A stretch of DNA of 64,000 bases, from IMG/VR virus record IMGVR_UViG_3300025154_000086, positions 1,895 to 65,894 of that record; one strand, given 5' to 3'. The translations under genes were made by a program, and so were the position numbers. Below are positions 1 through 64,000 of the stretch, piece after piece (position 1 is the first letter of the stretch; each line of letters begins with the position of its first letter). A model generated the notes under the pieces. It did not search any database. It saw only the letters and a list, made by a program, of their open reading frames with translations, and was not told the DNA's origin. Source of the DNA: a virus (taxonomy: Duplodnaviria; Caudoviricetes).

Positions 1-183
1 TAAGTAAATTATTGTTGTAGGGTTAATTAGTTCTACGTTGACACATTTTTGCATATTATCAAAATCACTGCTCCCAATGTTGAAATATTTGTTTAGAAAA
101 TATTCCTTAGCCCCCTCAAGGTCTTCATTAATACAAGTTGTGATAGTTTCTCCGTTTGCGTATGTACATTTTACGGTAATCAT
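1..183 (-). CDS. hypothetical protein, runs off the window edge (MITVKCTYANG...)
   Basis: ATG at 183 overlaps the upstream stop (ATGA), GGAGG-like RBS precedes it, frame open to position 1. Confidence 0.6.
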   Translation of the reverse strand, partial: MITVKCTYANGETITTCINEDLEGAKEYFLNKYFNIGSSDFDNMQKCVNVELINPTTIIYL

Positions 184-701
184 TTTATAACTCCTTCCCT
201 TAAATCAATGTTATTTTCTCTGCAATAGCTCACCATCAAATTTATACTCAGTTCAATTAGCTTTTTCCGGTTGTCCATATCCCAAAGGTTATCCGGATCA
301 ATCTTTGTAAGAGGTCTCATAGCTTCTAACAAAGCATTCTTCGCTTGTCGCTCTAAATTTTCAGCTACTAACAAAGGACAAAAATCATCACGTTTAACTT
401 TTAACCCGGCTTTTTCTCTTTCTATTTTGCACTCGTTCCAAAAAGTGTTAAAATCTTCTTTACTCATCTGATAGGATTCTTTCGGATCGAGAATAACTCT
501 TTCCTCCGCTTCACGCCCAAGTTTCGTAAGCAATTCTACTTCTCTTCTGTTGGTAAACTGATGTTTCTCCAATATCGCTTTTTGATAACCGTCAACTATT
601 GGTTTAATTGTTTGAACGAAGGCTTTTGCCATAAGTAGGGCTTTTGTTGCAGTTATCATTTCCGGCGTTGGGTTAAATTTGGGTTTGTTTTCGCTTTTCA
701 T
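180..701 (-). CDS. hypothetical phage protein (likely start ATG 701, MKSENK)
   Basis: ORF 180..764; AAGGA RBS before ATG 701; the promoter lies in the 5' extension. Confidence 0.7.
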   Translation of the reverse strand: MKSENKPKFNPTPEMITATKALLMAKAFVQTIKPIVDGYQKAILEKHQFTNRREVELLTKLGREAEERVILDPKESYQMSKEDFNTFWNECKIEREKAGLKVKRDDFCPLLVAENLERQAKNALLEAMRPLTKIDPDNLWDMDNRKKLIELSINLMVSYCRENNIDLREGVIK

Positions 702-734
702 TTGAGGTTCCTTTTTTGTTTTTCTTTCACTTGC

Positions 735-764
735 AATATACAAACGTTTGTATATCAAAGTCAA
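735..764 (-). promoter_or_regulatory. sigma70-type promoter TTGACT-N18-TATATT overlapped by a perfect 20-bp palindrome (operator)
   Basis: ATATACAAACGTTTGTATAT at 736-755. Confidence 0.65.
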
Positions 765-814
765 GTCTTTTTCAAAAAAAGTTTAAATTATTTTCACTTT
801 TTTTGCAAACTGTT

Positions 815-848
815 TAAAAAGAAAAATCCCGCTCTTTGCAGCGGGATT
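815..848 (-). terminator. intrinsic terminator
   Basis: AATCCCGCT/AGCGGGATT stem followed by a U-rich tract on the minus strand. Confidence 0.75.
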
Positions 849-918
849 CCAGGAACTATTCAAAGGAGCTCGTTAAATACGGGTGTATTTATTTAAGCAG
901 TACAAACTTACTAATTCT

Positions 919-1968
919 TTAACTTTGGTTAAATGCCGAAATTGTGGTACTCAAATCTTTTTTCGCCGCTTCCCCCAACATCATCATTACCGGCTGTTCT
1001 ATCCGTTCTTTCGTCTCTTTTAAAATAAACATTCCGCTTAATCCCGGATGTATCCAACCCTCACTACCTTCTTTCATAATTCTAAAAGTAAAATATGCGC
1101 TTGAGTTCCTCATGTTCTCCGTTTCATTGTGCGGCTTAAAAATAAACTTACCGAAATTAAATCTGTTTACAGTCGGATTGGTTTGGAATCTCACCATGCC
1201 TTCATAGATGTTGCTCTTATGCGGCGGGGAAACTACCTTAAACTTTTCGCCTGTAGTTTTATCGGAGATAGTATATTCCTTTGGCTCCGATCTAAGCAAT
1301 GGTTGTTCGGTATTCTTAATTTTATCTCCCCATGCGTACATTGTTCGCTGTACACGTTCGGGATTATTTCTCCTCATCAATTCTGCATCGGCTTGGTCCC
1401 GCGCTCCCTTTATGCTTCCCTCGCTAAACATTTTAACAGCTACGGAATGCCTCATATTCTTTGCACCGGTTCTTGTCTCATCCAAAGAATATTTTACCTT
1501 TCCCATAATTACTTCACGCTGGTAAACCGGCGCTTTGTCGTAAACTTCTTTAGGCATCGCTCTCATACTTGTTGTCCCCGGTGTGCCGTGCTGAAAAGGA
1601 ATAACCAAATATTTTTTACCGTCTTTTCCTATCCTTACTTTTGGCGAAGTATCAAGAGCTTTCTTCATGTCAAAACTTTCATAACCTTCTTCCAGGGCTT
1701 TTGCATGTGGGCTGGTGTGAATGATCTTGTAATGAAGTCTATCACTCTGGTAAGGATATTTCGCTCCTGAAACAATTCCGTTTGCATATCCCCCTTGCGA
1801 ATGTTTGAACTTACTTGCCGCAACGTTTAACCACGTCTGTGTTGCCAAATCTCCCGCGGCTTCAACTGCTTGCGGCAATTCCGCTTCCTTGCCTAATTGC
1901 TGTTCAATGTGGTTTATCAGTTCATATATCTTGCTGTAATCGATGTCGTAAACAATTTGGTAACTCAT
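919..1968 (-). CDS. putative neck / head-tail connector protein
   Basis: 349 aa; ALEEG..FDMK, KYLVIPFQHGTPG and GWIHPG motifs typical of neck proteins of large myoviruses; downstream of head genes. Confidence 0.55.
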   Translation of the reverse strand: MSYQIVYDIDYSKIYELINHIEQQLGKEAELPQAVEAAGDLATQTWLNVAASKFKHSQGGYANGIVSGAKYPYQSDRLHYKIIHTSPHAKALEEGYESFDMKKALDTSPKVRIGKDGKKYLVIPFQHGTPGTTSMRAMPKEVYDKAPVYQREVIMGKVKYSLDETRTGAKNMRHSVAVKMFSEGSIKGARDQADAELMRRNNPERVQRTMYAWGDKIKNTEQPLLRSEPKEYTISDKTTGEKFKVVSPPHKSNIYEGMVRFQTNPTVNRFNFGKFIFKPHNETENMRNSSAYFTFRIMKEGSEGWIHPGLSGMFILKETKERIEQPVMMMLGEAAKKDLSTTISAFNQS

Positions 1969-2026
1969 GCTGTTTCTTTAAACTTAACTTATAAGTTAAC
2001 TCTTATATTAAGTTTCTCGTCCTGTA

Positions 2027-5000
2027 TTACTCGGATTTCTTTTTATTAAATTCTTTTCCAAATGCTTTTATTGCCGGTTTCTTCTCTGTCTTTTCTTCCA
2101 CAATATTCTTTGTCGGGTTCACAACCTGTTCAATGTCGTTTTCTTCACCGGAAAGGTTGCTAAACTTACTGCCGAATTGAAATTGATATTTCTGTTCTCC
2201 TCCCGGTGTTAGGTTCATATTCTCATCAATCAATCCGTGCATCTTCAGCATACCTAAAGCAAAAAAATCTTGTTCCGGATCAATCTCTCTGTCTATTCCT
2301 TGTTCCTTAAATCCAAGCATTAACTTTAACTTTTCGCTTGTTGGTAACTCTTGCGTATTTCCGCTTTCGGCTGGTTGGGGTTCTGTTTCGAGGGCTTTCA
2401 ATAATTTTCTCCTTTGATATTTTAAATATAAGGATTTCCCCATTTGCTTCAAACCAAATTTCTTAAATTCTTCGTGAAGTTCCGGGTGCAGTATTTTTTC
2501 TTGCCCGTCATTTTTTATATAAAATAATTTTGCCCCTTGCCCTAATGGTGCGCTGTTATCGTAAACACTAAAATTATCAAAGTTATCCTTCAGTTGAAAA
2601 AATGCCTTGTGTGTGGGATAATCACCAAACAATTTCTTATACAGATCAGCGCCTATGCTTCTGCCGCCGCTTTCCCCTCTTGCTTTGTCTCGCTCAATTC
2701 CCTTCTCAATCGGTAAATGAATAAATGCAGCGTTCGCTTGAAAAGTATCGCTGTTAACCATGTAAAGAAGATCGTTTAAATTCTCCGTTCCCTTCATCGT
2801 AACGTCATAAATTACATCTTTCTTTTCGCGTATAGCCTCACGGACCAAATGCTTTGCAATATTTGAACTTTCCTCATGCAATTCCCAAGGCTTTAAGTCA
2901 ACATCAATTTTAGATATTCCCCTCTCCTCAGCTAACATATATTTTATGCTGTCGGGATCTATCAAAACTTTATTTTTATAAAACTCTCCTCCAAGCGTTG
3001 TGCTCTTTCCGCTGCCCGGCAAACCGCCCGTAACCCACATTTGCCCCAAACCTTCTCCGGCTTTGTTAAACAGTTGTTTCTTAATCGTGTTAAACTCCGG
3101 CACCGCTTCCGCTTCTATCTTTAACCCTAAACTCATTTCCGTTTCTCTTAACGGATTTGGTTTCTTCGCGCACTCATCAAATGCTTTGGCGTACTCGCCG
3201 GTTGCAAACTGCAACTCCTTAAGCAAAGGATCGTTTTCACCCTTGCTTATCGTTACCCTTGTAAAGAAATTTTCTTTACCCTTTATATTATCCAGCCCGT
3301 TACTATCTATTTCATATCCCTTCTTTTTCAATTGAGCAATTACCGCCTTTGCCTTAGCAGTACTTTTTACCTCAACCGCGCCAATTAATGCCGAGTAAAT
3401 TTCCGGCTTATCATCCTTTGTAGCGTTTCTTTTTATTTCCTTAAACATTACATCTGATTTTTTAATTATCCTATCTCTTACGCTAAAATCTATTCCTTCG
3501 GCTTCTGCTGCATTTTCAATATCACCGAAAAACCAATCCTTTTGCCCGTTTGCCAACCTTTCGTAACTATCGGCTTTTTTCTGCCATTCGTTAAAATTCC
3601 GCATCTTCTCTAAGTTTCGTGCATGTTTGGCGTTCTCTTCCGCTTTTTCCATCTCTACCGGTTTGTTGGGTATTTTGCTTTTCTCTTTCGTCGATATTAA
3701 AATATTCCTATCGGCAAACTTAAAACTTATCCCATCTTCCGTTTGTACAACTGCCTGGTTCTTTGGTATAGATACAAGCGAATCAAACCCATTTGCCTCT
3801 TTTAAGAACAAAGAATAATTACCTTCACTGTTCTCATTCACAAGCTGTAACGCTCCCTCACCTAACAAATTCCCTTCGTTATCCTTTAGCAATACACTAT
3901 TGCCAATTTTATTCTGCAATAACTCAAATGCATTGGCCGGAGCTATTATCTTCCCTCCGCTTTGCTTTCCTTCTGCCGACTGCTGACTGCTGACTGCCGA
4001 TTGTCCACTGCCTACTGCCGATTGATCCTTGCTCGCCAATTTCCAATGCGCACCCTTGCCGGACTTATCCCGTGTTAGCCTTAACGTGCCTCCGCGTCCT
4101 TCTTTCGTCTGCCCTTCCTTTTGATATGGCTGCGCTCCAAACATTGATATCTGCTTACCAAAGGCTTTGAATAAATTTTTGAAGATGCTTTTATTTGAAT
4201 CGCTGATATCTTTTGGCAATAAATCTTTTATTTCTTCGTTAATCTCTTTTATTTTTTGCTGCAATTCATCTTCCCTTCTAAAACTTAATTGTTTCGTTTT
4301 ATGATATCCTCTCATATTTGTGCCAAACCCAATATTGGAAACCTTCTTGTGATTTTTAAGCTTCTCTGAATAAAGTCTGTCCTCAAGACCTTCCTTACGT
4401 TTTTTCAACTTTGATAGTTTTATCTCGTTTTCAGAATTGGCTTTCTGATAAGCTGAATATCTAATCTCCCCACCTCCTTTTACAGAAATAAACGGCTCTC
4501 CGTCTTGATATTTCCCGATTTTAAATTCTTGTTCAGGATATTGTTTCTTAAACCAATCAGCAAATGGTTGATATGTCCCTTCGACTAAAATATTTTTTGT
4601 CTTTTCGCCATAACTTTCTAAATCTTTTTTTAAAGATGCAGTGAAAGGTAATTCACTTATAAGTGAAGTTTCCTTTCCCAACTCCGGATAATCCCTCAAC
4701 ACTTCCGGCGGCACGGGTTTGCCTTCTTTTATTGCTTGCTGAACGTGTCCCTTGTGGTTCTGGTTTGATGTGAAATTTCTCCCATATATTTTTTCAATAT
4801 CGTCCTTCATCTTTACTATATTAGAAAAATCCATCCCTTTTGTATTTTTAACTTCATCCCATAATGGCTGAAATATTTTATTGTATTCTGTTTTAGTAAA
4901 TTCCCAAGGTTGTTTAGTAACCAAATCCGGCTCGCTCTGAACCGGATTCTTTACTGTTTCGATACTTGATCGATCAGCTATTTTTTTTTCATATTCTGCA

Positions 5001-5749
5001 TTTTGGTGAAGCGCAATTCTCTCTATTTCATCTACATGAAATTCAGCTATTGCCCTATCCGTTTCTTCTTTATCTTTTTTACGTCCTTCTTTATACGCCG
5101 CTCTTTGTTTGTTATAATAGTCCTTCAGTTTCTTTTCGTTCTGCGCTCGGTCGTCACCCAATTTCAACTCAGTTTTAAGAAACTCATTAGGAAACTTATG
5201 AAGCATAACATTTGTAAAGAAAATATCATACGTCTTACTTATTTGCACGGTATTTATAAGCTCTTGTGAGTAATCAACTTTTTTACTCAAATATTCCTTC
5301 GCCCAATGCGAATTTTTATAAGGTTCAATTACTGCATCCGGTATCTCTTTCCCCTCTCGAATGGCATTTTTAATAATAACTTTGTGCTGTTCGTTAGAAA
5401 TTGCAATATCCTCCAAATCATTCGGGTCTTTAAATTTTTTAACTTCAGCTATTGGTCCTCTGAACATCTTTTGTGCATATTCATCTTGTGTTTGTTCATA
5501 CGCTTCCTTAAATAAACCTTTGTTCTCTCTAACGTTTTGATTGTTCAGAGTTGTTTTCTTTTCACCTTGCACTTGCCCCTTTCCACTTGCTTCCTCATCC
5601 GCGTTCTTCCAACGCAACTTTCCGCCGTTTGTAATTTCAAGTCTTCGCTTATCCCCCGGCGCAAATTCCTTTTCCGCTCCGGCAAACATATCTATCTGGT
5701 TGGGGTTGTTACCAATTTTTATCGATTTTCCAAAAAGTGTGATTATCAT
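2027..5749 (-). CDS. polyvalent protein with zeta-toxin-like P-loop kinase domain
   Basis: 1240 aa; GGLPGSGKST, IDPDSIK, VIYDVT and YDNS zeta motifs; repeated EGK.VP..VL..YP units. Confidence 0.75.
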   Translation of the reverse strand: MIITLFGKSIKIGNNPNQIDMFAGAEKEFAPGDKRRLEITNGGKLRWKNADEEASGKGQVQGEKKTTLNNQNVRENKGLFKEAYEQTQDEYAQKMFRGPIAEVKKFKDPNDLEDIAISNEQHKVIIKNAIREGKEIPDAVIEPYKNSHWAKEYLSKKVDYSQELINTVQISKTYDIFFTNVMLHKFPNEFLKTELKLGDDRAQNEKKLKDYYNKQRAAYKEGRKKDKEETDRAIAEFHVDEIERIALHQNAEYEKKIADRSSIETVKNPVQSEPDLVTKQPWEFTKTEYNKIFQPLWDEVKNTKGMDFSNIVKMKDDIEKIYGRNFTSNQNHKGHVQQAIKEGKPVPPEVLRDYPELGKETSLISELPFTASLKKDLESYGEKTKNILVEGTYQPFADWFKKQYPEQEFKIGKYQDGEPFISVKGGGEIRYSAYQKANSENEIKLSKLKKRKEGLEDRLYSEKLKNHKKVSNIGFGTNMRGYHKTKQLSFRREDELQQKIKEINEEIKDLLPKDISDSNKSIFKNLFKAFGKQISMFGAQPYQKEGQTKEGRGGTLRLTRDKSGKGAHWKLASKDQSAVGSGQSAVSSQQSAEGKQSGGKIIAPANAFELLQNKIGNSVLLKDNEGNLLGEGALQLVNENSEGNYSLFLKEANGFDSLVSIPKNQAVVQTEDGISFKFADRNILISTKEKSKIPNKPVEMEKAEENAKHARNLEKMRNFNEWQKKADSYERLANGQKDWFFGDIENAAEAEGIDFSVRDRIIKKSDVMFKEIKRNATKDDKPEIYSALIGAVEVKSTAKAKAVIAQLKKKGYEIDSNGLDNIKGKENFFTRVTISKGENDPLLKELQFATGEYAKAFDECAKKPNPLRETEMSLGLKIEAEAVPEFNTIKKQLFNKAGEGLGQMWVTGGLPGSGKSTTLGGEFYKNKVLIDPDSIKYMLAEERGISKIDVDLKPWELHEESSNIAKHLVREAIREKKDVIYDVTMKGTENLNDLLYMVNSDTFQANAAFIHLPIEKGIERDKARGESGGRSIGADLYKKLFGDYPTHKAFFQLKDNFDNFSVYDNSAPLGQGAKLFYIKNDGQEKILHPELHEEFKKFGLKQMGKSLYLKYQRRKLLKALETEPQPAESGNTQELPTSEKLKLMLGFKEQGIDREIDPEQDFFALGMLKMHGLIDENMNLTPGGEQKYQFQFGSKFSNLSGEENDIEQVVNPTKNIVEEKTEKKPAIKAFGKEFNKKKSE

Positions 5750-6537
5750 GTATAAATCTCCTGTTGCGTTTCTACCGTGTCAAGATTATTCTCAACCGGA
5801 CTAACAAATCTCCTAAGCACGGTTAGCATCTTTTTCGGTAGTCTGTTTTCATCCGTTCCCCTATCGCTTCCCGCATCTTCCCATACTTTAAATTGTTGCT
5901 TCGCGATGAATTCTACCGTGTAACTTTCACCCGTTGCCGGTCCTTTGCCGGTTGCCCAAACAACCGCCATTAATTTACCCACAATATCCGCTTTATCTCT
6001 AACCTCTCCCGTTGGTACGCCGTTTTCATCGGTAAGCGGCAAACCGTCATCACCAAGTAACGTTTTATAGTCGTCTTCAATTATGGTATAATCGGCTGCG
6101 TCATATTTTGTGTTATTACGGTATATGCCAATTACTTCTGTAATATCAAAAGCGTAAATAAAATCACGAGTTCCGCGCTTCAGTATATCCGTATCGCGCC
6201 TGGTTTTATTATCGCAAACCAAAATATCGCCGTGTGTAATAACTGAGTAAGCTCTCTGTTCGGCTCCGCTTAAATTCAATCTTGGTATGGTAAACGTTGC
6301 GCCTCCGTCATAAATAACCCCGTTCGGCGTATTTAGATATTTGTATGATATCGCCGTTCTTATTGCAATTATCGTTTCCGGTGCGCCGTAATAATAACCC
6401 TGGTTGCAAGTATGGTTTAACAAAGGCACACCGTTATTTTCACCTATACAACTGCACAACGTACCCGGGTAATGCTTTACCGTTTGCCCGAATCGTCTCA
6501 AACTCCGTACAATATTTTCATCAATAATTTTTAACAA
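5746..6537 (-). CDS. putative head closure / neck protein
   Basis: 263 aa; CSC...C..GYYY N-terminus; follows the adaptor gene. Confidence 0.5.
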   Translation of the reverse strand: MLKIIDENIVRSLRRFGQTVKHYPGTLCSCIGENNGVPLLNHTCNQGYYYGAPETIIAIRTAISYKYLNTPNGVIYDGGATFTIPRLNLSGAEQRAYSVITHGDILVCDNKTRRDTDILKRGTRDFIYAFDITEVIGIYRNNTKYDAADYTIIEDDYKTLLGDDGLPLTDENGVPTGEVRDKADIVGKLMAVVWATGKGPATGESYTVEFIAKQQFKVWEDAGSDRGTDENRLPKKMLTVLRRFVSPVENNLDTVETQQEIYT

Positions 6538-6565
6538 TTCCTAATTCCTAATTCTCAATTCCTAA

Positions 6566-7642
6566 TTACCCGATCACTGCGTTAAAATTCTTCCCGTACT
6601 TCTGCCTCAAACTATTTAAGTAACTCGTTTCATCCTGTTTCAGTTCAGTAATTACCTTTGCTACACCGGAACTAATGCTGCTTGCAACTCCGTCTATGCT
6701 TTCACTTTCACTAATTACCCTTGCCGCCGGATCTACGTGATGGACCAAACTAAGAAACGCTCTCCGGCAAACTGCCTGCCTAATCCCCTCAACCTCAAAC
6801 GGGTCTGCGCCTGCATAAACTAACCCCGTTTTGTACGTTACCTCAAAAAAGTTTGGTATCCGTTCAAGCGCTCCGCCGGTTAATACGGATAAACCTAACG
6901 CGCTTAAACTGCCCAACAACAACGTGTAAAGTCCGGCTGTGCCTCCGGTCGGTAAAGGTAAAAATTCAATAATACCCGTCATACGGTCAAAAGTAAATAG
7001 ATCAACGCCAATACCCATTAACTCGGTATTACCGTATTTTATCTTTACACTTGTTAAATCATTTATCGGCGGGTTATAGACTTGAATCTGCCAAAGATTC
7101 ATGCTGAACTTTTCAAAATAATTATCGCGGTTTTCGGTTTTTGTCCGTTCGGTAAAATAAATTTCACATTGCTTTTCAAGCGCGTCTTGTGCGCTCTTTA
7201 AGTAACTTCTCAATCCCGCCCTATCCTCTGAAAAAGCCGTTATCGCCTGCTCATACGCCGGGTCTAACCTGCTCGATGATGCAAGAACGTAATCGATAAA
7301 AAATTGTACGGGTACAATCTCAGCCTCTGTTGTAATTATTCCGGCAACCGCTTCCAACTTTGCGTCTTCCGGGTAATATTTGTTCTGTACGCTCGCGTCT
7401 GTTGCATAAAAGAAGAGCCGGACATATTGTTCCGGCTCATCCGAGGCTACAGTTACGGCTGCTTCATAGAGAGATGAAGTTGCGTTGTAGGAAAGTGCTA
7501 AATCTTTAATATCTGCCGCTGAAGAGTTTTTAATCACCGAACCGTCTTCACCAATCATTGTTAGGTAAACACTTTTTCCGCTGCCTAATAATGTTTGATC
7601 AAGGGTTATAAGTTGTGAAATCCCTTTTTTTATTGTCTTCAT
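6566..7642 (-). CDS. putative head-tail adaptor / neck protein
   Basis: 358 aa; LEKQCEIYF, VTYKTG and SESIDGVAS motifs; downstream of MCP. Confidence 0.55.
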   Translation of the reverse strand: MKTIKKGISQLITLDQTLLGSGKSVYLTMIGEDGSVIKNSSAADIKDLALSYNATSSLYEAAVTVASDEPEQYVRLFFYATDASVQNKYYPEDAKLEAVAGIITTEAEIVPVQFFIDYVLASSSRLDPAYEQAITAFSEDRAGLRSYLKSAQDALEKQCEIYFTERTKTENRDNYFEKFSMNLWQIQVYNPPINDLTSVKIKYGNTELMGIGVDLFTFDRMTGIIEFLPLPTGGTAGLYTLLLGSLSALGLSVLTGGALERIPNFFEVTYKTGLVYAGADPFEVEGIRQAVCRRAFLSLVHHVDPAARVISESESIDGVASSISSGVAKVITELKQDETSYLNSLRQKYGKNFNAVIG

Positions 7643-7651
7643 TGCACATCT

Positions 7652-8011
7652 CTACTTCTCTTCTGCCGGTTCTTCCGTCTCAACGGTTTTCTGTTTAAAT
7701 TTTAATACTGCTGAAATTATTTGTATACCTCCGTAAGCAATTAATATGCTTTCCGGGATGTTGGGAAATTTACTGTTCTTTATGGTTAGGTAAATTACTA
7801 ATCCCCAAAAAGAAGCATTGGCAATAAGCGTTTCCAAAAGAAATCTAAAACGTGTACTGCTCCAAAAGCCATCCTTCTCAGAGAGCATCGTGTCTAACCG
7901 TTTAAGTAATTTTTCTCTGTATGGAGGAGTTAGAATAAAGAATAACAACGCTCCAAATGCCGTTAATAAAAAAACAGCGGCAAGATAAATCAATACCTCT
8001 ATTATTAACAT
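7652..8011 (-). CDS. membrane protein, holin-like
   Basis: 119 aa, three hydrophobic segments, WSSTRF motif, charged C-terminus. Confidence 0.5.
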   Translation of the reverse strand: MLIIEVLIYLAAVFLLTAFGALLFFILTPPYREKLLKRLDTMLSEKDGFWSSTRFRFLLETLIANASFWGLVIYLTIKNSKFPNIPESILIAYGGIQIISAVLKFKQKTVETEEPAEEK

Positions 8012-8015
8012 TTAC

Positions 8016-8429
8016 CTACCCTTTTTCGTCAATTTCTGAATGACGTAACCACATCAATACATCTGCTTTATTTTTCTTGTAAATAAAACCTTTGCCGTTT
8101 ACAATTTTGGTATCAAATTCTTTCAGTTCATCTTCGGTTTTATCTTCATCTTTCTCCCCTTCACCCTGCTCTTGCTCTTGATCTGTGCCTTTTCCTTCGC
8201 TCTCGTGATCTTCACTTTCTACTTTCTCAGCCGAAGGCTGATCCGCCTCGGGCGGAAACTTTCCACTTTCAACTGTAACAAAATCCGGGTGATCGATCAA
8301 TTCGCTCTCTTGCTCAAAAGTCAATTCCTCAATTATATTGCCATCTTCATCTAAGTGAAGTTTGCCCGCACTGTTAACGGATGTTGGTACATTTAACGTT
8401 AAATTTTTAAGGTATGTATGCTTAATCAT
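8016..8429 (-). CDS. hypothetical acidic protein downstream of MCP
   Basis: 137 aa ORF in the operon. Confidence 0.6.
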   Translation of the reverse strand: MIKHTYLKNLTLNVPTSVNSAGKLHLDEDGNIIEELTFEQESELIDHPDFVTVESGKFPPEADQPSAEKVESEDHESEGKGTDQEQEQGEGEKDEDKTEDELKEFDTKIVNGKGFIYKKNKADVLMWLRHSEIDEKG

Positions 8430-8449
8430 TTTTAGCCTCTGATGTGTTT

Positions 8450-8492
8450 TAATTTATCCCCCTCCGCCGCATAAAACGGAAGAGGGGAATAG
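8450..8492 (-). terminator. hairpin / partial terminator after MCP
   Basis: CCCCTC..CG / CG..GAGGGG stem. Confidence 0.45.
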
Positions 8493-8515
8493 AAATTTAT
8501 TTGTTTGTTAATCCG

Positions 8516-9949
8516 TTAGGACCAAGCAGTAGAACCCGCGTTCTTTATCATCACCATTTTGTTTGGCGCTGCTAGAATCGGAACTGCCCATAACTTCTGC
8601 ATCCAACGTTTGGAATCATCAATTCTTGCTAATTCCATTTTTGTCATTGGCAGTAATTGTCTGAAATCGAGCACTTGTTCAAAGTCCCAATCCCATAAGA
8701 AAATATTGGTTGCTCCCGGTATCCATTCACCGTTATCGATCTTTGCTTCGGCTGCTGTAAACGAAGTCAAATATCTGTAACTTGTAATTGCGGTAGCGGA
8801 TGAAAGTTTACGGTAAATATCAAAACTTGTTGCTTCTTGTCCCGAAGGTGAACCGTTATCGGTTAAGGTAAAAGTACAACGTTTGGAAGCTGCAACAACG
8901 TTTGTTTTAACTTCAAATGCTGCGCCTGAACCGTATCTATTAACCGGAACAAATGCGTAATCATAAGTTGCCGCGTCAAGCAAGGTAGCACTATCTGAAT
9001 CAACTGAAATAGTTGCAGTACTTGAGTTCAATGTTGCCGGTGCTTTGCTGTTTGTTGCGGCAAATACTGTCATTGTGCTGTTGGTCTTAGGATACTCTGC
9101 GCCTATGTAATTCTGACCTTTGTACTTCAATAAAATATCTGTTTCAATATTTCCTTTTCCGTTTCCAAGTTCAAATCTTTTTGCGCTCGCAATAAGATCA
9201 CGGGCTTCGGAGCTTCCTACCACAAATCTTCTACCGGCTAACAATTCATCGGTATAATACTGAAAATCTTTTGCGCTCATCCAGCATTTTACGTTATTTG
9301 GATTCCCCCAGTTATCGGCAATAATTTGTACCGATTCGTTTAAGGTTTCCGGTCTAACTCGTTTACCACGCAAATCAATAGTGTTTTGGGTTACACTTTT
9401 TGCTTTGGTCTTAAACTGTTTGTAATAACCATTCCATTCGTAAGGATTACGGGCAGCATCACCATAAATAAGTTTACTGTCGGCGGTTTTCATTATTGCA
9501 AGTGCTTTCGCTCTTGTAACAAGCGCTTCATTGTTGGTATTACTCTTTACCATTAATGCCTGTAATGGTACTTTACCAACTGTTCCGATGTATTTCACCT
9601 GCTCAAATTCTCTTCGGATATCTTCATCGTATTCATCCGGTAATCCGCCTTCAGAATAAAAATTAGCGTCTCCTACTTCATTCATGGTTACAAATTCCTC
9701 AACAGTGCTGGAAGCCTTTCCTTTTCGGATTGCTCTAAAAAATGCCGGGGATGATTCGTTTAGGGTAAGCCATTTTACAACCGGGGCAAGGCTCTCAAGT
9801 CTTGTGGCTCCAAATCCGGTTTGATCCGTTGTCCCCATCGCATAACCAACCTCAAGAGCTTTGGCTAAGTCCTGGAGTTCTTTTACTGTTGATGCGCCGC
9901 CGAAACTTGATCCGTTTCCGGCTAATTCGCCAAACATTAAATCGTCCAT
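8516..9949 (-). CDS. major capsid protein, A511/K (Herelleviridae)-like
   Basis: 477 aa; LAKA-LEVGY...DQTGFGATRLESL N-terminus resembles the A511/K Cps; STVEEF, EGGLP, IDLRG motifs; follows protease/scaffold. Confidence 0.88.
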   Translation of the reverse strand: MDDLMFGELAGNGSSFGGASTVKELQDLAKALEVGYAMGTTDQTGFGATRLESLAPVVKWLTLNESSPAFFRAIRKGKASSTVEEFVTMNEVGDANFYSEGGLPDEYDEDIRREFEQVKYIGTVGKVPLQALMVKSNTNNEALVTRAKALAIMKTADSKLIYGDAARNPYEWNGYYKQFKTKAKSVTQNTIDLRGKRVRPETLNESVQIIADNWGNPNNVKCWMSAKDFQYYTDELLAGRRFVVGSSEARDLIASAKRFELGNGKGNIETDILLKYKGQNYIGAEYPKTNSTMTVFAATNSKAPATLNSSTATISVDSDSATLLDAATYDYAFVPVNRYGSGAAFEVKTNVVAASKRCTFTLTDNGSPSGQEATSFDIYRKLSSATAITSYRYLTSFTAAEAKIDNGEWIPGATNIFLWDWDFEQVLDFRQLLPMTKMELARIDDSKRWMQKLWAVPILAAPNKMVMIKNAGSTAWS

Positions 9950-10012
9950 TTTATTTACTCCAATTTTATATTATTAAAAGTTACTTGTTAATTTTTCTTA
10001 TATATTAACTTT

Positions 10013-10765
10013 TTACTTGAACATGTCAACAGCTTTTGATTTCACCAACTGTTCAACCGATTCCGGCAATGTTGCCTGTGTACCGCCTGCGCTAAAGTCA
10101 ACAAGAACAATTTCGTCAACAGATTTTTCTGCAACTAATTTTTCAAGCACTTTAACTTTCTGCGCTTTATTAAGCTCTGCGCCTGTTCCAACGTTCTTGT
10201 TGTTTTCAACCCAATTAATGTTGTCCGTCAACAAATTTCCGCCGGAGCTTTTTCTTAGTTTAGAAACTAAGGTTATAAGTCCCATCCGTTGATCCTCAAC
10301 TTGGTTATTCACCAAATCAAGAGATTTTACCAAATGCTCATCACCGCTAACTTGATTCAATTGTCCTTCGGCTAAAAGAACAATAGATTTTGCCAACAGA
10401 TCAACTTTTTGATTAATTGCATCCAACGCTTTCAATGCATTCAAAGAAATTTCTGAGGATTTTTCAAGATATTCGGAAATATCTGCCTCTTCTCCGCCTT
10501 TGTTCATCAGCGCGATTGATTTTTGCAAACTCTTTTCCTGCGCTTTAATATCAACTTCAAACTCTATTTCAGAGATTGATTTCGCCGTATCAAGTGATTT
10601 TTGAAGAGATAATTTCGCCGTGCCCAATGATTTTGCAGCGGTTTCAAAACTTTCGTTCATCTCTCCCTTTTGTTTCGTCTCAAAACTGTCAGCTTCTGCC
10701 TTTGCCTGTTCCGGGGTCATGCCTTTGGCTAAACATTTTTTGTAGATATCATTCTTCGTTTCCAT
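10013..10765 (-). CDS. probable nested in-frame scaffold protein (internal start METKND)
   Basis: GGAG RBS 9 nt before in-frame ATG 10765. Confidence 0.5.
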   Translation of the reverse strand: METKNDIYKKCLAKGMTPEQAKAEADSFETKQKGEMNESFETAAKSLGTAKLSLQKSLDTAKSISEIEFEVDIKAQEKSLQKSIALMNKGGEEADISEYLEKSSEISLNALKALDAINQKVDLLAKSIVLLAEGQLNQVSGDEHLVKSLDLVNNQVEDQRMGLITLVSKLRKSSGGNLLTDNINWVENNKNVGTGAELNKAQKVKVLEKLVAEKSVDEIVLVDFSAGGTQATLPESVEQLVKSKAVDMFK

Positions 10766-11389
10766 TTTTGTAACTCCATTTAGTTTAATGTTATGATCTA
10801 TTGATTCTTTTCTTGTCGCTCCAAATCCGGTTTGTTCTCCCGGATTGTTGCCGTATCCTACTTCTAAACTTTTCACCAACGTTGCAAACGTTTCTCTGTT
10901 TCTTGGCTTGGTTGTAAACACTACATTCACAACTCTTGCCGATACAACTCCGTCTTTACTCTTCGATAAATATTCTCCCTCAACACTCCATCCCGCTTTT
11001 TGCATTGCGTTAGGATGCCGTTTATTGAATTCATCCATGTGCTGTAATAAAGTAACTGTGCTTTTTGCAAGTTTTTGCTGTTGTGTTAATTTTTCATCCG
11101 GCAATTCCGGGTCAAACCCAACAAGTTCTCCTTCAAAGTTCCAAGATTTTCCGCTCTTCCCTAACTTAGTCGGAAAGCCGATAAAACAATGCGGCTCCGG
11201 GATATCCTTATGTTCATATTTAATTTTGCCAAAACCGGAAGTGAAATAACTCCAATCAATACTTTTCATTATTTCATTATCAGTATCCCGGTTCTCTGTA
11301 GAAATAGTTCCACCTACCTTAAAAGGCTCGGTTTTACTTCCGCTTTTTACCAAATACGCCGGGGCAAAAAATTCAAACTTGTTATACAA
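10013..11389 (-). CDS. prohead protease fused to scaffold
   Basis: GTISTENRDTDNE, KYEH, GWSVEG and VVFTTKPRN motifs, then a coiled-coil C-terminal half. Confidence 0.82.
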   Translation of the reverse strand: MYNKFEFFAPAYLVKSGSKTEPFKVGGTISTENRDTDNEIMKSIDWSYFTSGFGKIKYEHKDIPEPHCFIGFPTKLGKSGKSWNFEGELVGFDPELPDEKLTQQQKLAKSTVTLLQHMDEFNKRHPNAMQKAGWSVEGEYLSKSKDGVVSARVVNVVFTTKPRNRETFATLVKSLEVGYGNNPGEQTGFGATRKESIDHNIKLNGVTKMETKNDIYKKCLAKGMTPEQAKAEADSFETKQKGEMNESFETAAKSLGTAKLSLQKSLDTAKSISEIEFEVDIKAQEKSLQKSIALMNKGGEEADISEYLEKSSEISLNALKALDAINQKVDLLAKSIVLLAEGQLNQVSGDEHLVKSLDLVNNQVEDQRMGLITLVSKLRKSSGGNLLTDNINWVENNKNVGTGAELNKAQKVKVLEKLVAEKSVDEIVLVDFSAGGTQATLPESVEQLVKSKAVDMFK

Positions 11390-11692
11390 AATTGTTTACT
11401 CTTTTTTTTATTGCATATTTAAGGAATGCGTTTCTCTCCGAAGGGTTGAAATTTGAAGAAATATAATTCCTCCCCTTTCAAAAAGGGGAGGTTAGGTGGG
11501 GTTTGCTTTAAAAACCAAGAACCTCCAAAGCTTTCAAACTCCGGAGGCTCACAAAAACAAACGTAGATTATGTAAAATATTATGTAAGAAAAATATGTAA
11601 CCCCAAAACCTTACACTTTATATTAATTTTGTCATTTCGCTTTACAAATAAATTTTCTGATAATTTCGGCTATTCCCTCAACATCCTAATTC

Positions 11693-12175
11693 CTAATTCC
11701 TAATTGATAAAAGTTCTTCCCCCGTTAATTCCTGATATCTCCAAACAAAACCGTAAGTCGCCCTACCATTCCCTAATCTACAGTTTGCCCGTATCTGACT
11801 TGCGCTATAGCCTAATTCTTTCTCTATTTCCGTCCCGCTGTTCCATTTTTTTATCAACTTACCTTTAATTGAGTATTGATAAATCGGTTTCTTTACCCTA
11901 CACGCTTTCCCGATAATATTATAGATAGTACCTTCGCTTACTTTTTCAATCACCGCAATTTCACGTACACTCATTTGAGCGTATTTGCCCTCGCGTAAGT
12001 CCTTTATCAATAGCCTATGGTAAATCTCCGCCGCCGGGAAATTCTTCACATCTATTTTATTCGCCAATTTCCGGTGGAACCGATAAACATCTTTTAACAC
12101 CTCATCCCCATGTAGATCGGAAAACTCTTTTATTAATTCTTCTAAAATTTCATTGTCCACATCACAAATTTCCAT
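11693..12175 (-). CDS. HTH plus NUMOD1 DNA-binding protein, candidate late regulator
   Basis: SVREIAVIEKVSEGTIYNI helix-turn-helix; KPIYQYS..G...W.S...YGFVWRY NUMOD1 pattern. Confidence 0.65.
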   Translation of the reverse strand: MEICDVDNEILEELIKEFSDLHGDEVLKDVYRFHRKLANKIDVKNFPAAEIYHRLLIKDLREGKYAQMSVREIAVIEKVSEGTIYNIIGKACRVKKPIYQYSIKGKLIKKWNSGTEIEKELGYSASQIRANCRLGNGRATYGFVWRYQELTGEELLSIRN

Positions 12176-12244
12176 TACTATTCCTACGTTTTAGATTTGT
12201 GTATCCCGTGAACAAACTCCTTTGATTATGGCGTAATTACGCCG

Positions 12245-12523
12245 CTAATTTATTCCGTCGTTTTGCCCTCTCATAATAAATTCAGATTTATGATCAAATA
12301 CGGTTTTTATTCCGTCAAACATTTTATAATAATATTCTTCTCTTTTGTCATCAAACTTAAATTCGCCGGTTAATCTCCATTTCCTAACCAAATCAGCCAT
12401 CCAAAGAAGATATTCCTCTAACCTATCAGCTCCATCTGGGGAGTCTCTAACTATAAGATTAATACCTGTCCATATCTTTACTAAATGTTTTCCAAACATT
12501 TCATCAGATCGTTCTTTATCCAT
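12245..12523 (-). CDS. hypothetical protein
   Basis: 92 aa with AAGGAG RBS. Confidence 0.65.
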   Translation of the reverse strand: MDKERSDEMFGKHLVKIWTGINLIVRDSPDGADRLEEYLLWMADLVRKWRLTGEFKFDDKREEYYYKMFDGIKTVFDHKSEFIMRGQNDGIN

Positions 12524-12546
12524 TTTTTAGCTCCTTTGTTTATTAA

Positions 12547-12921
12547 TTATTCTCTTCCAAAATGTTCGTTCTGATCAATGCTCTCATTTGGAATATATGC
12601 GTAATCATCCCCATCATTATCAACATAATGAACATCGCCGTTATTTGCGTACTGCCGTTCCCGCGCGTTCATATAATTAATTGCATTCACATAGTCCTGC
12701 TCTTCATCTCCCGAAGAAACTTTCTCTCTAATTTCTTCGTTAAAGTTCTCAAACTTTTCTTGCAGCTTGTTCTCATATTGCTGCAATAATTTTGGTTCGT
12801 GCTTTTTTAATATCGGGTAAAGCACTTCCCAATATGGACCGGTCAACTTAAAGTTTCCCGTTCCATCTTCCGTTTGTATCCATGTGTTAAGTAATTGCTT
12901 AACTTTCTCTCTTAGTTCCAT
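12547..12921 (-). CDS. hypothetical acidic protein coupled to the DarB-like gene
   Basis: 124 aa; TAATG overlap. Confidence 0.65.
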   Translation of the reverse strand: MELREKVKQLLNTWIQTEDGTGNFKLTGPYWEVLYPILKKHEPKLLQQYENKLQEKFENFNEEIREKVSSGDEEQDYVNAINYMNARERQYANNGDVHYVDNDGDDYAYIPNESIDQNEHFGRE

Positions 12922-15900
12922 TATGCCGCAACTCCTCTCATTTTATTTGTAAGTATATCCTCTAATAAATCTTTGTTATCACTTTTTATTTCATCAATCG
13001 CCCTGGCTCTATCAATAGCCTCGGCAGTAATTAAACTCGGATTGAACCTATACTCTCCGCCGTCTTCCTTTATGTGGTAATTATCAAAAAACTCTGCCCT
13101 TAACGCATGGCTAAAATCAGTTTGCTCGTTCCAAGCCTTACCTTGCATAATTCTTTTATAAGTATAATCACTCATATACCCTTTTTCAAACAACCGCTTT
13201 AATTCTTGTTTATACTTTGCGCCGGTTGTATGGATGGCAATACTTGTTTCAGTTGCTTCACCATTTAACCGTTTGATCTCTTTCTTAATTGCGTTTTCGT
13301 AATTCTCACCATAAATAGAAGTTGCAAAATTCTTATACTTCCTAAATTGATAATAACCCTCTCCCCAATTTTGCTTTGGTTTATTCGTTTTGATCAACTC
13401 ATTAAGTATCTTTGGAAATTCCGGCTTCTCCTGTGGAAAAATTATTTTCCCTCCTTCGCTTGTAATTTCATACTTTGCATTTTCATAAACTGCTACCTTA
13501 AAATCACCGTCCATAGTTTGATACAATACTTCATCGGTATTGTTAAGTTTATCAAGCAATTTAACTTTATTTGCTTGCAAAATTTCCTTTGGCATTTTGC
13601 TTATAAAGTTAATTCCAATTTCTTCATTATCATCAATAATTTTCTTAAACATTCCGCCTAAATCCAAATCGGTTTCTTTATACAATGCGCTAAATTCTTT
13701 ATCTAACTCCTTTGCACTTAGTGCGCGAGTACCTACCATATCACCTTGCGCACCGGCTTTATACGTTCTTATCTTCACTCTCTGGGTAGATGGCGCGTAA
13801 TCTTCAACAACATAAAACTCTCCGCTTTTACCTTCTAAAATACCACCTACCGGAATTACTTTATTTATCCCCGGTAAAATTACCGGAGTTCTGTCATAGT
13901 CAAGTTTCCCCTTATGCTCAAAATTTGCCCCGATAAGTTTTTCCGTCAAACTTCTTTCTTCCTGCTCCATCATCTGATATTGCTTTGAAGTCTTCTCTTC
14001 CATTCCGGCTTTTTTCCTTTTTACTTCATACAATCTATCAAACTGTTTATAGTTCGATTGCCGTTGCTGCTCTGCAAGTGCATCTTGTAATTTTTTATTT
14101 CTGAATGCCAATAACGCTTTTGCCTGTTCCGGATTATCGGCTAACTCAATCATCATCTCATCCGCTTCTAGCTGAACCTCGTCATCCCAACGGCTCGTTT
14201 CACCTTTTAAGAACTTATCAACCATTCCCGCCTTATCCATAATTTTGGTATTCATAAATCCGTCAATACTTCCTTTCGTCAAGTAGTAATGCGTATTTAC
14301 ACTGTCTAATGGATTCCCTTGCCGTATCCCTCTTCCGTTCCCTTGCTCTATCTGTAAATGGTTCCAAGCCGGTTGCAAGTGGTGAATATCGCTTGTCATA
14401 TAGTTAAAATTTAATCCCTCTCCCATAGTTGCATAATTACCAATTACAACCTTATACTTTCCATTGTTGTAATCTTTGCTTATCTGTAATCTTTTGCTCG
14501 AGCTGCTAACCGTTTTTCCGTTTACAATTATTATTTCGTTCTCCGGGATACCCGATTTTATCAAATCATTTTTAATCTTATCGTGTAAAGCTGTGTTGAT
14601 GGCGAAAATAATTTGTTTGCCTCCACTCTTATGTATTGATAATGCATTCTCATTCAACTGCGCGAACTTCTTTAAATCACTATGCTGTTTAACCAAATCA
14701 TTGTCAACCTTTTTAGAAAATTCACTGCTCTTTTCCTGATACCAGGGCAAATCACTCGTTGCTTTTATCAAATCTTGCTGCACCTTAAAAAAGTGATCGT
14801 CCATTGGTGTATCGTCCGGACCAATCCATTTATTCAACTCAATATATTTAGGCAAGTATTCATCATTAAAATAATTCAATACTTTAGTAGCTTCATCTTG
14901 ATTAATTAATCCTTTACCTACTTTTTCCTGTAACTTATCAGCATTAAAATCCCACGTCTTATTATCCTTATCATATACACGGCTGCTTAACATCCATAAC
15001 CTTAACTTGCAATGCTTCACTATTTCTTTTTGCCCTTCATTCAGATCACTCAGCACATTCGCCGCTTTCTCTTTCGGGAACTTTATATTTGCCTTTACAC
15101 TTTCAACATCATCCTTTGTCTTATAATCAACAAACCTAAAGAAAGTATTTCTTAATGCCTCAGCCGATTTCCATCCCGAAAATTTATTCTTTACAATAAC
15201 TCTTCCGTCTGCATTTGTAGTTGGAATGTTATCAATATCTGCAAACCTTGCAACAAAGTCATCCATGTTTTGAACTTTTAATTTTTCGAGTTCTTTCTCC
15301 GCAAACGGCACCATCATGTTAAAAACTTCTAAAGGCGAATTACTTATCGGTGTTGCCGTCAAACCATAATAGCCCATATCATTATTCTGCCCGCGTATGA
15401 TCTTGCTTGCAAATAAATTGTGCATTGCCCTTTGAGATGTGCTGCTATTCACTCCGCTAATTTCACTTTCCATTGGAACTAATAAGTTTTTCGTGTCGTG
15501 GCATTCATCTCTCACCAACATATCAATACCCAAATTATCAAGATACACTCCCCCCATTGGATCGGGTATGTTCATCATTTCGGAAAGATTCTTTAACAAA
15601 GTATCTCTTTTCTTTTTCACACTTTTTACCTGTTTGCTATCCTTATCGGCAAAGTCTGATAACCGGCTTCCTTCCGGGTAATACTTATCCATCAATTCGT
15701 TAAGCATGTTCTTCTTAGTTTCCGGTGAAAAGTCAATTGTACCGAACAAATCACGGCTCATTAAAATCATGTCAAAATCTTCATTTGCTGCACGTTGCAA
15801 TTTCAATTCTTTCTCTTCACGGCTTTCTTCAATCCAAGCGCCGGTAGAATCTTTTTTGTAACCAACTAACAAATAATTTACCCCTTGCGTCCACTTCTCA

Positions 15901-18900
15901 ATTTCCGCAACCCAATTTAACAACACCGATTTCGGAGAAACTATACACGGCTTATTTGCCCTTCCCGTCTCTTTACTCAACAAAGTTAAAGTTAATGCTT
16001 CAAGGGTTTTTCCTAAACCCACACCATGCGCTATCATACCTTTGCCGGATTCATACATCCGTCTTACAGTTGCCCATGTATGCCCGCCCGCCTTATCTCT
16101 TCCGCTAATATCTTTTCCGCTTGCATCTTTACCAACTACTCTATCATAAGCAAAATGCTTTATTCCCTCTATCGGTTTTTCGTCATACGTTTTTTGTGTG
16201 TATGAATTAAACAGCCTATTATAAGTATCTGCAATTTTATCAGCTTCTTCACTATCGGATAAATACTGCTTAAAATCTGTTTCAAGCTGTAAGACTTGTT
16301 CTTTTTTGGCTATTCCTTCCTCAGTCCGCAACGCCGGTAAACCTAACCCATTCATCTTATTTAAAATCATAAACAATAAAGGATGCTCATCTTTATTAAA
16401 GAGATCCCGCAATTCTTTCTTTACACTTGTTGATTTTCCCTCTTTCGTAATATCTGCATAACTTAAATATAATTTTGCCGAACTCTCATCAACCGGAAGA
16501 ATAAATCCGCTCTTTTCATCTTTGCGTAATTCACCTAAGAAATGCGCCCCTATCTTTTCTTCCAAATATTTGTTCAAAATTCCAATATCGTAAATAGTCC
16601 CTGCATCGCTTAACATTATCGGCAGTTGCTTTATCTCCCTTATGTTCGCTCTCGTCTTCGCCTCAATTATCTGATCTTCTAACTTTCGCATTTTTTGCGC
16701 GTTAAGTTCTTTTTCTTTATCGCTTAACTTTTCGTTCTTGGATTCCTTCTTCAGTTCTGTCCGTTGCTTTTCCCAGGCGTCTATTTTTTCATAAATGTAA
16801 CCGTAAAGGACTTCCTCTTTCGGTTTATAATTTCCCTCTTCATCAAAATAAATTTCATCGCTGTATGCAAGCTCTCTTTCAATATCTCCATCCCCTTCAT
16901 ACTCGCCTCGTATCGTTTGATAATCCGTAGGAAAATTATTTGCAAAAAGAAATCCGATCACCGAAACAATATCGTTCCGGTCCACCGTTCCTATTTCGCT
17001 CTTCGTTTGATAAACTTTATAAAAAGACAGCGGATCATCAAACATCTTGATAGTGTTCCCGTTCTTATCATAGCTACCTGCTAAATCCAAGAGTGGCGCG
17101 TTTCCGCTGCTTCTAAAAAATTTATTCAACTTCAAATTATCAATTGGGTGTCCGTACTTTTCAATAAAATCCTTCAGTAATATTTTCAGTTTCCCCGCTT
17201 CCATTTGCGCCTCTTCAGCGGATAATCTTCCGTCTTGCAACTCTTTTCTGAAATCCTTTACTGCTAAACCAAGAATAACTCCCTTTGTTAAATATTCGGT
17301 CTGAAAATCATTCTTGCCGTTGTATCCATCCAGCTCATTAACTATCCTTGTTTGTCCGAACAGTTTAAGTTGGTCCTTATTCAATCCGTACAAATAACCG
17401 ATATCCTCACTCTTAATTCTCCATTCATCCCAACTCTTAATACCAAGCTTTTGTACATCTTCCGGTAAATTCTGTAATACTATTTCCTGATCTTTTAATC
17501 TTTCCCATCTATGATTTTTATTAAGAATATAAGTTCTTCCGTTTAATATCTTTACATCTCCCGGCTCAAGTTCTTTTTCCAACTCACCATACTTGCTAAC
17601 ATCAATACCTAAACTACTGTAATCCCTTGCATCATGGTTTAATAATTCACCGACTTTTTCCAAATCTTCCTTTGTAACATCTCCCTTCCAGATCTTCATT
17701 CCGAACATTCCGCTCGTTTCCGTACCTAACGCAAACTCCGGATTATTCTTAAAGAAATTTCCCGAAACAAAATCTGCATCCAAAACCATATCATCATAAG
17801 CCTCACCAAGTTTTTCCTTTGGTAGATTACTTAAATGCTCTATCACTTCCGGCGGTCTTTTCTTAAAGAAAACTATATCTGTGGTTACTGCTGCGTCTGC
17901 ATGTTTAAAGGCTCCGGTTGGTACTCTTATCGCTCCAAGGAATTCCCCTTTTTTGTTTATCTCTCCCCGCCATTGATTAAGTTGATTATCCATTATAGAT
18001 GTTGGAACAATCATTGCCATTATTCCCCCCGGTTTCAACATATCCAAACCTCTATCAATAAAATATTGCTCGTGGAATTTTATATCACTCTTCTCCCTAT
18101 CATCCATCGCGCTCAATCCTCTTTTACCAAACGGACAATTCCCAACAATAGCGTCATATTCTCCCCCTTCTAAATCCGCTCCCATGTTTTCATAGTCTTT
18201 AATAAACTGCTCGAAGCTCTGTATCCTTATATCGTGCTCGTTGCCGTGTAAAATCTGCCCGATGCGTCCGCTCGTTTCTTCAATTTCAATTCCGGTAACA
18301 AGCGCTTTCTCCGGTGCGGTCTCAATAAAAATCCCCGTTCCCATTGATGGCTCTAAAACATTTCCTCCCTTAAAACCTAACTTCCCTATCATATCCCAAA
18401 TAAATTCCGCTTCATCCTTACGTGTGTAAAACTCATTAAGAGAAATATCCTCAATAGTATCGCCCAACAATCCGCCGCGCCCGGTGTACTGCGCCAAAAG
18501 CTCTACATCCTCAGCGCTCATCTCATCGTTTTTCTTTGTCTTTAATAACTCCTCAACCCTGGCGTTTATCTCTTTCCGGTTCTTCTTCCCCTTAACAACT
18601 TTAATTTCCGCCTTCGGCTCTTTTCTCTCTTCTTTTGGCTGATTGAAAAGATCGTCCTTTGTTTCCGGCTGCTCTTTTGGTTTTATCGGTTCCGCTTTTG
18701 GTGGTCTGCTTTCCGCCCTATTGCCTACTGCCGACTGCCGACTGCCGACCGTTACCTTCTTATCAAACAACGATAATTCTTTCGGTTTACTCTCCTCCTT
18801 ATCCGCACGGAACAACCGCTTTACAAGAGGATTCTTGTTACTCCGCCTCACCTCGTAAGTGTGCCCGTCCTTCTGCTTTGTTTGTCCTTCGATAACTTCA

Positions 18901-19448
18901 TTCTCAAACATTCCCAACTGCGTACCGAACGCTTTTAACATTACCCCAAACGCTTTAAGCAATTTCGGTTTATCTAACGTTGCTAACGCTTTTTTCTTAA
19001 ACTCATCAAAACTTATTTCTTTCATGCTGCCAAAAAACTTTGGACTGTCATACTGCTTCAAATATGCAGTCTTCGCTTCTTCGGCAGTGTCAAAACCCAA
19101 CATACATTTTTGCTCATCAAACTTTCCGGTTAACGGATTATTCTGATCAACAATAAAAACTTTTTCACTCTCTCTGTTATCGCCTATATAACAATCGATC
19201 TTCTCACCGTCCGAAACACTTTCCGTCCGCCTTATGTAACCATAAGGGGCGTGCATGAACGTTTCCCACTTTGTCCCATCATCATTCACCCCGCGCCGTA
19301 TGCTTCCCTTTTTATTTTCTATAGCAATATCAAGCCCTTTAAAATAAATTCTATCCTGAAGCTTAAAAGTCTTTCCCGCCTTTAACTTATCGTCAAGATT
19401 TTCAACAATTACTTTACTCTTTGCTATTGTAATTCCAAATATTTTCAT
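12921..19448 (-). CDS. DarB-like polyvalent protein: inorganic-pyrophosphatase-like domain, N6-adenine MTase and SNF2 helicase
   Basis: IENKKGSIR..YGYI...DGEKIDCYIG; VLEPSMGTG and GNCPF; AHGVGLGKT, DECH, TATPISNS, GEGLN, QGNGRGIRQGN. Confidence 0.85.
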   Translation of the reverse strand: MKIFGITIAKSKVIVENLDDKLKAGKTFKLQDRIYFKGLDIAIENKKGSIRRGVNDDGTKWETFMHAPYGYIRRTESVSDGEKIDCYIGDNRESEKVFIVDQNNPLTGKFDEQKCMLGFDTAEEAKTAYLKQYDSPKFFGSMKEISFDEFKKKALATLDKPKLLKAFGVMLKAFGTQLGMFENEVIEGQTKQKDGHTYEVRRSNKNPLVKRLFRADKEESKPKELSLFDKKVTVGSRQSAVGNRAESRPPKAEPIKPKEQPETKDDLFNQPKEERKEPKAEIKVVKGKKNRKEINARVEELLKTKKNDEMSAEDVELLAQYTGRGGLLGDTIEDISLNEFYTRKDEAEFIWDMIGKLGFKGGNVLEPSMGTGIFIETAPEKALVTGIEIEETSGRIGQILHGNEHDIRIQSFEQFIKDYENMGADLEGGEYDAIVGNCPFGKRGLSAMDDREKSDIKFHEQYFIDRGLDMLKPGGIMAMIVPTSIMDNQLNQWRGEINKKGEFLGAIRVPTGAFKHADAAVTTDIVFFKKRPPEVIEHLSNLPKEKLGEAYDDMVLDADFVSGNFFKNNPEFALGTETSGMFGMKIWKGDVTKEDLEKVGELLNHDARDYSSLGIDVSKYGELEKELEPGDVKILNGRTYILNKNHRWERLKDQEIVLQNLPEDVQKLGIKSWDEWRIKSEDIGYLYGLNKDQLKLFGQTRIVNELDGYNGKNDFQTEYLTKGVILGLAVKDFRKELQDGRLSAEEAQMEAGKLKILLKDFIEKYGHPIDNLKLNKFFRSSGNAPLLDLAGSYDKNGNTIKMFDDPLSFYKVYQTKSEIGTVDRNDIVSVIGFLFANNFPTDYQTIRGEYEGDGDIERELAYSDEIYFDEEGNYKPKEEVLYGYIYEKIDAWEKQRTELKKESKNEKLSDKEKELNAQKMRKLEDQIIEAKTRANIREIKQLPIMLSDAGTIYDIGILNKYLEEKIGAHFLGELRKDEKSGFILPVDESSAKLYLSYADITKEGKSTSVKKELRDLFNKDEHPLLFMILNKMNGLGLPALRTEEGIAKKEQVLQLETDFKQYLSDSEEADKIADTYNRLFNSYTQKTYDEKPIEGIKHFAYDRVVGKDASGKDISGRDKAGGHTWATVRRMYESGKGMIAHGVGLGKTLEALTLTLLSKETGRANKPCIVSPKSVLLNWVAEIEKWTQGVNYLLVGYKKDSTGAWIEESREEKELKLQRAANEDFDMILMSRDLFGTIDFSPETKKNMLNELMDKYYPEGSRLSDFADKDSKQVKSVKKKRDTLLKNLSEMMNIPDPMGGVYLDNLGIDMLVRDECHDTKNLLVPMESEISGVNSSTSQRAMHNLFASKIIRGQNNDMGYYGLTATPISNSPLEVFNMMVPFAEKELEKLKVQNMDDFVARFADIDNIPTTNADGRVIVKNKFSGWKSAEALRNTFFRFVDYKTKDDVESVKANIKFPKEKAANVLSDLNEGQKEIVKHCKLRLWMLSSRVYDKDNKTWDFNADKLQEKVGKGLINQDEATKVLNYFNDEYLPKYIELNKWIGPDDTPMDDHFFKVQQDLIKATSDLPWYQEKSSEFSKKVDNDLVKQHSDLKKFAQLNENALSIHKSGGKQIIFAINTALHDKIKNDLIKSGIPENEIIIVNGKTVSSSSKRLQISKDYNNGKYKVVIGNYATMGEGLNFNYMTSDIHHLQPAWNHLQIEQGNGRGIRQGNPLDSVNTHYYLTKGSIDGFMNTKIMDKAGMVDKFLKGETSRWDDEVQLEADEMMIELADNPEQAKALLAFRNKKLQDALAEQQRQSNYKQFDRLYEVKRKKAGMEEKTSKQYQMMEQEERSLTEKLIGANFEHKGKLDYDRTPVILPGINKVIPVGGILEGKSGEFYVVEDYAPSTQRVKIRTYKAGAQGDMVGTRALSAKELDKEFSALYKETDLDLGGMFKKIIDDNEEIGINFISKMPKEILQANKVKLLDKLNNTDEVLYQTMDGDFKVAVYENAKYEITSEGGKIIFPQEKPEFPKILNELIKTNKPKQNWGEGYYQFRKYKNFATSIYGENYENAIKKEIKRLNGEATETSIAIHTTGAKYKQELKRLFEKGYMSDYTYKRIMQGKAWNEQTDFSHALRAEFFDNYHIKEDGGEYRFNPSLITAEAIDRARAIDEIKSDNKDLLEDILTNKMRGVAA

Positions 19449-20527
19449 TACGCCGCCTCGGTCTTGATGAATAAATTAAATTGATCTTCATTCCCGGCAA
19501 CTTCTTTTTTCTCTCTATTTATCCAGTAACTAAACCTAGCTTCACCTATGGTTATCCATGCCTCTTCCAACTCACAACCCTCATAATTTGTAAACCCCGC
19601 TAAGTATCCTCCTATCACTTCGGAAAAGGTTCCGGCAAAAGGATAAAGTATTTTCTGTTCGTTCGGTGTCTTGAACAGAGATAAAATTCTTTTGTTTAAT
19701 GCAATTGGCTTTAATGTGGGATGATTATTTTTAACGGTTGAAATTCTATTCATCCCGATGTGAGATTGCAAATATTCAGTCTCGCCGTTTCGCTCTGCCT
19801 GTTGCGCTCCTCCGCTTCGTGCCATTAAACTATCTTCCAACTCATTCAGTCCGCCGTTGCGCTCTGCCTTACTTACTTTTGGATAGTAAAAATAAATATC
19901 ATGCTCTTCTTCATCATATTCACACTTGTGTAAAATTTTACTGCATCCGCCGGTATCTGAAATTCCGTTTGGTAAGTCTGTTTTATCTTGCCCCATTGCA
20001 CTTAGAAATTGTACCGAACCGTTTTTGCGTACATAGTCCCCTTTCCCTTTTTGCAATTCTCCACTTTGTCTATCCAATACTGCACACGGGCAATTAGGAT
20101 TAGTATGTATCTGCCCGCTTCCTTTATCATTATAATTACTTGGTGCTTGCGGTTTATCCCCATTAAACATTGATGTTTCTTTGTTCTGATACTCTTTCCC
20201 GCTGTAACTATATGGCTGTGCCTCATTTTTTTTAATTACTACTTCATCACAAATGCACTCAATAAAAGTTTGCGCCGGGTAACGGCCGGGAGGATTGTAA
20301 TTCTTTTGCTCAATCATTGAAAAATCGCCGTTTGGCATATCCCATTTATTCATAAAATCTACGGCTTTTTTATAATCCGGTTTTCCATCCTTCCGTATAA
20401 TAACTTCACTCCCTAACGCATACGGCGGATCTTGGAATAATATATCAGCGTAGCAATCTGGTTTTTGTTTCAGAAAACATAAACTATCACAACACTGTAT
20501 TTTGTTTTGTTGACTTTTCATAATCAA
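19448..20527 (-). CDS. beta-class amino DNA methyltransferase, apparently internally deleted
   Basis: DPPY, GRYPA, NNHPTLKP and YPFAG motifs present; RVLKPGG core segment absent. Confidence 0.65.
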   Translation of the reverse strand: MIMKSQQNKIQCCDSLCFLKQKPDCYADILFQDPPYALGSEVIIRKDGKPDYKKAVDFMNKWDMPNGDFSMIEQKNYNPPGRYPAQTFIECICDEVVIKKNEAQPYSYSGKEYQNKETSMFNGDKPQAPSNYNDKGSGQIHTNPNCPCAVLDRQSGELQKGKGDYVRKNGSVQFLSAMGQDKTDLPNGISDTGGCSKILHKCEYDEEEHDIYFYYPKVSKAERNGGLNELEDSLMARSGGAQQAERNGETEYLQSHIGMNRISTVKNNHPTLKPIALNKRILSLFKTPNEQKILYPFAGTFSEVIGGYLAGFTNYEGCELEEAWITIGEARFSYWINREKKEVAGNEDQFNLFIKTEAA

Positions 20528-20981
20528 TTAAAAATCTTTCAAAAGTTATTTCATCCAAATAAGAGGCTCTCTTCCCCTTTTGCTGGTATTTCTCCCTTTG
20601 TCTGCAATCCCTAACCAATACGGTTCTATTCATCTTTTCTCTAAAAAACATATACCCGACTTGTCTTACATCTAAAACTGCTAATGCAAATCCATCAAAT
20701 TCTTTTGGGTCATATTGCCTTTTCCCACCTTTCCCCGCTCTTCTTATACCGAACTGATATACGGGCGTAACGTATCTTTGTTGGAGTATTCTTGGTCTTT
20801 GTGTCGCCTTAACTTGTAACTTTATCAACCGACCATTATAATCAACAACTATATCATAATTTATTCCTTGGTCAGTCAAAAAGCACTTAAATCCCTTTGA
20901 GATTAAGTCCACCATTACAAGATATTCACCGGCTCTACCAACATTTAATTCATTTGATTGATTTTCTATTCTGCCGTTCAT
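20487..20981 (-). CDS. PD-(D/E)XK endonuclease, homing-endonuclease-like
   Basis: GRAGE...YDIVV...LQVK motif. Confidence 0.75.
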   Translation of the reverse strand: MNGRIENQSNELNVGRAGEYLVMVDLISKGFKCFLTDQGINYDIVVDYNGRLIKLQVKATQRPRILQQRYVTPVYQFGIRRAGKGGKRQYDPKEFDGFALAVLDVRQVGYMFFREKMNRTVLVRDCRQREKYQQKGKRASYLDEITFERFLIDYEKSTKQNTVL

Positions 20982-21010
20982 TCCTAATTCCTAATTGACA
21001 ATTCGTAATT

Positions 21011-21048
21011 AAAAAAAGTGGTTAGTCACACATTACTACTAACCACTT
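21011..21048 (-). terminator. intrinsic terminator
   Basis: AAGTGGTTAGT/ACTAACCACTT stem plus a T run. Confidence 0.8.
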
Positions 21049-21065
21049 ACAATCGAACTAATGAA

Positions 21066-21530
21066 CTAAACAGTTGGTTTCCAAATGAACTGAAGCTTGC
21101 CTGTTAACGGAGTAGTAATTGTTGCAGTAGGATTAACTATTCTAAGAATAAGTTTTGTCCCGGCCGCTATTACAACCTCAGCCGCATCAAGCGTTAAAGT
21201 CGCAACATCGCCAACCGCCGCGCCTGCTAAAACAATTGCACCGCTAACGCCAACAATGTCGGTGCCCGCTAACAATTTTACTTCCGGTTCGTTGCTTGTA
21301 CCGGTATTAACAGCAGTGGTGATGAACTTTGCCTCAAGTATTTCTAACTTGCACGGCGCTACAAAGATGTGCTCGTTTGTAGTTACGCCCGTTGCGCCCG
21401 CTGCCAATGCGGCCGAAACGTTTACATAAGGAAGATTCTGCAAAAGGTCTAACGCTTTTACAGTGTCTCCTTGATTCATAAAGTCCTTTGCTAAAACTTG
21501 AGCATTGGTTAATAGGGGGAATTGTGCCAT
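21066..21530 (-). CDS. putative capsid decoration protein
   Basis: 154 aa, Ala/Thr/Gly-rich beta-type sequence, strong RBS, own terminator. Confidence 0.5.
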   Translation of the reverse strand: MAQFPLLTNAQVLAKDFMNQGDTVKALDLLQNLPYVNVSAALAAGATGVTTNEHIFVAPCKLEILEAKFITTAVNTGTSNEPEVKLLAGTDIVGVSGAIVLAGAAVGDVATLTLDAAEVVIAAGTKLILRIVNPTATITTPLTGKLQFIWKPTV

Positions 21531-21615
21531 GGTCTTTCTCCTTTTAGAGTTTTGTTGTTTGTTATGTTAATTCATATAAATTCTTATATGTTAACTTAAA
21601 TATTCTTTCTTCCTT

Positions 21616-21924
21616 TTACAATAAAAAAGTTTCATCCCTCTTCTTTTTCTTCAAAATTATTTTCCTCGTTATCTTTGTGCCCTTCGTTATGGTTGCATCC
21701 GTTCCATCAATATCAACACCATAATCTTCTTTAATTATTCTTTTTAATTGTTCGGTTAAGCCTTGTAATGGTGTAAAAACAATATCATTCTCCTGCCCCT
21801 CTATTGGTTCTGTATGCGGATTCCCCTCTATGATACTTTTGGGGATCTTATTTGGAAATGCTTTGCAAGTTAACCCTACAGCATTTTTCCCGTGTTCACA
21901 ACAAGCGCAAATTGGAAGATACAT
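21616..21924 (-). CDS. small Cys/His protein (CxAFPxxIP family), possible partner of the upstream enzyme domain
   Basis: CACCEH...CKAFPNKIP...H..P motif; translationally coupled. Confidence 0.6.
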   Translation of the reverse strand: MYLPICACCEHGKNAVGLTCKAFPNKIPKSIIEGNPHTEPIEGQENDIVFTPLQGLTEQLKRIIKEDYGVDIDGTDATITKGTKITRKIILKKKKRDETFLL

Positions 21925-24900
21925 TACTTCTCCTTCTGTTTATTATAAAATTCCATGAGTATTCTCTTAGTTATCTCATTGCCTTGCCCCGCATAATCAA
22001 TTATAAATGCACAAGCCTCCTCATCCATTTTATTGTTCTCAGCATATTTACAAATTAAGTGTGCATCTTCACTCGCCGTTCCTTCTTTTGAAATTTTATT
22101 AATATAATCGGTATCATAATTTATGTGTTGTAAAATATGGGCGAACTCATGCGTTATGATTATTTTTACCGGTGTCAATCCAACTTTGGGTAAAAATCCA
22201 AACTCTATTTGTTGTTTTATCCTTACTTCGAAATCTGATTTGTTCCGAAACTTTCCGGCATCAAGATATAATGTTAGCCCCTCATCTTCCATCCTTTTTA
22301 CAAATGCTATTGGACTTTTCCCCGTGCCGGGGATTGATATAGAAAACGCCTTTATAGTAATCTTTTCTTTAATTTTATCTACACCATACATTTCGCAAAG
22401 TTTGTTGAAAGCTGATACAACTTCACTTGCCAACTCTTTATCAATTTCTTTAATGCTCGGGTGAATAAAATTCTCCGTCTCCGTTTGCGGCACTTGCTTT
22501 TTGTTTTTCTCTTCACTACTTTTCGTCTGTGCTTCGGCACGTTTATCACTGCCTAAGTCATCCGCTCCGCTTTTGGCGTTCGGCTCTGTCTTAAGCAATT
22601 GTGGTTTGCTTTCATTTGTAGCTGATGTTTCCGAGGAAACATCAGCTTTTTTTTCTTCTATCTTCTCATTAATAAAGTCTATAATTTCTTCCGCCGTTGC
22701 ATCTTCATCAAAATGATATTCGTTAGGTATTTCATTTTCGGATCGACCAAACCGCTTATACGTTGGGTCTTGGTTGGCAATAACAATAGACAAACCTGGT
22801 CTGTCCCCATCTCCACCAATACTATAATAGTTCCCCGTATGATTAGCAATTCTTAATCTCATAAATTCTATTGTATCCCCTTCTGTATCAAACTTTATTG
22901 GGACGTCAACATATTTCCCGCCGAACTTATTTTGTACATCACTTAATATTTCTTCCGTTGTTTCATTAATTGGCTTTATAGTTCTGCTATCAATAACGTT
23001 TCCCCCTCTGTTTTCATCATATTCAACAAAATTCGCCACACTTTTCTTGTCGGGGAATTTTTCTTCAAATTCATCTTGTGATAACGTCTCATATAGTTCT
23101 TGGAACTCTTTCAATTTCGCTTTATCAAAAGTTGGTTTATGCTCGTAGAGGTTTACATCCTGTTCTCTGTTTTCAAATCCTTCAACTCTATCACTATCGT
23201 CCAATTCTTTTAGTGCTTCCATTTTATCGTATCCCCAGTAATTTATTTCTGGATTTCCGTTTTCATCCGTCCAATTTTGCACTTCGTAAATCGGGAAATT
23301 TAATTGTTCAATTACATCTTTAACTTCATCATAAAATAATGGTTCGTCGCTTTTATCAAAATCGGATGGACGCGGCTTCCTTTTTGTTTTCGTAGCTATA
23401 ACAGCCCTTATCGATGGATCATTTTGCAACCCAAGTTCAACTCGTTTTTTATAAAGAGCAGAGTTTTTTGTTTTTGAATTAATCTCTCCTTTTGACTGTT
23501 TATCTTCTAATTCTTTCTTGAATTTATTATAAAGTTCTTGTTTGTTCTCACCCCCTTGTTTTTTGTCATTTGTTGTTTGTGTTTTGCTCTCTACGGCTTG
23601 CCATCTCTTCACCGCCGGGTTCTTCTTACTTGGCGCTAAAACATTCTTTGCCATGTCCATAGATTTCATAAAAACTTTTTTACCAAATATAAACATTTTT
23701 CTACTAATCGATTTCAACACATGCTGCGAATTATATTCTCTTTCTAAATCCGGGTATTTATCTAGAACTTCTTTGGGAATTTTATGCCCAACCTTAATCG
23801 CATCTCGTATTTGTTGTTTATATGCCTCTTCGGTATTTACTCCGTTTTGATATTTGGGTTTAAATATCCTTGCAAATGCCGCTTCCGGAGGAAGCCCGCC
23901 TGAAAACATATCCCCTTCCATGCTTAACTTATATTTACGGATAAAATCACTTATTACGTTTTTCTTTTCCTTCTTTCCGTTTTCCTTCGTTACTTCTCTT
24001 ATCGGGTCTGCTAATAGATCAAATAAAGCCAATTCTTCCTTACTCCCCTTCAACGGTTCAAATGCGTCATTGGCGGCTTGCTTAACAAAATCATCCGGCG
24101 ATTTAAAATTATCCTTAACCGCTTCATACTTCGCCAACATCTTTACCGCTTCCTGCAAGTGAGGAACAAGATCACCCGCTTTCCCCTTCAGCGCAAAAAT
24201 ATCACCAAGACTTTTAACCGTTCCCGCTCTTGCCGCTTCCGGTATCTTCTCAAAATGCTGGCTGCTCTCTCCCAATACCGATTGCGTAAGTATCTGCTTA
24301 ACCTTTTCTTTGTGCCCCGCATCCATCTTTCCGCTCTTCGGGTCAATATACAAGTGCGCTTCATTCTCCGGGATAATTTTCTTCTTCAATAACTCACCTA
24401 CTACATCCGGTCCGATCTCATCCAAATACTGGTTAAGCGATTCATGGTTACCCTTGGTAAACATATCGGCTAAATTATTTATCGTTGCGTCATCAATCCT
24501 CGTTGCCTTTCCCTTTGCTGCTTCCCGTTCCTCTGTAGCAAGCATTTGAGAAGTATTGCTTATCGCTCCTAATCGTTGCGCTTCCTTTTTATCAACATTC
24601 GTTCGCCTTACCAATACCGGCTGTTTCATCTTCTCAACATCATCGCGGCTAAAACCATACTTTTCAGCGTTCTTTAAAAGATCACTTCGGTATTTCTCAC
24701 TTTTATTATTTAATGCGATAGATAAATTATTCTCTGCAAAATCTCCATTCGCATATTCACTAACAAATTTTGATTCATCTGCACTTAATTTTCCCTCTTT
24801 AACAAGAACATCACTTCTACCCCCTCCAAGATTATTTTTGGCATATTTTATAGCGGATTCTTGCGTATCTTCTCTATGCGGCATTATCCGCTTCATCAAA

Positions 24901-27428
24901 TCGAAAATTTTCTTATCCGCATCTTTTGCACTTAAATTTTGTTTTTTCTCACTTCCGTTTTTATTCCCCATTTGTCCATAATGAAGTTGCACCCCCAATG
25001 CTCGCCCGTTCCCCGCAATTACGTTATAATCTTCGTCAACAATAGGTGCGCCGTCCTGGGCGGTCTTACTGTCGCTTAAAAAGTCAAAATTCGGATTCGT
25101 TGCTATCTTATTTATTTGTGCTATACTTTGCGGGGTGCTGCGGTCTCTATTCTGCGCGTCTGATATTGTGTAATCTTTGTTCGGCGTTCCATCCGTTTTA
25201 TGCGATGCAATTATTTCATCAGCTTCAACTATCTCATAACTTCCGCTCGTTACATCCTTATCATCGTTACCAAAATAAATCTTCACCGGGTCTAAATTAC
25301 TTATAATTCCCTTACTCTCTTTTGTCGGCTCAAACAAACCTTTCCCGTTAATCGTTTTCAACTCATCAAACGTTATACTTTTTTCATCTCCCCCTTCATG
25401 GTAGAAAACTTTATCTTTTGAAATATCCGTAATAGGTAAACGCTTTTCTCCCAACTGTAATTTCTTAACAGGTCCATCAATTGAAGTCTGCCAGCTCATC
25501 TTTTCCGGTTTAAACTCACTCTTTATCCTAAACGTTCTTCCTCCCGCTTCAATTTCTTTGCTCGCGTGAAATCTATTTGCCCCAATTTCAAAACCCCGCT
25601 CCTTATGCAACTTTTCAAAATCGGCAAAATCTTTTGTCCCTAAAACTTCCTTATTCTTTTTATCCCTTTCAGATTGCAATTCGGTTAATCGTTTCTTCTC
25701 CTCTTCGCTTTGCAAAGGCTCATCTTTTCTTCGCGTCCATCTGCTCGGTCTGCTTCCTCCCCGCTTCTCAAATCTTGCCCGTTCCTCTTCCGTATATTCC
25801 GGCTTAAAACTAAATGTTCGCGCCGGTTCTCTTACCGTTTCAATTCCATTCACCCCTCCCGATCTTTCAACTATAACATTCTTTCTCTCTTCGTCTCTTT
25901 GTTGTTTCAAATCATTATTATAATCTTTGTGAGAAAGGAACAATCCCCGTTCCTTGGTTTCTGCGTCTTCCAAACTGTACCCGTCATCCGTAATATCCCT
26001 AATTTTGTACTTCTTCCCCATAAAGTTCATAGTATAATCTTCTTTTCCGTCAACCATAAAACTAATATTCTGATCCTCCGGGTTGTAATTCCATCTTACC
26101 GTTCTAAGTCCGTTTTCTGTTTCAACGCGCTTTACCATTTCAAGATCGTTCTTTCGTCCAAATCCCGTTTTCTGTGCCGCGCTAACAAAATCTTTATACC
26201 CCGGCTGCTCTTCATAACTGATATTGTAATTATCCGCTCCTCCTTGACCTACTCTTCGCTCTGCTTCACCCTGGTAAACATCGCTATACTTGTTTAATCT
26301 GCCCTCTCCTCCGCCTTTGGCGGATTGCGGTTCGTATTTCTCCAACTGCTTTTCAAGATTGATCACCTTCAGCTTATTATCTGCCGTGTTTATTAATGCC
26401 GCTTTGCCCGTTATCCTCAATATCTTTGCATCATTCCCCTCATACTGTATCGTGTCTCCTTCCTTCATCAGTTGATGCTGCTTAACCTTTTCAACATGCT
26501 CTTTCTTGTTGATCACTTTCATTTCCCCGCCAAAATTTACCGCAAGCATATTTGTTGTGGTTTCCGTTATCCGGCCAAGTTTATTATCTTGTCTAACTAC
26601 ATCACCTACCTTAAAATCTTCTAACTGATAATCCGCGCTGCCTTTCGCGCTTTCTCCTTCAACAGATTTTCCGGCTTCATCTCTCCATTCCTTTTTACCG
26701 GAAGGAAGTTCATACAGATAAATATATCCGTCTCCATTCTTCGCCGGTTTACGTTCAAGATATTTGTGGTTTGGCTTCATTCCTCCCTTTGCGTTCCATG
26801 CCGTTCCACCTCCTGCTGACTGCCCACTGCTGACTGCCGACTGATTAATATTAAACACTTTCGGAGTTTTAAAAGCTACCGCAACTCCCTTAAACAAAAG
26901 TCTTTTTGAAATTGTTAAATTCGTTTCTGTAATTCCTTTTAACATCAACGTATTATTGAAAATCCCTTTTCCTTCAACCTTCGCCTCAACCTCTTTTCCG
27001 TTTATCGTTTTAATAAAGGTAACTATCTTTCCCTTTCTCAATACTCTGTCCGGATCAGTTAATACATCCCTAATAATTTCTCTCTCACTCTTCACCAATA
27101 CTTTCCCGGCAATCGTTTCAAACTTCCCCGATACTTTCATCTCTTCTTTATCTTCCGGCACCGCTTCGTGTTGGTCCAAACTCTTTAACAAAACATTATT
27201 TAGCTCTTCCCTTTTTAACCTTTTAAGCTCACTCCCCTTTTTAAGAATTACAAAATTCTTCGAATAATCCACAACCTTTCCAAAATTTGTGTTCATTCCC
27301 TTTTTTACACAATTTACCGGTTTACTATTCAGTAAATGCCCTGCATCATCGCGCGTAACAATGCAGTTACACTCAATAGACTTAGTAACAAATCCCCCCT
27401 CATAATCCGGTAATTTATATAAAAACAT
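21924..27428 (-). CDS. polyvalent protein with ddrB-like ParB domain and C-terminal zincin (HExxH) domain
   Basis: 1834 aa; IIASH, QNRDR, GAPIV and IAGNGR motifs; THEFAH; KOW-like repeats. Confidence 0.78.
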   Translation of the reverse strand: MFLYKLPDYEGGFVTKSIECNCIVTRDDAGHLLNSKPVNCVKKGMNTNFGKVVDYSKNFVILKKGSELKRLKREELNNVLLKSLDQHEAVPEDKEEMKVSGKFETIAGKVLVKSEREIIRDVLTDPDRVLRKGKIVTFIKTINGKEVEAKVEGKGIFNNTLMLKGITETNLTISKRLLFKGVAVAFKTPKVFNINQSAVSSGQSAGGGTAWNAKGGMKPNHKYLERKPAKNGDGYIYLYELPSGKKEWRDEAGKSVEGESAKGSADYQLEDFKVGDVVRQDNKLGRITETTTNMLAVNFGGEMKVINKKEHVEKVKQHQLMKEGDTIQYEGNDAKILRITGKAALINTADNKLKVINLEKQLEKYEPQSAKGGGEGRLNKYSDVYQGEAERRVGQGGADNYNISYEEQPGYKDFVSAAQKTGFGRKNDLEMVKRVETENGLRTVRWNYNPEDQNISFMVDGKEDYTMNFMGKKYKIRDITDDGYSLEDAETKERGLFLSHKDYNNDLKQQRDEERKNVIVERSGGVNGIETVREPARTFSFKPEYTEEERARFEKRGGSRPSRWTRRKDEPLQSEEEKKRLTELQSERDKKNKEVLGTKDFADFEKLHKERGFEIGANRFHASKEIEAGGRTFRIKSEFKPEKMSWQTSIDGPVKKLQLGEKRLPITDISKDKVFYHEGGDEKSITFDELKTINGKGLFEPTKESKGIISNLDPVKIYFGNDDKDVTSGSYEIVEADEIIASHKTDGTPNKDYTISDAQNRDRSTPQSIAQINKIATNPNFDFLSDSKTAQDGAPIVDEDYNVIAGNGRALGVQLHYGQMGNKNGSEKKQNLSAKDADKKIFDLMKRIMPHREDTQESAIKYAKNNLGGGRSDVLVKEGKLSADESKFVSEYANGDFAENNLSIALNNKSEKYRSDLLKNAEKYGFSRDDVEKMKQPVLVRRTNVDKKEAQRLGAISNTSQMLATEEREAAKGKATRIDDATINNLADMFTKGNHESLNQYLDEIGPDVVGELLKKKIIPENEAHLYIDPKSGKMDAGHKEKVKQILTQSVLGESSQHFEKIPEAARAGTVKSLGDIFALKGKAGDLVPHLQEAVKMLAKYEAVKDNFKSPDDFVKQAANDAFEPLKGSKEELALFDLLADPIREVTKENGKKEKKNVISDFIRKYKLSMEGDMFSGGLPPEAAFARIFKPKYQNGVNTEEAYKQQIRDAIKVGHKIPKEVLDKYPDLEREYNSQHVLKSISRKMFIFGKKVFMKSMDMAKNVLAPSKKNPAVKRWQAVESKTQTTNDKKQGGENKQELYNKFKKELEDKQSKGEINSKTKNSALYKKRVELGLQNDPSIRAVIATKTKRKPRPSDFDKSDEPLFYDEVKDVIEQLNFPIYEVQNWTDENGNPEINYWGYDKMEALKELDDSDRVEGFENREQDVNLYEHKPTFDKAKLKEFQELYETLSQDEFEEKFPDKKSVANFVEYDENRGGNVIDSRTIKPINETTEEILSDVQNKFGGKYVDVPIKFDTEGDTIEFMRLRIANHTGNYYSIGGDGDRPGLSIVIANQDPTYKRFGRSENEIPNEYHFDEDATAEEIIDFINEKIEEKKADVSSETSATNESKPQLLKTEPNAKSGADDLGSDKRAEAQTKSSEEKNKKQVPQTETENFIHPSIKEIDKELASEVVSAFNKLCEMYGVDKIKEKITIKAFSISIPGTGKSPIAFVKRMEDEGLTLYLDAGKFRNKSDFEVRIKQQIEFGFLPKVGLTPVKIIITHEFAHILQHINYDTDYINKISKEGTASEDAHLICKYAENNKMDEEACAFIIDYAGQGNEITKRILMEFYNKQKEK

Positions 27429-27439
27429 TCTTCTATTTC

Positions 27440-27889
27440 CTAATTCTTTGTAATATTTTGGATTTTTTGCGCTAACTCATGCTGCCCTATCAACACTAAG
27501 ATAATCGATACAATAACTCCCGCTAAAATTATTATCGGCAATAATTTTGAACTCCACCAATTCAACTTGCCTATCCCGCTCTTAAACCCGCTATCCATAT
27601 GGTCTGTAAGCTCTTCCCTAATTTTTTTTATTTCCGCCTTAAAACTTTCTTCCATCGCTTTTGTTTTCTTCACTCCATTGTCATAAAGTACCTGAAATAA
27701 ATCCTTCCTCTTCCATCCTACCTCTTTGCCGTCACTCCCGCCGTTTACAATGTAAATAAGATCAAATGAATCAAGTTTTTTCATAATCATATTGTGACTG
27801 TTCCTAATCTCTTCCTTAAACTCGTTGTAATCCGCTTTAAAGAATTCATTGTTAAATTCTTTTGTAAGTTCGTCTTTTCCATCCGCCAT
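27440..27889 (-). CDS. membrane-anchored protein (possible holin or lysis component)
   Basis: 149 aa with one C-terminal TM helix. Confidence 0.5.
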   Translation of the reverse strand: MADGKDELTKEFNNEFFKADYNEFKEEIRNSHNMIMKKLDSFDLIYIVNGGSDGKEVGWKRKDLFQVLYDNGVKKTKAMEESFKAEIKKIREELTDHMDSGFKSGIGKLNWWSSKLLPIIILAGVIVSIILVLIGQHELAQKIQNITKN

Positions 27890-27902
27890 TGCTTTGTTCC
27901 TT

Positions 27903-28298
27903 TCATAAAAACAATAAAATAATAAGTGAAGTGATTAGTAAACCGATCTTTAAAACCGGATGAGCAAAAACATCAAATGCGCTCGCGCTCTGTCCGCTTA
28001 TAAAAAAGATATTCTTATTTCGCGCAATGTTTATCGACCCGTCATAAGCTATCCAAAAAACTGAGGCTATTAAGAAAACCACCTTAACAGCCTCGCCTAT
28101 GCCAATCAAATAGAACGATAGGCAAAAACCAAACACTATTGCAAATATCCTCTCAAACAGTTGGAACCAATGCCAGAGCTTACTCAAAAACTTATCCCGC
28201 AAAATATCCGTTACCACGTAACGTTCTGCATATTCAAAACTTTCTGCCAAAGAAGCAAACAACACAAACAACAAACCTGTTATAATTGCCGGTATCAT
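27903..28298 (-). CDS. multi-TM membrane protein
   Basis: 131 aa, about four hydrophobic helices. Confidence 0.6.
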   Translation of the reverse strand: MIPAIITGLLFVLFASLAESFEYAERYVVTDILRDKFLSKLWHWFQLFERIFAIVFGFCLSFYLIGIGEAVKVVFLIASVFWIAYDGSINIARNKNIFFISGQSASAFDVFAHPVLKIGLLITSLIILLFL

Positions 28299-28488
28299 TT
28301 CTTTTTTCCCTTTCCCTTAATCGTTTGCGTCCCGTTCTTTACCTTTTTAACAATCCTCTTTCTCGGTTCATGCTTCTCAATTACAACCGGCTTAACTTCT
28401 TTACCGATATTCGGAAACAACCCCTTAAAAAACACTTTTATTTTATTCATTAATTTGTTCATAACGTTTTCCTTTCCACTTGCTACTT

Positions 28489-29538
28489 TTAACTAATGTT
28501 CTCTTCATGCCATTTTTCCCAAGCATCTTCATCCTCAACCCTCAGCCTTATTTGGTTGTTGCTATCAACCCATTGAAACTTAGGATTAAAATGCACCCAT
28601 CTGCATCTGCAATTTGGATGATCTGGAATCGCTGGCATTGAAAATTCATGATGTTCTTTATCGCGCAAATTATCTTCTTTGTTCCCTCTGTGCTTATCAA
28701 TACGTTTTCGATTGCTCGTACTCCGACCAAAATTATTCTTCCCCGCCCAAACTTCCGTTTCCCAAACATGCGCCCATTTCTCATATTCATCCCCTTTCAT
28801 GTTGCTGTAATCCGGCGGCGCGTTCTTCCTTACTTTGTACACCTGCCCGTTGATCACTTCCGTACAATGTCCGCAAGCGTCCGGCATGCTCATTCCAACA
28901 ACGTAATCACCTTCCGGTATCATCGATAAATAACCATTTGCAAAAATCGAATTCGCTTCGGTTATACATACTCTTTTCCAATTCCGGTTTAACTCCCCAA
29001 CATCATCCTTGCTCAGCTCACGGAGTTTTGTAATTAAGTCCTTTGCATCTCCATTTCTCTTAACATTTTCAACAAGCACCTCACGTACCGTCTGGATGGT
29101 GCTTTGCGTTGTGTTCGTCATCAGCACGGCGCTTTCCTCTACCGCCTGCTGTAATGCCATTGCCTCCTCAATACTAAGTCCGTACTGCTTTGCCGCATCA
29201 GTTACATATTTTGGTAAGCTGCTTAAATTTCCAAGTTTAAAAATTTGTCCGGTTAAATCAGTATGCGCTAAATATCTCCCCATCACATACGCGCGTAAAA
29301 GCCAAACCTTAGCCTCATTTATTCTTGTATTAAAAAAGGTGTTGATAAAAGAATCAACTTGCTGTAACTCCTCGGTTGTAAAAGTTGCCCGTGCGTCAAG
29401 GTTATAGTTCTTCTTCAGAAATGATGTTAGCTCTTTATAAAATTCATCGGGTGAAATAACCTCTTCAAAAAGAATTTGCTCAATCATTCCTAATTCTTTT
29501 AAATGCAGAATTTTTCCGTCAAGCGGCGAAATTAACAT
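28489..29538 (-). CDS. MuF-like head morphogenesis protein
   Basis: RVCITE, DACGHC and HPNCRC motifs; next to the portal. Confidence 0.8.
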   Translation of the reverse strand: MLISPLDGKILHLKELGMIEQILFEEVISPDEFYKELTSFLKKNYNLDARATFTTEELQQVDSFINTFFNTRINEAKVWLLRAYVMGRYLAHTDLTGQIFKLGNLSSLPKYVTDAAKQYGLSIEEAMALQQAVEESAVLMTNTTQSTIQTVREVLVENVKRNGDAKDLITKLRELSKDDVGELNRNWKRVCITEANSIFANGYLSMIPEGDYVVGMSMPDACGHCTEVINGQVYKVRKNAPPDYSNMKGDEYEKWAHVWETEVWAGKNNFGRSTSNRKRIDKHRGNKEDNLRDKEHHEFSMPAIPDHPNCRCRWVHFNPKFQWVDSNNQIRLRVEDEDAWEKWHEENIS

Positions 29539-29828
29539 TACTCAACTCCTCCCAAATATCCTTCGGCTTCGCGTAATATCCATTCTACTTCACTTGCATT
29601 TATCCCGGTTTTATCCGAAACTTTCTTAACCATTTTAAGATATTTTTCTTCCGATATCGTTTCTCTCTTCACCTCTCGCTCTGCTCCCGTTCCTTCCTCT
29701 TTCTTTATCGTTGCAATTATCGGCTGCCCAAACACACAGTTAGAATAATGAAAATTATTCACCGTTCCCTTTGTTTCAATCCCCTCTACTTCTAAAACAG
29801 TCTGCCCCCAAATTTTAATTTTTATCAT
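29538..29828 (-). CDS. hypothetical protein
   Basis: 96 aa, overlaps both neighbours. Confidence 0.6.
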   Translation of the reverse strand: MIKIKIWGQTVLEVEGIETKGTVNNFHYSNCVFGQPIIATIKKEEGTGAEREVKRETISEEKYLKMVKKVSDKTGINASEVEWILREAEGYLGGVE

Positions 29829-31612
29829 TGCTGCAATTCCTTATCGATCTCGACATTACTTGCACCTTTGTATTTTTCAATCAACGCTTTATCATCATCC
29901 GTTAATTCTCCATCTCCGTTCTGTTCTCCTTCTGCGCCCGGTTCTGCTCCCGGTTGTCCTGGCATTCCGCCCATTTGTTGCTGCTGCTCTGCCGTTTGCT
30001 TTTGCGCAAAAGATTGCATCTTAAACTGTACTGCCGCTCTTATTATCTCACTATTCACTCCGGGAATGTCAAAAAGATTCGTCTCCTCATCAATCATTAA
30101 AGTGTATTTCTCTTTATCCTCTTCAGCCAAAACATCATTAAAACTTTTAAAAGTCTGTAAGTTCAACTTTGTTATTTCTTGCTTTAACTTCTTATCCTCA
30201 ATCTCAAATCCGGCAAAATCAAGTTCAACCTTCATTTGCGTCAACTGCTGAAAGAGGTTCAATCCGTACTTGTCCGTAACGTTAAGTGAATCCTTTAAGT
30301 GAGTAAGAAAAGTCCTTTCACCCATATCCCTATTTTCGTTTACAACGCCGTCCGCACTCTTCTCCCCTATACTTTGCGGTCTTATTGCGTCACTGTGTGC
30401 GCCTAAACTTACTTCACGCGGATCTGTTCCACTCAACCGGCAAAAAATGGAAAACAAAAGTGTAATCCAAAGATGGTATTCCATTTCGCGACTGTTCCCG
30501 CCTATGCCTACCCACTTACCGTCCCCTTTCTCACTGTTCAAACCCATTATCGGAAATCGGTTCGGTGCGGTTCCGCCCATGTAGGCGCTCATTACCTTTT
30601 TCAATTTCTCTAACTGCAACGCTCCAATGCCGCCGCCTGTAAACAACACAAACCCTTTTGGTAATTTGTTGTTCATAAAATTACTTGCGTTCATCTTCAG
30701 CGCGTTAATAATGTAAGTTAGAATGGTGATCGATTGTTCAACTATCCCGTAACCCCTTTGTGCAAACCTAAAATCACTCCTGGTAAAAAAGTGAAACTTT
30801 CTTACGTTGTAATCCGTTGCCGCTCCTAACCGGCGGTTATTGTAATGCAACACATAATCCGGTTCAACGTTTTCCTCGTCAAGAAAAGCTCGTTTACCCG
30901 TTACCATTTCTTCCCAATTCTCCATGTACGGTGTCATAAAATCATCGCCCAACCTCCAATCCGGGTGTATCCTCGTTTTCTTAAGCACCGGTTTATAAAT
31001 AATAGGGTCTTGTAAGTGTATAGCTATCGGATCGCCCACCCCATCACGCCGTATCTCACAAGTAATGTCATCTAAATCAAACCAATCCTCATAGGCGTTA
31101 CCGATAAATTTTGCAAAATTTGCACCTCTATCGTTTGCCGGGTAAAAGAAGTTCTTAAAAATCTTGTCTTCCCAAAATCTTAACCTTAGCTTTTCATCCT
31201 TTGTCGGTGCGTAATCGGGATCGCTAAAAATTAGTTTTGCGCCTCTTTGTATCCCGTCTGATTTTGGCACTCTTCCGTATTGCGCTAAACCAAGTCTGCG
31301 CTGGTTCTTTATCAACCTTCCCGCTTCCGTACTGCCTGCACGTCTTAGTACACGGTAAGGCACATCACTATTTTCCCAATTGATTATCTTCTGCTGTCCG
31401 CTGTATTCAAAAGTAAACCCCTCAATCTCTTGTAACACTGAATTCATCTCCTCCGCAAGAGGAAGAACAATTCCTCCCGATTTCCCTTGCTCGCTCAAAC
31501 GTTTTTGAAGCGGTTCATCCATCAGCATATCGTCTAACAATTCCTCCGTACTTAGTACATGTTCTTCGGCATCTGTGGGATTTTTTGCGCTTTGATCTAA
31601 AAATACGTTCAT
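29825..31612 (-). CDS. portal protein
   Basis: 595 aa; EIRRD..G.P, GYG.VE, N..PKG, REMEY..W and DPREV motifs. Confidence 0.85.
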   Translation of the reverse strand: MNVFLDQSAKNPTDAEEHVLSTEELLDDMLMDEPLQKRLSEQGKSGGIVLPLAEEMNSVLQEIEGFTFEYSGQQKIINWENSDVPYRVLRRAGSTEAGRLIKNQRRLGLAQYGRVPKSDGIQRGAKLIFSDPDYAPTKDEKLRLRFWEDKIFKNFFYPANDRGANFAKFIGNAYEDWFDLDDITCEIRRDGVGDPIAIHLQDPIIYKPVLKKTRIHPDWRLGDDFMTPYMENWEEMVTGKRAFLDEENVEPDYVLHYNNRRLGAATDYNVRKFHFFTRSDFRFAQRGYGIVEQSITILTYIINALKMNASNFMNNKLPKGFVLFTGGGIGALQLEKLKKVMSAYMGGTAPNRFPIMGLNSEKGDGKWVGIGGNSREMEYHLWITLLFSIFCRLSGTDPREVSLGAHSDAIRPQSIGEKSADGVVNENRDMGERTFLTHLKDSLNVTDKYGLNLFQQLTQMKVELDFAGFEIEDKKLKQEITKLNLQTFKSFNDVLAEEDKEKYTLMIDEETNLFDIPGVNSEIIRAAVQFKMQSFAQKQTAEQQQQMGGMPGQPGAEPGAEGEQNGDGELTDDDKALIEKYKGASNVEIDKELQQ

Positions 31613-31679
31613 TGGTATGAGTTCCTATATATTAACAATTCGATTTACTTATTTATTTATTCTCCGAAGGGTTGAAAAT

Positions 31680-34455
31680 TCAACTTTCCTTCTCCTTCCC
31701 CTTGGCAAGGGGAAGGGTAGGGATGAGGTTGTCTCTCTGTTGAATTTCCTTAATCACAGCCTTTGCCGCTTCAATTCCTTCTTCCTCAAGCCATCCCAAA
31801 TCAAGTGTTACACCATAGTCGTACCAACCTTTACTACCCCATTTTTGCAGTAAATACCAAGCGCGTTTATAGTGGATAAAGAAATCTTCTTCGTTAATAA
31901 TATCTCTTGGTGATTTATACTCGTCACGACAATTATTGTTTTCATCTCTCGAACCTTCGAGAAACACCCGTATCAAAAACATTTTCTCATCTTCTCTCAT
32001 AATTCTTCCTTCTCAGTAATCAATATTTTGTTTTAAAGATTCAATGTACTGTCCATGCACTTGTTCCATCGTTGGAAGCTTTTCTAAAACGAGATATTCA
32101 TCATAAGTGCATTCTTCAATGTCATCCCAAGTATCGCCGTCTTTATCTGTCCACGCTAAATAATAATATGTACTTTCTTCATCGTGTTCAGTTTCGGGAG
32201 GTTCTCCGGGTTCCCAAACGAACTTCCAAAGATTGTATTCGCCGTTGTATCTTGTTAAGAATACGCAAGCGTAATTTGGTTTTTCTTTTTGCCATAACAG
32301 ATTTTCCATATTGTTCTCCTTTGAGATTTAGTTTTAATATAATTCTTCACTTATCAATGTCGGTTTATCATCATGCAACATTCCGCTAAACAACTGCCCT
32401 TCCCGTTTTGCTATTTGGTAAGCTTCCTTACGATTAACAAAAATATCCGTAGAAGTTAAAAACCCCTGAACATGATCAACCGCGTTCCATTTCTCTCCGC
32501 TTAACATAAACACGGTAAAATAGCAGTTATGATGCCGTCTTCCTGTAACCACAATCCCGGTCTCAATATTCTTTGGTTGATGTTCATACTTTTTCCCATC
32601 CTTAAAATGTATAGCCGCGCAAATAATAAATTCTCTCATTTACTCAAGCCCTAATTCTTTCAAGTTTACAAACGATCCACCCCGCGCAAATTCATCTGCT
32701 ATCTGTTGCTGCTTCCACCCCGCATAATCCTCTTCACAAAAGCTGCGAAACTCCACCATTTCTTCAATATCAACCTCTATCTTGTACATCTCCAAAAAGA
32801 AGCGGATATAATTTCTCTCATGTGGCGGTAATTTGTTTTCTTGCAGATGCTTCTTTATCACAAAGAATTTTGCTACGGTTTCATCCGTTAATTCTTCTTT
32901 CCCTTCTTCCAAGACATTTAATTCTTCTCCGTTTACTTTCATTACTTCATCCTTTCAATTGCAAATTATTCCTATTACAATAGGGATAATTTTCATCAGC
33001 CATAACTTTGTTGATGTTAAATGATAATTATTACAATATGGGCATCGATAAATTCTTCTGTTAAACTTTTCAGCATCCCGTAAAGCCGACTTGAAATATT
33101 TATAAGCCCTTTTCTTCGTACACATCCTCTTTTTTACTCTTCCTTTTCCCATTCCCGCACCAAAATCTTTTCATAACCTTCAGGATGCTTTCCCAAATAT
33201 TTCTCCGCTTGCTTCTCTGTAAACGTTCTTCCATACCTCGCTTGCGTTGTATGCCCTAACGATGCTACATAAAACCCGTTCCTTGCATCCCGCAACAAAT
33301 AAATTATTTCTTCTTTTTTTTTCTTTTTCATTGTTCACTTTCATTTTTCTTATTTATTGTTACTATCCCCATTAAACTTTTGGTCTGTGGATCATATTTC
33401 AATTCTGTTTCGCCAATAATTTTGTCACCATCAACAGACCTCAATGGAATTTTTCGTCCATCTGCTTTTCTTAATGATTCCTCGGTATACATCCTACCGT
33501 TTTTATCAACTTGATTAGCTTCATTACAAACAACATGTGCGTAAATAACTTTTTTCGGGTGTCTATAAACCTTATCCTCAAAGTCATTCAATTTATTACA
33601 CACATCTACCACTTCATCTGAGTTTAATGCTCTAAAAGTATGGTTTTCCAATACTCCAACAACCCATTGGTCTTTTCCTATTAAAACTGCGTTGTACATT
33701 TCATTTTTCACTTTCATTTAAGATGATATAATCATAATCGTATTTATATTTTATCCCCGCTTTCTTGAACATTTGCTCTAAATCAATAGGGCATAAACAA
33801 TACTCATCCTTCACCTCACTATTCTCATAACCGTTACAAAGAATTAACGGCACGTCCGGGAATTCTTTTTTCAACTCCCCCACCGTTCCGATTACTTCAT
33901 CCTCCTTATAAACTATTACACACATCTTACTTTCCTTTCAACTTTATACTTTATACTTGCTACTTTCAACTAAAGAGTTTCTTCTTTCCACTTCTTCAGC
34001 GCCGATACTTCCCGCGTTAAGCCCTCAATCTTCTTTACCAACTCACCTTCGTTTATGTTCCTTGGCATGGTAGATTTTAAGTAACTCAACTGCGTTATTA
34101 CCGATTTCTGTATCTCAATTATGTTTTGGTTCAACCGGTGAACAAAACTGTAAATCCTTGTGTAAACCGCTATCTCTCCCCCCATTACCTCCTTAAACAA
34201 AGTCGCGCTTATCTGATCCTTTTTTGCCTTGTTCGCTTCCTTGTCTCCGTAATCTCCCTTACTGTAATTCAGCAGATATTCCGCGTCCGCCTCCATCTTC
34301 GGCAAACGGGCAAGGTAAGTAACCAACACACTAAGATAAGTGCTCATAGCGTCTCCGTTCTCGTTATCATATCCACTCGCCAAACCCTCAGCTATGTCTA
34401 TGGCTTCCTCTAAAATCTTTTCCGCGTCTATGCTTTTTAATTTCTCTTTTCCCAT
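31680..34455 (-). other. cluster of about 9 small hypothetical phage ORFs
   Basis: tandem coupled ORFs 31680-32000, 32013-32309, 32334-32639, 32640-32942, 32955-33152, 33134-33331, 33328-33717, 33701-33925, 33970-34455. Confidence 0.65.
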
Positions 34456-34706
34456 TTGTTCATCACTATTTTTCTGATTGTTTCAAAAGTTAAATATTTA
34501 TATTCCTCGCGCTGTATTTTGTCTATGCGCTCGGAGGATGACATTTTCTCCGTACCGTTTTTCAATTCTTCGTACCGTTTCTTTATTATTACGTCCCTTA
34601 CCCTTAACGGATTTAACAACCCATCTTTCATCAATAGTTCGTACTGCTCATCCGTTATTATCTCACCCAACGGATTTGTTACTTTGCTCATCACTTTGCT
34701 CATCAC
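34437..34706 (-). CDS. small HTH-like protein
   Basis: ends LTFETIRKIV. Confidence 0.45.
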   Translation of the reverse strand: MMSKVMSKVTNPLGEIITDEQYELLMKDGLLNPLRVRDVIIKKRYEELKNGTEKMSSSERIDKIQREEYKYLTFETIRKIVMNKWEKRN

Positions 34707-35016
34707 TTAGCTCCTTTTTTAGTTGATTAATTTGTTTCTTCAGTTTAACCACGTACATTATTAAATTTCTTATCGCTCCCGGTATCTGCTCAATCAGCCA
34801 ATCACGGTTCGTTTGGTTTTTATTGTGCTCTTCCGGTCTTACCGCTACACCTAATAAATCCGTGCTCTTCATCCCTACCGTACTCGTAAATACATGATGG
34901 AATTCGCTTCCGGGTATTTGCTCTCTCACCAAATCCTTAAACTCCTCATCCCGCTGCGGATTCTGTAACGCTACATTCTTTATCCGCAAAAACAATATGT
35001 CGCCGTCACTTTTCAA
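34663..35016 (-). CDS. His-Me finger-like protein
   Basis: HHV....G.K.TD....V...H pattern. Confidence 0.4.
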   Translation of the reverse strand: MKSDGDILFLRIKNVALQNPQRDEEFKDLVREQIPGSEFHHVFTSTVGMKSTDLLGVAVRPEEHNKNQTNRDWLIEQIPGAIRNLIMYVVKLKKQINQLKKELSDEQSDEQSNKSVG

Positions 35017-35455
35017 TTAGCCTCCTAATATCATCGGCTATTCTGTACTCATAATTCTTTTCCTTCGTAACGTCCACCGTAAACCGTAATAACGTCCACC
35101 CTTCCATTGCTGCAAGAGTATATTTCTTACAATCGTTCGCATAACCTTTCCCTCGCGTATGTCTGCCGTTCGTGTACGTGCCTCCCTCATACTCAATTGC
35201 AATGTGATGAGCTGGTAATGCTGCATCAAACCGGAAACGGCGGTCTCTCAAAAACTTATATTCCCTTGTTGCTTTAAACCCAAGTGCGCTCAAAGCCGAA
35301 ACAATTTTCCCTATAACATCTTCCCCTTTCTTTTTCTTAATCATAATCTTATTCTTAATCGTACTCTCTTCACTTGTCACTTGCATCTTTCCACTTGCAA
35401 CTTTCCTTTCCACTTGCCTCACCGCCGCCTCCGTCCAGCCCGTAAATCTTCCCAT
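35006..35455 (-). CDS. DUF559/Vsr-like PD-(D/E)XK endonuclease
   Basis: EYKF..RRFRFD..IAIEYEGG..H..D..KY..GW.LLRF. Confidence 0.75.
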   Translation of the reverse strand: MGRFTGWTEAAVRQVERKVASGKMQVTSEESTIKNKIMIKKKKGEDVIGKIVSALSALGFKATREYKFLRDRRFRFDAALPAHHIAIEYEGGTYTNGRHTRGKGYANDCKKYTLAAMEGWTLLRFTVDVTKEKNYEYRIADDIRRLIEK

Positions 35456-37236
35456 TACGCTGCCTCCTCTTCTTGCTGATCGAAAAGGTTTTGCATAAAC
35501 GGCGCTAATCTTTTCTCCGCAATCTTTATGTAATCTTCGTTTAACTCTATCCCGATAAAATTTCTTCCACCCCTCAATGCAACCAAGCCCGTTGTTCCGG
35601 CACCAAAGAAAGGATCAAGCACTATCGCCGGTTTTACTTTCTCTGTTTTACACTTGCAAGTTTTCTTCCATCCGATTGTTTTGGTTTTTCTTAACTGTCC
35701 GTGCTCGTGAACGTAATTTATGTACGCTTTTTGCGATTGAATATCGCCCGGATATAGCGCTTCCGCTTCCACTCTGCTCTCATCTCTTTCCACTACTATG
35801 GTTTGTTCTCTCATAAATGCGTTAAGCTGCTGCCCGTGAGATTCATCAGCGTACTTTGTGTTATACATCCGTTCCCCTTGCCGGAAGGTTGGCAACCTTC
35901 CGGCAGTCGAATTTTCCGTGTCATATTTTGTTGCGCTTTCGGCTCGTTGCACATTTCCGCTATTAGGCTGTACCTCCGGCATATTGCTAAATTTGCTCAC
36001 TCTCGTTTTATATTGTTTCTCAGCGTTTTCCCCCTCGCTCTGCCTTCGGCTTTCTTTCTCCAATATCCTTTCATAAGGCTTTCCGCACTCCGCACAAACT
36101 CCATGCTCACTCGTTCCGGCAAGTATGCAAGGTTCAACCAACTTTTGAGGAAATGTAGCAAAATGCGCCTCTGCAAACGGCGTTGTGGTTACTTCCCAAA
36201 CCGAACGTTTATTACGCCCCGAAGGATCACCAACTCCTCGTTTTTGCCCGATATTGGTGTTCATGTTGGCTTTGTATAACGGGTCGTCGGAGTTAAGCGT
36301 CTTTCCTCCAATTCTGTCTTTCTGCTCAGACATCTTTTTCAAATCGCTTAATCCACTCTCCGGTTCTTCCCTTATCGCTTCAGCATCGTAATAATACTTT
36401 TGGCTTTTCGTTAGTAAGAAAAGATACTCATGCGCTTTGGTCGGTCTGTCTGTTACGCTCTCGGGCATCGGATTCTTTTTGCTCCAAATTATATCGCTCC
36501 TCAACCACCAGCCGTCTTGCTGTAAAGCTAATGCAACTCTCCACGGTATGCCTATCAAATCTTTTGGTTTTAGGATGGTGTGTTTCTTTGCGGTGTGCCC
36601 TTTGGTTGTACCGTAACTGTCGGTTTTGCGTCCAAAGTTTTCAGTTTCCTCTGTGTGCCCGTTTGCGTTCCCGCTTCCCCAATAACTATCGCCAAGGTTA
36701 AGCCATGCCGTTCCGTCCTTCCGCAATACTCTTTTTATTTCACGAAAGATTTGTACAACATGTTCTATGTAAAGCTCCGGCGTTGGCTCAAGTCCAAGTT
36801 CCCCTTTCCATGCGCCGCACTTAATGCAAAAACCACTCGTGACAATCAGCTCTGTAATATGTCCTTCGGTAAGCTTTTTACTTTTTGAACTCCCCCTATA
36901 TAAATATCTATCTTGGTCAATCCATTCGTGTTCGGCACAACTAACACCTTTTGCCCAATTCTCTTTTGCTTTTTGCCCGGGTGTATCTCTTAACGTGCTT
37001 TTGCTGCTGCATCCTCCTAAATTATGCTTCTTTTCCCCTTCATAAAATTCATGTTCGCCGCATGCAGTGTACCCTTCCGGTTTCCATATCTGCGGCTCTG
37101 TCCCGTAATTTCTAACTCCATAATAAGGCGGCGAAGTTATCATGCAGTGTACCCTTCCGGTTTCCATATCTTTCAGCCTTTCGAGTACATTCCCTTGTAA
37201 TATTATATTTCTCAATACTTGCATCCTTTGGGACAA
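35455..37236 (-). CDS. beta-class N4C/N6A DNA methyltransferase with insertions
   Basis: TSPPY, RVLRKDG, HFATFP, LDPFFGAGTT and GIELN motifs. Confidence 0.88.
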   Translation of the reverse strand: MSQRMQVLRNIILQGNVLERLKDMETGRVHCMITSPPYYGVRNYGTEPQIWKPEGYTACGEHEFYEGEKKHNLGGCSSKSTLRDTPGQKAKENWAKGVSCAEHEWIDQDRYLYRGSSKSKKLTEGHITELIVTSGFCIKCGAWKGELGLEPTPELYIEHVVQIFREIKRVLRKDGTAWLNLGDSYWGSGNANGHTEETENFGRKTDSYGTTKGHTAKKHTILKPKDLIGIPWRVALALQQDGWWLRSDIIWSKKNPMPESVTDRPTKAHEYLFLLTKSQKYYYDAEAIREEPESGLSDLKKMSEQKDRIGGKTLNSDDPLYKANMNTNIGQKRGVGDPSGRNKRSVWEVTTTPFAEAHFATFPQKLVEPCILAGTSEHGVCAECGKPYERILEKESRRQSEGENAEKQYKTRVSKFSNMPEVQPNSGNVQRAESATKYDTENSTAGRLPTFRQGERMYNTKYADESHGQQLNAFMREQTIVVERDESRVEAEALYPGDIQSQKAYINYVHEHGQLRKTKTIGWKKTCKCKTEKVKPAIVLDPFFGAGTTGLVALRGGRNFIGIELNEDYIKIAEKRLAPFMQNLFDQQEEEAA

Positions 37237-37372
37237 ATAGCTTTGCCGCTTTGCGTATAATTAACAACTGTAAAACACTTAGGACAAAAGCCAAACAAAT
37301 GGCAAACCTTTGTGTAGTAGTATTTAATTTTATATTTCAGTTTCAAACTTAACATATATTTTATTTTGTGTA

Positions 37373-38791
37373 TTAACATTTATAATTTTCTTCTATACTT
37401 TTTATCACTTTATAAATTATTTGCGCTATCTTCGGCACAATAGCGTTACCTAATCCTTTAAGTCTGTCCACCCGATGGGATACCCCATCATCCACTCTAC
37501 AAAAGCGGGTTGCAACTTCATACCAGGATTCTTCCCAATCGCTGTTAAATCCTTTTGGTTCTGAGATTGATAAAATTTTCCCGCCGTTTCCTCGTTGTCG
37601 TGCGGGCGTGGGGTTGTGGGAGTTGGTAGAAGTGCATCCTTGTATTTCGGTCTCTTCGAACTGTGGTATTTCGCTTGCACAAAATCTTCCATTGTTACCA
37701 TACCGCTTGTTATGGTTGGAATCAATGCTATCGTTGTATTCAGTTCCGACTTCATCGAAAATCTTTTCGTGTCCGGATTCGTGTCCGCACCCTTGTAATC
37801 CCTTGCTTGCGGTGTGGGAAGCATCTTTATCGCTAAACTTAACGGCGGCGTTGATACTTTCCCTTCCTTCTGTCTCTTCGTCCAACGTTCCTCGTTTTCG
37901 TCCGTCATTTTCCCTGCTCTTGGCGTTGGTAATAAAAATTCCTCTATTACTTTCGCAAGTGTCGGGTTCCCCGCTGCAAAAGTTGTCGCTTGATCCGGTC
38001 TTCCCGCCTTCGGAGTTGACAACATCTTTGTCGGAAAACCTTGCATCATCTCTTGCGCTAAACTTCCCGAATCCCCGCTCTTTGGGTTCTTCTTTCCGCT
38101 CTTTGGGTTCTTCTTTCCGCTCTTTGCCACCGCATCGAAACTGCTCGGCGTTTTTAACATCATTTTGCCAAAATGGTTTATTTGATTCCTCAATTTGTAG
38201 TGTGCGTTCGCTCCCGGTCGTATCTCCATTATCCCCCCTTCCGTTTCCACCGTTGAAGGAGTTTTTAGCATAAGCGATAATCCAAACTCTGTTTCTTTTA
38301 TGCGGGGCATTAACGGCTGAAGCTGGAATAATAAACGATTGTACCGAGTAACCTTCACCTTCCAATTGTGTACAAATCTCCTCGAAATATTCTCCGTCAT
38401 GGATACTAAGGATTCCACCAACATTCTCCGCAACAATCCACTTTGGTCTTGTTTCTCTAATAACTCTAAGCATCTGGGGGAATAAGGCTCTGTCATCTTC
38501 ACTGCCTTTTCTTTTCCCGGCGATGCTGAAAGGCTGGCAAGGGAATCCGCCCGTAAGAATAAATTCAATTGTTCCGTTGTATTTGCCATATCTTCTCTCA
38601 ATTTCCTTTAAGATAATTTCTTTTGTTAATGTTTTTATGTCGCCGTTTATTAACACTTCGGGAAAGTTTTTTGCTAAAACCTTTTGGCAGTATTTATCAA
38701 TTTCGCAAAAGAGAAGCGTTTCTATCCCTTCTCTTTCAGCCGCTAAACTAAATCCGCCGATGCCGGAAAACAAATCAATTAAAACAAGCAT
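37373..38791 (-). CDS. dcm: C5-cytosine DNA methyltransferase, large subunit
   Basis: LFSGIGG, GGFPCQPFS, ENV, H.R.R, and C-terminal RLKGLGNAIVP. Confidence 0.88.
   Translation of the reverse strand: MLVLIDLFSGIGGFSLAAEREGIETLLFCEIDKYCQKVLAKNFPEVLINGDIKTLTKEIILKEIERRYGKYNGTIEFILTGGFPCQPFSIAGKRKGSEDDRALFPQMLRVIRETRPKWIVAENVGGILSIHDGEYFEEICTQLEGEGYSVQSFIIPASAVNAPHKRNRVWIIAYAKNSFNGGNGRGDNGDTTGSERTLQIEESNKPFWQNDVKNAEQFRCGGKERKEEPKERKEEPKERGFGKFSARDDARFSDKDVVNSEGGKTGSSDNFCSGEPDTCESNRGIFITNAKSRENDGRKRGTLDEETEGRESINAAVKFSDKDASHTASKGLQGCGHESGHEKIFDEVGTEYNDSIDSNHNKRYGNNGRFCASEIPQFEETEIQGCTSTNSHNPTPARQRGNGGKILSISEPKGFNSDWEESWYEVATRFCRVDDGVSHRVDRLKGLGNAIVPKIAQIIYKVIKSIEENYKC
37450..38601 (-). CDS. nested out-of-frame ORF, probable MTase small subunit (TRD-like units plus motif IX)
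   Basis: 383 aa open frame inside dcm; repeated LPTP units; ends LQPAFVEWMMGYPIGWTD. Confidence 0.75.
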   Translation of the reverse strand: MREDMANTTEQLNLFLRADSLASLSASPGKEKAVKMTEPYSPRCLELLEKQDQSGLLRRMLVESLVSMTENISRRFVHNWKVKVTRYNRLLFQLQPLMPRIKETEFGLSLMLKTPSTVETEGGIMEIRPGANAHYKLRNQINHFGKMMLKTPSSFDAVAKSGKKNPKSGKKNPKSGDSGSLAQEMMQGFPTKMLSTPKAGRPDQATTFAAGNPTLAKVIEEFLLPTPRAGKMTDENEERWTKRQKEGKVSTPPLSLAIKMLPTPQARDYKGADTNPDTKRFSMKSELNTTIALIPTITSGMVTMEDFVQAKYHSSKRPKYKDALLPTPTTPRPHDNEETAGKFYQSQNQKDLTAIGKNPGMKLQPAFVEWMMGYPIGWTDLKD

Positions 38792-38792
38792 A

Positions 38793-39131
38793 TTAACTCG
38801 CCCATCCATACGCCAACGCAACTATGTCATGCCGTAAGGGGATTTCATACTTCTTCTCAAAATCAGATTTCTTTCTCCACCCTCTTTTTGCATTATCCTT
38901 TTTATGCTGCGCTTCATCATTTTCCCTAAAACACTTTTTACAGATAAATCCCTTCCTATCAATTCCCCCTCCGCATTGTTTACAGTTCTTCACCTTCAAC
39001 AATCGGTGAGCGCACCCGCATTCACAACAGCAATGTGTTACCGCTTTGTTTGGAGAAGTTACCTCGTTATTACACGGCGGATATTCACAAATCCGCTTCT
39101 CTCTCATCTTAATTTGTCCGTTAATAATCAT
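38793..39131 (-). CDS. Cys-rich zinc-finger protein
   Basis: multiple CxxC motifs. Confidence 0.55.
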   Translation of the reverse strand: MIINGQIKMREKRICEYPPCNNEVTSPNKAVTHCCCECGCAHRLLKVKNCKQCGGGIDRKGFICKKCFRENDEAQHKKDNAKRGWRKKSDFEKKYEIPLRHDIVALAYGWAS

Positions 39132-41145
39132 AAATCTCCCTTACATACTCTGCTAACTTTATTGTTCGCCGCAAATCAAGATTCATCTTTTCCGCAATCA
39201 TCTTCAGCATCTTATCCGGTTCAACTTCTTCCCTTAACAAGTCGCTCTTAATATTCATAAATTGCTCCGCAAGTTCCCTTAACTTCGCTTCGCTTAATCC
39301 GTCAATTCCATCTGCCATACCTGCTACTCCTTGCGTTTCAAGCGCCATAATATCGTGGTTTAATATTGCTACAACATCCTGCACATCTTTGCTGGAAGAA
39401 ACCGGATGATCAATTTTATTCCCAAGGTTTAACAACCTTTCCCCTTCGCTTACCCATAAACCGGAAGGAGAAATTTTCTTCATCAATATTTGCAGCTTGT
39501 GTGTTTCTTCCGTGTCATCGCAAATTGCAAGATTGTTATTCCAAACATTCCACCTTACCATTTCGTAAAGCTTAACTTGCTGTTTGTTGCTAAAATTATA
39601 AGTGTTGGCATCCTTCCCCTTCGCCTCAAGCTCCTGCCTAAGCTTTTCATTCTGGAAGTGATCACTGTTTGCCGTTTTTATATTTGGGAATGCTTTTAAA
39701 AATATCGAAAGGATATCGCCTATCTTCAAATAATCAACCGGACAACCGGGAGAGGGTTCAATAACTACAAGTACATCTATTACCGGCTTTTTGTTCGTAA
39801 GGATAACTTCGGTTTCAGCGTCTAAGAATAATTCCATTCTCTTTACGTCAATCGTTTCGCCGTAACCTACGCCAACAATAAACCTATCCTTCGTTTTACC
39901 CGCGTCATAAGCAAGGCATCTTTCACGCTTGTCTCCCACAATATTTATCACTTCAATGCTTGAAACTGTTTTTGTTTGTCCGTTCTCTAATTTTCGATAC
40001 ACTTTAGTTTGCTTGTAATGTATCTTGTTTTTAATCGCCGGATCAACAGCTTCTTTTAGTTTAAAAGAATAAGGCTGGTAAAAATTATCCTTGCTTATCG
40101 GCTTTACACAACCGAACCGGCAATTTGCACGTAAGGGATTTGTCCTAAACTCCTTTTCAAACATCGCCTCGGTTCTTGCCGGGTTAAAATCCCAAGTTGT
40201 TGCTTTCATTCCGTACATATCGGGATTCTTTAGGGTTCCGCTCTCATCAAGTTCTTGCGATAGCTCAAACCGGTAGTTCGTTAAGTCGAAATCCGTTTCA
40301 TTCGGATAAGCCCATTCCATTGTTTTCCCAACGTTACCGGGAAAACTTGCCTTTGTATTTCCTAAAAGAAGTTCTAACAATCCCTCTGCCTGTGCATACG
40401 TTACTTTTGTTTCAGCGCGTGAAAGTTCGTCTGCATAGCCCCTAAGCATGTGTATGCCTTCCGGCGCTTGCTTGCTGCTGTTAAAAGATAAAAGCCTTAT
40501 GCTTCCGCCTCCGCTCTTTTTTGTCGGGAAAATAATTTCTTTCTTTTTCAGATCTCCAAACTGCTCTCTAAGGTCCAACCCCGCAAACTTCTCAAACCAA
40601 TTTTCTCCGGTTTTAGGGTCTTTTGTTAGTTTTAACACGTTCTTAACACTCTCAAAAAAAGCGTGTTTAGCCTGCAGTTCATTAACAACACTAACATTCA
40701 CCAGATCGAATGTCTTCTCCGGAGGATAGGGCACAAGCGAACCGGTTATCTCTCCAAAGTATTCGTGCGGTTTCTCTAAACAACTTATCCGATAGGTTGC
40801 GTAAGCAATATCACCCTCAGCCCAATAGTTTTTCCCTCCCTTCATCCCAACAAGCAAAACGATCTCGTGAAACTTCTTATCCCAAATAGCCGGATCATTC
40901 CCCCAAACAGCAAGATAAGCATCTCGCTGAAGTTTGCCCGGTTCTCTGCCTAAGAATTCTCTTAGGAAAGAAATCACGTCTGCAACATCGCCAACATCGC
41001 GCCGGTATATTGCGTTCTTACTCGTTTGTATCGATAATGTGTACTTCCGTTGGTTGTCCTGATTCCTCCACCTTCTCTTCGTTCTTGGCGAATAACTCTC
41101 TAACCACGGGGTTAATTTCGATTGCTCTTGTTCTAAGTCTAACAT
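39121..41145 (-). CDS. terL: terminase large subunit (start uncertain, probably near 41020)
   Basis: VGMKGGKN Walker A variant, YADE Walker B, RNase H acidic residues AYDAG and KIDHP...KDVQD. Confidence 0.85.
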   Translation of the reverse strand: MLDLEQEQSKLTPWLESYSPRTKRRWRNQDNQRKYTLSIQTSKNAIYRRDVGDVADVISFLREFLGREPGKLQRDAYLAVWGNDPAIWDKKFHEIVLLVGMKGGKNYWAEGDIAYATYRISCLEKPHEYFGEITGSLVPYPPEKTFDLVNVSVVNELQAKHAFFESVKNVLKLTKDPKTGENWFEKFAGLDLREQFGDLKKKEIIFPTKKSGGGSIRLLSFNSSKQAPEGIHMLRGYADELSRAETKVTYAQAEGLLELLLGNTKASFPGNVGKTMEWAYPNETDFDLTNYRFELSQELDESGTLKNPDMYGMKATTWDFNPARTEAMFEKEFRTNPLRANCRFGCVKPISKDNFYQPYSFKLKEAVDPAIKNKIHYKQTKVYRKLENGQTKTVSSIEVINIVGDKRERCLAYDAGKTKDRFIVGVGYGETIDVKRMELFLDAETEVILTNKKPVIDVLVVIEPSPGCPVDYLKIGDILSIFLKAFPNIKTANSDHFQNEKLRQELEAKGKDANTYNFSNKQQVKLYEMVRWNVWNNNLAICDDTEETHKLQILMKKISPSGLWVSEGERLLNLGNKIDHPVSSSKDVQDVVAILNHDIMALETQGVAGMADGIDGLSEAKLRELAEQFMNIKSDLLREEVEPDKMLKMIAEKMNLDLRRTIKLAEYVREIYDY

Positions 41146-41794
41146 AACTATCGTCTGATAATACTTCCATTGCTAAAAACAGTGTGTCTAAAACTTCCTT
41201 TACTTGGGTCAACCCCTTAGCTACAATCTCTAACTCAACAAATGCCTTAAACTGATTTCTTAACTCCGCAATTGCCTTTATCCTAAGCGAATCTCTTGCA
41301 TAAAAGTTTCCGGCTTCGGCTATTGCAAGTCCAATACGTTTATTGAGTGCATCCTTTTCTTTTTGCAACTCAATCATTCCGGCTTCTGTACTTACCTCCG
41401 TACTTGCATCCAAGAATTGGTCAACCTTTTTATTCAACTCTTGCAGCTCACTTACAACATTTTCGCTTTTCTCTTTCTGCTCACCCTGTATCCCCTCAAG
41501 ATTAACAATGCTGTACCTCATCCCCGCCAAAATATCGATTACGTTGTTTACAATTATTTCACTCTTGTTCGTTATGGCAATAGCGTTGGCGGTAATGCTA
41601 AGTTTGTTTTTGTGCGCTTGCTTCATTGGTCTGGACCTGCGCGTCTTTTTCCCTTTCGCTTCGTCAATGTACTCGGCTTTTATCCTTGCAATCTTGGAAG
41701 TGCTCTTGAAGCCGTATTTTTCCATTATTTCACGAAAGGGAGTGTGCTTTTTAATAAGCTCAACTATCTCTTGGTCGAATTCTTTTGTCCGCAT
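41018..41794 (-). CDS. terS: putative terminase small subunit
   Basis: N-terminal HTH plus helical region, directly upstream of terL. Confidence 0.55.
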   Translation of the reverse strand: MRTKEFDQEIVELIKKHTPFREIMEKYGFKSTSKIARIKAEYIDEAKGKKTRRSRPMKQAHKNKLSITANAIAITNKSEIIVNNVIDILAGMRYSIVNLEGIQGEQKEKSENVVSELQELNKKVDQFLDASTEVSTEAGMIELQKEKDALNKRIGLAIAEAGNFYARDSLRIKAIAELRNQFKAFVELEIVAKGLTQVKEVLDTLFLAMEVLSDDSYVRLRTRAIEINPVVRELFAKNEEKVEESGQPTEVHIIDTNE

Positions 41795-41813
41795 AGGTAT
41801 AGACCGTTCTTAT

Positions 41814-42650
41814 CTACTGTTCTTTTTGTTCTGATTTTTCGGACTGTTCTGCAACGTCTGTTCTACCCGCATCATTTAAGGGGAAAATGTTAGTCTGTTC
41901 TGGTTTTTCTTCGCTGTTCTGCTCTTCTTGCGGCGCGTTCTCTTTTTGGTAAAAAGGAGCTACTGAGGAAATTATTGATCTGAAACAAATCATATCAATC
42001 TCAGCATGATAGAGAATGTCTCTTTGCGGCACATAGCTAATTAACAGCCTGCTTGCATTTGTTCCAATGTGATCAATAATGCTGATATTTTTCTTCCCAT
42101 TTGTAAGTGTTGTATGCTTCTTCAAAAACACCCGCGCAAAATCAAATACCGGTTTATCTTCCGACTTCTCAAAACCGGGATCAAGCGAAATCTTTTCAAA
42201 ATTATATTCAAACGTATCTGCTACAGTCCCGTCAACCATTAACAGAAACCGCATAACATTAACGTTATCCCAATTACATTCAAACATGATCTTCTTACAT
42301 TGTAAAACGTTAATAACAAGCCCCTTGGCTGTAAATATTAACGGCATTGTGGCTTTTCTGCCGATGTGATTAAGTTGTTGCGATAAGTTCCCCATCACTT
42401 GTATTATCCCTAGTTGCGCCCCCTCATCCTTTGTTGCCGCAACTCCACCGATGAAATAATTTGTCTCTAACTGACGTTGTTCAATTTGTTCAAGTCGCAA
42501 TACTAACTCATCAAATCGGCTTAGTAGCATCGAACTCAACGCTGAAGCCCAACTGTTTTGTTTCTCAACAATCTTTTCACGCGCTGAATTGATCGCATTA
42601 GTAATCGGTGAAAAAATAAATGCCAAGATTGAAATGAGTAACTTTTTCAT
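41814..42650 (-). CDS. hypothetical protein with signal-peptide-like N-terminus
   Basis: 278 aa; MKKLLISILAFIF. Confidence 0.6.
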   Translation of the reverse strand: MKKLLISILAFIFSPITNAINSAREKIVEKQNSWASALSSMLLSRFDELVLRLEQIEQRQLETNYFIGGVAATKDEGAQLGIIQVMGNLSQQLNHIGRKATMPLIFTAKGLVINVLQCKKIMFECNWDNVNVMRFLLMVDGTVADTFEYNFEKISLDPGFEKSEDKPVFDFARVFLKKHTTLTNGKKNISIIDHIGTNASRLLISYVPQRDILYHAEIDMICFRSIISSVAPFYQKENAPQEEQNSEEKPEQTNIFPLNDAGRTDVAEQSEKSEQKEQ

Positions 42651-42694
42651 AGTACGTTCCTTTGTATTTTGTTGATTGAATTCTGTTATTTTTT

Positions 42695-43111
42695 TTAAAA
42701 TGGAAGGTCTTCTTCCGTTCCTGGTTGTAATTCTCCGTGCTCTTCTTCATGTTGGTTTTGTCCGCTGCTTTCGTTTTGCGCCTCACCTTTCCGGTCCACA
42801 GGAATAACTTGTTTTGCTATTACTTTAGTATTGTAGTGAGTTACTCCATCTTTCTCATATTTATCTGTTCGCATTTCTCCCGTAACTAAAACCTTTGCCC
42901 CTTTTTTTAATCTATCCTTCAAATAGTCTGAAGGATTCCAAAAAGTAATGTTGTGCCAGTCGGTTTCTTTTTTCCACTCTCCGGCTTTATCCTTCCAATT
43001 TCTTTCCGTTGCTACGCTAAACGATGTAACGGTGTTTGATCCTGCCGTTCTTGTTTCACAATCCTTCCCCAACGTTCCTAAAAGTGTTACCTGGTTTAAT
43101 GTAAATGACAT
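42695..43111 (-). CDS. ssb: single-stranded DNA-binding protein
   Basis: LNQVTLLG, SVAT, TDWH motifs; acidic tail EEDLPF. Confidence 0.95.
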   Translation of the reverse strand: MSFTLNQVTLLGTLGKDCETRTAGSNTVTSFSVATERNWKDKAGEWKKETDWHNITFWNPSDYLKDRLKKGAKVLVTGEMRTDKYEKDGVTHYNTKVIAKQVIPVDRKGEAQNESSGQNQHEEEHGELQPGTEEDLPF

Positions 43112-43129
43112 GAGTTCTTCTCCTTTGCG

Positions 43130-43459
43130 TTAAATGATATAATTGCTTATTTGATAATGTACCTTCTTCGCCGTGCCTTCGTTTGTTGTTACCTCAAACT
43201 CTAATTTCCCGGTAAAATTTGGGCGGAATCTCCCCGTCATTAGCAAAACTTTTATTATTTTTGATTCGTAAAAATGGCGTTTGTTTACCCCTATGTCTTC
43301 GTTGTTTGCCTCAATCCTTTTCAACTCTCCCCGTCTCCATCTCGTTACAATCTTTGTTATTACCTCCCCTTGAGTTTTCCCATTGTCAGTCAATTCTGTA
43401 AATATTTTTCCTATTTCTTCAATGTCAAATTTCGGCTTCGTTCTTTTTCGCTTCTCCAT
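43130..43459 (-). CDS. hypothetical protein
   Basis: 109 aa with RBS. Confidence 0.6.
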   Translation of the reverse strand: MEKRKRTKPKFDIEEIGKIFTELTDNGKTQGEVITKIVTRWRRGELKRIEANNEDIGVNKRHFYESKIIKVLLMTGRFRPNFTGKLEFEVTTNEGTAKKVHYQISNYII

Positions 43460-43522
43460 CCTTTGTAGCTCCTTGTTAATTTATTGAAAATCCTATATAG
43501 CAACTTATTTTAATTAATTTAA

Positions 43523-44194
43523 TTATGCAATAATTATTTTGTAAAAGTTCGCAACATACTCAGCGATGTGCTTCTCCGCTGCCAACATTGCCTCGTTTTC
43601 GCTGTTTGCCATAATATCACTTTGTAAACTTTCATCTCCTTTGTTATTCGGGAGCTTTACAACATATTTTATTTTTTCAAGATGAACGGCTTTTATAATA
43701 ATCGCTATCGTCATATCGTTTATTCTGCCTATCCTCATCCATCTTCCAAACTTATCATCAGCTTCGGTTGTGCTGTAACGTTTCTCCCAAACAATACCGG
43801 CAATGTTGTTCTGCCGTTTACCGAGTTGGTAGGCTTGGGTTAATTGTTCGTCAAATTGCTTTTGGTCGTTTTCAATAATATCGTTTATAGCTTTACTATA
43901 ATGAATTTTACACCACGTTGTCACGTAATCTTTAAACCATTCTTTATTGGCTTTAAATTTTGGTTCCGTAGATGTAAAAACCTTTACCAAATTATCCTCA
44001 TAATATTTAATAACACTCAACAAATCAGCGGTGGTGGCATTGTGCATCGTTGCAATTTCAAGCTCGTTTGTCTCTGTGTTAAATACTCGTATTCCGTAAT
44101 CATGGAACATTCCCTGCATTTCCCCAACTGTCAGAGGTGTTTTTCCCGCTTCCTCTTTCACTTGCTTCCGGTTAAATACTTTTTCTAAGTTCAT
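43523..44194 (-). CDS. hypothetical protein
   Basis: 223 aa, coupled to the replication initiator gene. Confidence 0.65.
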   Translation of the reverse strand: MNLEKVFNRKQVKEEAGKTPLTVGEMQGMFHDYGIRVFNTETNELEIATMHNATTADLLSVIKYYEDNLVKVFTSTEPKFKANKEWFKDYVTTWCKIHYSKAINDIIENDQKQFDEQLTQAYQLGKRQNNIAGIVWEKRYSTTEADDKFGRWMRIGRINDMTIAIIIKAVHLEKIKYVVKLPNNKGDESLQSDIMANSENEAMLAAEKHIAEYVANFYKIIIA

Positions 44195-45213
44195 ACCTTT
44201 TTCTCCGTTATGCTTTTTGAATTAATTATATCCTTCAAAATTGAACTGAAATTTTCCTCTCCCGGCGGTCCTTTGCCGTCACTCTGCAACATCTTTTCCG
44301 CCTCAGCTTTTTCTTTTCCCTTATCCAACTCTGCCAATTCTTCACGGTAAATGATTATCGCATCCTTAATTTTCCCCTCAATTCGTGAGAAAATATAAGC
44401 AAAGTTTTTCTTCTCCGACGGATTCCCTTTGTATTCTCCAAATACAACTAATGCTATTTTATAACACCGGTCTCGTGGAAGAACACTCTGAAAAATTATG
44501 TTAAATAGCCTCGTTCTAATCGATTTTGTTATTTCCAATTCCCAACAGTAATGTCCTATTATGTCACTTAATGCGGCTTGTAAAAAGTAAGGATCGTCAA
44601 AATTTGAAAACGTAAAAAAGTAAGGAGTTTCTTCCGTTTTTGTTTTCTCTTCTTTACTTTTGTTTTCTATAGTTTTCTTTACTTTACTTTGTGTACTAAA
44701 CTCTGGTGTAATTCCCGTGTTAATGGTGGTTCCCTCCGGTATTACTCCGGTGGTAATTGGGGTTTCCTCTGGAAATAACTCAAATGTTGTAACTTTCGGT
44801 GTTTCCTCTTCGTCAATCAAATTATATTCATGACTAATAACACTATGTTTCCGCTTTGCATCGGCACAAATTTTAAGATACCTTTTTTGTATTCCTCTCC
44901 CGGTTAAAACCTTGTACTTGTCAAATAACTCTTTACTAAAAAAATCTCTTTTCAATAATTCTGTTATAACCCCGTCAACAATTTCACTCAAATTATCACA
45001 TCCCGGCGCTCTCAATTTACTTACAAACAAAACCTTAACATCTTCGTCCCATTTCGTTAAATATCCGTTTCGGTAAATACGTTCGAGCAATCTTGCTGTA
45101 ATTGCCTCCCCGATCAATCCGTACTTAGCTGGGATAAATTCAGTTTTCTCATCTTCATAAAAGTCAACGTTATATGGGAAATAACTTATCCCTACTTTTG
45201 TCGGACGCGCCAT
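44191..45213 (-). CDS. DUF4373-type phage replication initiator
   Basis: MARPTKVGISYFP..VDF..D.K and LT.RGIQKRY motifs; low-complexity linker. Confidence 0.75.
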   Translation of the reverse strand: MARPTKVGISYFPYNVDFYEDEKTEFIPAKYGLIGEAITARLLERIYRNGYLTKWDEDVKVLFVSKLRAPGCDNLSEIVDGVITELLKRDFFSKELFDKYKVLTGRGIQKRYLKICADAKRKHSVISHEYNLIDEEETPKVTTFELFPEETPITTGVIPEGTTINTGITPEFSTQSKVKKTIENKSKEEKTKTEETPYFFTFSNFDDPYFLQAALSDIIGHYCWELEITKSIRTRLFNIIFQSVLPRDRCYKIALVVFGEYKGNPSEKKNFAYIFSRIEGKIKDAIIIYREELAELDKGKEKAEAEKMLQSDGKGPPGEENFSSILKDIINSKSITEKKV

Positions 45214-45226
45214 AATAAAGCCTTTG

Positions 45227-46683
45227 TTAATTTAATTTTACTTGATAATGGACCAACACCGCGCCCCCATCATTCCAAAGAAACGAACCGCGTCCTAAAC
45301 CTGTGTACAGTTCAAGTTTCCGTTCGCCGTTCTGTATTTCGATGCCGTATTTAATCTTACTTGAGGTCAAGTGATCAACCGCCTGCGTAAATGTCAACTT
45401 TTTTTCAACAATTACATTCGCCGAATGGAAAAGAATATCTCTCTTTTTCCTTCTTTCTTCCAAAAGCCCAATAATCCATGCAATCATATTTTTCCTCTTT
45501 GGTTTAATTAGTTTAACACTCATTGCATTCATCGCCGCCACAAATCCAATTGGCTTCATCTCTTCCATTTTTATTTCCATTTTAAGCGCCTTCCTTAAAT
45601 TTTAGTGATGAAATAAATTCAAACATCATTTCCATTTCCGGGTTTCGCCAAGCTGCGTTCAAATATGTTAGCTGCATTGGTTCTTCATCTGCATAATGAT
45701 GTTTATTCTCTTTAATATGCCGCAAACATGCTTTCTCCGTAAAAAAACAATTATCGTAACTAACTATTTCCTGGTATTCAATTTCTTCATATTCAATTTT
45801 GTCCTCCTCTTCCTCATCTTGATCTTGATCTTGATCTTCAAAATCTTGGTCTTCTTCTTCAAACTTCTCTTTCCAAACCGGTCCTCCATCTCGATATTTC
45901 AATTCTTCTTCTTCAGCATTAAGTTGTAGGCTAAGTTGATTTTTGTCGCTTTTCTCTTTTTCTGTTTCCTTTTCTGGTTCTTCCGGTTTTTCATCGTAAA
46001 TCTCATCACTGTTTGGATCAATGTAGGCAATCCCGTCACCTTGCTGCAAATCTTTTCCGTAAACTCTATCAGTCCTTTTCACCTGGAAGAAATAAGGTTT
46101 TGCGGTCGTCCTATTATCCTGTGTGTTAATTTCATTCTGCAAGTTCTTTAAGAACTCATACTGCTTTTCCGTAACCTCAATTAACGGCATACTATTTCTC
46201 CTTTGAATTTGTTTTAATTTTCAACTTCATTTCAGCTATACGCTCATCTGAAGTATCTTTGTTGAATAAAAGATAATCACTTAAAATATTAGCTAACGTT
46301 TCGTTTATTAACTCCTTATTTCTCTCCAAATGTTTTCTAAATTTTTTTGATAATTCTTTATTTACTTTGCCCCCATCTTTTATTATTTCAAAACCATAAT
46401 TTTTATAATTTGTAACGATTTCCCTCATATCGACAAAACTCTCTTGTCGCCAATACACCTTCCACCGGTTCCGGTAATTGCCGGTTCCTTCGCATTCGCT
46501 TTCACCCGGTTTCTCTATCTTTGCTATCACCGCTTGCGCAATTAACTTTTTGTTGTAATAAAAGAAAATTGTGTCTCCAACTTTCGCCTTAACCGGCCAA
46601 ATAAAAGCCCAAAACTCCCAACTATCTTCCGGCGGCTCTTCCCAAAAATGCCCTATTACTGCATCTGAAACGTTAATTTTCAT
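45227..46683 (-). other. three hypothetical phage ORFs (45227-45580, 45582-46190, 46192-46683)
   Basis: tandem ORFs; the middle one has TQDNR.TA.P and AWRN.EM motifs and an acidic insert. Confidence 0.6.
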
Positions 46684-47557
46684 TCTTTACCTCTTTTGGA
46701 AATTCATTGTGTTCTACTCCGTCTAATAATCGCCCGGCTTTTTTCTTACCATACCATACATAATTATCAAAACTATATCCGTTAGGGATTGTTAATTGTT
46801 TATATTTTTTAGATGTTTTTTTATTAAATAATTCCAAAAATATTTTCGGTTCTAATAAATCTTCATGTATCCATTCTCCCCACTGCTTAAAAAAGAAAGG
46901 CACGTTTGCTGCTTTACATTGATCTCTTAAACTGCGTACCCAATCCGGATGCATGGGTCGCGCGTTTGGTCCGCTCTCACCTCCGCAAATAACCCAATCA
47001 ATTCCGTGTAGCCAAAGTTTCCTTATTGGAGAATTATTCCCATCCTGGTATGCACCCCATTCATAGTTAAGATCAATTGCTCCCAACATCGGTTCTACGC
47101 TTAAAAACCTAACTGCCGCCGGTGTTTGTAACAATAAAGGAATCCTTTCCTTTGCCGTTTGTTGATTTTCTACAGAAACGCCAAGCCAAAGGTTTTTCAA
47201 TAATGGAATTCTTGGTCTGACAAACCAATTCATTCTATCCGCTCTTTTTGTTAATATTTGGAAAATATGTTGTGGGCATTGCAACATTATCTCAAATACT
47301 TGTTGTACAAAATCAAACGACACACTTTCGTGAAACAGATCACTCATAGAATTAACAAAAATCTTTGCTGGTTTCTTCCAATGCAAAGGCTGTGTTAATC
47401 TCTCTTCGTGGCATTGTACATCGGTAAATTTCCTTTCTCCCCAAAACCTTTTCGCAATGGTTTCAGCATAACAATTTTTGCACCCTTGCGAAACCTTCGC
47501 GCATCCCGTAACCGGGTTCCAAACTTTGTCAGTCCATTGTATTTTTGTGTCTGCCAT
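46673..47557 (-). CDS. DUF5131 (gp37/gp68) radical-SAM-like protein
   Basis: WNPVTGC.KVS.GC.NCYA, FVNSMSDLFH, GGESG and FFFKQWG motifs. Confidence 0.9.
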   Translation of the reverse strand: MADTKIQWTDKVWNPVTGCAKVSQGCKNCYAETIAKRFWGERKFTDVQCHEERLTQPLHWKKPAKIFVNSMSDLFHESVSFDFVQQVFEIMLQCPQHIFQILTKRADRMNWFVRPRIPLLKNLWLGVSVENQQTAKERIPLLLQTPAAVRFLSVEPMLGAIDLNYEWGAYQDGNNSPIRKLWLHGIDWVICGGESGPNARPMHPDWVRSLRDQCKAANVPFFFKQWGEWIHEDLLEPKIFLELFNKKTSKKYKQLTIPNGYSFDNYVWYGKKKAGRLLDGVEHNEFPKEVKNEN

Positions 47558-47752
47558 ACTGCTCCTTTATTTACTTTCTGCTAATATTTCTAAATGGTTA
47601 TACTTCCACTGGGGAACGAAACGGTTTTCCTTCAAATCCTCCTTTACCGATGCTATCAACTGCTTTTCCCATTCTGTTAAACCCTTCTTTATTTCGGCTT
47701 TCTTCAAATTGTCTTCGATAAATTTCTTCCGTAAATCCATTTTGTCACCACT

Positions 47753-48370
47753 TTAGTTAATTCTTTTAAATTCTATTTTCCAAACCCAAGGATTCTTCTC
47801 CCAAGATTCTTTTCCGTTAATCTTTATCCACAACTCTTCATAACTGCTAAATGCGCTTAAGCAATATTGCTTGCTTTTGGTGTTACTGTAATCCAGATAT
47901 TTCCCGTCTATTCCTTCAATCCCTTCCGCTTTTGCATCTTCTTCGCTAATGTTATCTAATCTCTCAACTCGTATATTAACTATTTCAAGCTGTATCCGTG
48001 AAGCATTTCGAGGCATAAAAATAGACGGTTTCCATTTTGCTTTTGCACCAACCGGCACAAACAAATCATCAGCCTTGTAATAAATTTTACCGAAAAAATC
48101 TTTCCCGAAAGTTTCCCTTACCCAAAGCTGATCACCGGCTTTGCCGTAAGGACAAAAGACGGATTTACTTTCTCCTTCCCAAGTATCGTATTGAAAAGGT
48201 TTCCATTCTTCTTTGTAAATTTGATCCCAATCCAACACCGGTGAATTTTTCATAAACGTTATTCCATTCTCATCCGGCTGCGGTTTAACAATTCTTCGCG
48301 TCTGCGTTTTTCTCCCTTCTAAAATCGCTTTCACCATTTCGCCGCTAAATAATATTGGATGTTCTTTCAT
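47753..48370 (-). CDS. ASCH/PUA-like phage protein
   Basis: PILFS..MV.AIL.GRKTQTRR, WKPSIFMPR and NPWVW motifs. Confidence 0.75.
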   Translation of the reverse strand: MKEHPILFSGEMVKAILEGRKTQTRRIVKPQPDENGITFMKNSPVLDWDQIYKEEWKPFQYDTWEGESKSVFCPYGKAGDQLWVRETFGKDFFGKIYYKADDLFVPVGAKAKWKPSIFMPRNASRIQLEIVNIRVERLDNISEEDAKAEGIEGIDGKYLDYSNTKSKQYCLSAFSSYEELWIKINGKESWEKNPWVWKIEFKRIN

Positions 48371-48738
48371 TTAGTTTCCTTTGCGAATTCTGGGTAAACT
48401 ATCCCCTTTTTTAAGATATAAGACTTTCTATGTAATACTATTTTTGTTCCACAATCCATGCATTCCCATATTTTACTTTTTCTTTGTCCATAAAAAGTAC
48501 ACGTTCCTAGCAAAACAAATCTTAGATTACTGTGTCCACAAAAAGACTTTTTCATTTCTTATCCCCTTCTGAATAATCTTTTGGTACATATACTGCTACT
48601 GTTTTATTGTTGTTGACTTCGTGCAAAAGTTTTACTTCACCATTAAACGATGCGTTAGCAAATATCATTGTATTTTTAAGTCGCTCGTTGTAATTCGTGC
48701 TCTTTTTTATTCCAATTTTATTCCTAATTCTCAACTTT

Positions 48739-51483
48739 CTAATTCCTAATTATCTCAAAATATCCATCATACAGCTCAATTCGTTGGTTAATTTGTTCTA
48801 TCAACTCCGGGCGGTGAGTTATAACTATCGTATTGTAAACCCCGCTTCGTTTATGCGCTTCTTCAATCACCTTAAAATAACGTTGTGCATTTTTTAAACT
48901 CAATGGTCCATCGCTCTCATCCAAATAGCCTGTATCGGCTTTTATTGCTCCCTGTGTCCTCTTAAAATGAGCAATTGCAAGTTGTAGTGCCGTTTCAACT
49001 TCAACTTTCTCCCCGCCGCTTTTGTACATGATGTTACAAATTCCATCTTCATCCAAAACTTTTATTTTGAAAACTTCTATCTGCTTTTTCTTATCCTTGG
49101 TAAAAGTTGTGGTTTCAAAAACTATTCGAAATTTGTTTTCGTAGTGGCTCAAAGATTCATTTGTTAACCTCGATATTTCAGAACCGGAGATTTCCAACTT
49201 AAGAACCGGAATTCCAGTCTTTGACATACTTTCTCTTATAATCCCCCATTGCTTTATTTCCTCCTCAATAAACAATCTTTCCCCATTCTTGCTGTTTATC
49301 TGATCTTCCAAAAACTGCTTTCTCACCAATTTTTCATTAAGTTCAACAACCTCTATTTGGAGATCGTTTATTTTTTTATCCGATTCTTTAAGTAAAATTT
49401 CCGCTTCTTCAAGTTCTTCCCTTTTTGCCCGTAAAGTTAGTTCGCAATGTATCTTCGCCGGTTTTAGCGTCTCATCAAGTTTTAATTTGTTTGCAGCTAA
49501 ATCTTTATTCAAATTTTCTTTCTTCTCATCATACTTAGCCGTTGCGCTATTTCTCTTCTCCAAAAAGAAATTTAAGATCGTACCCTTTTCTTTTTCCAAT
49601 AACTGTTTATAGGTAAGTATTTGATTTTCAACATCTTGTAAGTTATTTGTTAGCCTTTCTTGTATGTTAACAACTCTTTCTTGCAAATGCTTAATATTGT
49701 TGCGTTTATCTTCACTTGTCTGATTAATGTTCTTAATTTCACTTTCCCATAACTCGGCGTTCTTTTCTGCTTCAGCAAGTTCTTTATCAAGCGCTTCCCA
49801 ATTGGTTTTTGCAAGTTCGGCTAACTTTCCCGCAACTTCCTTTATTTTCACACGCAATACGTTCACGTCTTCATTTATCAATGCTATTTGATCGGTAAAA
49901 TTCTCTTTGATCTCTTTCTCTTTGGCTTTTATTTCCTCATCAGCCTCATCCAAAAACTTTTCAGTGTTTTCAATTTCCCAAAATATTGCATCGCGCTCTT
50001 CTTCCTTACCGACTATTTTAGCATCATAATCATTCTCAACATCTTTCAGCGTATCCTTGCTTTCCATCGCTCTTGTAAGGAACATACAACCCCGTCCTAC
50101 AACTTCGCTGCATGGCACTTTATCAATTGTTGAGATTTCTTCCTTTAACCGGTCTAATCCGGTTTTTTTTAATTCCTCTAAAGATGCAATTAACTCATTT
50201 ACCGTAGTAAGTTGATGATCTTTCTGAGATTTGACTTTATCCGTATTTGCGTAACTTTCGCGCAAAACTTGTAAAAGTTTTTCTTCCCCTTCTTTCCTCT
50301 CTTGCAATTTTCCTATTTCTAAAAGATGTTCTTTCTCTTTTGCAAGCAATTCTGCGGCTTCTTCGCTCCGTTTTTTCTTTTCGTCAAGATTTAACGCTAT
50401 CGTTCCCCGGTTCCCGAGTATCGTCTTACTCCGGGTTATCTTCGTCTCAAAATATATTTTTTGAATTTCATTATTTTTAATTTCTTCTTCATAATCAAAA
50501 TTCTGCTGAGTGATTCCCGTTTTCTCTTTCTCTGCTTCTTCATTAAGATAGTTCTTCTTTGTGTCAAGTTCCTTAATGTGTTTATCAAATTCATTCGAAG
50601 TGTTGAATGTGTTTATCTCCGCCATTTTCTGCCCTTCAATTTCCTGAAGTTCAAGTTCTTTTTTCTCGTCAAGGAATTCAACATCTTCCACAAGTTCGTT
50701 TATCTTTACAGTAATTTCTTCTTGCTGTTCAATTTTAAGATTAAGTTCTGCTATGCGAATATTGCAGTTCTCTATTTCTTCCCTAACCAACTTTATTTTC
50801 GCTTCGGTATCTTTTTTAGATGAAGTTGTTTCTTCCCGCTCATAAATCTTCTTTTCGATATCCTCTTTTGAAGTATTGCACTCTGTTTTTTCTTCAGTAA
50901 GGGTTTTTAGTTCACGTTCCAAAACTTCTAATTTATTTTGCTCTTTTTGAAGATACTTTTTTGAAAGTTCTTCGCGTGGACTGTATTCGTTAATACCAAG
51001 GATCTCATAAAATAATTTGCGGAGGTCTCCTTCTTGTAAAGAAAATATTCCCTTGCTTGCCTGCGCTGCAAAAACAGAAGTAAAAAATAATTTTTGTGAA
51101 CCGAAAAGTTTAGTCACTTCTCTATCATAACTTCCTTTCAGTCCGTCATTCAAAGCCAAACCGTCTCTGTAAAGATATGCTTCGCTTTTTCCGGTAAGCG
51201 CGTCAATCATCAGCTTTGATTCGTAAATGTTTTCGTCAAATGAAAATTTTAGTATGCGGTATGAGTTTTTTAATTCGAAGTGTTCTTCTAACGTTCCTGG
51301 TTTGCTGGGGAGTTCTCTGTACGGTTGTGAATTGTCTATGATCGTTGTTTTGCCGTAGCCGTTGTCTCCGGTTATGGCTATTAATCCCGGTCCAAATTGG
51401 CTAAAATCAATTTCAATTTCTTCTAACCCTAATTTTTTCCGTATGCCAATGGCACCGCGTAATTTTAATGAAAGTAATCTCAT
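48739..51483 (-). CDS. sbcC: SbcC/Rad50-like ATPase
   Basis: GDNGYGKT, long coiled coil, KSGGE, LDE and ITH motifs. Confidence 0.9.
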   Translation of the reverse strand: MRLLSLKLRGAIGIRKKLGLEEIEIDFSQFGPGLIAITGDNGYGKTTIIDNSQPYRELPSKPGTLEEHFELKNSYRILKFSFDENIYESKLMIDALTGKSEAYLYRDGLALNDGLKGSYDREVTKLFGSQKLFFTSVFAAQASKGIFSLQEGDLRKLFYEILGINEYSPREELSKKYLQKEQNKLEVLERELKTLTEEKTECNTSKEDIEKKIYEREETTSSKKDTEAKIKLVREEIENCNIRIAELNLKIEQQEEITVKINELVEDVEFLDEKKELELQEIEGQKMAEINTFNTSNEFDKHIKELDTKKNYLNEEAEKEKTGITQQNFDYEEEIKNNEIQKIYFETKITRSKTILGNRGTIALNLDEKKKRSEEAAELLAKEKEHLLEIGKLQERKEGEEKLLQVLRESYANTDKVKSQKDHQLTTVNELIASLEELKKTGLDRLKEEISTIDKVPCSEVVGRGCMFLTRAMESKDTLKDVENDYDAKIVGKEEERDAIFWEIENTEKFLDEADEEIKAKEKEIKENFTDQIALINEDVNVLRVKIKEVAGKLAELAKTNWEALDKELAEAEKNAELWESEIKNINQTSEDKRNNIKHLQERVVNIQERLTNNLQDVENQILTYKQLLEKEKGTILNFFLEKRNSATAKYDEKKENLNKDLAANKLKLDETLKPAKIHCELTLRAKREELEEAEILLKESDKKINDLQIEVVELNEKLVRKQFLEDQINSKNGERLFIEEEIKQWGIIRESMSKTGIPVLKLEISGSEISRLTNESLSHYENKFRIVFETTTFTKDKKKQIEVFKIKVLDEDGICNIMYKSGGEKVEVETALQLAIAHFKRTQGAIKADTGYLDESDGPLSLKNAQRYFKVIEEAHKRSGVYNTIVITHRPELIEQINQRIELYDGYFEIIRN

Positions 51484-51640
51484 CTTAGAACTCCTTTGAA
51501 ATAAAAATGAACGGCAGTTTGCACATTAAGAGATTGAGCTTTAATGCGAGGGAAGTCAAACTGCCGTTGGGAAAAATTTTTATTTTGCTCAATCTCTGTC
51601 TCAAACTTAAAAAATGTTATTTTATAAAACAATACATACA

Positions 51641-53263
51641 TTAACTTTTTTGCAAATTATTTTGTAGCCATCTTCGCCTCCGCATTAACTCCGGATAAGT
51701 TTCAAGCTCAATACTCCTTCCCCCAATTTTTATCCAGTCCTTATGCCCTATTTGCCAATCCACAGTGCCGTTTCCTCTATTCTTGGCATAAACCATAGCT
51801 AAATCATTTATCTCTTTCCTAAGCGTCTTTATCTTCTCAAATACCGGTATCTCCGCTTCAGTGGGCTGCTGTACTACGCTCTGTGCTATCTGTGCGGCTT
51901 TTGCTTTTGGCAAACCAAACATTGTGGAAATCTTATCCGTAAAATTTGTTTTTATCTCCATCGTGCCGGTTACTTCTGCTGAAATTACTTTGAAATCCTT
52001 TTGCTCCTTCTCTCTCGGTTCAATTTCTTTTCCGAACAAATCTTTATCATATTTCTCTTTGGCAGTATTAAGCGCATGATCTCTTTCCTGTTCAATTTCT
52101 CTGGCAAATCTTACCAGCTCGTGCCGCTTAGGAATGTACAAATATGCGTCCTGACTTTTAAGATGTGCCAATACTCTTATAAACCTTCCCGTAACCTGTC
52201 TGAAGAATAATTCGCTCTCTACATTTGTTGCATAAACCCCAACACGCAAACGAGGGATGTCAACCCCTTCCGAAACCATTTTAACGCTAATCAACCATTT
52301 ATCTTTTCTTCGCTTGTACTCCTTAATATGTTTGCTCGCATTCTTATCGTCACTCACCGCTATTACCGGAGATTCGCCGATAAGTTCGAATATCATCTTC
52401 TTAATTCTCGCCGCATGCTCTTGATCGATCGCCAAGACCAATCCTCCCGCATCCGGGTGACTGCCTCTCCTTATTTCATTTAATTTTTTATCAGCGTCAA
52501 GAAAGAATTGCTTCATAAACTCACCGAACGGATCTAATGCGGTTCTTAATCTTTCACTTTCTCTTGCCTGATTGATCTGCTCTTCAAAATTATGCTTATA
52601 AGTCACTCCGTCCGTCTGCCAAGTCATTATTCCATCATAAGCTGGAAAGTATATCGCCCTGCAAACATTATCCTCAACTGCTTGCTGGTAGGAATAAACA
52701 TAATCCGAAACACTAACATCATTTACATATTTCACAAAAGGGATAGGATTATTATCTCTTCTAAATGGCGTTCCACTTAATGCTAATCTAAAAAAAGCAT
52801 TCTCAAAAGCCGTTCTTAGTGCATCTCCCCATGTTTTACTTTCCCCCGCATGATGGATTTCATCCAATATTACCAAGGTACTTGTGCTATCAGTAAAATG
52901 TTTATGAATATCCGCGTCCATACCAAGTTGCGCATAGGTAAGCACAACTCCGTGGTAGTCGCTTCCTTCTTTTCCAATACGGTTCTCCACCATTGGGTCA
53001 AGATCAATTCCGTAAAGATGCGCGTCTTCAGCCCATTGCTTTTTTAAGTGCTCTGTTGGAACCACCGCAACAATTCTTTTTATGTAGTGCATAAAATAGA
53101 GTTTGTGTGCAAACCGCAAAGCCGTTCGGGTTTTACCGGATGCCGGCGTTGCTACAAGCAAAGCATCCTGCTCTTTGGCTTTCACTTTTCGTATTACTAT
53201 TTCGTTGGCGTCCTGCTGCCAATCACGCAGCGGATATTCCCAAGGAATTAATGATCTTGGCAT
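51641..53263 (-). CDS. SF2 DEAH helicase (ResIII/UvsW-like)
   Basis: ATPASGKT, DEIHH, SGTPFR, EGVDIP and Q..GR motifs. Confidence 0.88.
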   Translation of the reverse strand: MPRSLIPWEYPLRDWQQDANEIVIRKVKAKEQDALLVATPASGKTRTALRFAHKLYFMHYIKRIVAVVPTEHLKKQWAEDAHLYGIDLDPMVENRIGKEGSDYHGVVLTYAQLGMDADIHKHFTDSTSTLVILDEIHHAGESKTWGDALRTAFENAFFRLALSGTPFRRDNNPIPFVKYVNDVSVSDYVYSYQQAVEDNVCRAIYFPAYDGIMTWQTDGVTYKHNFEEQINQARESERLRTALDPFGEFMKQFFLDADKKLNEIRRGSHPDAGGLVLAIDQEHAARIKKMIFELIGESPVIAVSDDKNASKHIKEYKRRKDKWLISVKMVSEGVDIPRLRVGVYATNVESELFFRQVTGRFIRVLAHLKSQDAYLYIPKRHELVRFAREIEQERDHALNTAKEKYDKDLFGKEIEPREKEQKDFKVISAEVTGTMEIKTNFTDKISTMFGLPKAKAAQIAQSVVQQPTEAEIPVFEKIKTLRKEINDLAMVYAKNRGNGTVDWQIGHKDWIKIGGRSIELETYPELMRRRRWLQNNLQKS

Positions 53264-53536
53264 TTAGTTATCTTTTTTACTTTCTGTCCGATTAAGAAAA
53301 TCTTCAACATCTTCTTTTTGTTCCAATAATTTTTTTGTTAAGAAAAAATCTTCTAAAATATCTCTTGCAACTTTAGATGGATTTTGGTTTAACTCTTTAG
53401 CTAAAGATTCAAGAACGTTGTTAAGTTCAGAATCAATTCTAATTTGTAAAGTTTTACCTTTTTCTTGTAATACAGAAGTTTGTATTACGCAATCGTTTTG
53501 CCTCTTATGTTTACCGTAATAACGAGTAAATTCCAA
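53264..53536 (-). CDS. ribbon-helix-helix DNA-binding protein
   Basis: LQIRID...L..LA......S...R..L pattern. Confidence 0.6.
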   Translation of the reverse strand: MEFTRYYGKHKRQNDCVIQTSVLQEKGKTLQIRIDSELNNVLESLAKELNQNPSKVARDILEDFFLTKKLLEQKEDVEDFLNRTESKKDN

Positions 53537-53565
53537 TCTTTTTCTCCTTGCGGGTTAAGTATTAG

Positions 53566-53883
53566 TTAGCCAGCATTTTTGCTCAGTTCTCTTTTCTTAT
53601 CACAACCAAACGGTTTACCCGCAATGGTTGTAATTACTCTACAAGTTGGGCAAGGTCTTGCACTCCAATTGTGCGGGTCTTCGTACAATAAGTCTATTAA
53701 AACCTCAATCAATTTTTCATATTGTCCGCAAAAATCATGGCTAACTCGCGGCTCTTGCTGAATTGCTAACTGATTTGCATATTGTTCCATTGCCGTCAAC
53801 GCATCGTTATATCGCACAGAATCTTTTAGTTCTGCATGGATTCTCCCAACAATGTCACACAATATTTGTTCTTTAGTTTTCAT
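53566..53883 (-). CDS. cassette 1 ORF, starts inside att site 1
   Basis: AAAGGA RBS before ATG 53883; stop lies in GTTA; CPTC motif. Confidence 0.7.
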   Translation of the reverse strand: MKTKEQILCDIVGRIHAELKDSVRYNDALTAMEQYANQLAIQQEPRVSHDFCGQYEKLIEVLIDLLYEDPHNWSARPCPTCRVITTIAGKPFGCDKKRELSKNAG

Positions 53884-53939
53884 AATATTTCCTTTCTTAA
53901 TTAGTTTCCGCAATCAGCAAAGCCGCCACTACGTTATAA
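53739..53939 (+). repeat. attC-like site 1
   Basis: GGCTAAC TCGCG GCT[C]TTGCTG[A]ATTGC...GCAATCAGCAAAGC CGCCACTAC GTTATAA. Confidence 0.8.
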
Positions 53940-54167
53940 ATCTTTTTGGCTAACCTTTTTAAAGTGTTTCCATTTGGGGTTTTCAGTTAATAAAATTGGG
54001 TTTGCATCAATTACATCTTGCAAGTCTGGGTGTCTATTTTTACAATTTCTATACATACAAAACCAGGGGGTTGATCCGCCATAATTCCCAGCATAATACA
54101 ACCCCTTCCGTTTACACGAAGGGCAAACATATCGTTCAACGCTCCACCCAGTTTCAACACCTTTCAT
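53934..54167 (-). CDS. cassette 2 ORF, zinc-ribbon protein
   Basis: CPSC...C...C; ATG overlaps the leader stop. Confidence 0.7.
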   Translation of the reverse strand: MKGVETGWSVERYVCPSCKRKGLYYAGNYGGSTPWFCMYRNCKNRHPDLQDVIDANPILLTENPKWKHFKKVSQKDL

Positions 54168-54259
54168 ATGCCCGCCAAAAAATTTATAACTCGCAATTCT
54201 AAAAGACAAAAACTGTCTTTTATCGTTTCGGGTTTTGCTATTGTTTTAATTTGTTCCAT
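54164..54259 (-). CDS. 31-aa leader peptide encoded in att site 2 (MEQIKT...RVINFLAGI)
   Basis: AAGGA upstream; ATGA overlap with the cassette 2 gene. Confidence 0.55.
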   Translation of the reverse strand: MEQIKTIAKPETIKDSFCLLELRVINFLAGI

Positions 54260-54309
54260 TTAATTTATTCCTTCTTCGTTTTTGCTTTTAAGTTGCCACT
54301 ACGTTATTT
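54184..54309 (+). repeat. attC-like site 2
   Basis: TTATAAC TCGCA ATT[C]TAAAAG[A]CAAAAAC...GTTTTTGCTTTTAAGT TGCCACTAC GTTATTT. Confidence 0.82.
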
Positions 54310-54720
54310 TGATTTTTTGGCTAATATATATTTACTGTAGTTGGTATCACCAGTTTCGATGTTTTCAAGATTCCCAACATTATTCGTTTTCCACTTGCCT
54401 TTTTCTAAAAATACTCTGTCAAATCTGCCATGCCATTTGCCTGCTCTTTCTACTTCCGTCCCATCACTATATTTAGTGGGTAGGCAAATACAGCAAAGTT
54501 TCATCCCTTTCCTATCTTCAATTCCAGTCCAGTCATAATCGTTTGGTGTCCATTTAGCGGTCATCATTGTACACGCTGTATTCTCCACGCAACCACAATT
54601 ATCACATTGTATCAAACTCATGTCTAACTCCCGCCAAAAATCAAAATAACTCACAACTCTAAAAGACTGCAAATCTGTTTTTGGCATTTTGTTATTTGAT
54701 ATTTTATTAATTAAGTTCAT
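54304..54720 (-). CDS. cassette 3 ORF, Cys-rich, starts inside att site 3
   Basis: CDNCGCVENTA...LCCIC...GKWHGRF. Confidence 0.7.
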   Translation of the reverse strand: MNLINKISNNKMPKTDLQSFRVVSYFDFWRELDMSLIQCDNCGCVENTACTMMTAKWTPNDYDWTGIEDRKGMKLCCICLPTKYSDGTEVERAGKWHGRFDRVFLEKGKWKTNNVGNLENIETGDTNYSKYILAKKSK

Positions 54721-54764
54721 TCTCTTTTATTCTTGGCAGCTTTTAAGTTGCAACTACGTTATAA
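54644..54764 (+). repeat. attC-like site 3
   Basis: AAATAAC TCACA ACT[C]TAAAAG[A]CTGC...GCAGCTTTTAAGT TGCAACTAC GTTATAA. Confidence 0.82.
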
Positions 54765-54989
54765 ATCTTTTTTATCGGGAATTTGTTCCAGCAAGTATGG
54801 TGGCATGTGGAATATCTTATCCTCACGCCGTATCAACCTAGTTAAATTGCTACCATCATCATAAACGCACCTTGCTACACCACGACTAATCTGTAATATT
54901 TTAATCGGTTTTTTATCATTGTCCAGTACGTTGTAAAATCTTTTTTTGAATATAAATTCTAAGAAAATGTTTATGTCAACTTTTCTCAT
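54759..54989 (-). CDS. cassette 4 ORF
   Basis: 76 aa; stop lies in GTTA. Confidence 0.65.
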   Translation of the reverse strand: MRKVDINIFLEFIFKKRFYNVLDNDKKPIKILQISRGVARCVYDDGSNLTRLIRREDKIFHMPPYLLEQIPDKKDL

Positions 54990-55054
54990 ACAACCGCTAA
55001 AAAATTTATAACTGCAAAGAGGTATGGTTTAATATGTTTAAGTTTATTGTCCAT
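54986..55054 (-). CDS. 22-aa leader peptide in att site 4 (MDNK...AVINFLAVV)
   Basis: AGGA upstream; ATGA overlap with the cassette 4 gene. Confidence 0.5.
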   Translation of the reverse strand: MDNKLKHIKPYLFAVINFLAVV

Positions 55055-55096
55055 TAAAGTTGTTCCTAAAGCCGCTGCAAATAAGTTTCCACACTG

Positions 55097-55417
55097 TTAT
55101 ACTTCATCTTCATCCAATTCATCAAAATCTCCGTCATTATCAAATTCATCAAATATTTCGTCTGTTATATCCAATTGCTCCATTACTGCTTTAATGTTGC
55201 GCTTTTGTAAGTGTTTACCATCAATAATCTCTAAACCGATAATATATGCACGTTTAATAGCGTCATCCAGCTCATCCATTTCAACTTCAAAATAAGGTGT
55301 CTCGTCTACCAATCCTCCCCAGTGTATTACCTTAACTTCCCATCCATTCGTGCTGTAGTTCATTTCCAGATCGAAATATTCTTGTAAAAATTTTAAATGT
55401 CTTACAAATTCTTCCAT
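55097..55417 (-). CDS. acidic hypothetical protein ending at the last GTT core site
   Basis: 106 aa ORF. Confidence 0.65.
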   Translation of the reverse strand: MEEFVRHLKFLQEYFDLEMNYSTNGWEVKVIHWGGLVDETPYFEVEMDELDDAIKRAYIIGLEIIDGKHLQKRNIKAVMEQLDITDEIFDEFDNDGDFDELDEDEV

Positions 55418-55457
55418 CTTATTTCTCTTCCTTTTAACTTTCTACTTTCCACTAATT

Positions 55458-56714
55458 CTACAACTCTTCCGGCACTTCCACCGGCGCAATATTTTGCTCA
55501 ATCAACTCAATCTTTTCACGATAACTGCGTTTAAGTATTTTTTCATCGCCGTTTGTCTTAAACACTTCACCTCTTCCGGTAATTGTGCAATACTCGGTAA
55601 ATTCTTCAGCTAAATTTTTTGCCTCCATTATTTTTACGCTGCGGCTTTCCCTCTGCACAGGAACAATGTCAGCCTCAAGAATGGCATCCGCCCCAAACCT
55701 TGCCTTTAACTCTTCCTTTTTTGCAGCGGTAATTTGATCTTGCAAATCTTCTTCAATCTTATACTTTATCTTTACCTCAGCATTCTCCGGCACTTCCTGG
55801 TTGATCACAAACTCGCCGTTAATAAATTCCGCCGTTACATTTACCATTGGCCGGACTGTCTTAAACTTTATTTTCTCTGATGAAACTTTTACCCCTTCAT
55901 CTGTCTGATCGAATTTGCTAACGATAAAATATTTCTGTTCCGTCTCCCCAAAATTGCAATTGTAAAGAGAGGAGGTGTAAAACATATCCGGCTCAAACTC
56001 CTGCCAATTGTGAATATGACCAAATGCGTAAACATCGGCTTTGGCTTTCCGTAATGATAGAGGGGAAATTATTATATCTTGCCCGGTTAATGGTTGTCCT
56101 GTGCTTAATCTGCTTCCTCTTACGTTACCGTGGAAGGTAAAAGCTTTTGGACATTTATATCTATTGTTCGTTATTCCGAACATATCCATTAATCCGTCAA
56201 ACACTTCTCCAAACTCTTTATTATTATCATCAATGCTCATGTCTCTAACGATCATTCCCTTTGTGGGATAAGGCATAAGGTTTACAATAAATTCCGGTTC
56301 TTCTTCATAACCGGTTTCTTCATCACGCAAAATATCAACACCAAGTATATTACTAACGTGATCGTACAGCGCAAGCGAAACCGGGTATTCGTAAGCAAAA
56401 ATGTTCTCCCTCAATTGATGGAGAAGACTAATACTCCCGGCGTAATCGTGGTTATTGTTACCCTTATTGATGATAATTGCTTTTACATGCTTTGCCAATT
56501 CTTTTAGATATTGGAAACCGTACTCAACACCGCTGTTTTCGCCGAAGTTTTGTTTTGTTTCCCAAAAATCTCCGCCATGAACTATGTAATCAACATGATT
56601 GTTTTTTACATATTCCACCATTTGGTCAAGCGATTCACACGCTTTCCTTTTTCTTTTCGGGTCTTTATCCAAATGCCAATCAGCGGTAAATAAACCTATA
56701 AGTTGATTTTTCAT
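55458..56714 (-). CDS. sbcD: SbcD/Mre11-like metallophosphoesterase nuclease
   Basis: ADWH, GGD, GNNNHD and FGHIH motifs. Confidence 0.88.
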   Translation of the reverse strand: MKNQLIGLFTADWHLDKDPKRKRKACESLDQMVEYVKNNHVDYIVHGGDFWETKQNFGENSGVEYGFQYLKELAKHVKAIIINKGNNNHDYAGSISLLHQLRENIFAYEYPVSLALYDHVSNILGVDILRDEETGYEEEPEFIVNLMPYPTKGMIVRDMSIDDNNKEFGEVFDGLMDMFGITNNRYKCPKAFTFHGNVRGSRLSTGQPLTGQDIIISPLSLRKAKADVYAFGHIHNWQEFEPDMFYTSSLYNCNFGETEQKYFIVSKFDQTDEGVKVSSEKIKFKTVRPMVNVTAEFINGEFVINQEVPENAEVKIKYKIEEDLQDQITAAKKEELKARFGADAILEADIVPVQRESRSVKIMEAKNLAEEFTEYCTITGRGEVFKTNGDEKILKRSYREKIELIEQNIAPVEVPEEL

Positions 56715-57091
56715 TTTATTCCCTCCGCCTTTGCAATTGCTTCGAGAATTTGTTGCCGGTCATGGCTCCAAAATCCTTCTTTCACTGCATATTTATCATA
56801 AACCATTTTTAAAGTTTCAACCAGATTTGACATAAGCTCACTTTTTGATTTGCTTTGTTCCCCTCTTTTTATAACCGCGAATACTTCTTCCGCATATGGT
56901 TCGTCTTGGTTGATAGTTAAATATTGTGGGTAGAGTTCCGCCCCTCTTTTCCCCCTATTTAGTGCAACATATCCGCTAAGCTTTTTAATTGCCGATAGGG
57001 TTTGCTCATCAACATTTTTTAAATCTTTTATACTAAAGACAATAAATTTCATCTTATAGAATGGGTCTTCAATTATTCTATTTGAACTCAT
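56711..57091 (-). CDS. hypothetical phage protein
   Basis: 126 aa; INQDEPYA motif. Confidence 0.65.
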   Translation of the reverse strand: MSSNRIIEDPFYKMKFIVFSIKDLKNVDEQTLSAIKKLSGYVALNRGKRGAELYPQYLTINQDEPYAEEVFAVIKRGEQSKSKSELMSNLVETLKMVYDKYAVKEGFWSHDRQQILEAIAKAEGIK

Positions 57092-57103
57092 ACAAACTCC
57101 TTC

Positions 57104-57250
57104 TTAAAACATTTCCAATTGCTTTTTGTTATACTTTACTTTTTTCGCTCTAACTTTTTTGCCGTTCGCTTTGCCTTCGCAAACCGGACCAATTCCCTTT
57201 TCTACGCTTTTAGGATTCTTTAACTCTCTATTGCAAACCGAACATTTCAT
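57104..57250 (-). CDS. DUF6011-like zinc finger, 48 aa (below the ORF-track cutoff)
   Basis: MKCSVCNRELKNPKSVEKGIGPVC...KQLEMF. Confidence 0.7.
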   Translation of the reverse strand: MKCSVCNRELKNPKSVEKGIGPVCEGKANGKKVRAKKVKYNKKQLEMF

Positions 57251-57277
57251 TCCTAATTCCTAATTGACAATTCCTAA

Positions 57278-58354
57278 TTATGGAAGTTTCCACAGCATCT
57301 CAATAAATTCGATCTGCTTCGCTACGGCGTAAGTATCGATGCTCGTTGCTTTGTTTTTCCGTTCAAACCTTTTCTTTGCAATCAAATCATTAATTACTTT
57401 CGTTCTCTCTTCTTGCGGTGAATCCTTAAACTGCTCCGCATAAAACTTCGCACGCTCATCTTTATCAACCATTCCGGGAGGGAAAAGTTTTTCGGCAGGG
57501 TTTTCAACCTTATTTTCCGCTTCCTTCGGCTTTTCTTCTATCACTTTTGCATCCTCAATCTTTTCCGCTTTTGGCTTTTCCTCAAACATTGGAGCCGGAG
57601 TAGTTTGTCTGAATTCATTTTTTGTCTGTTCAATCTGCTGCGGATCTGCATACAGCATACCGGCAAGACCTAACTTTGCTCGAAGGTATTCATTCTCCAG
57701 ATCAGGATGTTTTGCCAGAATGTCCGCAATATCCTCAATTACACAAGGCACAAGGAACGGTTTATTAAGTTCCGCTTCTGTGTAAGTACCGCGTAACTTC
57801 GGCAATGCCTTATTTATCGCTCTGTAAATGGCATTACTTTCGGCTAGCTGCCCCGCTTTTGCCCGGCGTTGGTTTATGCTATTCCAATCAATTTCACCGG
57901 CTTTGCGTTTTAATTTTCCCTTAGCATCAAATTTGTCACACTTCGCAGTGAATTTTTGAATATCCTCAGCATAATTGTATTCACCGCTTATTTCTCCTCG
58001 TTTTGTCGATCCGTCAATGTTCCGGTACGTCCACTGCACGTAATGTTTTACATTTGCAATCCTTCCGTCTCCATCATAAGTTTTTTCCGGGTTCCTTCCG
58101 CAAGAAATTTGAATACCGGCGGCTACTGCTATTTCGTTCAACTTTGTTAATTTAAGCGCGTACCCACCCTCAACCCAATATGCGTCTCTCTCTTTTATTA
58201 CGCTTATCTTTTCAAAACCAAGTTTCAATTCCGGCTTTACAAAATTCAACATCTCCGGCACCAAGGGTATCATCACTTTTTCCACTTCTCGCAAGAAAAC
58301 AGAAAGTTGGTTATTGTCCTGAATTACCGGTAAACTTTTATTAACGTCAGACAT
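57278..58354 (-). CDS. putative ssDNA annealing / recombination protein
   Basis: 358 aa; AES.A..RAI..AL motif; context with SbcCD. Confidence 0.45.
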   Translation of the reverse strand: MSDVNKSLPVIQDNNQLSVFLREVEKVMIPLVPEMLNFVKPELKLGFEKISVIKERDAYWVEGGYALKLTKLNEIAVAAGIQISCGRNPEKTYDGDGRIANVKHYVQWTYRNIDGSTKRGEISGEYNYAEDIQKFTAKCDKFDAKGKLKRKAGEIDWNSINQRRAKAGQLAESNAIYRAINKALPKLRGTYTEAELNKPFLVPCVIEDIADILAKHPDLENEYLRAKLGLAGMLYADPQQIEQTKNEFRQTTPAPMFEEKPKAEKIEDAKVIEEKPKEAENKVENPAEKLFPPGMVDKDERAKFYAEQFKDSPQEERTKVINDLIAKKRFERKNKATSIDTYAVAKQIEFIEMLWKLP

Positions 58355-58694
58355 GTTCTACCTCTGCGGTTATCGGCATACTCAATTCACTCATCATGTA
58401 TGCCTCGTTGTTTGATTGTGGATGATTTTTCTTCGTCTCTTCCTCTATCTCTTCTAAGCGGATTCCGTAAGATTCTCGATCTTCCTCACTTATATTTTCC
58501 CCTTTTAAATAGTTTGAAACTATCTCCCTATCAGCATTAAGTCTGCGGAGCCGTTTTAGCTTTGCCAATGCCTCCGTGCGTAATTTTTGGCACTCCAAGC
58601 AAGACGTACATTCCTTTACACCCGTTAATTTTGTGAACTCCTCACTGCCGCAAATCGGCTTATTGCTGCCATCATTTATGTGAACTTTTTCCAT
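58347..58694 (-). CDS. hypothetical protein with Cys/His motif
   Basis: 115 aa, strong RBS. Confidence 0.6.
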   Translation of the reverse strand: MEKVHINDGSNKPICGSEEFTKLTGVKECTSCLECQKLRTEALAKLKRLRRLNADREIVSNYLKGENISEEDRESYGIRLEEIEEETKKNHPQSNNEAYMMSELSMPITAEVEHV

Positions 58695-58760
58695 TTGTTT
58701 GAACTCCTTTGAATTTAAATTTCTCAGCCAATGGCTGATCCGCCCTCTGGCGGATACTTT

Positions 58761-59096
58761 TTACTTTTTACTTTCTACTTTGAACTTCCCCGCCATCGTT
58801 ATCCTTTTTACTCTTTCAATCAGATCATCATTTGCTCTCTTTTGTGCTTGATAACCTTCCGTTACTTTTGTTTTGTCTAACAATCCCAAAACTTCAAAAA
58901 CATTGTACATCGGCCGCTTGCTGCCCGGGTAATAACTCGGCTGAATAAGTTTAGGCACAAACTTTCGTCTAAAAACAGTGCTCTCTTTTAATCCAACAAT
59001 ATGTGCAGCTTCCAACTCGGAGACCGCAACGCGATTTCCGCCTTCCAACACCGTTGGCTTTTTCTTCCGTTTATCTTCCTTAACAACTTCCAACAT
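58761..59096 (-). CDS. excisionase/MerR-like HTH protein
   Basis: EAAHIVGLKESTVFR...R.MY...EV. Confidence 0.5.
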   Translation of the reverse strand: MLEVVKEDKRKKKPTVLEGGNRVAVSELEAAHIVGLKESTVFRRKFVPKLIQPSYYPGSKRPMYNVFEVLGLLDKTKVTEGYQAQKRANDDLIERVKRITMAGKFKVESKK

Positions 59097-59532
59097 GTAC
59101 CAATCCTTTTATATCATTTAGTAACGCTTCAATTAAAAAAGTTGATTTTATTTTATCGGTATAAGCTATCAGATCACCAATGCCCATTTTATTGCCGCTC
59201 TTATCGTAAGGATTAAACCAAGCCCTTAGCGCTTGTTCGCTTACGCATAACTTTCTTGCCAATTCTTCCCTAACTTCTTGCGCAGGTAAAAATGGATCGT
59301 TCTTTTCTACCCGTTTTTGAAAAGTTAATCCGTCAACCTCATCTTTTAGGTTCTTACAGAATCGCTGCAATACCATTTCAGATTTTGGTGTGTAACGTTC
59401 CCGTTTGTTCTCAACAAATATTCTGGTAAAACTATTTACCGGAACCCGTCCATGGGGTCTATCTTCCCTCGCTATTATAGCAAAGGAAATCCCGCGCGGG
59501 ATTGTGTCGAAGATTGATATTAGATTATTCAC
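59080..59532 (-). CDS. HTH protein, CII-like
   Basis: ELARKLCVSEQALRAWFN. Confidence 0.5.
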   Translation of the reverse strand: MNNLISIFDTIPRGISFAIIAREDRPHGRVPVNSFTRIFVENKRERYTPKSEMVLQRFCKNLKDEVDGLTFQKRVEKNDPFLPAQEVREELARKLCVSEQALRAWFNPYDKSGNKMGIGDLIAYTDKIKSTFLIEALLNDIKGLVHVGSC

Positions 59533-59734
59533 CTTGAACTCCTTTGAGATAAATTAAAAAACCCTTGCTTTAGCGTGTGCAAATAATCGAGTTCTTTGGT
59601 AAGAAATCCATTCACGTCCAAAACAAGGGTATTTATTTTCATTTGATTAAACTCTGATTATTTGCGTATGTAATCTATAAAAGTTAATTTATAAAAGCAA
59701 CTATACATTAACATTTTTATTTCCGGTCCTATTA

Positions 59735-60316
59735 TTATCTGTATATTATCGGTAATTTACCAATGTATTTATCTAGCTCTTCCTTGGTAGAACAGTTCAT
59801 AAACCCGTTGAACAGCTCATCTTTCTTTAATTTTTTATGGATGATCTCCCAGCTTCGGGCTTCGTGAAATTTGTAGCCCAACCCTTCATACCCTTGCGCG
59901 TTGGAGATTTTGTACGTTATCGCGATCGGTTCTTTCCCGGCTAAGGCATTGCTGTAAGGAATCGATTTCCCTATCTGCAATATCCCCGCATACTGCAATA
60001 GCCGCGTCATCTTGTTTGCTATCGGAGGAAGATTCCTGTTCCCTAACATTCGCATAGTTAAATATTTTTCGTCCGCGCTTCTTGCATGAATAAAGAACAC
60101 CTTCTCGCTTTGCGCGTTCAAATTGTTTTTTAACTTTTCAATTTCATTCTGCTGTGAGTTTATTGTATCGGCTGTTTTTGCTTTAAACTCCTCTACATCC
60201 GCAACTGTCCGCTTCATTAATTCCCCTTGCAAACTGAATGCTAAATCCTTTAGCACGTTCATCGGCAAATTCGCTACATCTAACGCTGGCATTAATGCCA
60301 TGTTATCACCGTTCAT
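59735..60316 (-). CDS. antirepressor-like or hypothetical protein
   Basis: coiled coil followed by a KilAC-like arrangement. Confidence 0.35.
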   Translation of the reverse strand: MNGDNMALMPALDVANLPMNVLKDLAFSLQGELMKRTVADVEEFKAKTADTINSQQNEIEKLKNNLNAQSEKVFFIHARSADEKYLTMRMLGNRNLPPIANKMTRLLQYAGILQIGKSIPYSNALAGKEPIAITYKISNAQGYEGLGYKFHEARSWEIIHKKLKKDELFNGFMNCSTKEELDKYIGKLPIIYR

Positions 60317-61341
60317 AACTCATCTTCCTCTATTTGAAATTTCTGTCTCATCGCATAACTCCAGTCACTTATAACTTGTAGGATATGCTTTACTTCGTCT
60401 TTTACTACTTTACTTGGTGATTCCGGCAAATACATTAACGTTGGTATCTGTAACATCTCATTCCCGATAAACCCCTTTGTTTTATCAATCCAACTGAAAA
60501 TTTTTCCCATCTCCTTATACTCTTGCACGGCTTTGCTCTGGCGCTCTTTCAGTTTTTCAACTTCTTTGTGGAGGGATTCAAGTTCATCTTTCTTTTCTTT
60601 TACTTCCCTTAACCCTTTAAGCTCTGTCTCAGCTTTTGTTAATTCGCCCTTTAACTTCCGCAATTCCTCTTGCTTTTGTTCAAGCGCTTTTGTGGCTTCT
60701 TTGTCATCCTTTTTCTTCATCAAATTTTGGATTGTTATGTCCTTACTCGATAGCTGTTCTTCTTTTTCCGCTAAACTTTCTTGCAGCTTTTTATAAGCGC
60801 CGTTTATGCTCAGTTGGTTTTCATCAAGCGCTTTTATCAACTCCGGATCAGCGTTCTCAATCACTTTTTTTGCTTTGCGATATGTTTCTTTACCACCTAA
60901 ACCAATAGCAGTTGCAACTTTGTCATTCGTTCTTCCTTCTTCGTCTTCTCGATGTACCAATGTTGGCACATCGGGAGAATTCTTCAAATTCGCATCTTTT
61001 CTTTCTCTTGCCTTTTCCCGTTCAACCGCTTCAAGCCTTCGCGCTAAATCCATTCTTTCGGTAAATGAGAAGTTCTTCCGGTTTTCGTTCTCGCTAATTT
61101 CTATCATCAGCCGGTGTTCGTAATCGCGTACTGTAAGCATCCTTACTTCCACTTGCATATATCCAAGCTGTTTCATTGCCATCATTCTTCTTTCGCCGGC
61201 AAGTAAAACCTTCTCCGGCGTAACAACCGGCGGATTGATCAAACCATTTACCAGGATATCCTCAGCTAATTCCGAAATATCCCCAAAATCTTTTCTTATT
61301 CTATCCTCGCGGATAATAACATCACCAATATTTACAAGCAT
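60313..61341 (-). CDS. ParB/Spo0J-like protein
   Basis: RIRKDFGDI.ELA..I...GLINP, LAGERR and ISENE.RK motifs; HTH; coiled coil. Confidence 0.85.
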   Translation of the reverse strand: MLVNIGDVIIREDRIRKDFGDISELAEDILVNGLINPPVVTPEKVLLAGERRMMAMKQLGYMQVEVRMLTVRDYEHRLMIEISENENRKNFSFTERMDLARRLEAVEREKARERKDANLKNSPDVPTLVHREDEEGRTNDKVATAIGLGGKETYRKAKKVIENADPELIKALDENQLSINGAYKKLQESLAEKEEQLSSKDITIQNLMKKKDDKEATKALEQKQEELRKLKGELTKAETELKGLREVKEKKDELESLHKEVEKLKERQSKAVQEYKEMGKIFSWIDKTKGFIGNEMLQIPTLMYLPESPSKVVKDEVKHILQVISDWSYAMRQKFQIEEDEL

Positions 61342-61362
61342 GTTTCTCTCTCAGTTTTTAGT

Positions 61363-61761
61363 TTAGTTCTTAATCATAATCTTATTCTTAATCGTACTCT
61401 TTGCGGTTTGGTAATTGCGATGGAACGTGTAAAAATTCTCCGGTCTAACCTTCGCCTCAACCACTCTAACAGCAATTAACGGCTCACCCAATAACATTAC
61501 AGCCTTTAACCTTCTTTCCCCCGCCAACAGCACGTATTGCCCTTTTCTTGATTCAATTACATGTATAGGGTTGTGTAACCCTTCACTTTTAATATTCTTT
61601 GCAAGCGCGGGAATATCTCCGTAATTTTTTCTTACCTTTTCAAGAACCACAATGTTACTTGCTACGATGTGTTGAACGATCTCCATGTGAACTCCTACTA
61701 CTAATTTGTTATTTGGTTCGCCTTTGGCGAATTGTCGTTTGTTTTTTGGTTCCCCCGGCAT
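61363..61761 (-). CDS. ParB N-terminal domain protein
   Basis: VRKNYGDIPALAKNIKSEGLHNPI, LLAGERRL. Confidence 0.8.
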   Translation of the reverse strand: MPGEPKNKRQFAKGEPNNKLVVGVHMEIVQHIVASNIVVLEKVRKNYGDIPALAKNIKSEGLHNPIHVIESRKGQYVLLAGERRLKAVMLLGEPLIAVRVVEAKVRPENFYTFHRNYQTAKSTIKNKIMIKN

Positions 61762-62157
61762 CTATTCCTTCTTGCAAACGGCCAGTGTCTAAAACACTTA
61801 TCCGCATCCGGTTTCCGTTCTATCACGTTTTGTTTGATCTTCTTTGTGCAACCCGGTTCCGTACATTGAACAGTAGAGAAAACTCTAAAATCTTGTTTGC
61901 TCATAAAACCTTCTCCCTTAAATAATTTACTCCTTGAATAATTCCAACAACAACAATGATAACGCAAAACAGCATACAGCAAGCAACTGCTATTCTTTCC
62001 GAAGTTGTACTTGGTCCTTTTCTGAATCGACAATCTTTAGCTTTGGCACAAACACGGCAGTCATAATGCATGGCAGCTTCATAACTCTCACATGCTTGCT
62101 CATCTTCAATCGGCTTATCTACTTCTAATTCGTAATTCCTAATTCCTATTTCTGTTC

Positions 62158-62427
62158 TCATGCTTTCACCTCATTCAAAAAGTATTCAGACTTCCCCCTC
62201 AGAATTCCTTCTTCAAAACTTTCTTTACCAATCTGTTGGTTTGCTTCTCTTAGGGCTTGATTTTCTTTGGTAAGTCTTGCACATTCTTCGCGCTCTACCG
62301 TTAAAGATTTTTTGGTTGCTTTCATGCGGTTTTCCGTAACAATAGTTATATAGGTAGCCGCAAAAAGATGAATAATAACTCCTACAACGAATGCATAATA
62401 AAGGATGGAAATTAGTTCGGCGTTCAT
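62158..62427 (-). CDS. TM plus coiled-coil protein
   Basis: 89 aa with RBS. Confidence 0.6.
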   Translation of the reverse strand: MNAELISILYYAFVVGVIIHLFAATYITIVTENRMKATKKSLTVEREECARLTKENQALREANQQIGKESFEEGILRGKSEYFLNEVKA

Positions 62428-62554
62428 GTTATTTTCCTTTGAATTTATTTTCTAATTCCTAATTTTTAATTCCTAATTAACTGAACCGCTCGAACGTTGC
62501 TCGAACAATACCCGAACGATAACATTAGGAATCTTTTATATATTAAGTTACGTT

Positions 62555-62848
62555 TCATGTAGTTCTTTGAAATTGTTTTGCGTATGAGAGAGCTTCTTCG
62601 GGAGAGATTTCGTAAGCCTCAACAAAACTTTTGATCCTTGCCATCAGTTTCATGTTCCGCCCGGCAAAAGCCATGTTGATGTTGTTCTTTGAAACAAAAA
62701 GCATATCGGCAAGATAAATCTGAACCCCGTCCTTAACGTTTTGCAATAAATTGTAGGCTCTGGCTTTTATCTCTTCCCGCTCCTGCAAAGAAAATATAGT
62801 TTGCGGTTTGCGGTAGTCTTTTTTATTTTGTGTCTGTTCTAAATTCAT
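62555..62848 (-). CDS. Cro-like HTH protein
   Basis: QIYLADMLFVSKNNINMAFAG; in the leftward early operon. Confidence 0.5.
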   Translation of the reverse strand: MNLEQTQNKKDYRKPQTIFSLQEREEIKARAYNLLQNVKDGVQIYLADMLFVSKNNINMAFAGRNMKLMARIKSFVEAYEISPEEALSYAKQFQRTT

Positions 62849-62894
62849 TTTTAACTCTGTTTAATTGTTGTCTTATAAATTCAAAGGAAACTGT

Positions 62895-63116
62895 ATGTCT
62901 GATTTCAAACCTGGAGAAATTGTATATCTCGTTGTGGGTAGCCCGGCGATGGTAGTTAAAGAATTCGCTGATATTGACGGTGACCCAAACGAATGTATTG
63001 TGTTATGCCATTGGTTCGAGGGAATTAAATTATTCGAACAAGAATTCGGTGCCGAAGAATTAACTCGTAAAAACCCTAACATTATTCCGCCTCACACGGT
63101 TTTTGTTCAACGATAA
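62895..63116 (+). CDS. YodC/DUF2158 family protein
   Basis: FKPGEIVYL..GSP.MVV...C.WF.G; AAAGGA RBS before ATG 62895. Confidence 0.75.
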   Translation: MSDFKPGEIVYLVVGSPAMVVKEFADIDGDPNECIVLCHWFEGIKLFEQEFGAEELTRKNPNIIPPHTVFVQR

Positions 63117-63288
63117 CAAGGTGTAACTGATCTTCATCAAATGGCTCCCGGTGGAATTGGTTTTGTCCATCAAACCAATCACAAGTTACCTGGTTCTCTT
63201 TGTTGTATCCTCTTACACACATTTTAGTTCCGTTTGGTGTAGATGTAACAACATCACCGGTTTTGAATTTTCGTTCTTGTGTTTTCAT
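63082..63288 (-). CDS. YodC/DUF2158 family protein
   Basis: FKTGDVV....G.KMCV...VTC.WFDG...F....L. Confidence 0.75.
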   Translation of the reverse strand: MKTQERKFKTGDVVTSTPNGTKMCVRGYNKENQVTCDWFDGQNQFHREPFDEDQLHLVIVEQKPCEAE

Positions 63289-63465
63289 TTGTTCATCCGT
63301 GTTATTTTGTTCTTACTGTTAATGGCAGATTAAGTTTTGTAGCATTAAAATGATGTTTCTTAAAAAATGCTTGTAAACCTTTCCGCGGTTGTTTTTGTGT
63401 TTGGTCTGCTGTTTTCATTTTGTGCTCCTTTGCTTTGTTTTTTATTTCATTTTAAGTGCGTTGTA

Positions 63466-63494
63466 AAGATAAATGATTATAAAGTCATTGTCAA
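63466..63494 (-). promoter_or_regulatory. lytic early promoter TTGACA-N17-TATCTT with an inverted repeat in the spacer
   Basis: AATGA...TCATT at 63472-63489; divergent from the repressor gene. Confidence 0.7.
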
Positions 63495-63540
63495 GTATTT
63501 TTTTATATTTATTTAACTTTTGTTTATTTGTTTGGTTTCT

Positions 63541-63984
63541 ATGCTAAAAAGAAAAGAATTAATTAGAAAATTATTAAAGAATTCCGGTATCAAGGATGTT
63601 CAAATAGCAAAAATGCTTGATATGACCGCCGCAAATTTTAGCTATCATATGGCAAAAGAGGACATTGACCTTGATTTATTCAACCAAATATTAAAAACCC
63701 TTGAAGAAAAAAAGGGAATTAAAATAAATACCCCAACCTCCCAAAGTTATACCGTCCACGATGAAAGTTTCCATAAAAAAGCTGAGGGAGAAGGGATGCA
63801 CGGAAACTTTATTGGTGAACCGAAGGAAATAAACTACAACGGTATTACCAGCGCAACTTTAGAAAGGGTAATCAAACCTTACGAGGATCTGATTGAGATG
63901 CTTAAACTACAACTCGCAGAAAAAGAAAAACGGATAAGAGAATTGGAAGAACAATTAACAAACAAAAAAAGAGGTGTACCATGA
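63541..63984 (+). CDS. CI-like HTH repressor
   Basis: GIKDVQIAKMLDMTAANFSYHM; divergent orientation; C-terminal coiled coil, no S24 peptidase motif. Confidence 0.7.
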   Translation: MLKRKELIRKLLKNSGIKDVQIAKMLDMTAANFSYHMAKEDIDLDLFNQILKTLEEKKGIKINTPTSQSYTVHDESFHKKAEGEGMHGNFIGEPKEINYNGITSATLERVIKPYEDLIEMLKLQLAEKEKRIRELEEQLTNKKRGVP

Positions 63985-64000
63985 GAGTGGCAATAATTTT

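Follow-up and report, generated by a model that had tools for sequence, protein, structure and literature searches.

We identified, in an uncultured groundwater phage, an array of small reversed genes that is best read as a decayed integron (CALIN) that sits in a phage operon, flanked by sbcD and a helicase gene, and is served by IntI in trans. We consider this reading probable, at roughly three chances in four. Integrons are mainly known as bacterial gene-capture devices. Here, we observed attC-type anatomy and polarity of the sites, self-complementary cassette ends, replacement of genes at AAC/GTT among sister phages, and IntI remnants at the ends of the arrays. The initial annotation of this DNA had already taken the hairpins between the genes for attC sites, and the R boxes, both extrahelical bases, the bottom-strand polarity and the self-complementary ends of the cassettes support this. 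The attC reading is strengthened further because the locus is hypervariable with AAC/GTT junctions and because IntI remnants occur in two phage lineages. Three intact sites and one degenerate site were found within 1.4 kb without intI, which corresponds to the CALIN definition (at least two attC sites, no intI) if the sites are attC.

A cassette array between two replication genes

The analyzed stretch of phage DNA has a length of 64,000 nt (hereafter the window), and the array occupies positions 53565-55102. It is placed between two replication genes, and all genes are encoded on the minus strand (Table 1). The neighborhood includes recombination genes encoding SbcD, a helicase and SbcC. The array is composed of single-gene units, each flanked by its own inverted repeat GTTA.../...TAAC of 14-19 nt. 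These repeats are I1 (19 nt, 89%), I5 (15 nt, 100%), and I9 and I11 (both 14 nt, 93%). Each of the genes A to E has the TAA within TAAC as its stop codon.

In every hairpin core we found a ribosome-binding site together with a short leader ORF, either fused to the following gene or coupled to it by overlapping stop and start codons. The leader of gene C comprises 33 aa in frame with a start inside site 3, and the phrog_11861 match of this gene is restricted to residues 34-136. Homologues of gene C were found in jumbo-phage contigs, where they lack arms and are uninformative on mobility. In gene E the leader is likewise fused in frame. The 22-aa leader in site 4 ends in a TGA that overlaps the gene B start codon (ATG), and the 31-aa leader in site 2 shares an ATGA overlap with gene D.

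Table 1. Features from the SbcD-like gene to the helicase gene. Positions refer to the window; bases in square brackets are bulged.
Feature	Position	Strand	Remarks
SbcD-like nuclease gene	55458..56714	-	upstream conserved flank; Pfam Metallophos E 5.9e-07, phrog_100
Gene A, 106 aa	55097..55417	-	no family; first variable gene; ends GTATAAC; without 5' arm
Site 4, degenerate attC-like	55009..55102	-	TAAC 55102-55099, GTTA 55012-55009 kept; inner (L) stem lost; leader ORF 55054-54986
Cassette gene B, 76 aa	54759..54989	-	no family; arms 55012-54994, 54776-54758; repeat I11
Site 3, attC-like	54647..54761	-	TAAC 54761-54758 to GTTA 54650-54647; TAAC-N6-GCAACT TAAAAG CTGC ... GCAG[T]CTTTTA[G]AGTTGT-GA-GTTA
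Cassette gene C	54304..54720	-	core 54304-54621 = phrog_11861; arms 54650-54632, 54321-54303; repeat I5
Site 2, attC-like	54187..54306	-	TAAC 54306-54303 to GTTA 54190-54187; TAAC-N6-GCAACT TAAAAG CAAAAAC ... GTTTTTG[T]CTTTTA[G]AATTGC-GA-GTTA; leader ORF 54164-54259
Cassette gene D, 77 aa	53934..54167	-	Cys-rich; no family; arms 54190-54172, 53951-53933; repeat I9
Site 1, attC-like, covarying stem	53742..53936	-	TAAC 53936-53933 to GTTA 53745-53742; TAAC-N6-GCGGCT TTGCTG A TTGC ... GCAA[T]TCAGCAA[G]AGCCGC-GA-GTTA
Cassette gene E, 105 aa	53566..53883	-	no family; arms 53745-53727, 53583-53565; repeat I1
Conserved 44-nt segment	53526..53569	-	directly after last cassette
Arc-like small gene, 90 aa	53264..53536	-	between 44-nt segment and helicase; phrog_582 E 4.9e-4
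Proximal boundary TAAC^TAAATG	53261..53270	-	TAAC 53270-53267; helicase ATG 53263-53261
Superfamily-2 helicase gene	51641..53263	-	downstream conserved flank; ResIII E 1.6e-20, phrog_16

The sites combine attC anatomy with a different spacing

The site positions of the initial annotation agreed with ours within 3 nt. An unpaired C and A, six nucleotides apart, had been described for the three intact sites, and in all three we found six paired bases between the bulges, which are C and A on the plus strand and G and T on the sense (minus) strand. In sites 1-3 the bulged G is located 8 nt before GTT, followed by 6 bp and then by the T, on the arm opposite AAC. The covariation noted for site 1 is also present, with GCGGCT/AGCCGC in place of the GCAACT/AATTGC or GCAACT/AGTTGT found in sites 2 and 3. 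Site 4, described as having lost its left arm, has retained TAAC and GTTA and lacks the inner stem.

To the extent covered by the available text of Nivina et al. (2016; PMC5027507), the attC bottom strand has R' = RYYYAAC and R'' = GTTRRRY, and its extrahelical bases lie opposite AAC, with position 16 usually G, the last one at 23/24 a T, and a 6-bp stem between them. TAAC and GTTA were present at all four window sites and at 21 of 22 catalogued sites, the remaining one having GAAC; the full 7-nt R consensus was matched only in part, e.g., by TTATAAC. Among the catalogued sites the 6-bp base stem occurs in 13 versions; 19 sites have G as their first bulge and 3 have C. Compared with the canonical sites of the same text (attCaadA7, VCR2), the phage sites share the AAC/GTT boxes, G16, T23 and the 6-bp stem opposite AAC, as well as an unpaired spacer, a variable terminal structure and a cassette-specific R''/R' match. 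They differ from them by a spacer of 9 nt instead of 5-6 nt on the R' arm, with only 2 nt unpaired on the R'' arm, by lengths of 113-280 nt instead of 57-141 nt, by the location of the ORF on the bottom strand, and by the separate reassortment of genes and cores.

The reversed genes, the 9-nt spacer and the long R pairing had been pointed out as departures from canonical attC, and all three are real. A spacer of 9 nt between R' and L' was found in 14 of 18 strict scanner hits of the phage site class, whereas 38 of the 40 hits that this scanner placed upstream of genuine intI genes have 5-6 nt. We did not find the unpaired central spacer that attC sites have on both arms (5-6 nt each), since the R' arm has 9 nt (L box as in PMC5027507); as folded, the spacer measures 6 versus 2 nt. 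Lengths fall into 113-125 nt (14 of 22 sites) and 186-280 nt (8 of 22), and the latter exceed the published maximum of 141 nt.

We then counted pairs of GTTA and TAAC arms that were complementary at 13 or more of 16 positions and 120-900 nt apart. The window contains four such pairs, exactly at cassettes B, C, D and E, versus a mean of 0.55 and a maximum of 3 in 100 shuffles. Cassette ends had been proposed to pair with each other rather than with the neighboring ends. This holds for C (16/19 versus 10) and E (16/19 versus 12); B and D have one common arm type (13-14/19). The preference for the own arm recurs in five further sequences (L005, L007, L101, G004 and G005). DNA folding energies were unremarkable: sense/antisense z-scores for site 2 were -2.47/-2.19, those for site 3 were +0.87/+0.04, and the two further scores were -0.57 and -1.08. 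The minimum-energy fold displayed the hairpin for site 2 and not for site 3. Folding energy alone is weak support for the sites.

Other repeat families were also considered. A MITE or transposon was rejected for the lack of target duplications and of a transposase, REP/RAYT because the GTAG after TAAC is not conserved between sites, and IS200/IS605-like ends for the lack of TnpA. An Rfam search gave chance hits only; Rfam has no attC model. A MAFFT alignment of the sites lost the stem register.

Scanning specificity and polarity

For scanning we used a home-made strict scanner coded from the rules of Nivina et al. (2016; PMC5027507), and a relaxed version; both have low sensitivity. In the window the strict scanner produced three hits, all on the sense strand at sites 1-3, and none elsewhere on either strand. 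Sites 1 and 3 were matched with 0 mismatches and site 2 with 1 mismatch, each with a spacer of 9, and the relaxed finder detected the same three sites. Site 4 was missed by both scanners and was recognized by reading the sequence. Applied to 80 bacterial intI loci, the strict scanner found 10 hits, of which 9 were located upstream of intI and on its sense strand; for 78 IMG/VR intI loci it found 35, with 31 in this position and on this strand. Shuffled bacterial loci gave a single hit in 5 x 925 kb on both strands. As a polarity control we used the integron of Vibrio phage MK672802. On the ORF-sense strand of this integron the AAC arm carries the bulges, which is opposite to what is seen in the window. 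In canonical IMG/VR arrays ORF orientation was ambiguous, with intervals covering several cassettes.

Related phages differ at AAC/GTT junctions

Comparison of related phages between sbcD and the helicase gene had been suggested as a check for cassette exchange. Indeed, four relatives carry different genes in this interval, with junctions at AAC/GTT. The helicase protein is 91-97% identical across the relatives and the flanking DNA 73-90%. The interval itself is unrelated in L005/L006, L007, L100 and L101; gene A, for example, is not present in L005 or L007. Homology of the relatives stops approximately 20 nt past the stop codon of the SbcD-like gene, at window position 55437. On the helicase side the junctions are AAC^TA and TAAC^TAAATG, and the latter is the point where four of five variants converge in the alignment. 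Three of the four relatives have enough upstream sequence (L100 has only 477 nt), and each of these three contains at least one self-complementary cassette. The 44-nt segment after the last cassette is common to the window, L007 and L100, though the upstream gene differs, and different cassettes join it at AAC^TA. This segment is a candidate attI-like entry site. The Arc-like gene is present in the window and in L100 and is replaced in L007.

Variation was also seen at the level of sequencing runs. Run X4 may represent the source sample; other contigs of this run diverge at the GTT boundaries 53569 and 53933. In a public run, a single contig of 7.9 kb contains the entire array region. Coverage in runs X5, X7 and X9 was patchy with a depth of 2-4, and gaps in these runs are uninformative. 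The cargo is typical of phages: that of the cassettes in L100 and G004 includes a DNA methyltransferase, and a related array encodes a Lar anti-restriction protein. BLASTN of the array against 50,697 GenBank phage records gave no match, the closest GenBank phage relative in the helicase search was only 37% identical, and a second helicase profile scan of IMG/VR yielded no further relatives.

Integron integrase remnants at the ends of the arrays

A host or distant phage recombinase had been proposed to act on the sites. The 65.9-kb record contains no tyrosine recombinase (0 matches to PF00589 in G000). No intact IntI was detected in the six phage records G000-G005, and the full-length tyrosine recombinases of the relatives are ordinary phage integrases. 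Matches to TIGR02249 in the phage records were fragments only, in G001/G002 (84 aa) and G005 (48 aa). A complete integron with intact intI and adjacent attI and Pc was not found in these records.

L005 5733-5987 encodes the last 84 codons of an integron integrase at the end of the array (TIGR02249 E 3.9e-29; 102 bits versus 74 for XerC/D). Among solved structures, VchIntI4 (entry 2a3v) is the best match to this remnant. Over all 84 residues it is 75-78% identical to full-length IntIs, among them P0004, which scores 341 bits versus a cut-off of 265. L192 9863-10006, at the array end of an unrelated phage contig with sites of the same class, corresponds to the IntI N-terminus, with the first 48 codons, and lies 63 nt after the last TAAC (TIGR02249 E 2.5e-5; BLASTP versus P0004 5e-8). 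Relative to their arrays, both remnants lie downstream and on the side of the bottom strand, which matches the canonical platform. The IntI clade of the remnant has one named member, from a genome of Candidatus Doudnabacteria, a CPR bacterium. In a profile scan with an IntI alignment, the IntIs among the matches listed were at most 47% identical.

The site class recurs and its genes and cores reassort separately

The phage site class was also found in two unrelated phage contigs, G004 and G005. Relaxed hits on the gene strand and the other strand numbered 8 and 0 in G004 and 7 and 2 in G005, compared to 0.33-0.65 per strand in shuffles. A scan of IMG/VR with a 17-nt motif retrieved 26 loci, 24 of which resemble chance single hits. 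The G005 array includes one site with a canonical 6-nt spacer. In G004 one gene is present twice (1 mismatch in approximately 450 nt) with different cores on both sides. The identity of the two copies stops 8 nt before AAC, and at the 5' edge the flanks have only GTTA in common. In a second G004 cluster some modules are reversed while the site strand is unchanged. Arm types are shared between different genes, namely B and D of the window and L191 2588.

Gene modules, which extend from GTT to AAC, and hairpin cores, which extend from AAC to GTT, are reassorted independently of each other. A canonical unit, in which a top-strand ORF and its own attC move together, was not observed: the ORFs are on the bottom strand, and the G004 copies have different cores. 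Independent reassortment is not what a single IntI crossover at AA^C would predict, and it hints at exchange inside the arms; it implies crossovers on the GTT side also.

Discussion

The decayed-integron reading suggests how such an array might work. As single-stranded DNA, the coding strand can fold each site into a hairpin whose 5' arm carries AAC and whose 3' arm carries GTT, with the bulged G and T at the positions read by integron integrases. The coding strand is the attC bottom strand, and therefore the genes are reversed compared to bacterial cassettes. Phage transcription runs along this bottom strand, so that each reversed cassette gene is read from the phage operon, and the hairpin loop before a gene would supply its ribosome-binding site and leader ORF. 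Recombination probably takes place on folded sites while the phage DNA is single-stranded during replication, with cassettes being gained and lost, and IntI would act in trans, from the host or another element in the same cell. The ancestor probably had its own intI, of the clade whose one named member comes from a genome of Candidatus Doudnabacteria.

The separate movement of genes and cores would also fit an account in which the hairpins and arms, with their conserved boundary sequences, act chiefly at the level of RNA or translation, homologous or short-homology recombination of the phage shuffles the genes, and the IntI pieces are old relics. A crossover within shared arms would end the identity of the G004 duplicates 8 nt inside the 3' arm, as seen; arm types do recur on different genes; selection on the mRNA could preserve structures that contain a ribosome-binding site and a leader in every core; and the array is situated among recombination genes. 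We nevertheless regard this account as unlikely. It leaves unexplained why the G and T bulges occupy the exact integron positions, why two independent IntI remnants lie at array ends in canonical orientation, and why the G005 array has a site with the canonical spacer, and the flanks at the 5' edge of the duplicated module are alike only in GTTA. Shuffling of this kind has been proposed for the PeSLs, or 'mobile regulatory cassettes', of T4-type phages (Arbiol et al., 2010, PMC2839356; Comeau et al., 2014, PMC4122927), which in the available parts of these papers carry early promoter and terminator motifs and are shuffled by homologous recombination. Our array resembles them as a hyperplastic, stem-loop-bounded region of small accessory genes whose content differs between close relatives. 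However, it does not conform to the PeSL definition, with 10 promoter-like motifs versus 9.7 expected and 0 terminator-like motifs versus 1.9 expected, and it differs from PeSLs by its attC anatomy and the attached IntI remnants.

A site-specific recombinase other than IntI, Xer-like or an invertase, might instead act on the GTTA.../...TAAC arms and excise or invert modules as in a shufflon. The inverted repeats at both ends of the exchanged unit would agree with this, as would the flipped modules of the second G004 cluster, where the sites keep their strand, and a 70-nt contig of run X4 that links both arms and lacks the gene. Yet no such recombinase is encoded near any array in G000-G005, IntI is the only recombinase trace at array ends, and strand-changing joints were absent among the run contigs, which makes this explanation quite improbable. 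The weak folding z-scores might even raise the suspicion that the repeats arose by chance or through faulty assembly, which we find hardly credible given four arm pairs versus 0.55 expected, the same architecture in five independent assemblies, and the recovery of the whole array in one contig of a public run.

Phage CALINs as such are known. Qi et al. (2023; PMC9892861; Qi, Rajabal, Ghaly, Tetu and Gillings) described 17 from 10,705 NCBI phage genomes and proposed that phages draw on cassette pools. The array described here resembles these CALINs, as far as the accessible text presents them, in being a phage attC array without intI and in its DNA methyltransferase cargo. They were obtained with IntegronFinder/HattCI from cultured or NCBI phage genomes, and the typical cassette orientation is described in that text for two of the 17. 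Unlike them, our array has reversed genes, a 9-nt spacer, R pairing over 14-19 nt and loops with translation starts. The integron of the temperate Vibrio phage MK672802 (Qi et al., 2023) is similar in that integron parts including intI are carried by a phage. Nothing is missing from that integron, its attC sites are homogeneous and of the Vibrio type, and its cassettes face forward, whereas we found only intI fragments and reversed cassettes. What is new here is the site class with a 9-nt spacer, along with genes and hairpins that reassort independently. Literature searches on reversed cassettes in phages returned nothing beyond Qi et al. (2023), and those on integrons of Patescibacteria nothing specific.

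One may speculate that the array is more than debris of a bacterial integron and represents an integron variant adapted to phages, with a site class of its own, a core that serves as portable translation-start module, separate exchange of genes and cores, and a distinct IntI clade that serves it. We regard this as doubtful, and equally so the corresponding reading of the 9-nt R'-L' spacer, the R stems of 14-19 bp and the crossovers at both R boxes as traits of such a variant. If true, there would be a cassette pool tied to phages of the little-known Candidatus Doudnabacteria group.

Whole cassettes distinguish near-identical phages at this one locus, as they do variants inside a single groundwater sample, and the locus is a natural example of phages swapping counter-defence and orphan genes. 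The limits that strand choice and spacing set for IntI can be approached through three features, namely the reversed gene layout, the changed spacer, and the exchange of genes separately from hairpins. Furthermore, the site rules can be used to find arrays that standard attC models may overlook.

An array of cassettes between sbcD and a helicase gene

The parent IMG/VR virus record is linear, 65.9 kb long and about 73% complete, with the window covering 64 kb of it, and the public runs holding this DNA are groundwater metagenomes. Every long ORF of the window is carried by the minus strand. In sense order the array reads gene A, site 4, B, site 3, C, site 2, D, site 1, E, a 44-nt segment and an Arc-like gene, and ends in TAAC^TAAATG at the helicase start (the caret marks the junction). 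The genes sbcD and sbcC, whose products form a nuclease cutting DNA hairpins, are separated by the helicase gene and the hairpin-rich array (48739-56714).

Genes B, C, D and E each have GTTA-N-TTTTTGGC directly 5' of the start codon and GCCAAAAA-N-TAAC across the stop codon (inverted repeats I11, I5, I9 and I1, in this order). The entire window holds four GTTA/TAAC pairs of at least 13/16 complementarity, which are exactly cassettes B, C, D and E, against a mean of 0.55 and a maximum of 3 in 100 shuffles. The array of small genes and hairpins seen in the initial annotation is non-random. The annotation's claim that cassette ends complement their own partner holds for C and E, whose arms match at 16/19 positions with their own partner and at 10-12/19 with the neighbour's; B and D have one arm type in common. 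The stop codon of all five genes A-E is the TAA of TAAC, which the initial annotation had placed inside the crossover GTTA.

Features of the array locus and of corresponding loci in other phage contigs
Feature	Record	Position	Remark
SbcD-like nuclease gene	window	55458-56714	array flank
Superfamily-2 helicase gene	window	51641-53263	other array flank; SbcC-like gene next
Leader/loop ORFs	window	54986-55054, 54164-54259, 54622-54720	
Leader/loop ORF	L101	99-242	
Leader/loop ORF	L191 (stretch of G004)	2908-3144	78-aa Cys/His-rich protein
Locus content	window		A-E and Arc-like gene
Locus content	L005		one 101-aa gene and integrase fragment
Locus content	L007		four other genes
Locus content	L100		methyltransferase and Arc-like gene
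Locus content	L101		two other genes
Full site	L005	5585-5705	directly before integrase remnant
Integrase remnant	L005	5733-5987	84 residues
Second site cluster	L191	11809-12936 (G004 24517-25644)	same strand, 8-nt spacers

The hairpins have the anatomy of attC sites in reversed orientation

From TAAC to the loop, the 5' side of a site consists of 6 unpaired nt, a 6-bp base stem, a further stem and a long A-rich loop. The returning arm contains a bulged T, 6 bases later a bulged G, and then the 6-bp base stem, 2 nt and GTTA. Site 4 is without the inner stem. Both the pair of bulges 6 apart, T then G on the returning sense-strand arm, and the covariation at site 1, where GCGGCT/AGCCGC replaces the GCAACT/AATTGC or GCAACT/AGTTGT stems of sites 2 and 3, had been described before and were recovered here. 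Since the 22 catalogued sites use 13 different base stems, structure is kept rather than sequence. Folding energy adds little to the case for the sites, with z-scores (DNA, sense/antisense) of -2.47/-2.19 for site 2, +0.87/+0.04 for site 3, and -0.57 and -1.08 for one site of the related contig L101.

The part of Nivina et al. (2016; PMC5027507) used here gives R' = RYYYAAC and R'' = GTTRRRY for the attC bottom strand, extrahelical bases opposite AAC (G at 16, T at 23/24, a 6-bp stem between), spacers of 5-6 nt and a length of 57-141 bp. From these rules we built a strict scanner in which the R'-side spacer was free from 3 to 10 nt. On both strands of the window it found three matches, at sites 3, 2 and 1 on the sense strand with 0-1 mismatches, and no match elsewhere in the window. 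Among the matches listed for 80 bacterial intI loci, 9 of 10 were 5' of intI and on its sense strand, as were 31 of 35 at 78 IMG/VR intI loci; shuffled bacterial loci gave 1 match in 5 x 925 kb. Given this placement, the scanner recovers real attC sites in the correct place and strand, but only a minority of them. In 38 of the 40 real attC sites that it found the spacer was the canonical 5-6 nt, whereas it is 9 nt in the phage sites, a departure already noted in the initial annotation.

In the integron of Vibrio phage MK672802, the AAC arm of the ORF-sense strand bears the bulges. In the window they occupy the opposite arm, which puts the genes on the bottom strand of attC and inverts the canonical arrangement, as proposed earlier.

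A motif scan of IMG/VR revealed arrays of the same class in two unrelated phage contigs. In G004 all matches (9 strict, 8 relaxed) fall on the gene strand. In G005 the gene strand carries 4 strict and 7 relaxed matches, the opposite strand 1 strict and 2 relaxed. Their cargo includes methyltransferases, an RNA-ligase-like protein and a Lar restriction-alleviation protein. One G005 site (40373-40463, 91 nt long) has a canonical 6-nt spacer inside an array whose other strict matches have a 9-nt spacer. The second site cluster of G004 contains a forward-facing Lar gene (TIGR03655, 50.3 bits, cut-off 39.6) and a pair of small overlapping genes in the opposite orientation that resembles a toxin-antitoxin cassette; the loops here contain TTGACA-like motifs.

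Gene content varies among related phages

As the initial annotation had proposed, we compared related phages between sbcD and the helicase. Helicase searches returned the IMG/VR records L005 (=L006; 91% protein identity) and L007 (97%) and the metagenome contigs L100 and L101 (96%). SbcD and helicase share 73-90% DNA identity with these relatives, whereas the intervening DNA shows no alignment, save for the 44-nt segment common to L007. Window and relatives together have five different gene contents. Self-complementary GTTA/TAAC cassettes are present in L005, L007 and L101, that is, in 3/3 relatives with enough upstream sequence (L100 has 477 nt only). Window, L007 and L100 converge at (C/T)AAC^TA before the shared segment, and 4/5 variants at TAAC^TAAATG before the helicase. 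Because five different neighbours abut one conserved segment, we infer that the 44 nt are a candidate attI-like entry site.

Contigs of the public run X4, possibly the source sample of the window, branch from it at the GTT boundaries 53569 (an 819-nt contig, depth 80.7 vs 43) and 53933, where a version of the shared segment is fused straight to the GTTATAAATC arm. At 53953/54171 a 70-nt contig (depth 25) joins the 3' and 5' arms of D with the gene absent; it is the "empty" palindrome of a variant with 4 differences in 35 nt.

Integrase remnants adjoin two arrays

The search for an IntI-like recombinase, also suggested earlier, turned up integrase remnants. The L005 remnant matches positions 246-314 of TIGR02249 (integron integrase; E 3.9e-29) with 102 bits, versus 74 for XerC/D, and its best solved relative is VchIntI4. 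Full-length IntIs match all 84 residues at 75-78% identity; one of these, P0004 (341 bits, cut-off 265), is assigned by its NCBI name to a Candidatus Doudnabacteria MAG. In G005, a 48-codon ORF 63 nt after the TAAC of the last cassette matches only integron integrases in NCBIfam (positions 4-43, E 2.5e-5). In both cases the remnant follows the array on the bottom-strand side and is read outward from it, as in a canonical platform. The other recombinases of the relatives, 350 aa long, are ordinary phage integrases.

Within the clade nearest the L005 remnant (P0001-P0014) the sole named member comes from the Candidatus Doudnabacteria (CPR) MAG, a weak hint at which lineage serves these groundwater phages as donor or host. 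In the relatives (L010 416-2429; L011 1441-3460), a 350-aa phage integrase stands beside a 326-aa protein weakly like the C-terminal part of the XisF recombinase; the window record is without this integrase end. Since one relative is classed as provirus, the phage group is probably temperate.

Genes and hairpin cores are exchanged separately

On the bottom strand, canonical IntI crosses over at one point, AA^C, and the gene stays with one attC. Here, genes move independently of hairpins. The same 125-aa gene occurs twice in G004 (1 mismatch in about 450 nt), and identity runs from exactly the G of GTTA to 8 nt before AAC, with unlike hairpin cores on both sides. A gene that G004 shares with G005 (76% identity) also lies between GTTA and TAAC, again within different cores, and different genes are preceded by related cores. 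This separation departs from canonical IntI chemistry: either both strands serve as substrate, so that crossing over takes place at each R box, or exchange by short homology within the arms contributes.

We conclude that this phage carries a real cassette array that derives from an integron and lacks an integrase, and we consider IntI-type exchange in trans likely (roughly three chances in four). Among the systems in the literature portions used here, the closest non-integron analogue is the promoter-terminator stem-loop (PeSL) cassettes of T4-type phages; unlike these, the window array has no enrichment of promoter and terminator signals. The kind of array is already known, as phage CALINs have been published: the text of Qi et al. 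(2023; PMC9892861) reports 3 integrons, 1 In0 and 17 CALINs in 10,705 phage genomes, and attI1 recombination for 5/6 phage attC sites tested. That text makes no mention of reversed cassettes, "antisense" and "opposite" occurring 0 times. New in the variant are the reversed genes, the 9-nt spacer, long R stems, translation starts in the loops and the separate exchange of genes and cores.

Hairpin loops carry translation starts

The hairpin loops contain a ribosome-binding site (Shine-Dalgarno-like motif) and the start codon of a short leader ORF. At sites 4 and 2 the end of this ORF overlaps the gene in ATGA; at sites 3 and 1 leader and gene form an in-frame fusion. All loop ORFs in the table either overlap the cassette gene, in ATGA or TAATG, or are fused with it in frame. 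Homologues of gene C (48-49% identity) in phage contigs of 113-314 kb (L093-L095, 4001-4303) lack GTTA/TAAC arms and have a small GC hairpin in front. Family matches start only past the arm, with phrog_11861 on residues 34-136 of C and DUF7446 on residues 49-110 of an L007 gene.

Follow-up and report, generated by a model that had tools for sequence, protein, structure and literature searches.

Organization of the array

The window analyzed here is a 64,000-nt stretch of the genome of a groundwater phage. In it, small swappable genes separated by folded attC-like DNA sites form an array between an SbcD-like gene and a helicase gene, with every array feature on the minus strand (Table 1). Family searches with the first array gene, which encodes 106 aa, returned no match. 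The 76-aa gene and the zinc-ribbon-like 77-aa gene both start without an SD motif, and their starts are backed by homologues that begin at the same Met: P0006 is 95% identical to the 76-aa protein, and P0005, which is 65% identical to the 77-aa protein, begins with the same MKG. An SD motif was observed at 43 of 63 gene starts of the phage, the other 20 having none at the first ATG. At the array end, the R'' box of site 0 is followed by a conserved module that carries AAGGAG and a TTG start together with the opening codons (MEFT). Homologues of the Arc-like gene in loci L026 and L134 have the same upstream module, and in locus L003 the module is joined to another gene. Neither promoter-like sites (9 vs. 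8.3 in shuffled sequences) nor terminator-like sites (0 vs. 1.2) were in excess in the array.

Table 1. Gene units, attC-like sites and loop ORFs of the array, in the direction of reading of the genes.
Feature	Position	Strand	Details
First array gene, 106 aa	55097..55417	-	Directly after the SbcD-like gene; stop within R'' box of site 4
Site 4	54994..55105	-	R'' TAAC 55099-55096; R' GTTA 55012-55009; 87 nt from TAAC to GTTA; 67.9 bits
Site 4 leader ORF, 22 aa	54986..55054	-	ATG 55054; AGGA 9 nt upstream; Val frame
76-aa gene unit	54759..54989	-	ATG 54989, no SD motif; stop within R'' box of site 3
Site 3	54631..54767	-	TAAC 54761-54758; GTTA 54650-54647; 111 nt apart
Site 3 loop ORF, 33 codons	54622..54720	-	ATG 54720, no SD motif; in frame with gene
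105-aa gene unit, PHROG 11861	54304..54621	-	Own GGAG 6 nt before ATG 54621
Site 2	54172..54312	-	TAAC 54306-54303; GTTA 54190-54187; 116 nt apart; 106 bits
Site 2 leader ORF, 31 aa	54164..54259	-	ATG 54259; AGGA 9 nt upstream; Val frame
77-aa zinc-ribbon-like gene unit	53934..54167	-	ATG 54167, no SD motif
Site 1, long class	53726..53942	-	TAAC 53936-53933; GTTA 53745-53742; 191 nt apart
Site 1 fused ORF, 105 aa	53566..53883	-	ATG 53883; AGGA 6 nt upstream; stop in next R'' box
Site 0, array end	53525..53582	-	R'' GGCTAAC complementary to R' of site 1
Arc-like gene, 90 aa	53264..53536	-	Start inside site 0 module

A family of hairpin sites

The site family comprises 39 sites from 10 sources; eight of the sites trained the model that found the others, and 31 sites were considered confident (E ≤ 0.011). 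From TAAC to GTTA, the hairpin consists of the L'' arm, the loop and the L' arm, with a 6-nt spacer between TAAC and L'' and a 2-nt spacer between L' and GTTA. TAAC and GTTA are nearly invariant across the family, and the asymmetry of the spacers (6 nt on the R'' side vs. 2 nt on the R' side) is constant. This asymmetry differs from the layout of canonical attC sites, which have an unpaired spacer and extrahelical bases marking one strand. The attC core consensus is given as RYYYAAC for R'' and GTTRRRY for R' in a report on integron parts carried by phages (Qi et al., 2023; PMC9892861). Only two of our 39 sites had a 7-mer that strictly fitted GTTRRRY (GTTAGGC and GTTAAAC), most 7-mers beginning with GTTAT.

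An earlier note on this DNA had described the sites as hairpins, which covariation bears out and single-sequence folding does not. In an independent MAFFT alignment of eight sites, 97.4% of the cells were paired, vs. 24 to 42% when slid, with compensatory changes at five of the six pairs of the L stem. Forty aligned matches, in an alignment fitted to the model, had 96.2% of the cells paired (25 to 41% when slid) and 87 compensatory cells. Single-sequence DNA folding of sites 1 to 4 was no better than that of shuffled sequences (z = -1.28, -0.46, +0.58 and +2.50), and site 4, with three of six L-stem positions paired, is a poor hairpin. An 18-nt L stem was found at site 1 alone. Sites 2 and 3 are paralogues (72% over 141 nt). 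A simple inverted-repeat scanner did no better than on shuffles and missed known sites, and a search of the window for the R-box 13-mer with two mismatches revealed no enrichment (15 matches vs. 15.5 expected). A further model match at 62358-62544 (E = 0.4-0.6) was rejected as an extra site because it has no L stem.

Start signals and reading frames in the loops

As reported in the earlier note, sites 1 to 4 all have a minus-strand ATG in the loop, and an AGGA RBS is present at sites 1, 2 and 4. Each frame crosses the 3' arm, and site 3 has no SD motif. Across the family, a coding-strand ATG ORF running from the loop to R' was found at 27 of 39 sites vs. 5.1 expected from shuffles (binomial P about 1e-15, although the binomial and shuffle P values in this study overstate independence because the sites share ancestry). 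That these ORFs are open merely by chance within AT-rich spacers is highly improbable. While single loops carry such an ORF with a 5 to 24% chance in shuffles (0.10-0.18 for the four window sites) and the opposite strand has a loop ORF at 12 of 39 sites, chance is already disfavoured by the excess itself, by the conserved position of the ATG (+41 to +52 nt downstream of TAAC in the majority of short sites), by the enrichment in SD motifs (16 of 28 loop ORFs vs. a background of 18.4%) and by a bias in frame.

The frame that reads the core GTT as Val was used by 18 of 28 loop ORFs (site 4 added; binomial P = 8e-4 vs. 1/3) and is thus not random across homologous sites, a bias that is partly forced, because GTTATAA puts TAA in one other frame and GTTAG puts TAG in another. 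Within the window, the Val reading first assigned to all four loops holds for sites 1, 2 and 4. At site 3, the homologous core, aligned to the other sites, reads aGT Tat (Ser-Tyr), and the Val seen there belongs to another GTT, 6 nt upstream. The notion that each loop serves any cassette proved too broad, since a loop ATG ORF extending to R' is missing at 7 of the 31 confident sites and no SD motif precedes 10 of the 14 short leaders, most of these 10 lying before genes with their own SD. An SD motif was present in 12 of 13 ATG-started fusions. A complementary pattern, in which start signals were either in the loop or the gene's own, was striking in nine sites; it was dropped as evidence because every gene needs one start somewhere.

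The loop ORFs of the window fall into fusion, coupling and idle layouts. At site 1, residues 1-46 of the ORF, together with its SD and ATG, lie inside the hairpin and constitute a head (46 codons before the core Val, slightly above the "about 40" first estimated), the core GTT encodes V47, and a gene body without its own start codon makes up residues 48-105. Homologues of the protein match its C-terminal half only. On sequence grounds, site 1 is a true N-terminal fusion. The loop ORF of site 3 is also in frame with its gene (138 aa in total), as had been claimed for both sites, but this fusion is probably not in use. PHROG 11861 matches residues 34-136 only, and the extension appears idle because the homologues in L004-L006 have their start at the residue corresponding to M34, before which the gene has an SD of its own. 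At both sites, therefore, the homologues of the cassette proteins do not have the att-derived N-terminus.

At sites 2 and 4, the short leaders end, as first described, in ATGA overlaps with the start of the next gene. The TGA of the site 2 leader overlaps the ATG of the 77-aa gene, and that of the site 4 leader (MDNKLKHIKPYLFAVINFLAVV) overlaps the ATG of the 76-aa gene, so that terminating ribosomes would, we propose, restart there. In a different reading, which we consider rather unlikely, both leaders are relics: heads would be kept open by selection elsewhere on startless-body fusions, the 76- and 77-aa genes would start alone without SD, and ATGA would be a by-product of a fixed core-ATG distance. 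Indeed, any Val-frame ORF must stop at that TGA, because the core-to-ATG segment is of equal length in sites 2 and 4. The many SD-less short leaders fit this reading, as do the 20 phage genes of 63 with no SD motif at the first ATG and three leaders that close at a TAG made of the spacer TA and the core G. Against it, the array genes without SD are exactly the two behind SD-bearing leaders, and in 11 of 11 cases the leaders that read through the core have their stop -8 to +12 nt from the start codon that follows. Coupling by reinitiation would be relevant at only a minority of sites, given the number of SD-less leaders before genes with their own SD, and many short leaders may be relics.

Exchange of hairpins, heads and bodies

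The earlier note had also regarded the hairpins as recombination sites, and two observations agree with their behaving as recombination modules. First, the extension of a gene's R' box was complementary to that of the far-side R'' box at a mean of 8.15 of 12 positions vs. 4.27 for all pairs, a value reached in 0 of 20000 permutations; in the 105-aa PHROG 11861 unit, complementarity between the two extensions covers 15 of 15 positions. Second, array content varies among phages with helicases that are 91 to 97% identical. In locus L115, a body is present in duplicate; the identity of the two copies starts exactly at the core G and ends just short of TAAC, and the hairpins that flank them differ on both sides. 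Five homologous hairpin pairs were found without homology in their flanks. Gene bodies are reassorted with hairpin modules at R' (GTTA) as well as at R'' (TAAC), and the hairpin does not simply travel with the gene before it, unlike a cassette composed of a gene and its attC.

The hairpins could also be mainly mRNA elements, such as a ribosome block or a processing signal, with leader translation as the regulatory switch that opens the stem, an idea already put forward for the attC hairpins of class 1 integrons, and gene shuffling as a secondary matter. Covariation is blind to DNA vs. RNA pairing, the wobble pairs of the L stem lean toward the coding strand (9 G.T vs. 3 A.C, a difference that is not significant), and a review reports that attC stem-loops hinder ribosomes and that an attC short ORF relieves the block (PMC8876359). 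However, a primary role in mRNA would leave unexplained the gene-specific R'/R'' complementarity and the exact core G/TAAC boundaries, which are signs of DNA recombination, and we find it improbable; it is compatible with a recombination role rather than exclusive of it.

Recombination also affects the proteins. P0002 and P0003 are identical from "VKPACEQY" onward and have unrelated N-termini, their junction being known at the protein level only. The site 1 protein of the window shares with them only the C-terminal half, and L029 has a free-standing version of that half (about 63 aa). At the DNA level, L117:5888 and L115:1185 have a common body (76% over 248 nt) with different heads, while L117:5888 and L115:3557 have a common head (73% identical) joined in the same frame to different bodies. 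Judging from these comparisons, the shuffling of N-terminal fusions foreseen in the earlier note is real.

Search for an integrase and for related arrays

The intI gene that a complete integron would have beside its array was not found here, and a PF00589 search of this genome (73% complete) gave no match and no integron integrase. Among the relatives, we found only an 84-aa C-terminal IntI fragment (in L001; TIGR02249, 3.9e-29, positions 246-314 of 315) and ordinary phage integrases. No host can be named from the fragment, because it is similarly close to IntI of many phyla (55 to 71% identity). When our site model was run against 80 bacterial IntI loci, the sole match had an E-value of 6.2, and no similar array was seen in L032, the best locus for the IntI fragment. 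Only three IMG/VR relatives were recovered in helicase-based searches, along with four metagenome loci, of which two were new and short. A DNA search of a phage collection and a C-terminal domain search of genome contigs gave no match, and Rfam returned nothing relevant, its sole match being a chance snoRNA (E = 0.37). Among the sequencing runs listed as containing the stretch, none is an RNA run. Four sequencing runs produced short contigs only, with no joints, and the uncovered parts were uninformative.

Two proposed types of exchangeable parts

We propose, with a probability of roughly 0.6, that the array is built from two separately reassorting types of parts, namely gene bodies and attC-like hairpin modules with start-bearing heads. 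A gene body would be bounded by its own inverted repeat, one end having GTTA with an extension and the other having TAAC with the complement of that extension. Many hairpin modules would carry in the loop a head of 14 to about 65 codons with its SD and ATG, and the head ORF would be read via L' and the core into whichever body comes next. In a fusion (site 1, joined at Val47), the body would be startless and the head would provide both start signals and an N-terminal extension. With coupling (sites 2 and 4), the body would have an ATG without SD, on which the head ORF stops. In the idle state (site 3), the body would have its own SD and the head would have lost its SD. We infer that the leaders are translated and that coupling raises expression. 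The observation made in the earlier note is partly confirmed and its first interpretation partly supported.

A bolder reading goes further, and we offer it tentatively, as a possibility that falls short of even odds. The array may be a natural system for combining protein parts, in which a putative structure-specific recombinase, acting at TAAC/GTTA on either flank of the hairpin, would join mobile heads and startless bodies in a fixed frame. Such a system would make and express new chimeric small proteins, perhaps for host takeover or anti-defence, and would be mechanistically unlike the one-sided exchange of integrons.

An integron cassette is usually portrayed as a gene with a silent recombination site behind it. 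To our knowledge, attI1 and a few attC sites are the only such sites known to assist expression. In the phage family, start signals, and often the beginning of a protein, are carried by the sites themselves, and the same element apparently acts in gene shuffling and in gene expression alike. A single recombination event can therefore place a gene and set how, or in what fused form, it is made, which offers phages a concrete way in which small accessory proteins might be produced and tried out. For annotation, this means that gene callers will misplace starts or miss startless bodies. Moreover, the two-sided exchange questions whether an unchanged integron mechanism is at work here.

Comparison with known systems

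The promoter-terminator cassettes of T4-type phages (PeSLs) are repeated regulatory stem-loops that reportedly lie on both sides of small variable genes and are credited with modular shuffling. PeSLs are said to carry transcription signals, with homologous recombination thought to be their route. The array described here likewise has repeated stem-loop elements beside small variable phage genes, but it has no excess of promoters or terminators and each gene has its own complementary ends. With integron attC sites it shares the imperfect hairpin with an L box and a G|TT crossover-type match between R'' and the far-side R'.

Clusters of attC sites without an integrase (CALINs) and integron parts were described in phage genomes by Qi et al. 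(2023). As in these phage CALINs, attC-type sites are found here in rows between small genes with no integrase, and DNA methyltransferase cargo is common to the phage CALINs and the present family (L026; L115:547) (PMC9892861). The present sites depart from GTTRRRY and have the 6/2-nt spacers, and they contain start signals and coding sequence, which are unmentioned in the abstract and section 3.4 of that report (PMC9892861).

Fused cassettes and aacA4 variants, as presented in the review cited above, offer a parallel for the fusions: a startless cassette ORF uses an upstream start, resulting in variant N-termini, as here (PMC8876359). There, fused cassettes are rare accidents that follow the loss of attC, whereas the phage fusion runs through an intact attC-like site (PMC8876359).

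The closest known systems are ORF-11 in attI1 and the short ORFs in attC. According to the same review, a short ORF in attC relieves the translation block imposed by the hairpin (Jacquier, 2009, via PMC8876359). Termination and reinitiation through a site-borne short ORF couples cassettes in that case, as it would in the phage. The case of Jacquier concerns single resistance cassettes, whereas in the phage a whole site family is involved, with the ATG mostly at +41 to +52 nt from TAAC and with loops that, unlike those of the attC described, grow to about 65 codons (PMC8876359).

The attI1 site of class 1 integrons holds ORF-11, ORF-17 and ORF-18 (Hanau-Bercot, 2002; Papagiannitsis, 2017, via PMC8876359), and in the account of the review ORF-11 is considered to supply ribosomes to a cassette gene without its own start region (PMC8876359). 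Like ORF-11, the leaders of phage sites 2 and 4 are short ORFs with an SD and an ATG in the site, which span the crossover and take their stop from the inserted unit (PMC8876359). The layout is exactly the same, and at both sites the next start has no SD and the gene starts are backed by homologues. As the review depicts it, ORF-11 belongs to a single attI and stops at a TAG in the core; the phage ORFs lie in the loops of attC-like sites all along the array, their frame passes GTT as Val and, unlike ORF-11, they often form the true N-terminal part of the next protein (PMC8876359).

Organization of the array

Nearly all of an IMG/VR phage record of 65.9 kb, with an estimated completeness of 73%, falls within the window, and this stretch is present in sequencing runs from groundwater and soil metagenomes. 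Its GC content is 35-43%, and the minus strand carries nearly all of its long ORFs. The array sits between an SbcD-like nuclease gene, with an SbcC-like gene adjoining, and a helicase gene. Each site opens with the stop codon of the preceding gene inside ..ATAAC and closes with GTTA, behind which come a run of T and GGCGG. Promoter-like sites were not in excess within the array (9 vs 8.3) and terminator-like sites were absent from it, which is compatible with read-through from upstream. A conserved module of about 45 nt at the array end (a box like the TAAC box R'', AAGGAG, a TTG start, and codons MEFT) was found at window 53525-53582 and in loci L003 (5290-5335), L026 (about 164-215) and L134; in three phages the gene joined to it is Arc-like, and in L003 it is joined to a different ORF of 33 aa.

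Array and flanking genes of the window, in minus-strand order
Element	Gene	Gene coordinates	Site that follows	Site coordinates
Upstream flank	SbcD-like nuclease gene	55458-56714		
Unit 1	106-aa gene		Site 4	54994-55105
Unit 2	76-aa gene		Site 3	54631-54767
Unit 3	105-aa gene		Site 2	54172-54312
Unit 4	77-aa gene		Site 1	53726-53942
Unit 5	Gene body of ~58 codons		Site 0	53525-53582
Array end	Arc-like 90-aa gene, then helicase gene	51641-53263 (helicase)		

A family of hairpin sites

DNA folds of the individual window sites were no better than those of shuffled sequences, and site 4 pairs poorly. The hairpin emerged once eight sites drawn from the window and from three relatives were aligned: TAAC (R'') pairs with GTTA (R', containing the core GTT), the spacers behind this pair are unequal (6 nt on one arm vs 2 nt on the other), and a six-pair stem (arms L'' and L') lies inside the spacers. 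Compensatory change was seen at five pairs, and 97.4% of cells were paired vs 24-42% with the partner column slid. The 6-nt spacer is also patterned, approximately RGYRTG. Searching 36 loci retrieved by DNA pattern with a covariance model trained on these eight sites uncovered more arrays in the unrelated phage contigs L115, L117, L126, L134, and L118. The 40 aligned matches, whose fitting to the model favours pairing, had 96.2% of cells paired and 87 compensatory cells. By TAAC-to-GTTA distance, the sites fall into two size classes of 87-127 and 184-253 nt.

One match, at window 62358-62544 (minus strand), was misaligned and dropped from the counts, leaving 39 sites. This weak match (E = 0.4-0.6) lies ahead of a small membrane-protein-like ORF; its 3' end is site-like, with GAGTTATT..TTTTTGCGG read in frame, and the L stem is absent. 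Decay of a former site or chance could account for it. Two further motifs recur in many sites of the family alignment: ..TAA(A/C)CCGATTGCGGAC, which follows the L'' stem in the 5' arm, and GCAATTCGG in the 3' arm. They suggest that there is either another conserved stem or a binding site for a protein. Contigs from two other groundwater metagenomes (run X5, with a contig of 1162 nt, and run X7) match the window only over 35 nt at 54173-54207, with 4 mismatches; this is the L'-R' arm of site 2. Both of their flanks differ from the window and a downstream start has its own GGGAG; these are additional members of the site family in the groundwater habitat.

Reassortment at both edges of the hairpins

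Among phages with helicases 91-97% identical to that of the window, gene content at the array spot is quite different, while the bounding sites are of the same kind. The two ends of a gene are complementary: the 12 nt after GTTA and the 12 nt before the next TAAC matched at a mean of 8.15 of 12 positions over 27 neighbouring site pairs. The corresponding mean was 4.2 when the ends of a single site were compared and 4.27 over all pairs; in 20000 permutations, the total was never as high as observed. In the window, the ends flanking the 105-aa gene match at 15/15 positions and those flanking the last body over 19 nt (89%). Such complementary ends are the signature expected from integron cassettes crossing over at G|TT. 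In L115, one gene body occurs twice in the same array (99-580 and 3109-3590; 97.7% identity over 483 nt), with identity beginning exactly at the core G and fading within about 6 nt of TAAC, and with unlike hairpins on both sides. Since, in addition, five homologous hairpin pairs lack homology in their flanks and two homologous body pairs carry unrelated hairpins, hairpins and bodies reassort at both edges.

Reading frames in the hairpin loops

We scored a loop ORF where the coding strand has an ATG that precedes the core by 15 or more codons and whose frame is open as far as the core. Loop ORFs were present in 27 of the 39 sites, vs 5.1 in shuffles of the loop interiors and 12 on the opposite strand; site 4 misses the cut only through its shortness, and its inclusion gives 28. 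The earlier note had seen GTT read as Val in all four window loops, and across homologous sites the frame was indeed not random: 18 of the 28 read the core as Val (xGT TAx, 4; xxG TTA, 6; P = 8e-4 against one third). These counts overstate independence, owing to common ancestry among the sites and to the eight sites that served for training the model. As a further caveat, only the Val frame stays open in all core variants. Among the 31 sites with E ≤ 0.011, 24 held a loop ORF (16 in the Val frame) and seven held none. A Shine-Dalgarno (SD) motif preceded 16/28 loop ATGs, compared with 18.4% of random positions and 43/63 gene starts.

Long sites mostly carry an SD and an ATG at +48 to +68 nt after TAAC, and their ORFs extend 58-74 codons past the core and reach the next TAAC; no alternative start is plausible for them. 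Short sites mostly have an ATG at +41 to +52 and encode leaders of 22-35 aa. That short leaders in general are unused leftovers is a serious rival reading, given that 10 of the 14 in the family lack an SD and that most genes behind these have their own. The earlier claim that each loop serves the next gene was thus too strong, with these 10 SD-less leaders and the 7/31 sites devoid of a loop ORF. In one long-class site (L126 829-1042), a very basic 47-aa loop ORF terminates within L', 14 nt short of the core, and is neither a fusion nor a read-through leader. Overall, the loop ORF is a real and non-random feature. What is unusual about these sites is that their loops often code for the beginning of the protein behind them, with its start and N-terminus.

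Fusion, probable coupling, and a probable idle head in the window

All four window loops hold the ORFs that the earlier note had described, except that at site 3 the aligned core GTT is read aGT Tat and not as Val. Site 1 is a true fusion, with 46 codons ahead of the core Val. A conserved Cys lies five codons past this Val without an intervening start codon, so translation of the gene, as read from its sequence, must begin in the loop. At sites 2 and 4, the leaders have AGGA and cross the core in the Val frame; their stop codons overlap, in ATGA, the starts of SD-less genes, whose homologues start at the same Met. Translational coupling is the natural reading here, by analogy with the layout that these leaders share with ORF-11 of attI1 and a short attC ORF, as far as described in PMC8876359. 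The site 3 hairpin is paralogous to that of site 2 and their ATGs align; its loop ORF lacks an SD, and the frame is shifted. As the gene behind it has its own GGAG, and as all homologues seen begin at M34, without the loop-derived N-terminus, site 3 can be read as an idle head.

Exchange of heads and bodies

The 105-aa fused protein of site 1 has two relatives, P0002 and P0003, whose N-terminal halves are unrelated but whose sequences coincide from 'VKPACEQY' through to the C-terminus. Only this C-terminal half is found in the window protein, with the junction at the core Val, and another phage without such sites encodes this half as a free-standing form of ~63 aa. In L003, the Pfam DUF7446 match of the equivalent fused ORF is confined to the part after the core. 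At the DNA level, the sites L117:5888 and L115:1185 have a common body and different heads, and L117:5888 and L115:3557 have a common head (SD, ATG, and 20 codons without indel) and different bodies. Heads and bodies really do exchange, which bears out the earlier suggestion that shuffling could create new N-terminal fusions.

Relation to integrons and site-borne ORFs

A relative (L001 5733-5987; also G002) carries an 84-aa ORF whose best family is the integron integrase (TIGR02249, 3.9e-29, profile positions 246-314 of 315). This IntI C-terminal fragment closes the array of that relative; it follows immediately on a hairpin site and is oriented like the cassettes. No integron-type integrase was found in the window's genome (73% complete) or in five further contigs. 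Relatives L009 (416-2429) and L010 (1441-3460) encode a tyrosine integrase (~350 aa) of the ordinary phage type, adjoined by a 326-aa protein that by eye resembles the C-terminal part of a large serine recombinase (recombinase and zinc-ribbon) without the catalytic domain. The related genome G003 carries a provirus classification.

At the loci of 80 bacterial IntI genes, the covariance model gave only one match (E = 6.2). Moreover, the phage sites deviate from the integron attC core consensus GTTRRRY. The absent integrase, the core deviation, the result at IntI loci, and the reassortment at two edges go against plain integron membership. We found no description of attC loops holding a protein start and N-terminus in the integron, attC, and phage-cassette literature. 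Integron parts and attC clusters are already known in phages (PMC9892861), and short ORFs borne by attI1 and attC couple translation (PMC8876359). The arrangement reported here is best classed as a variant both of this translational coupling by ORFs within recombination sites and of the attC-like arrays of phages.
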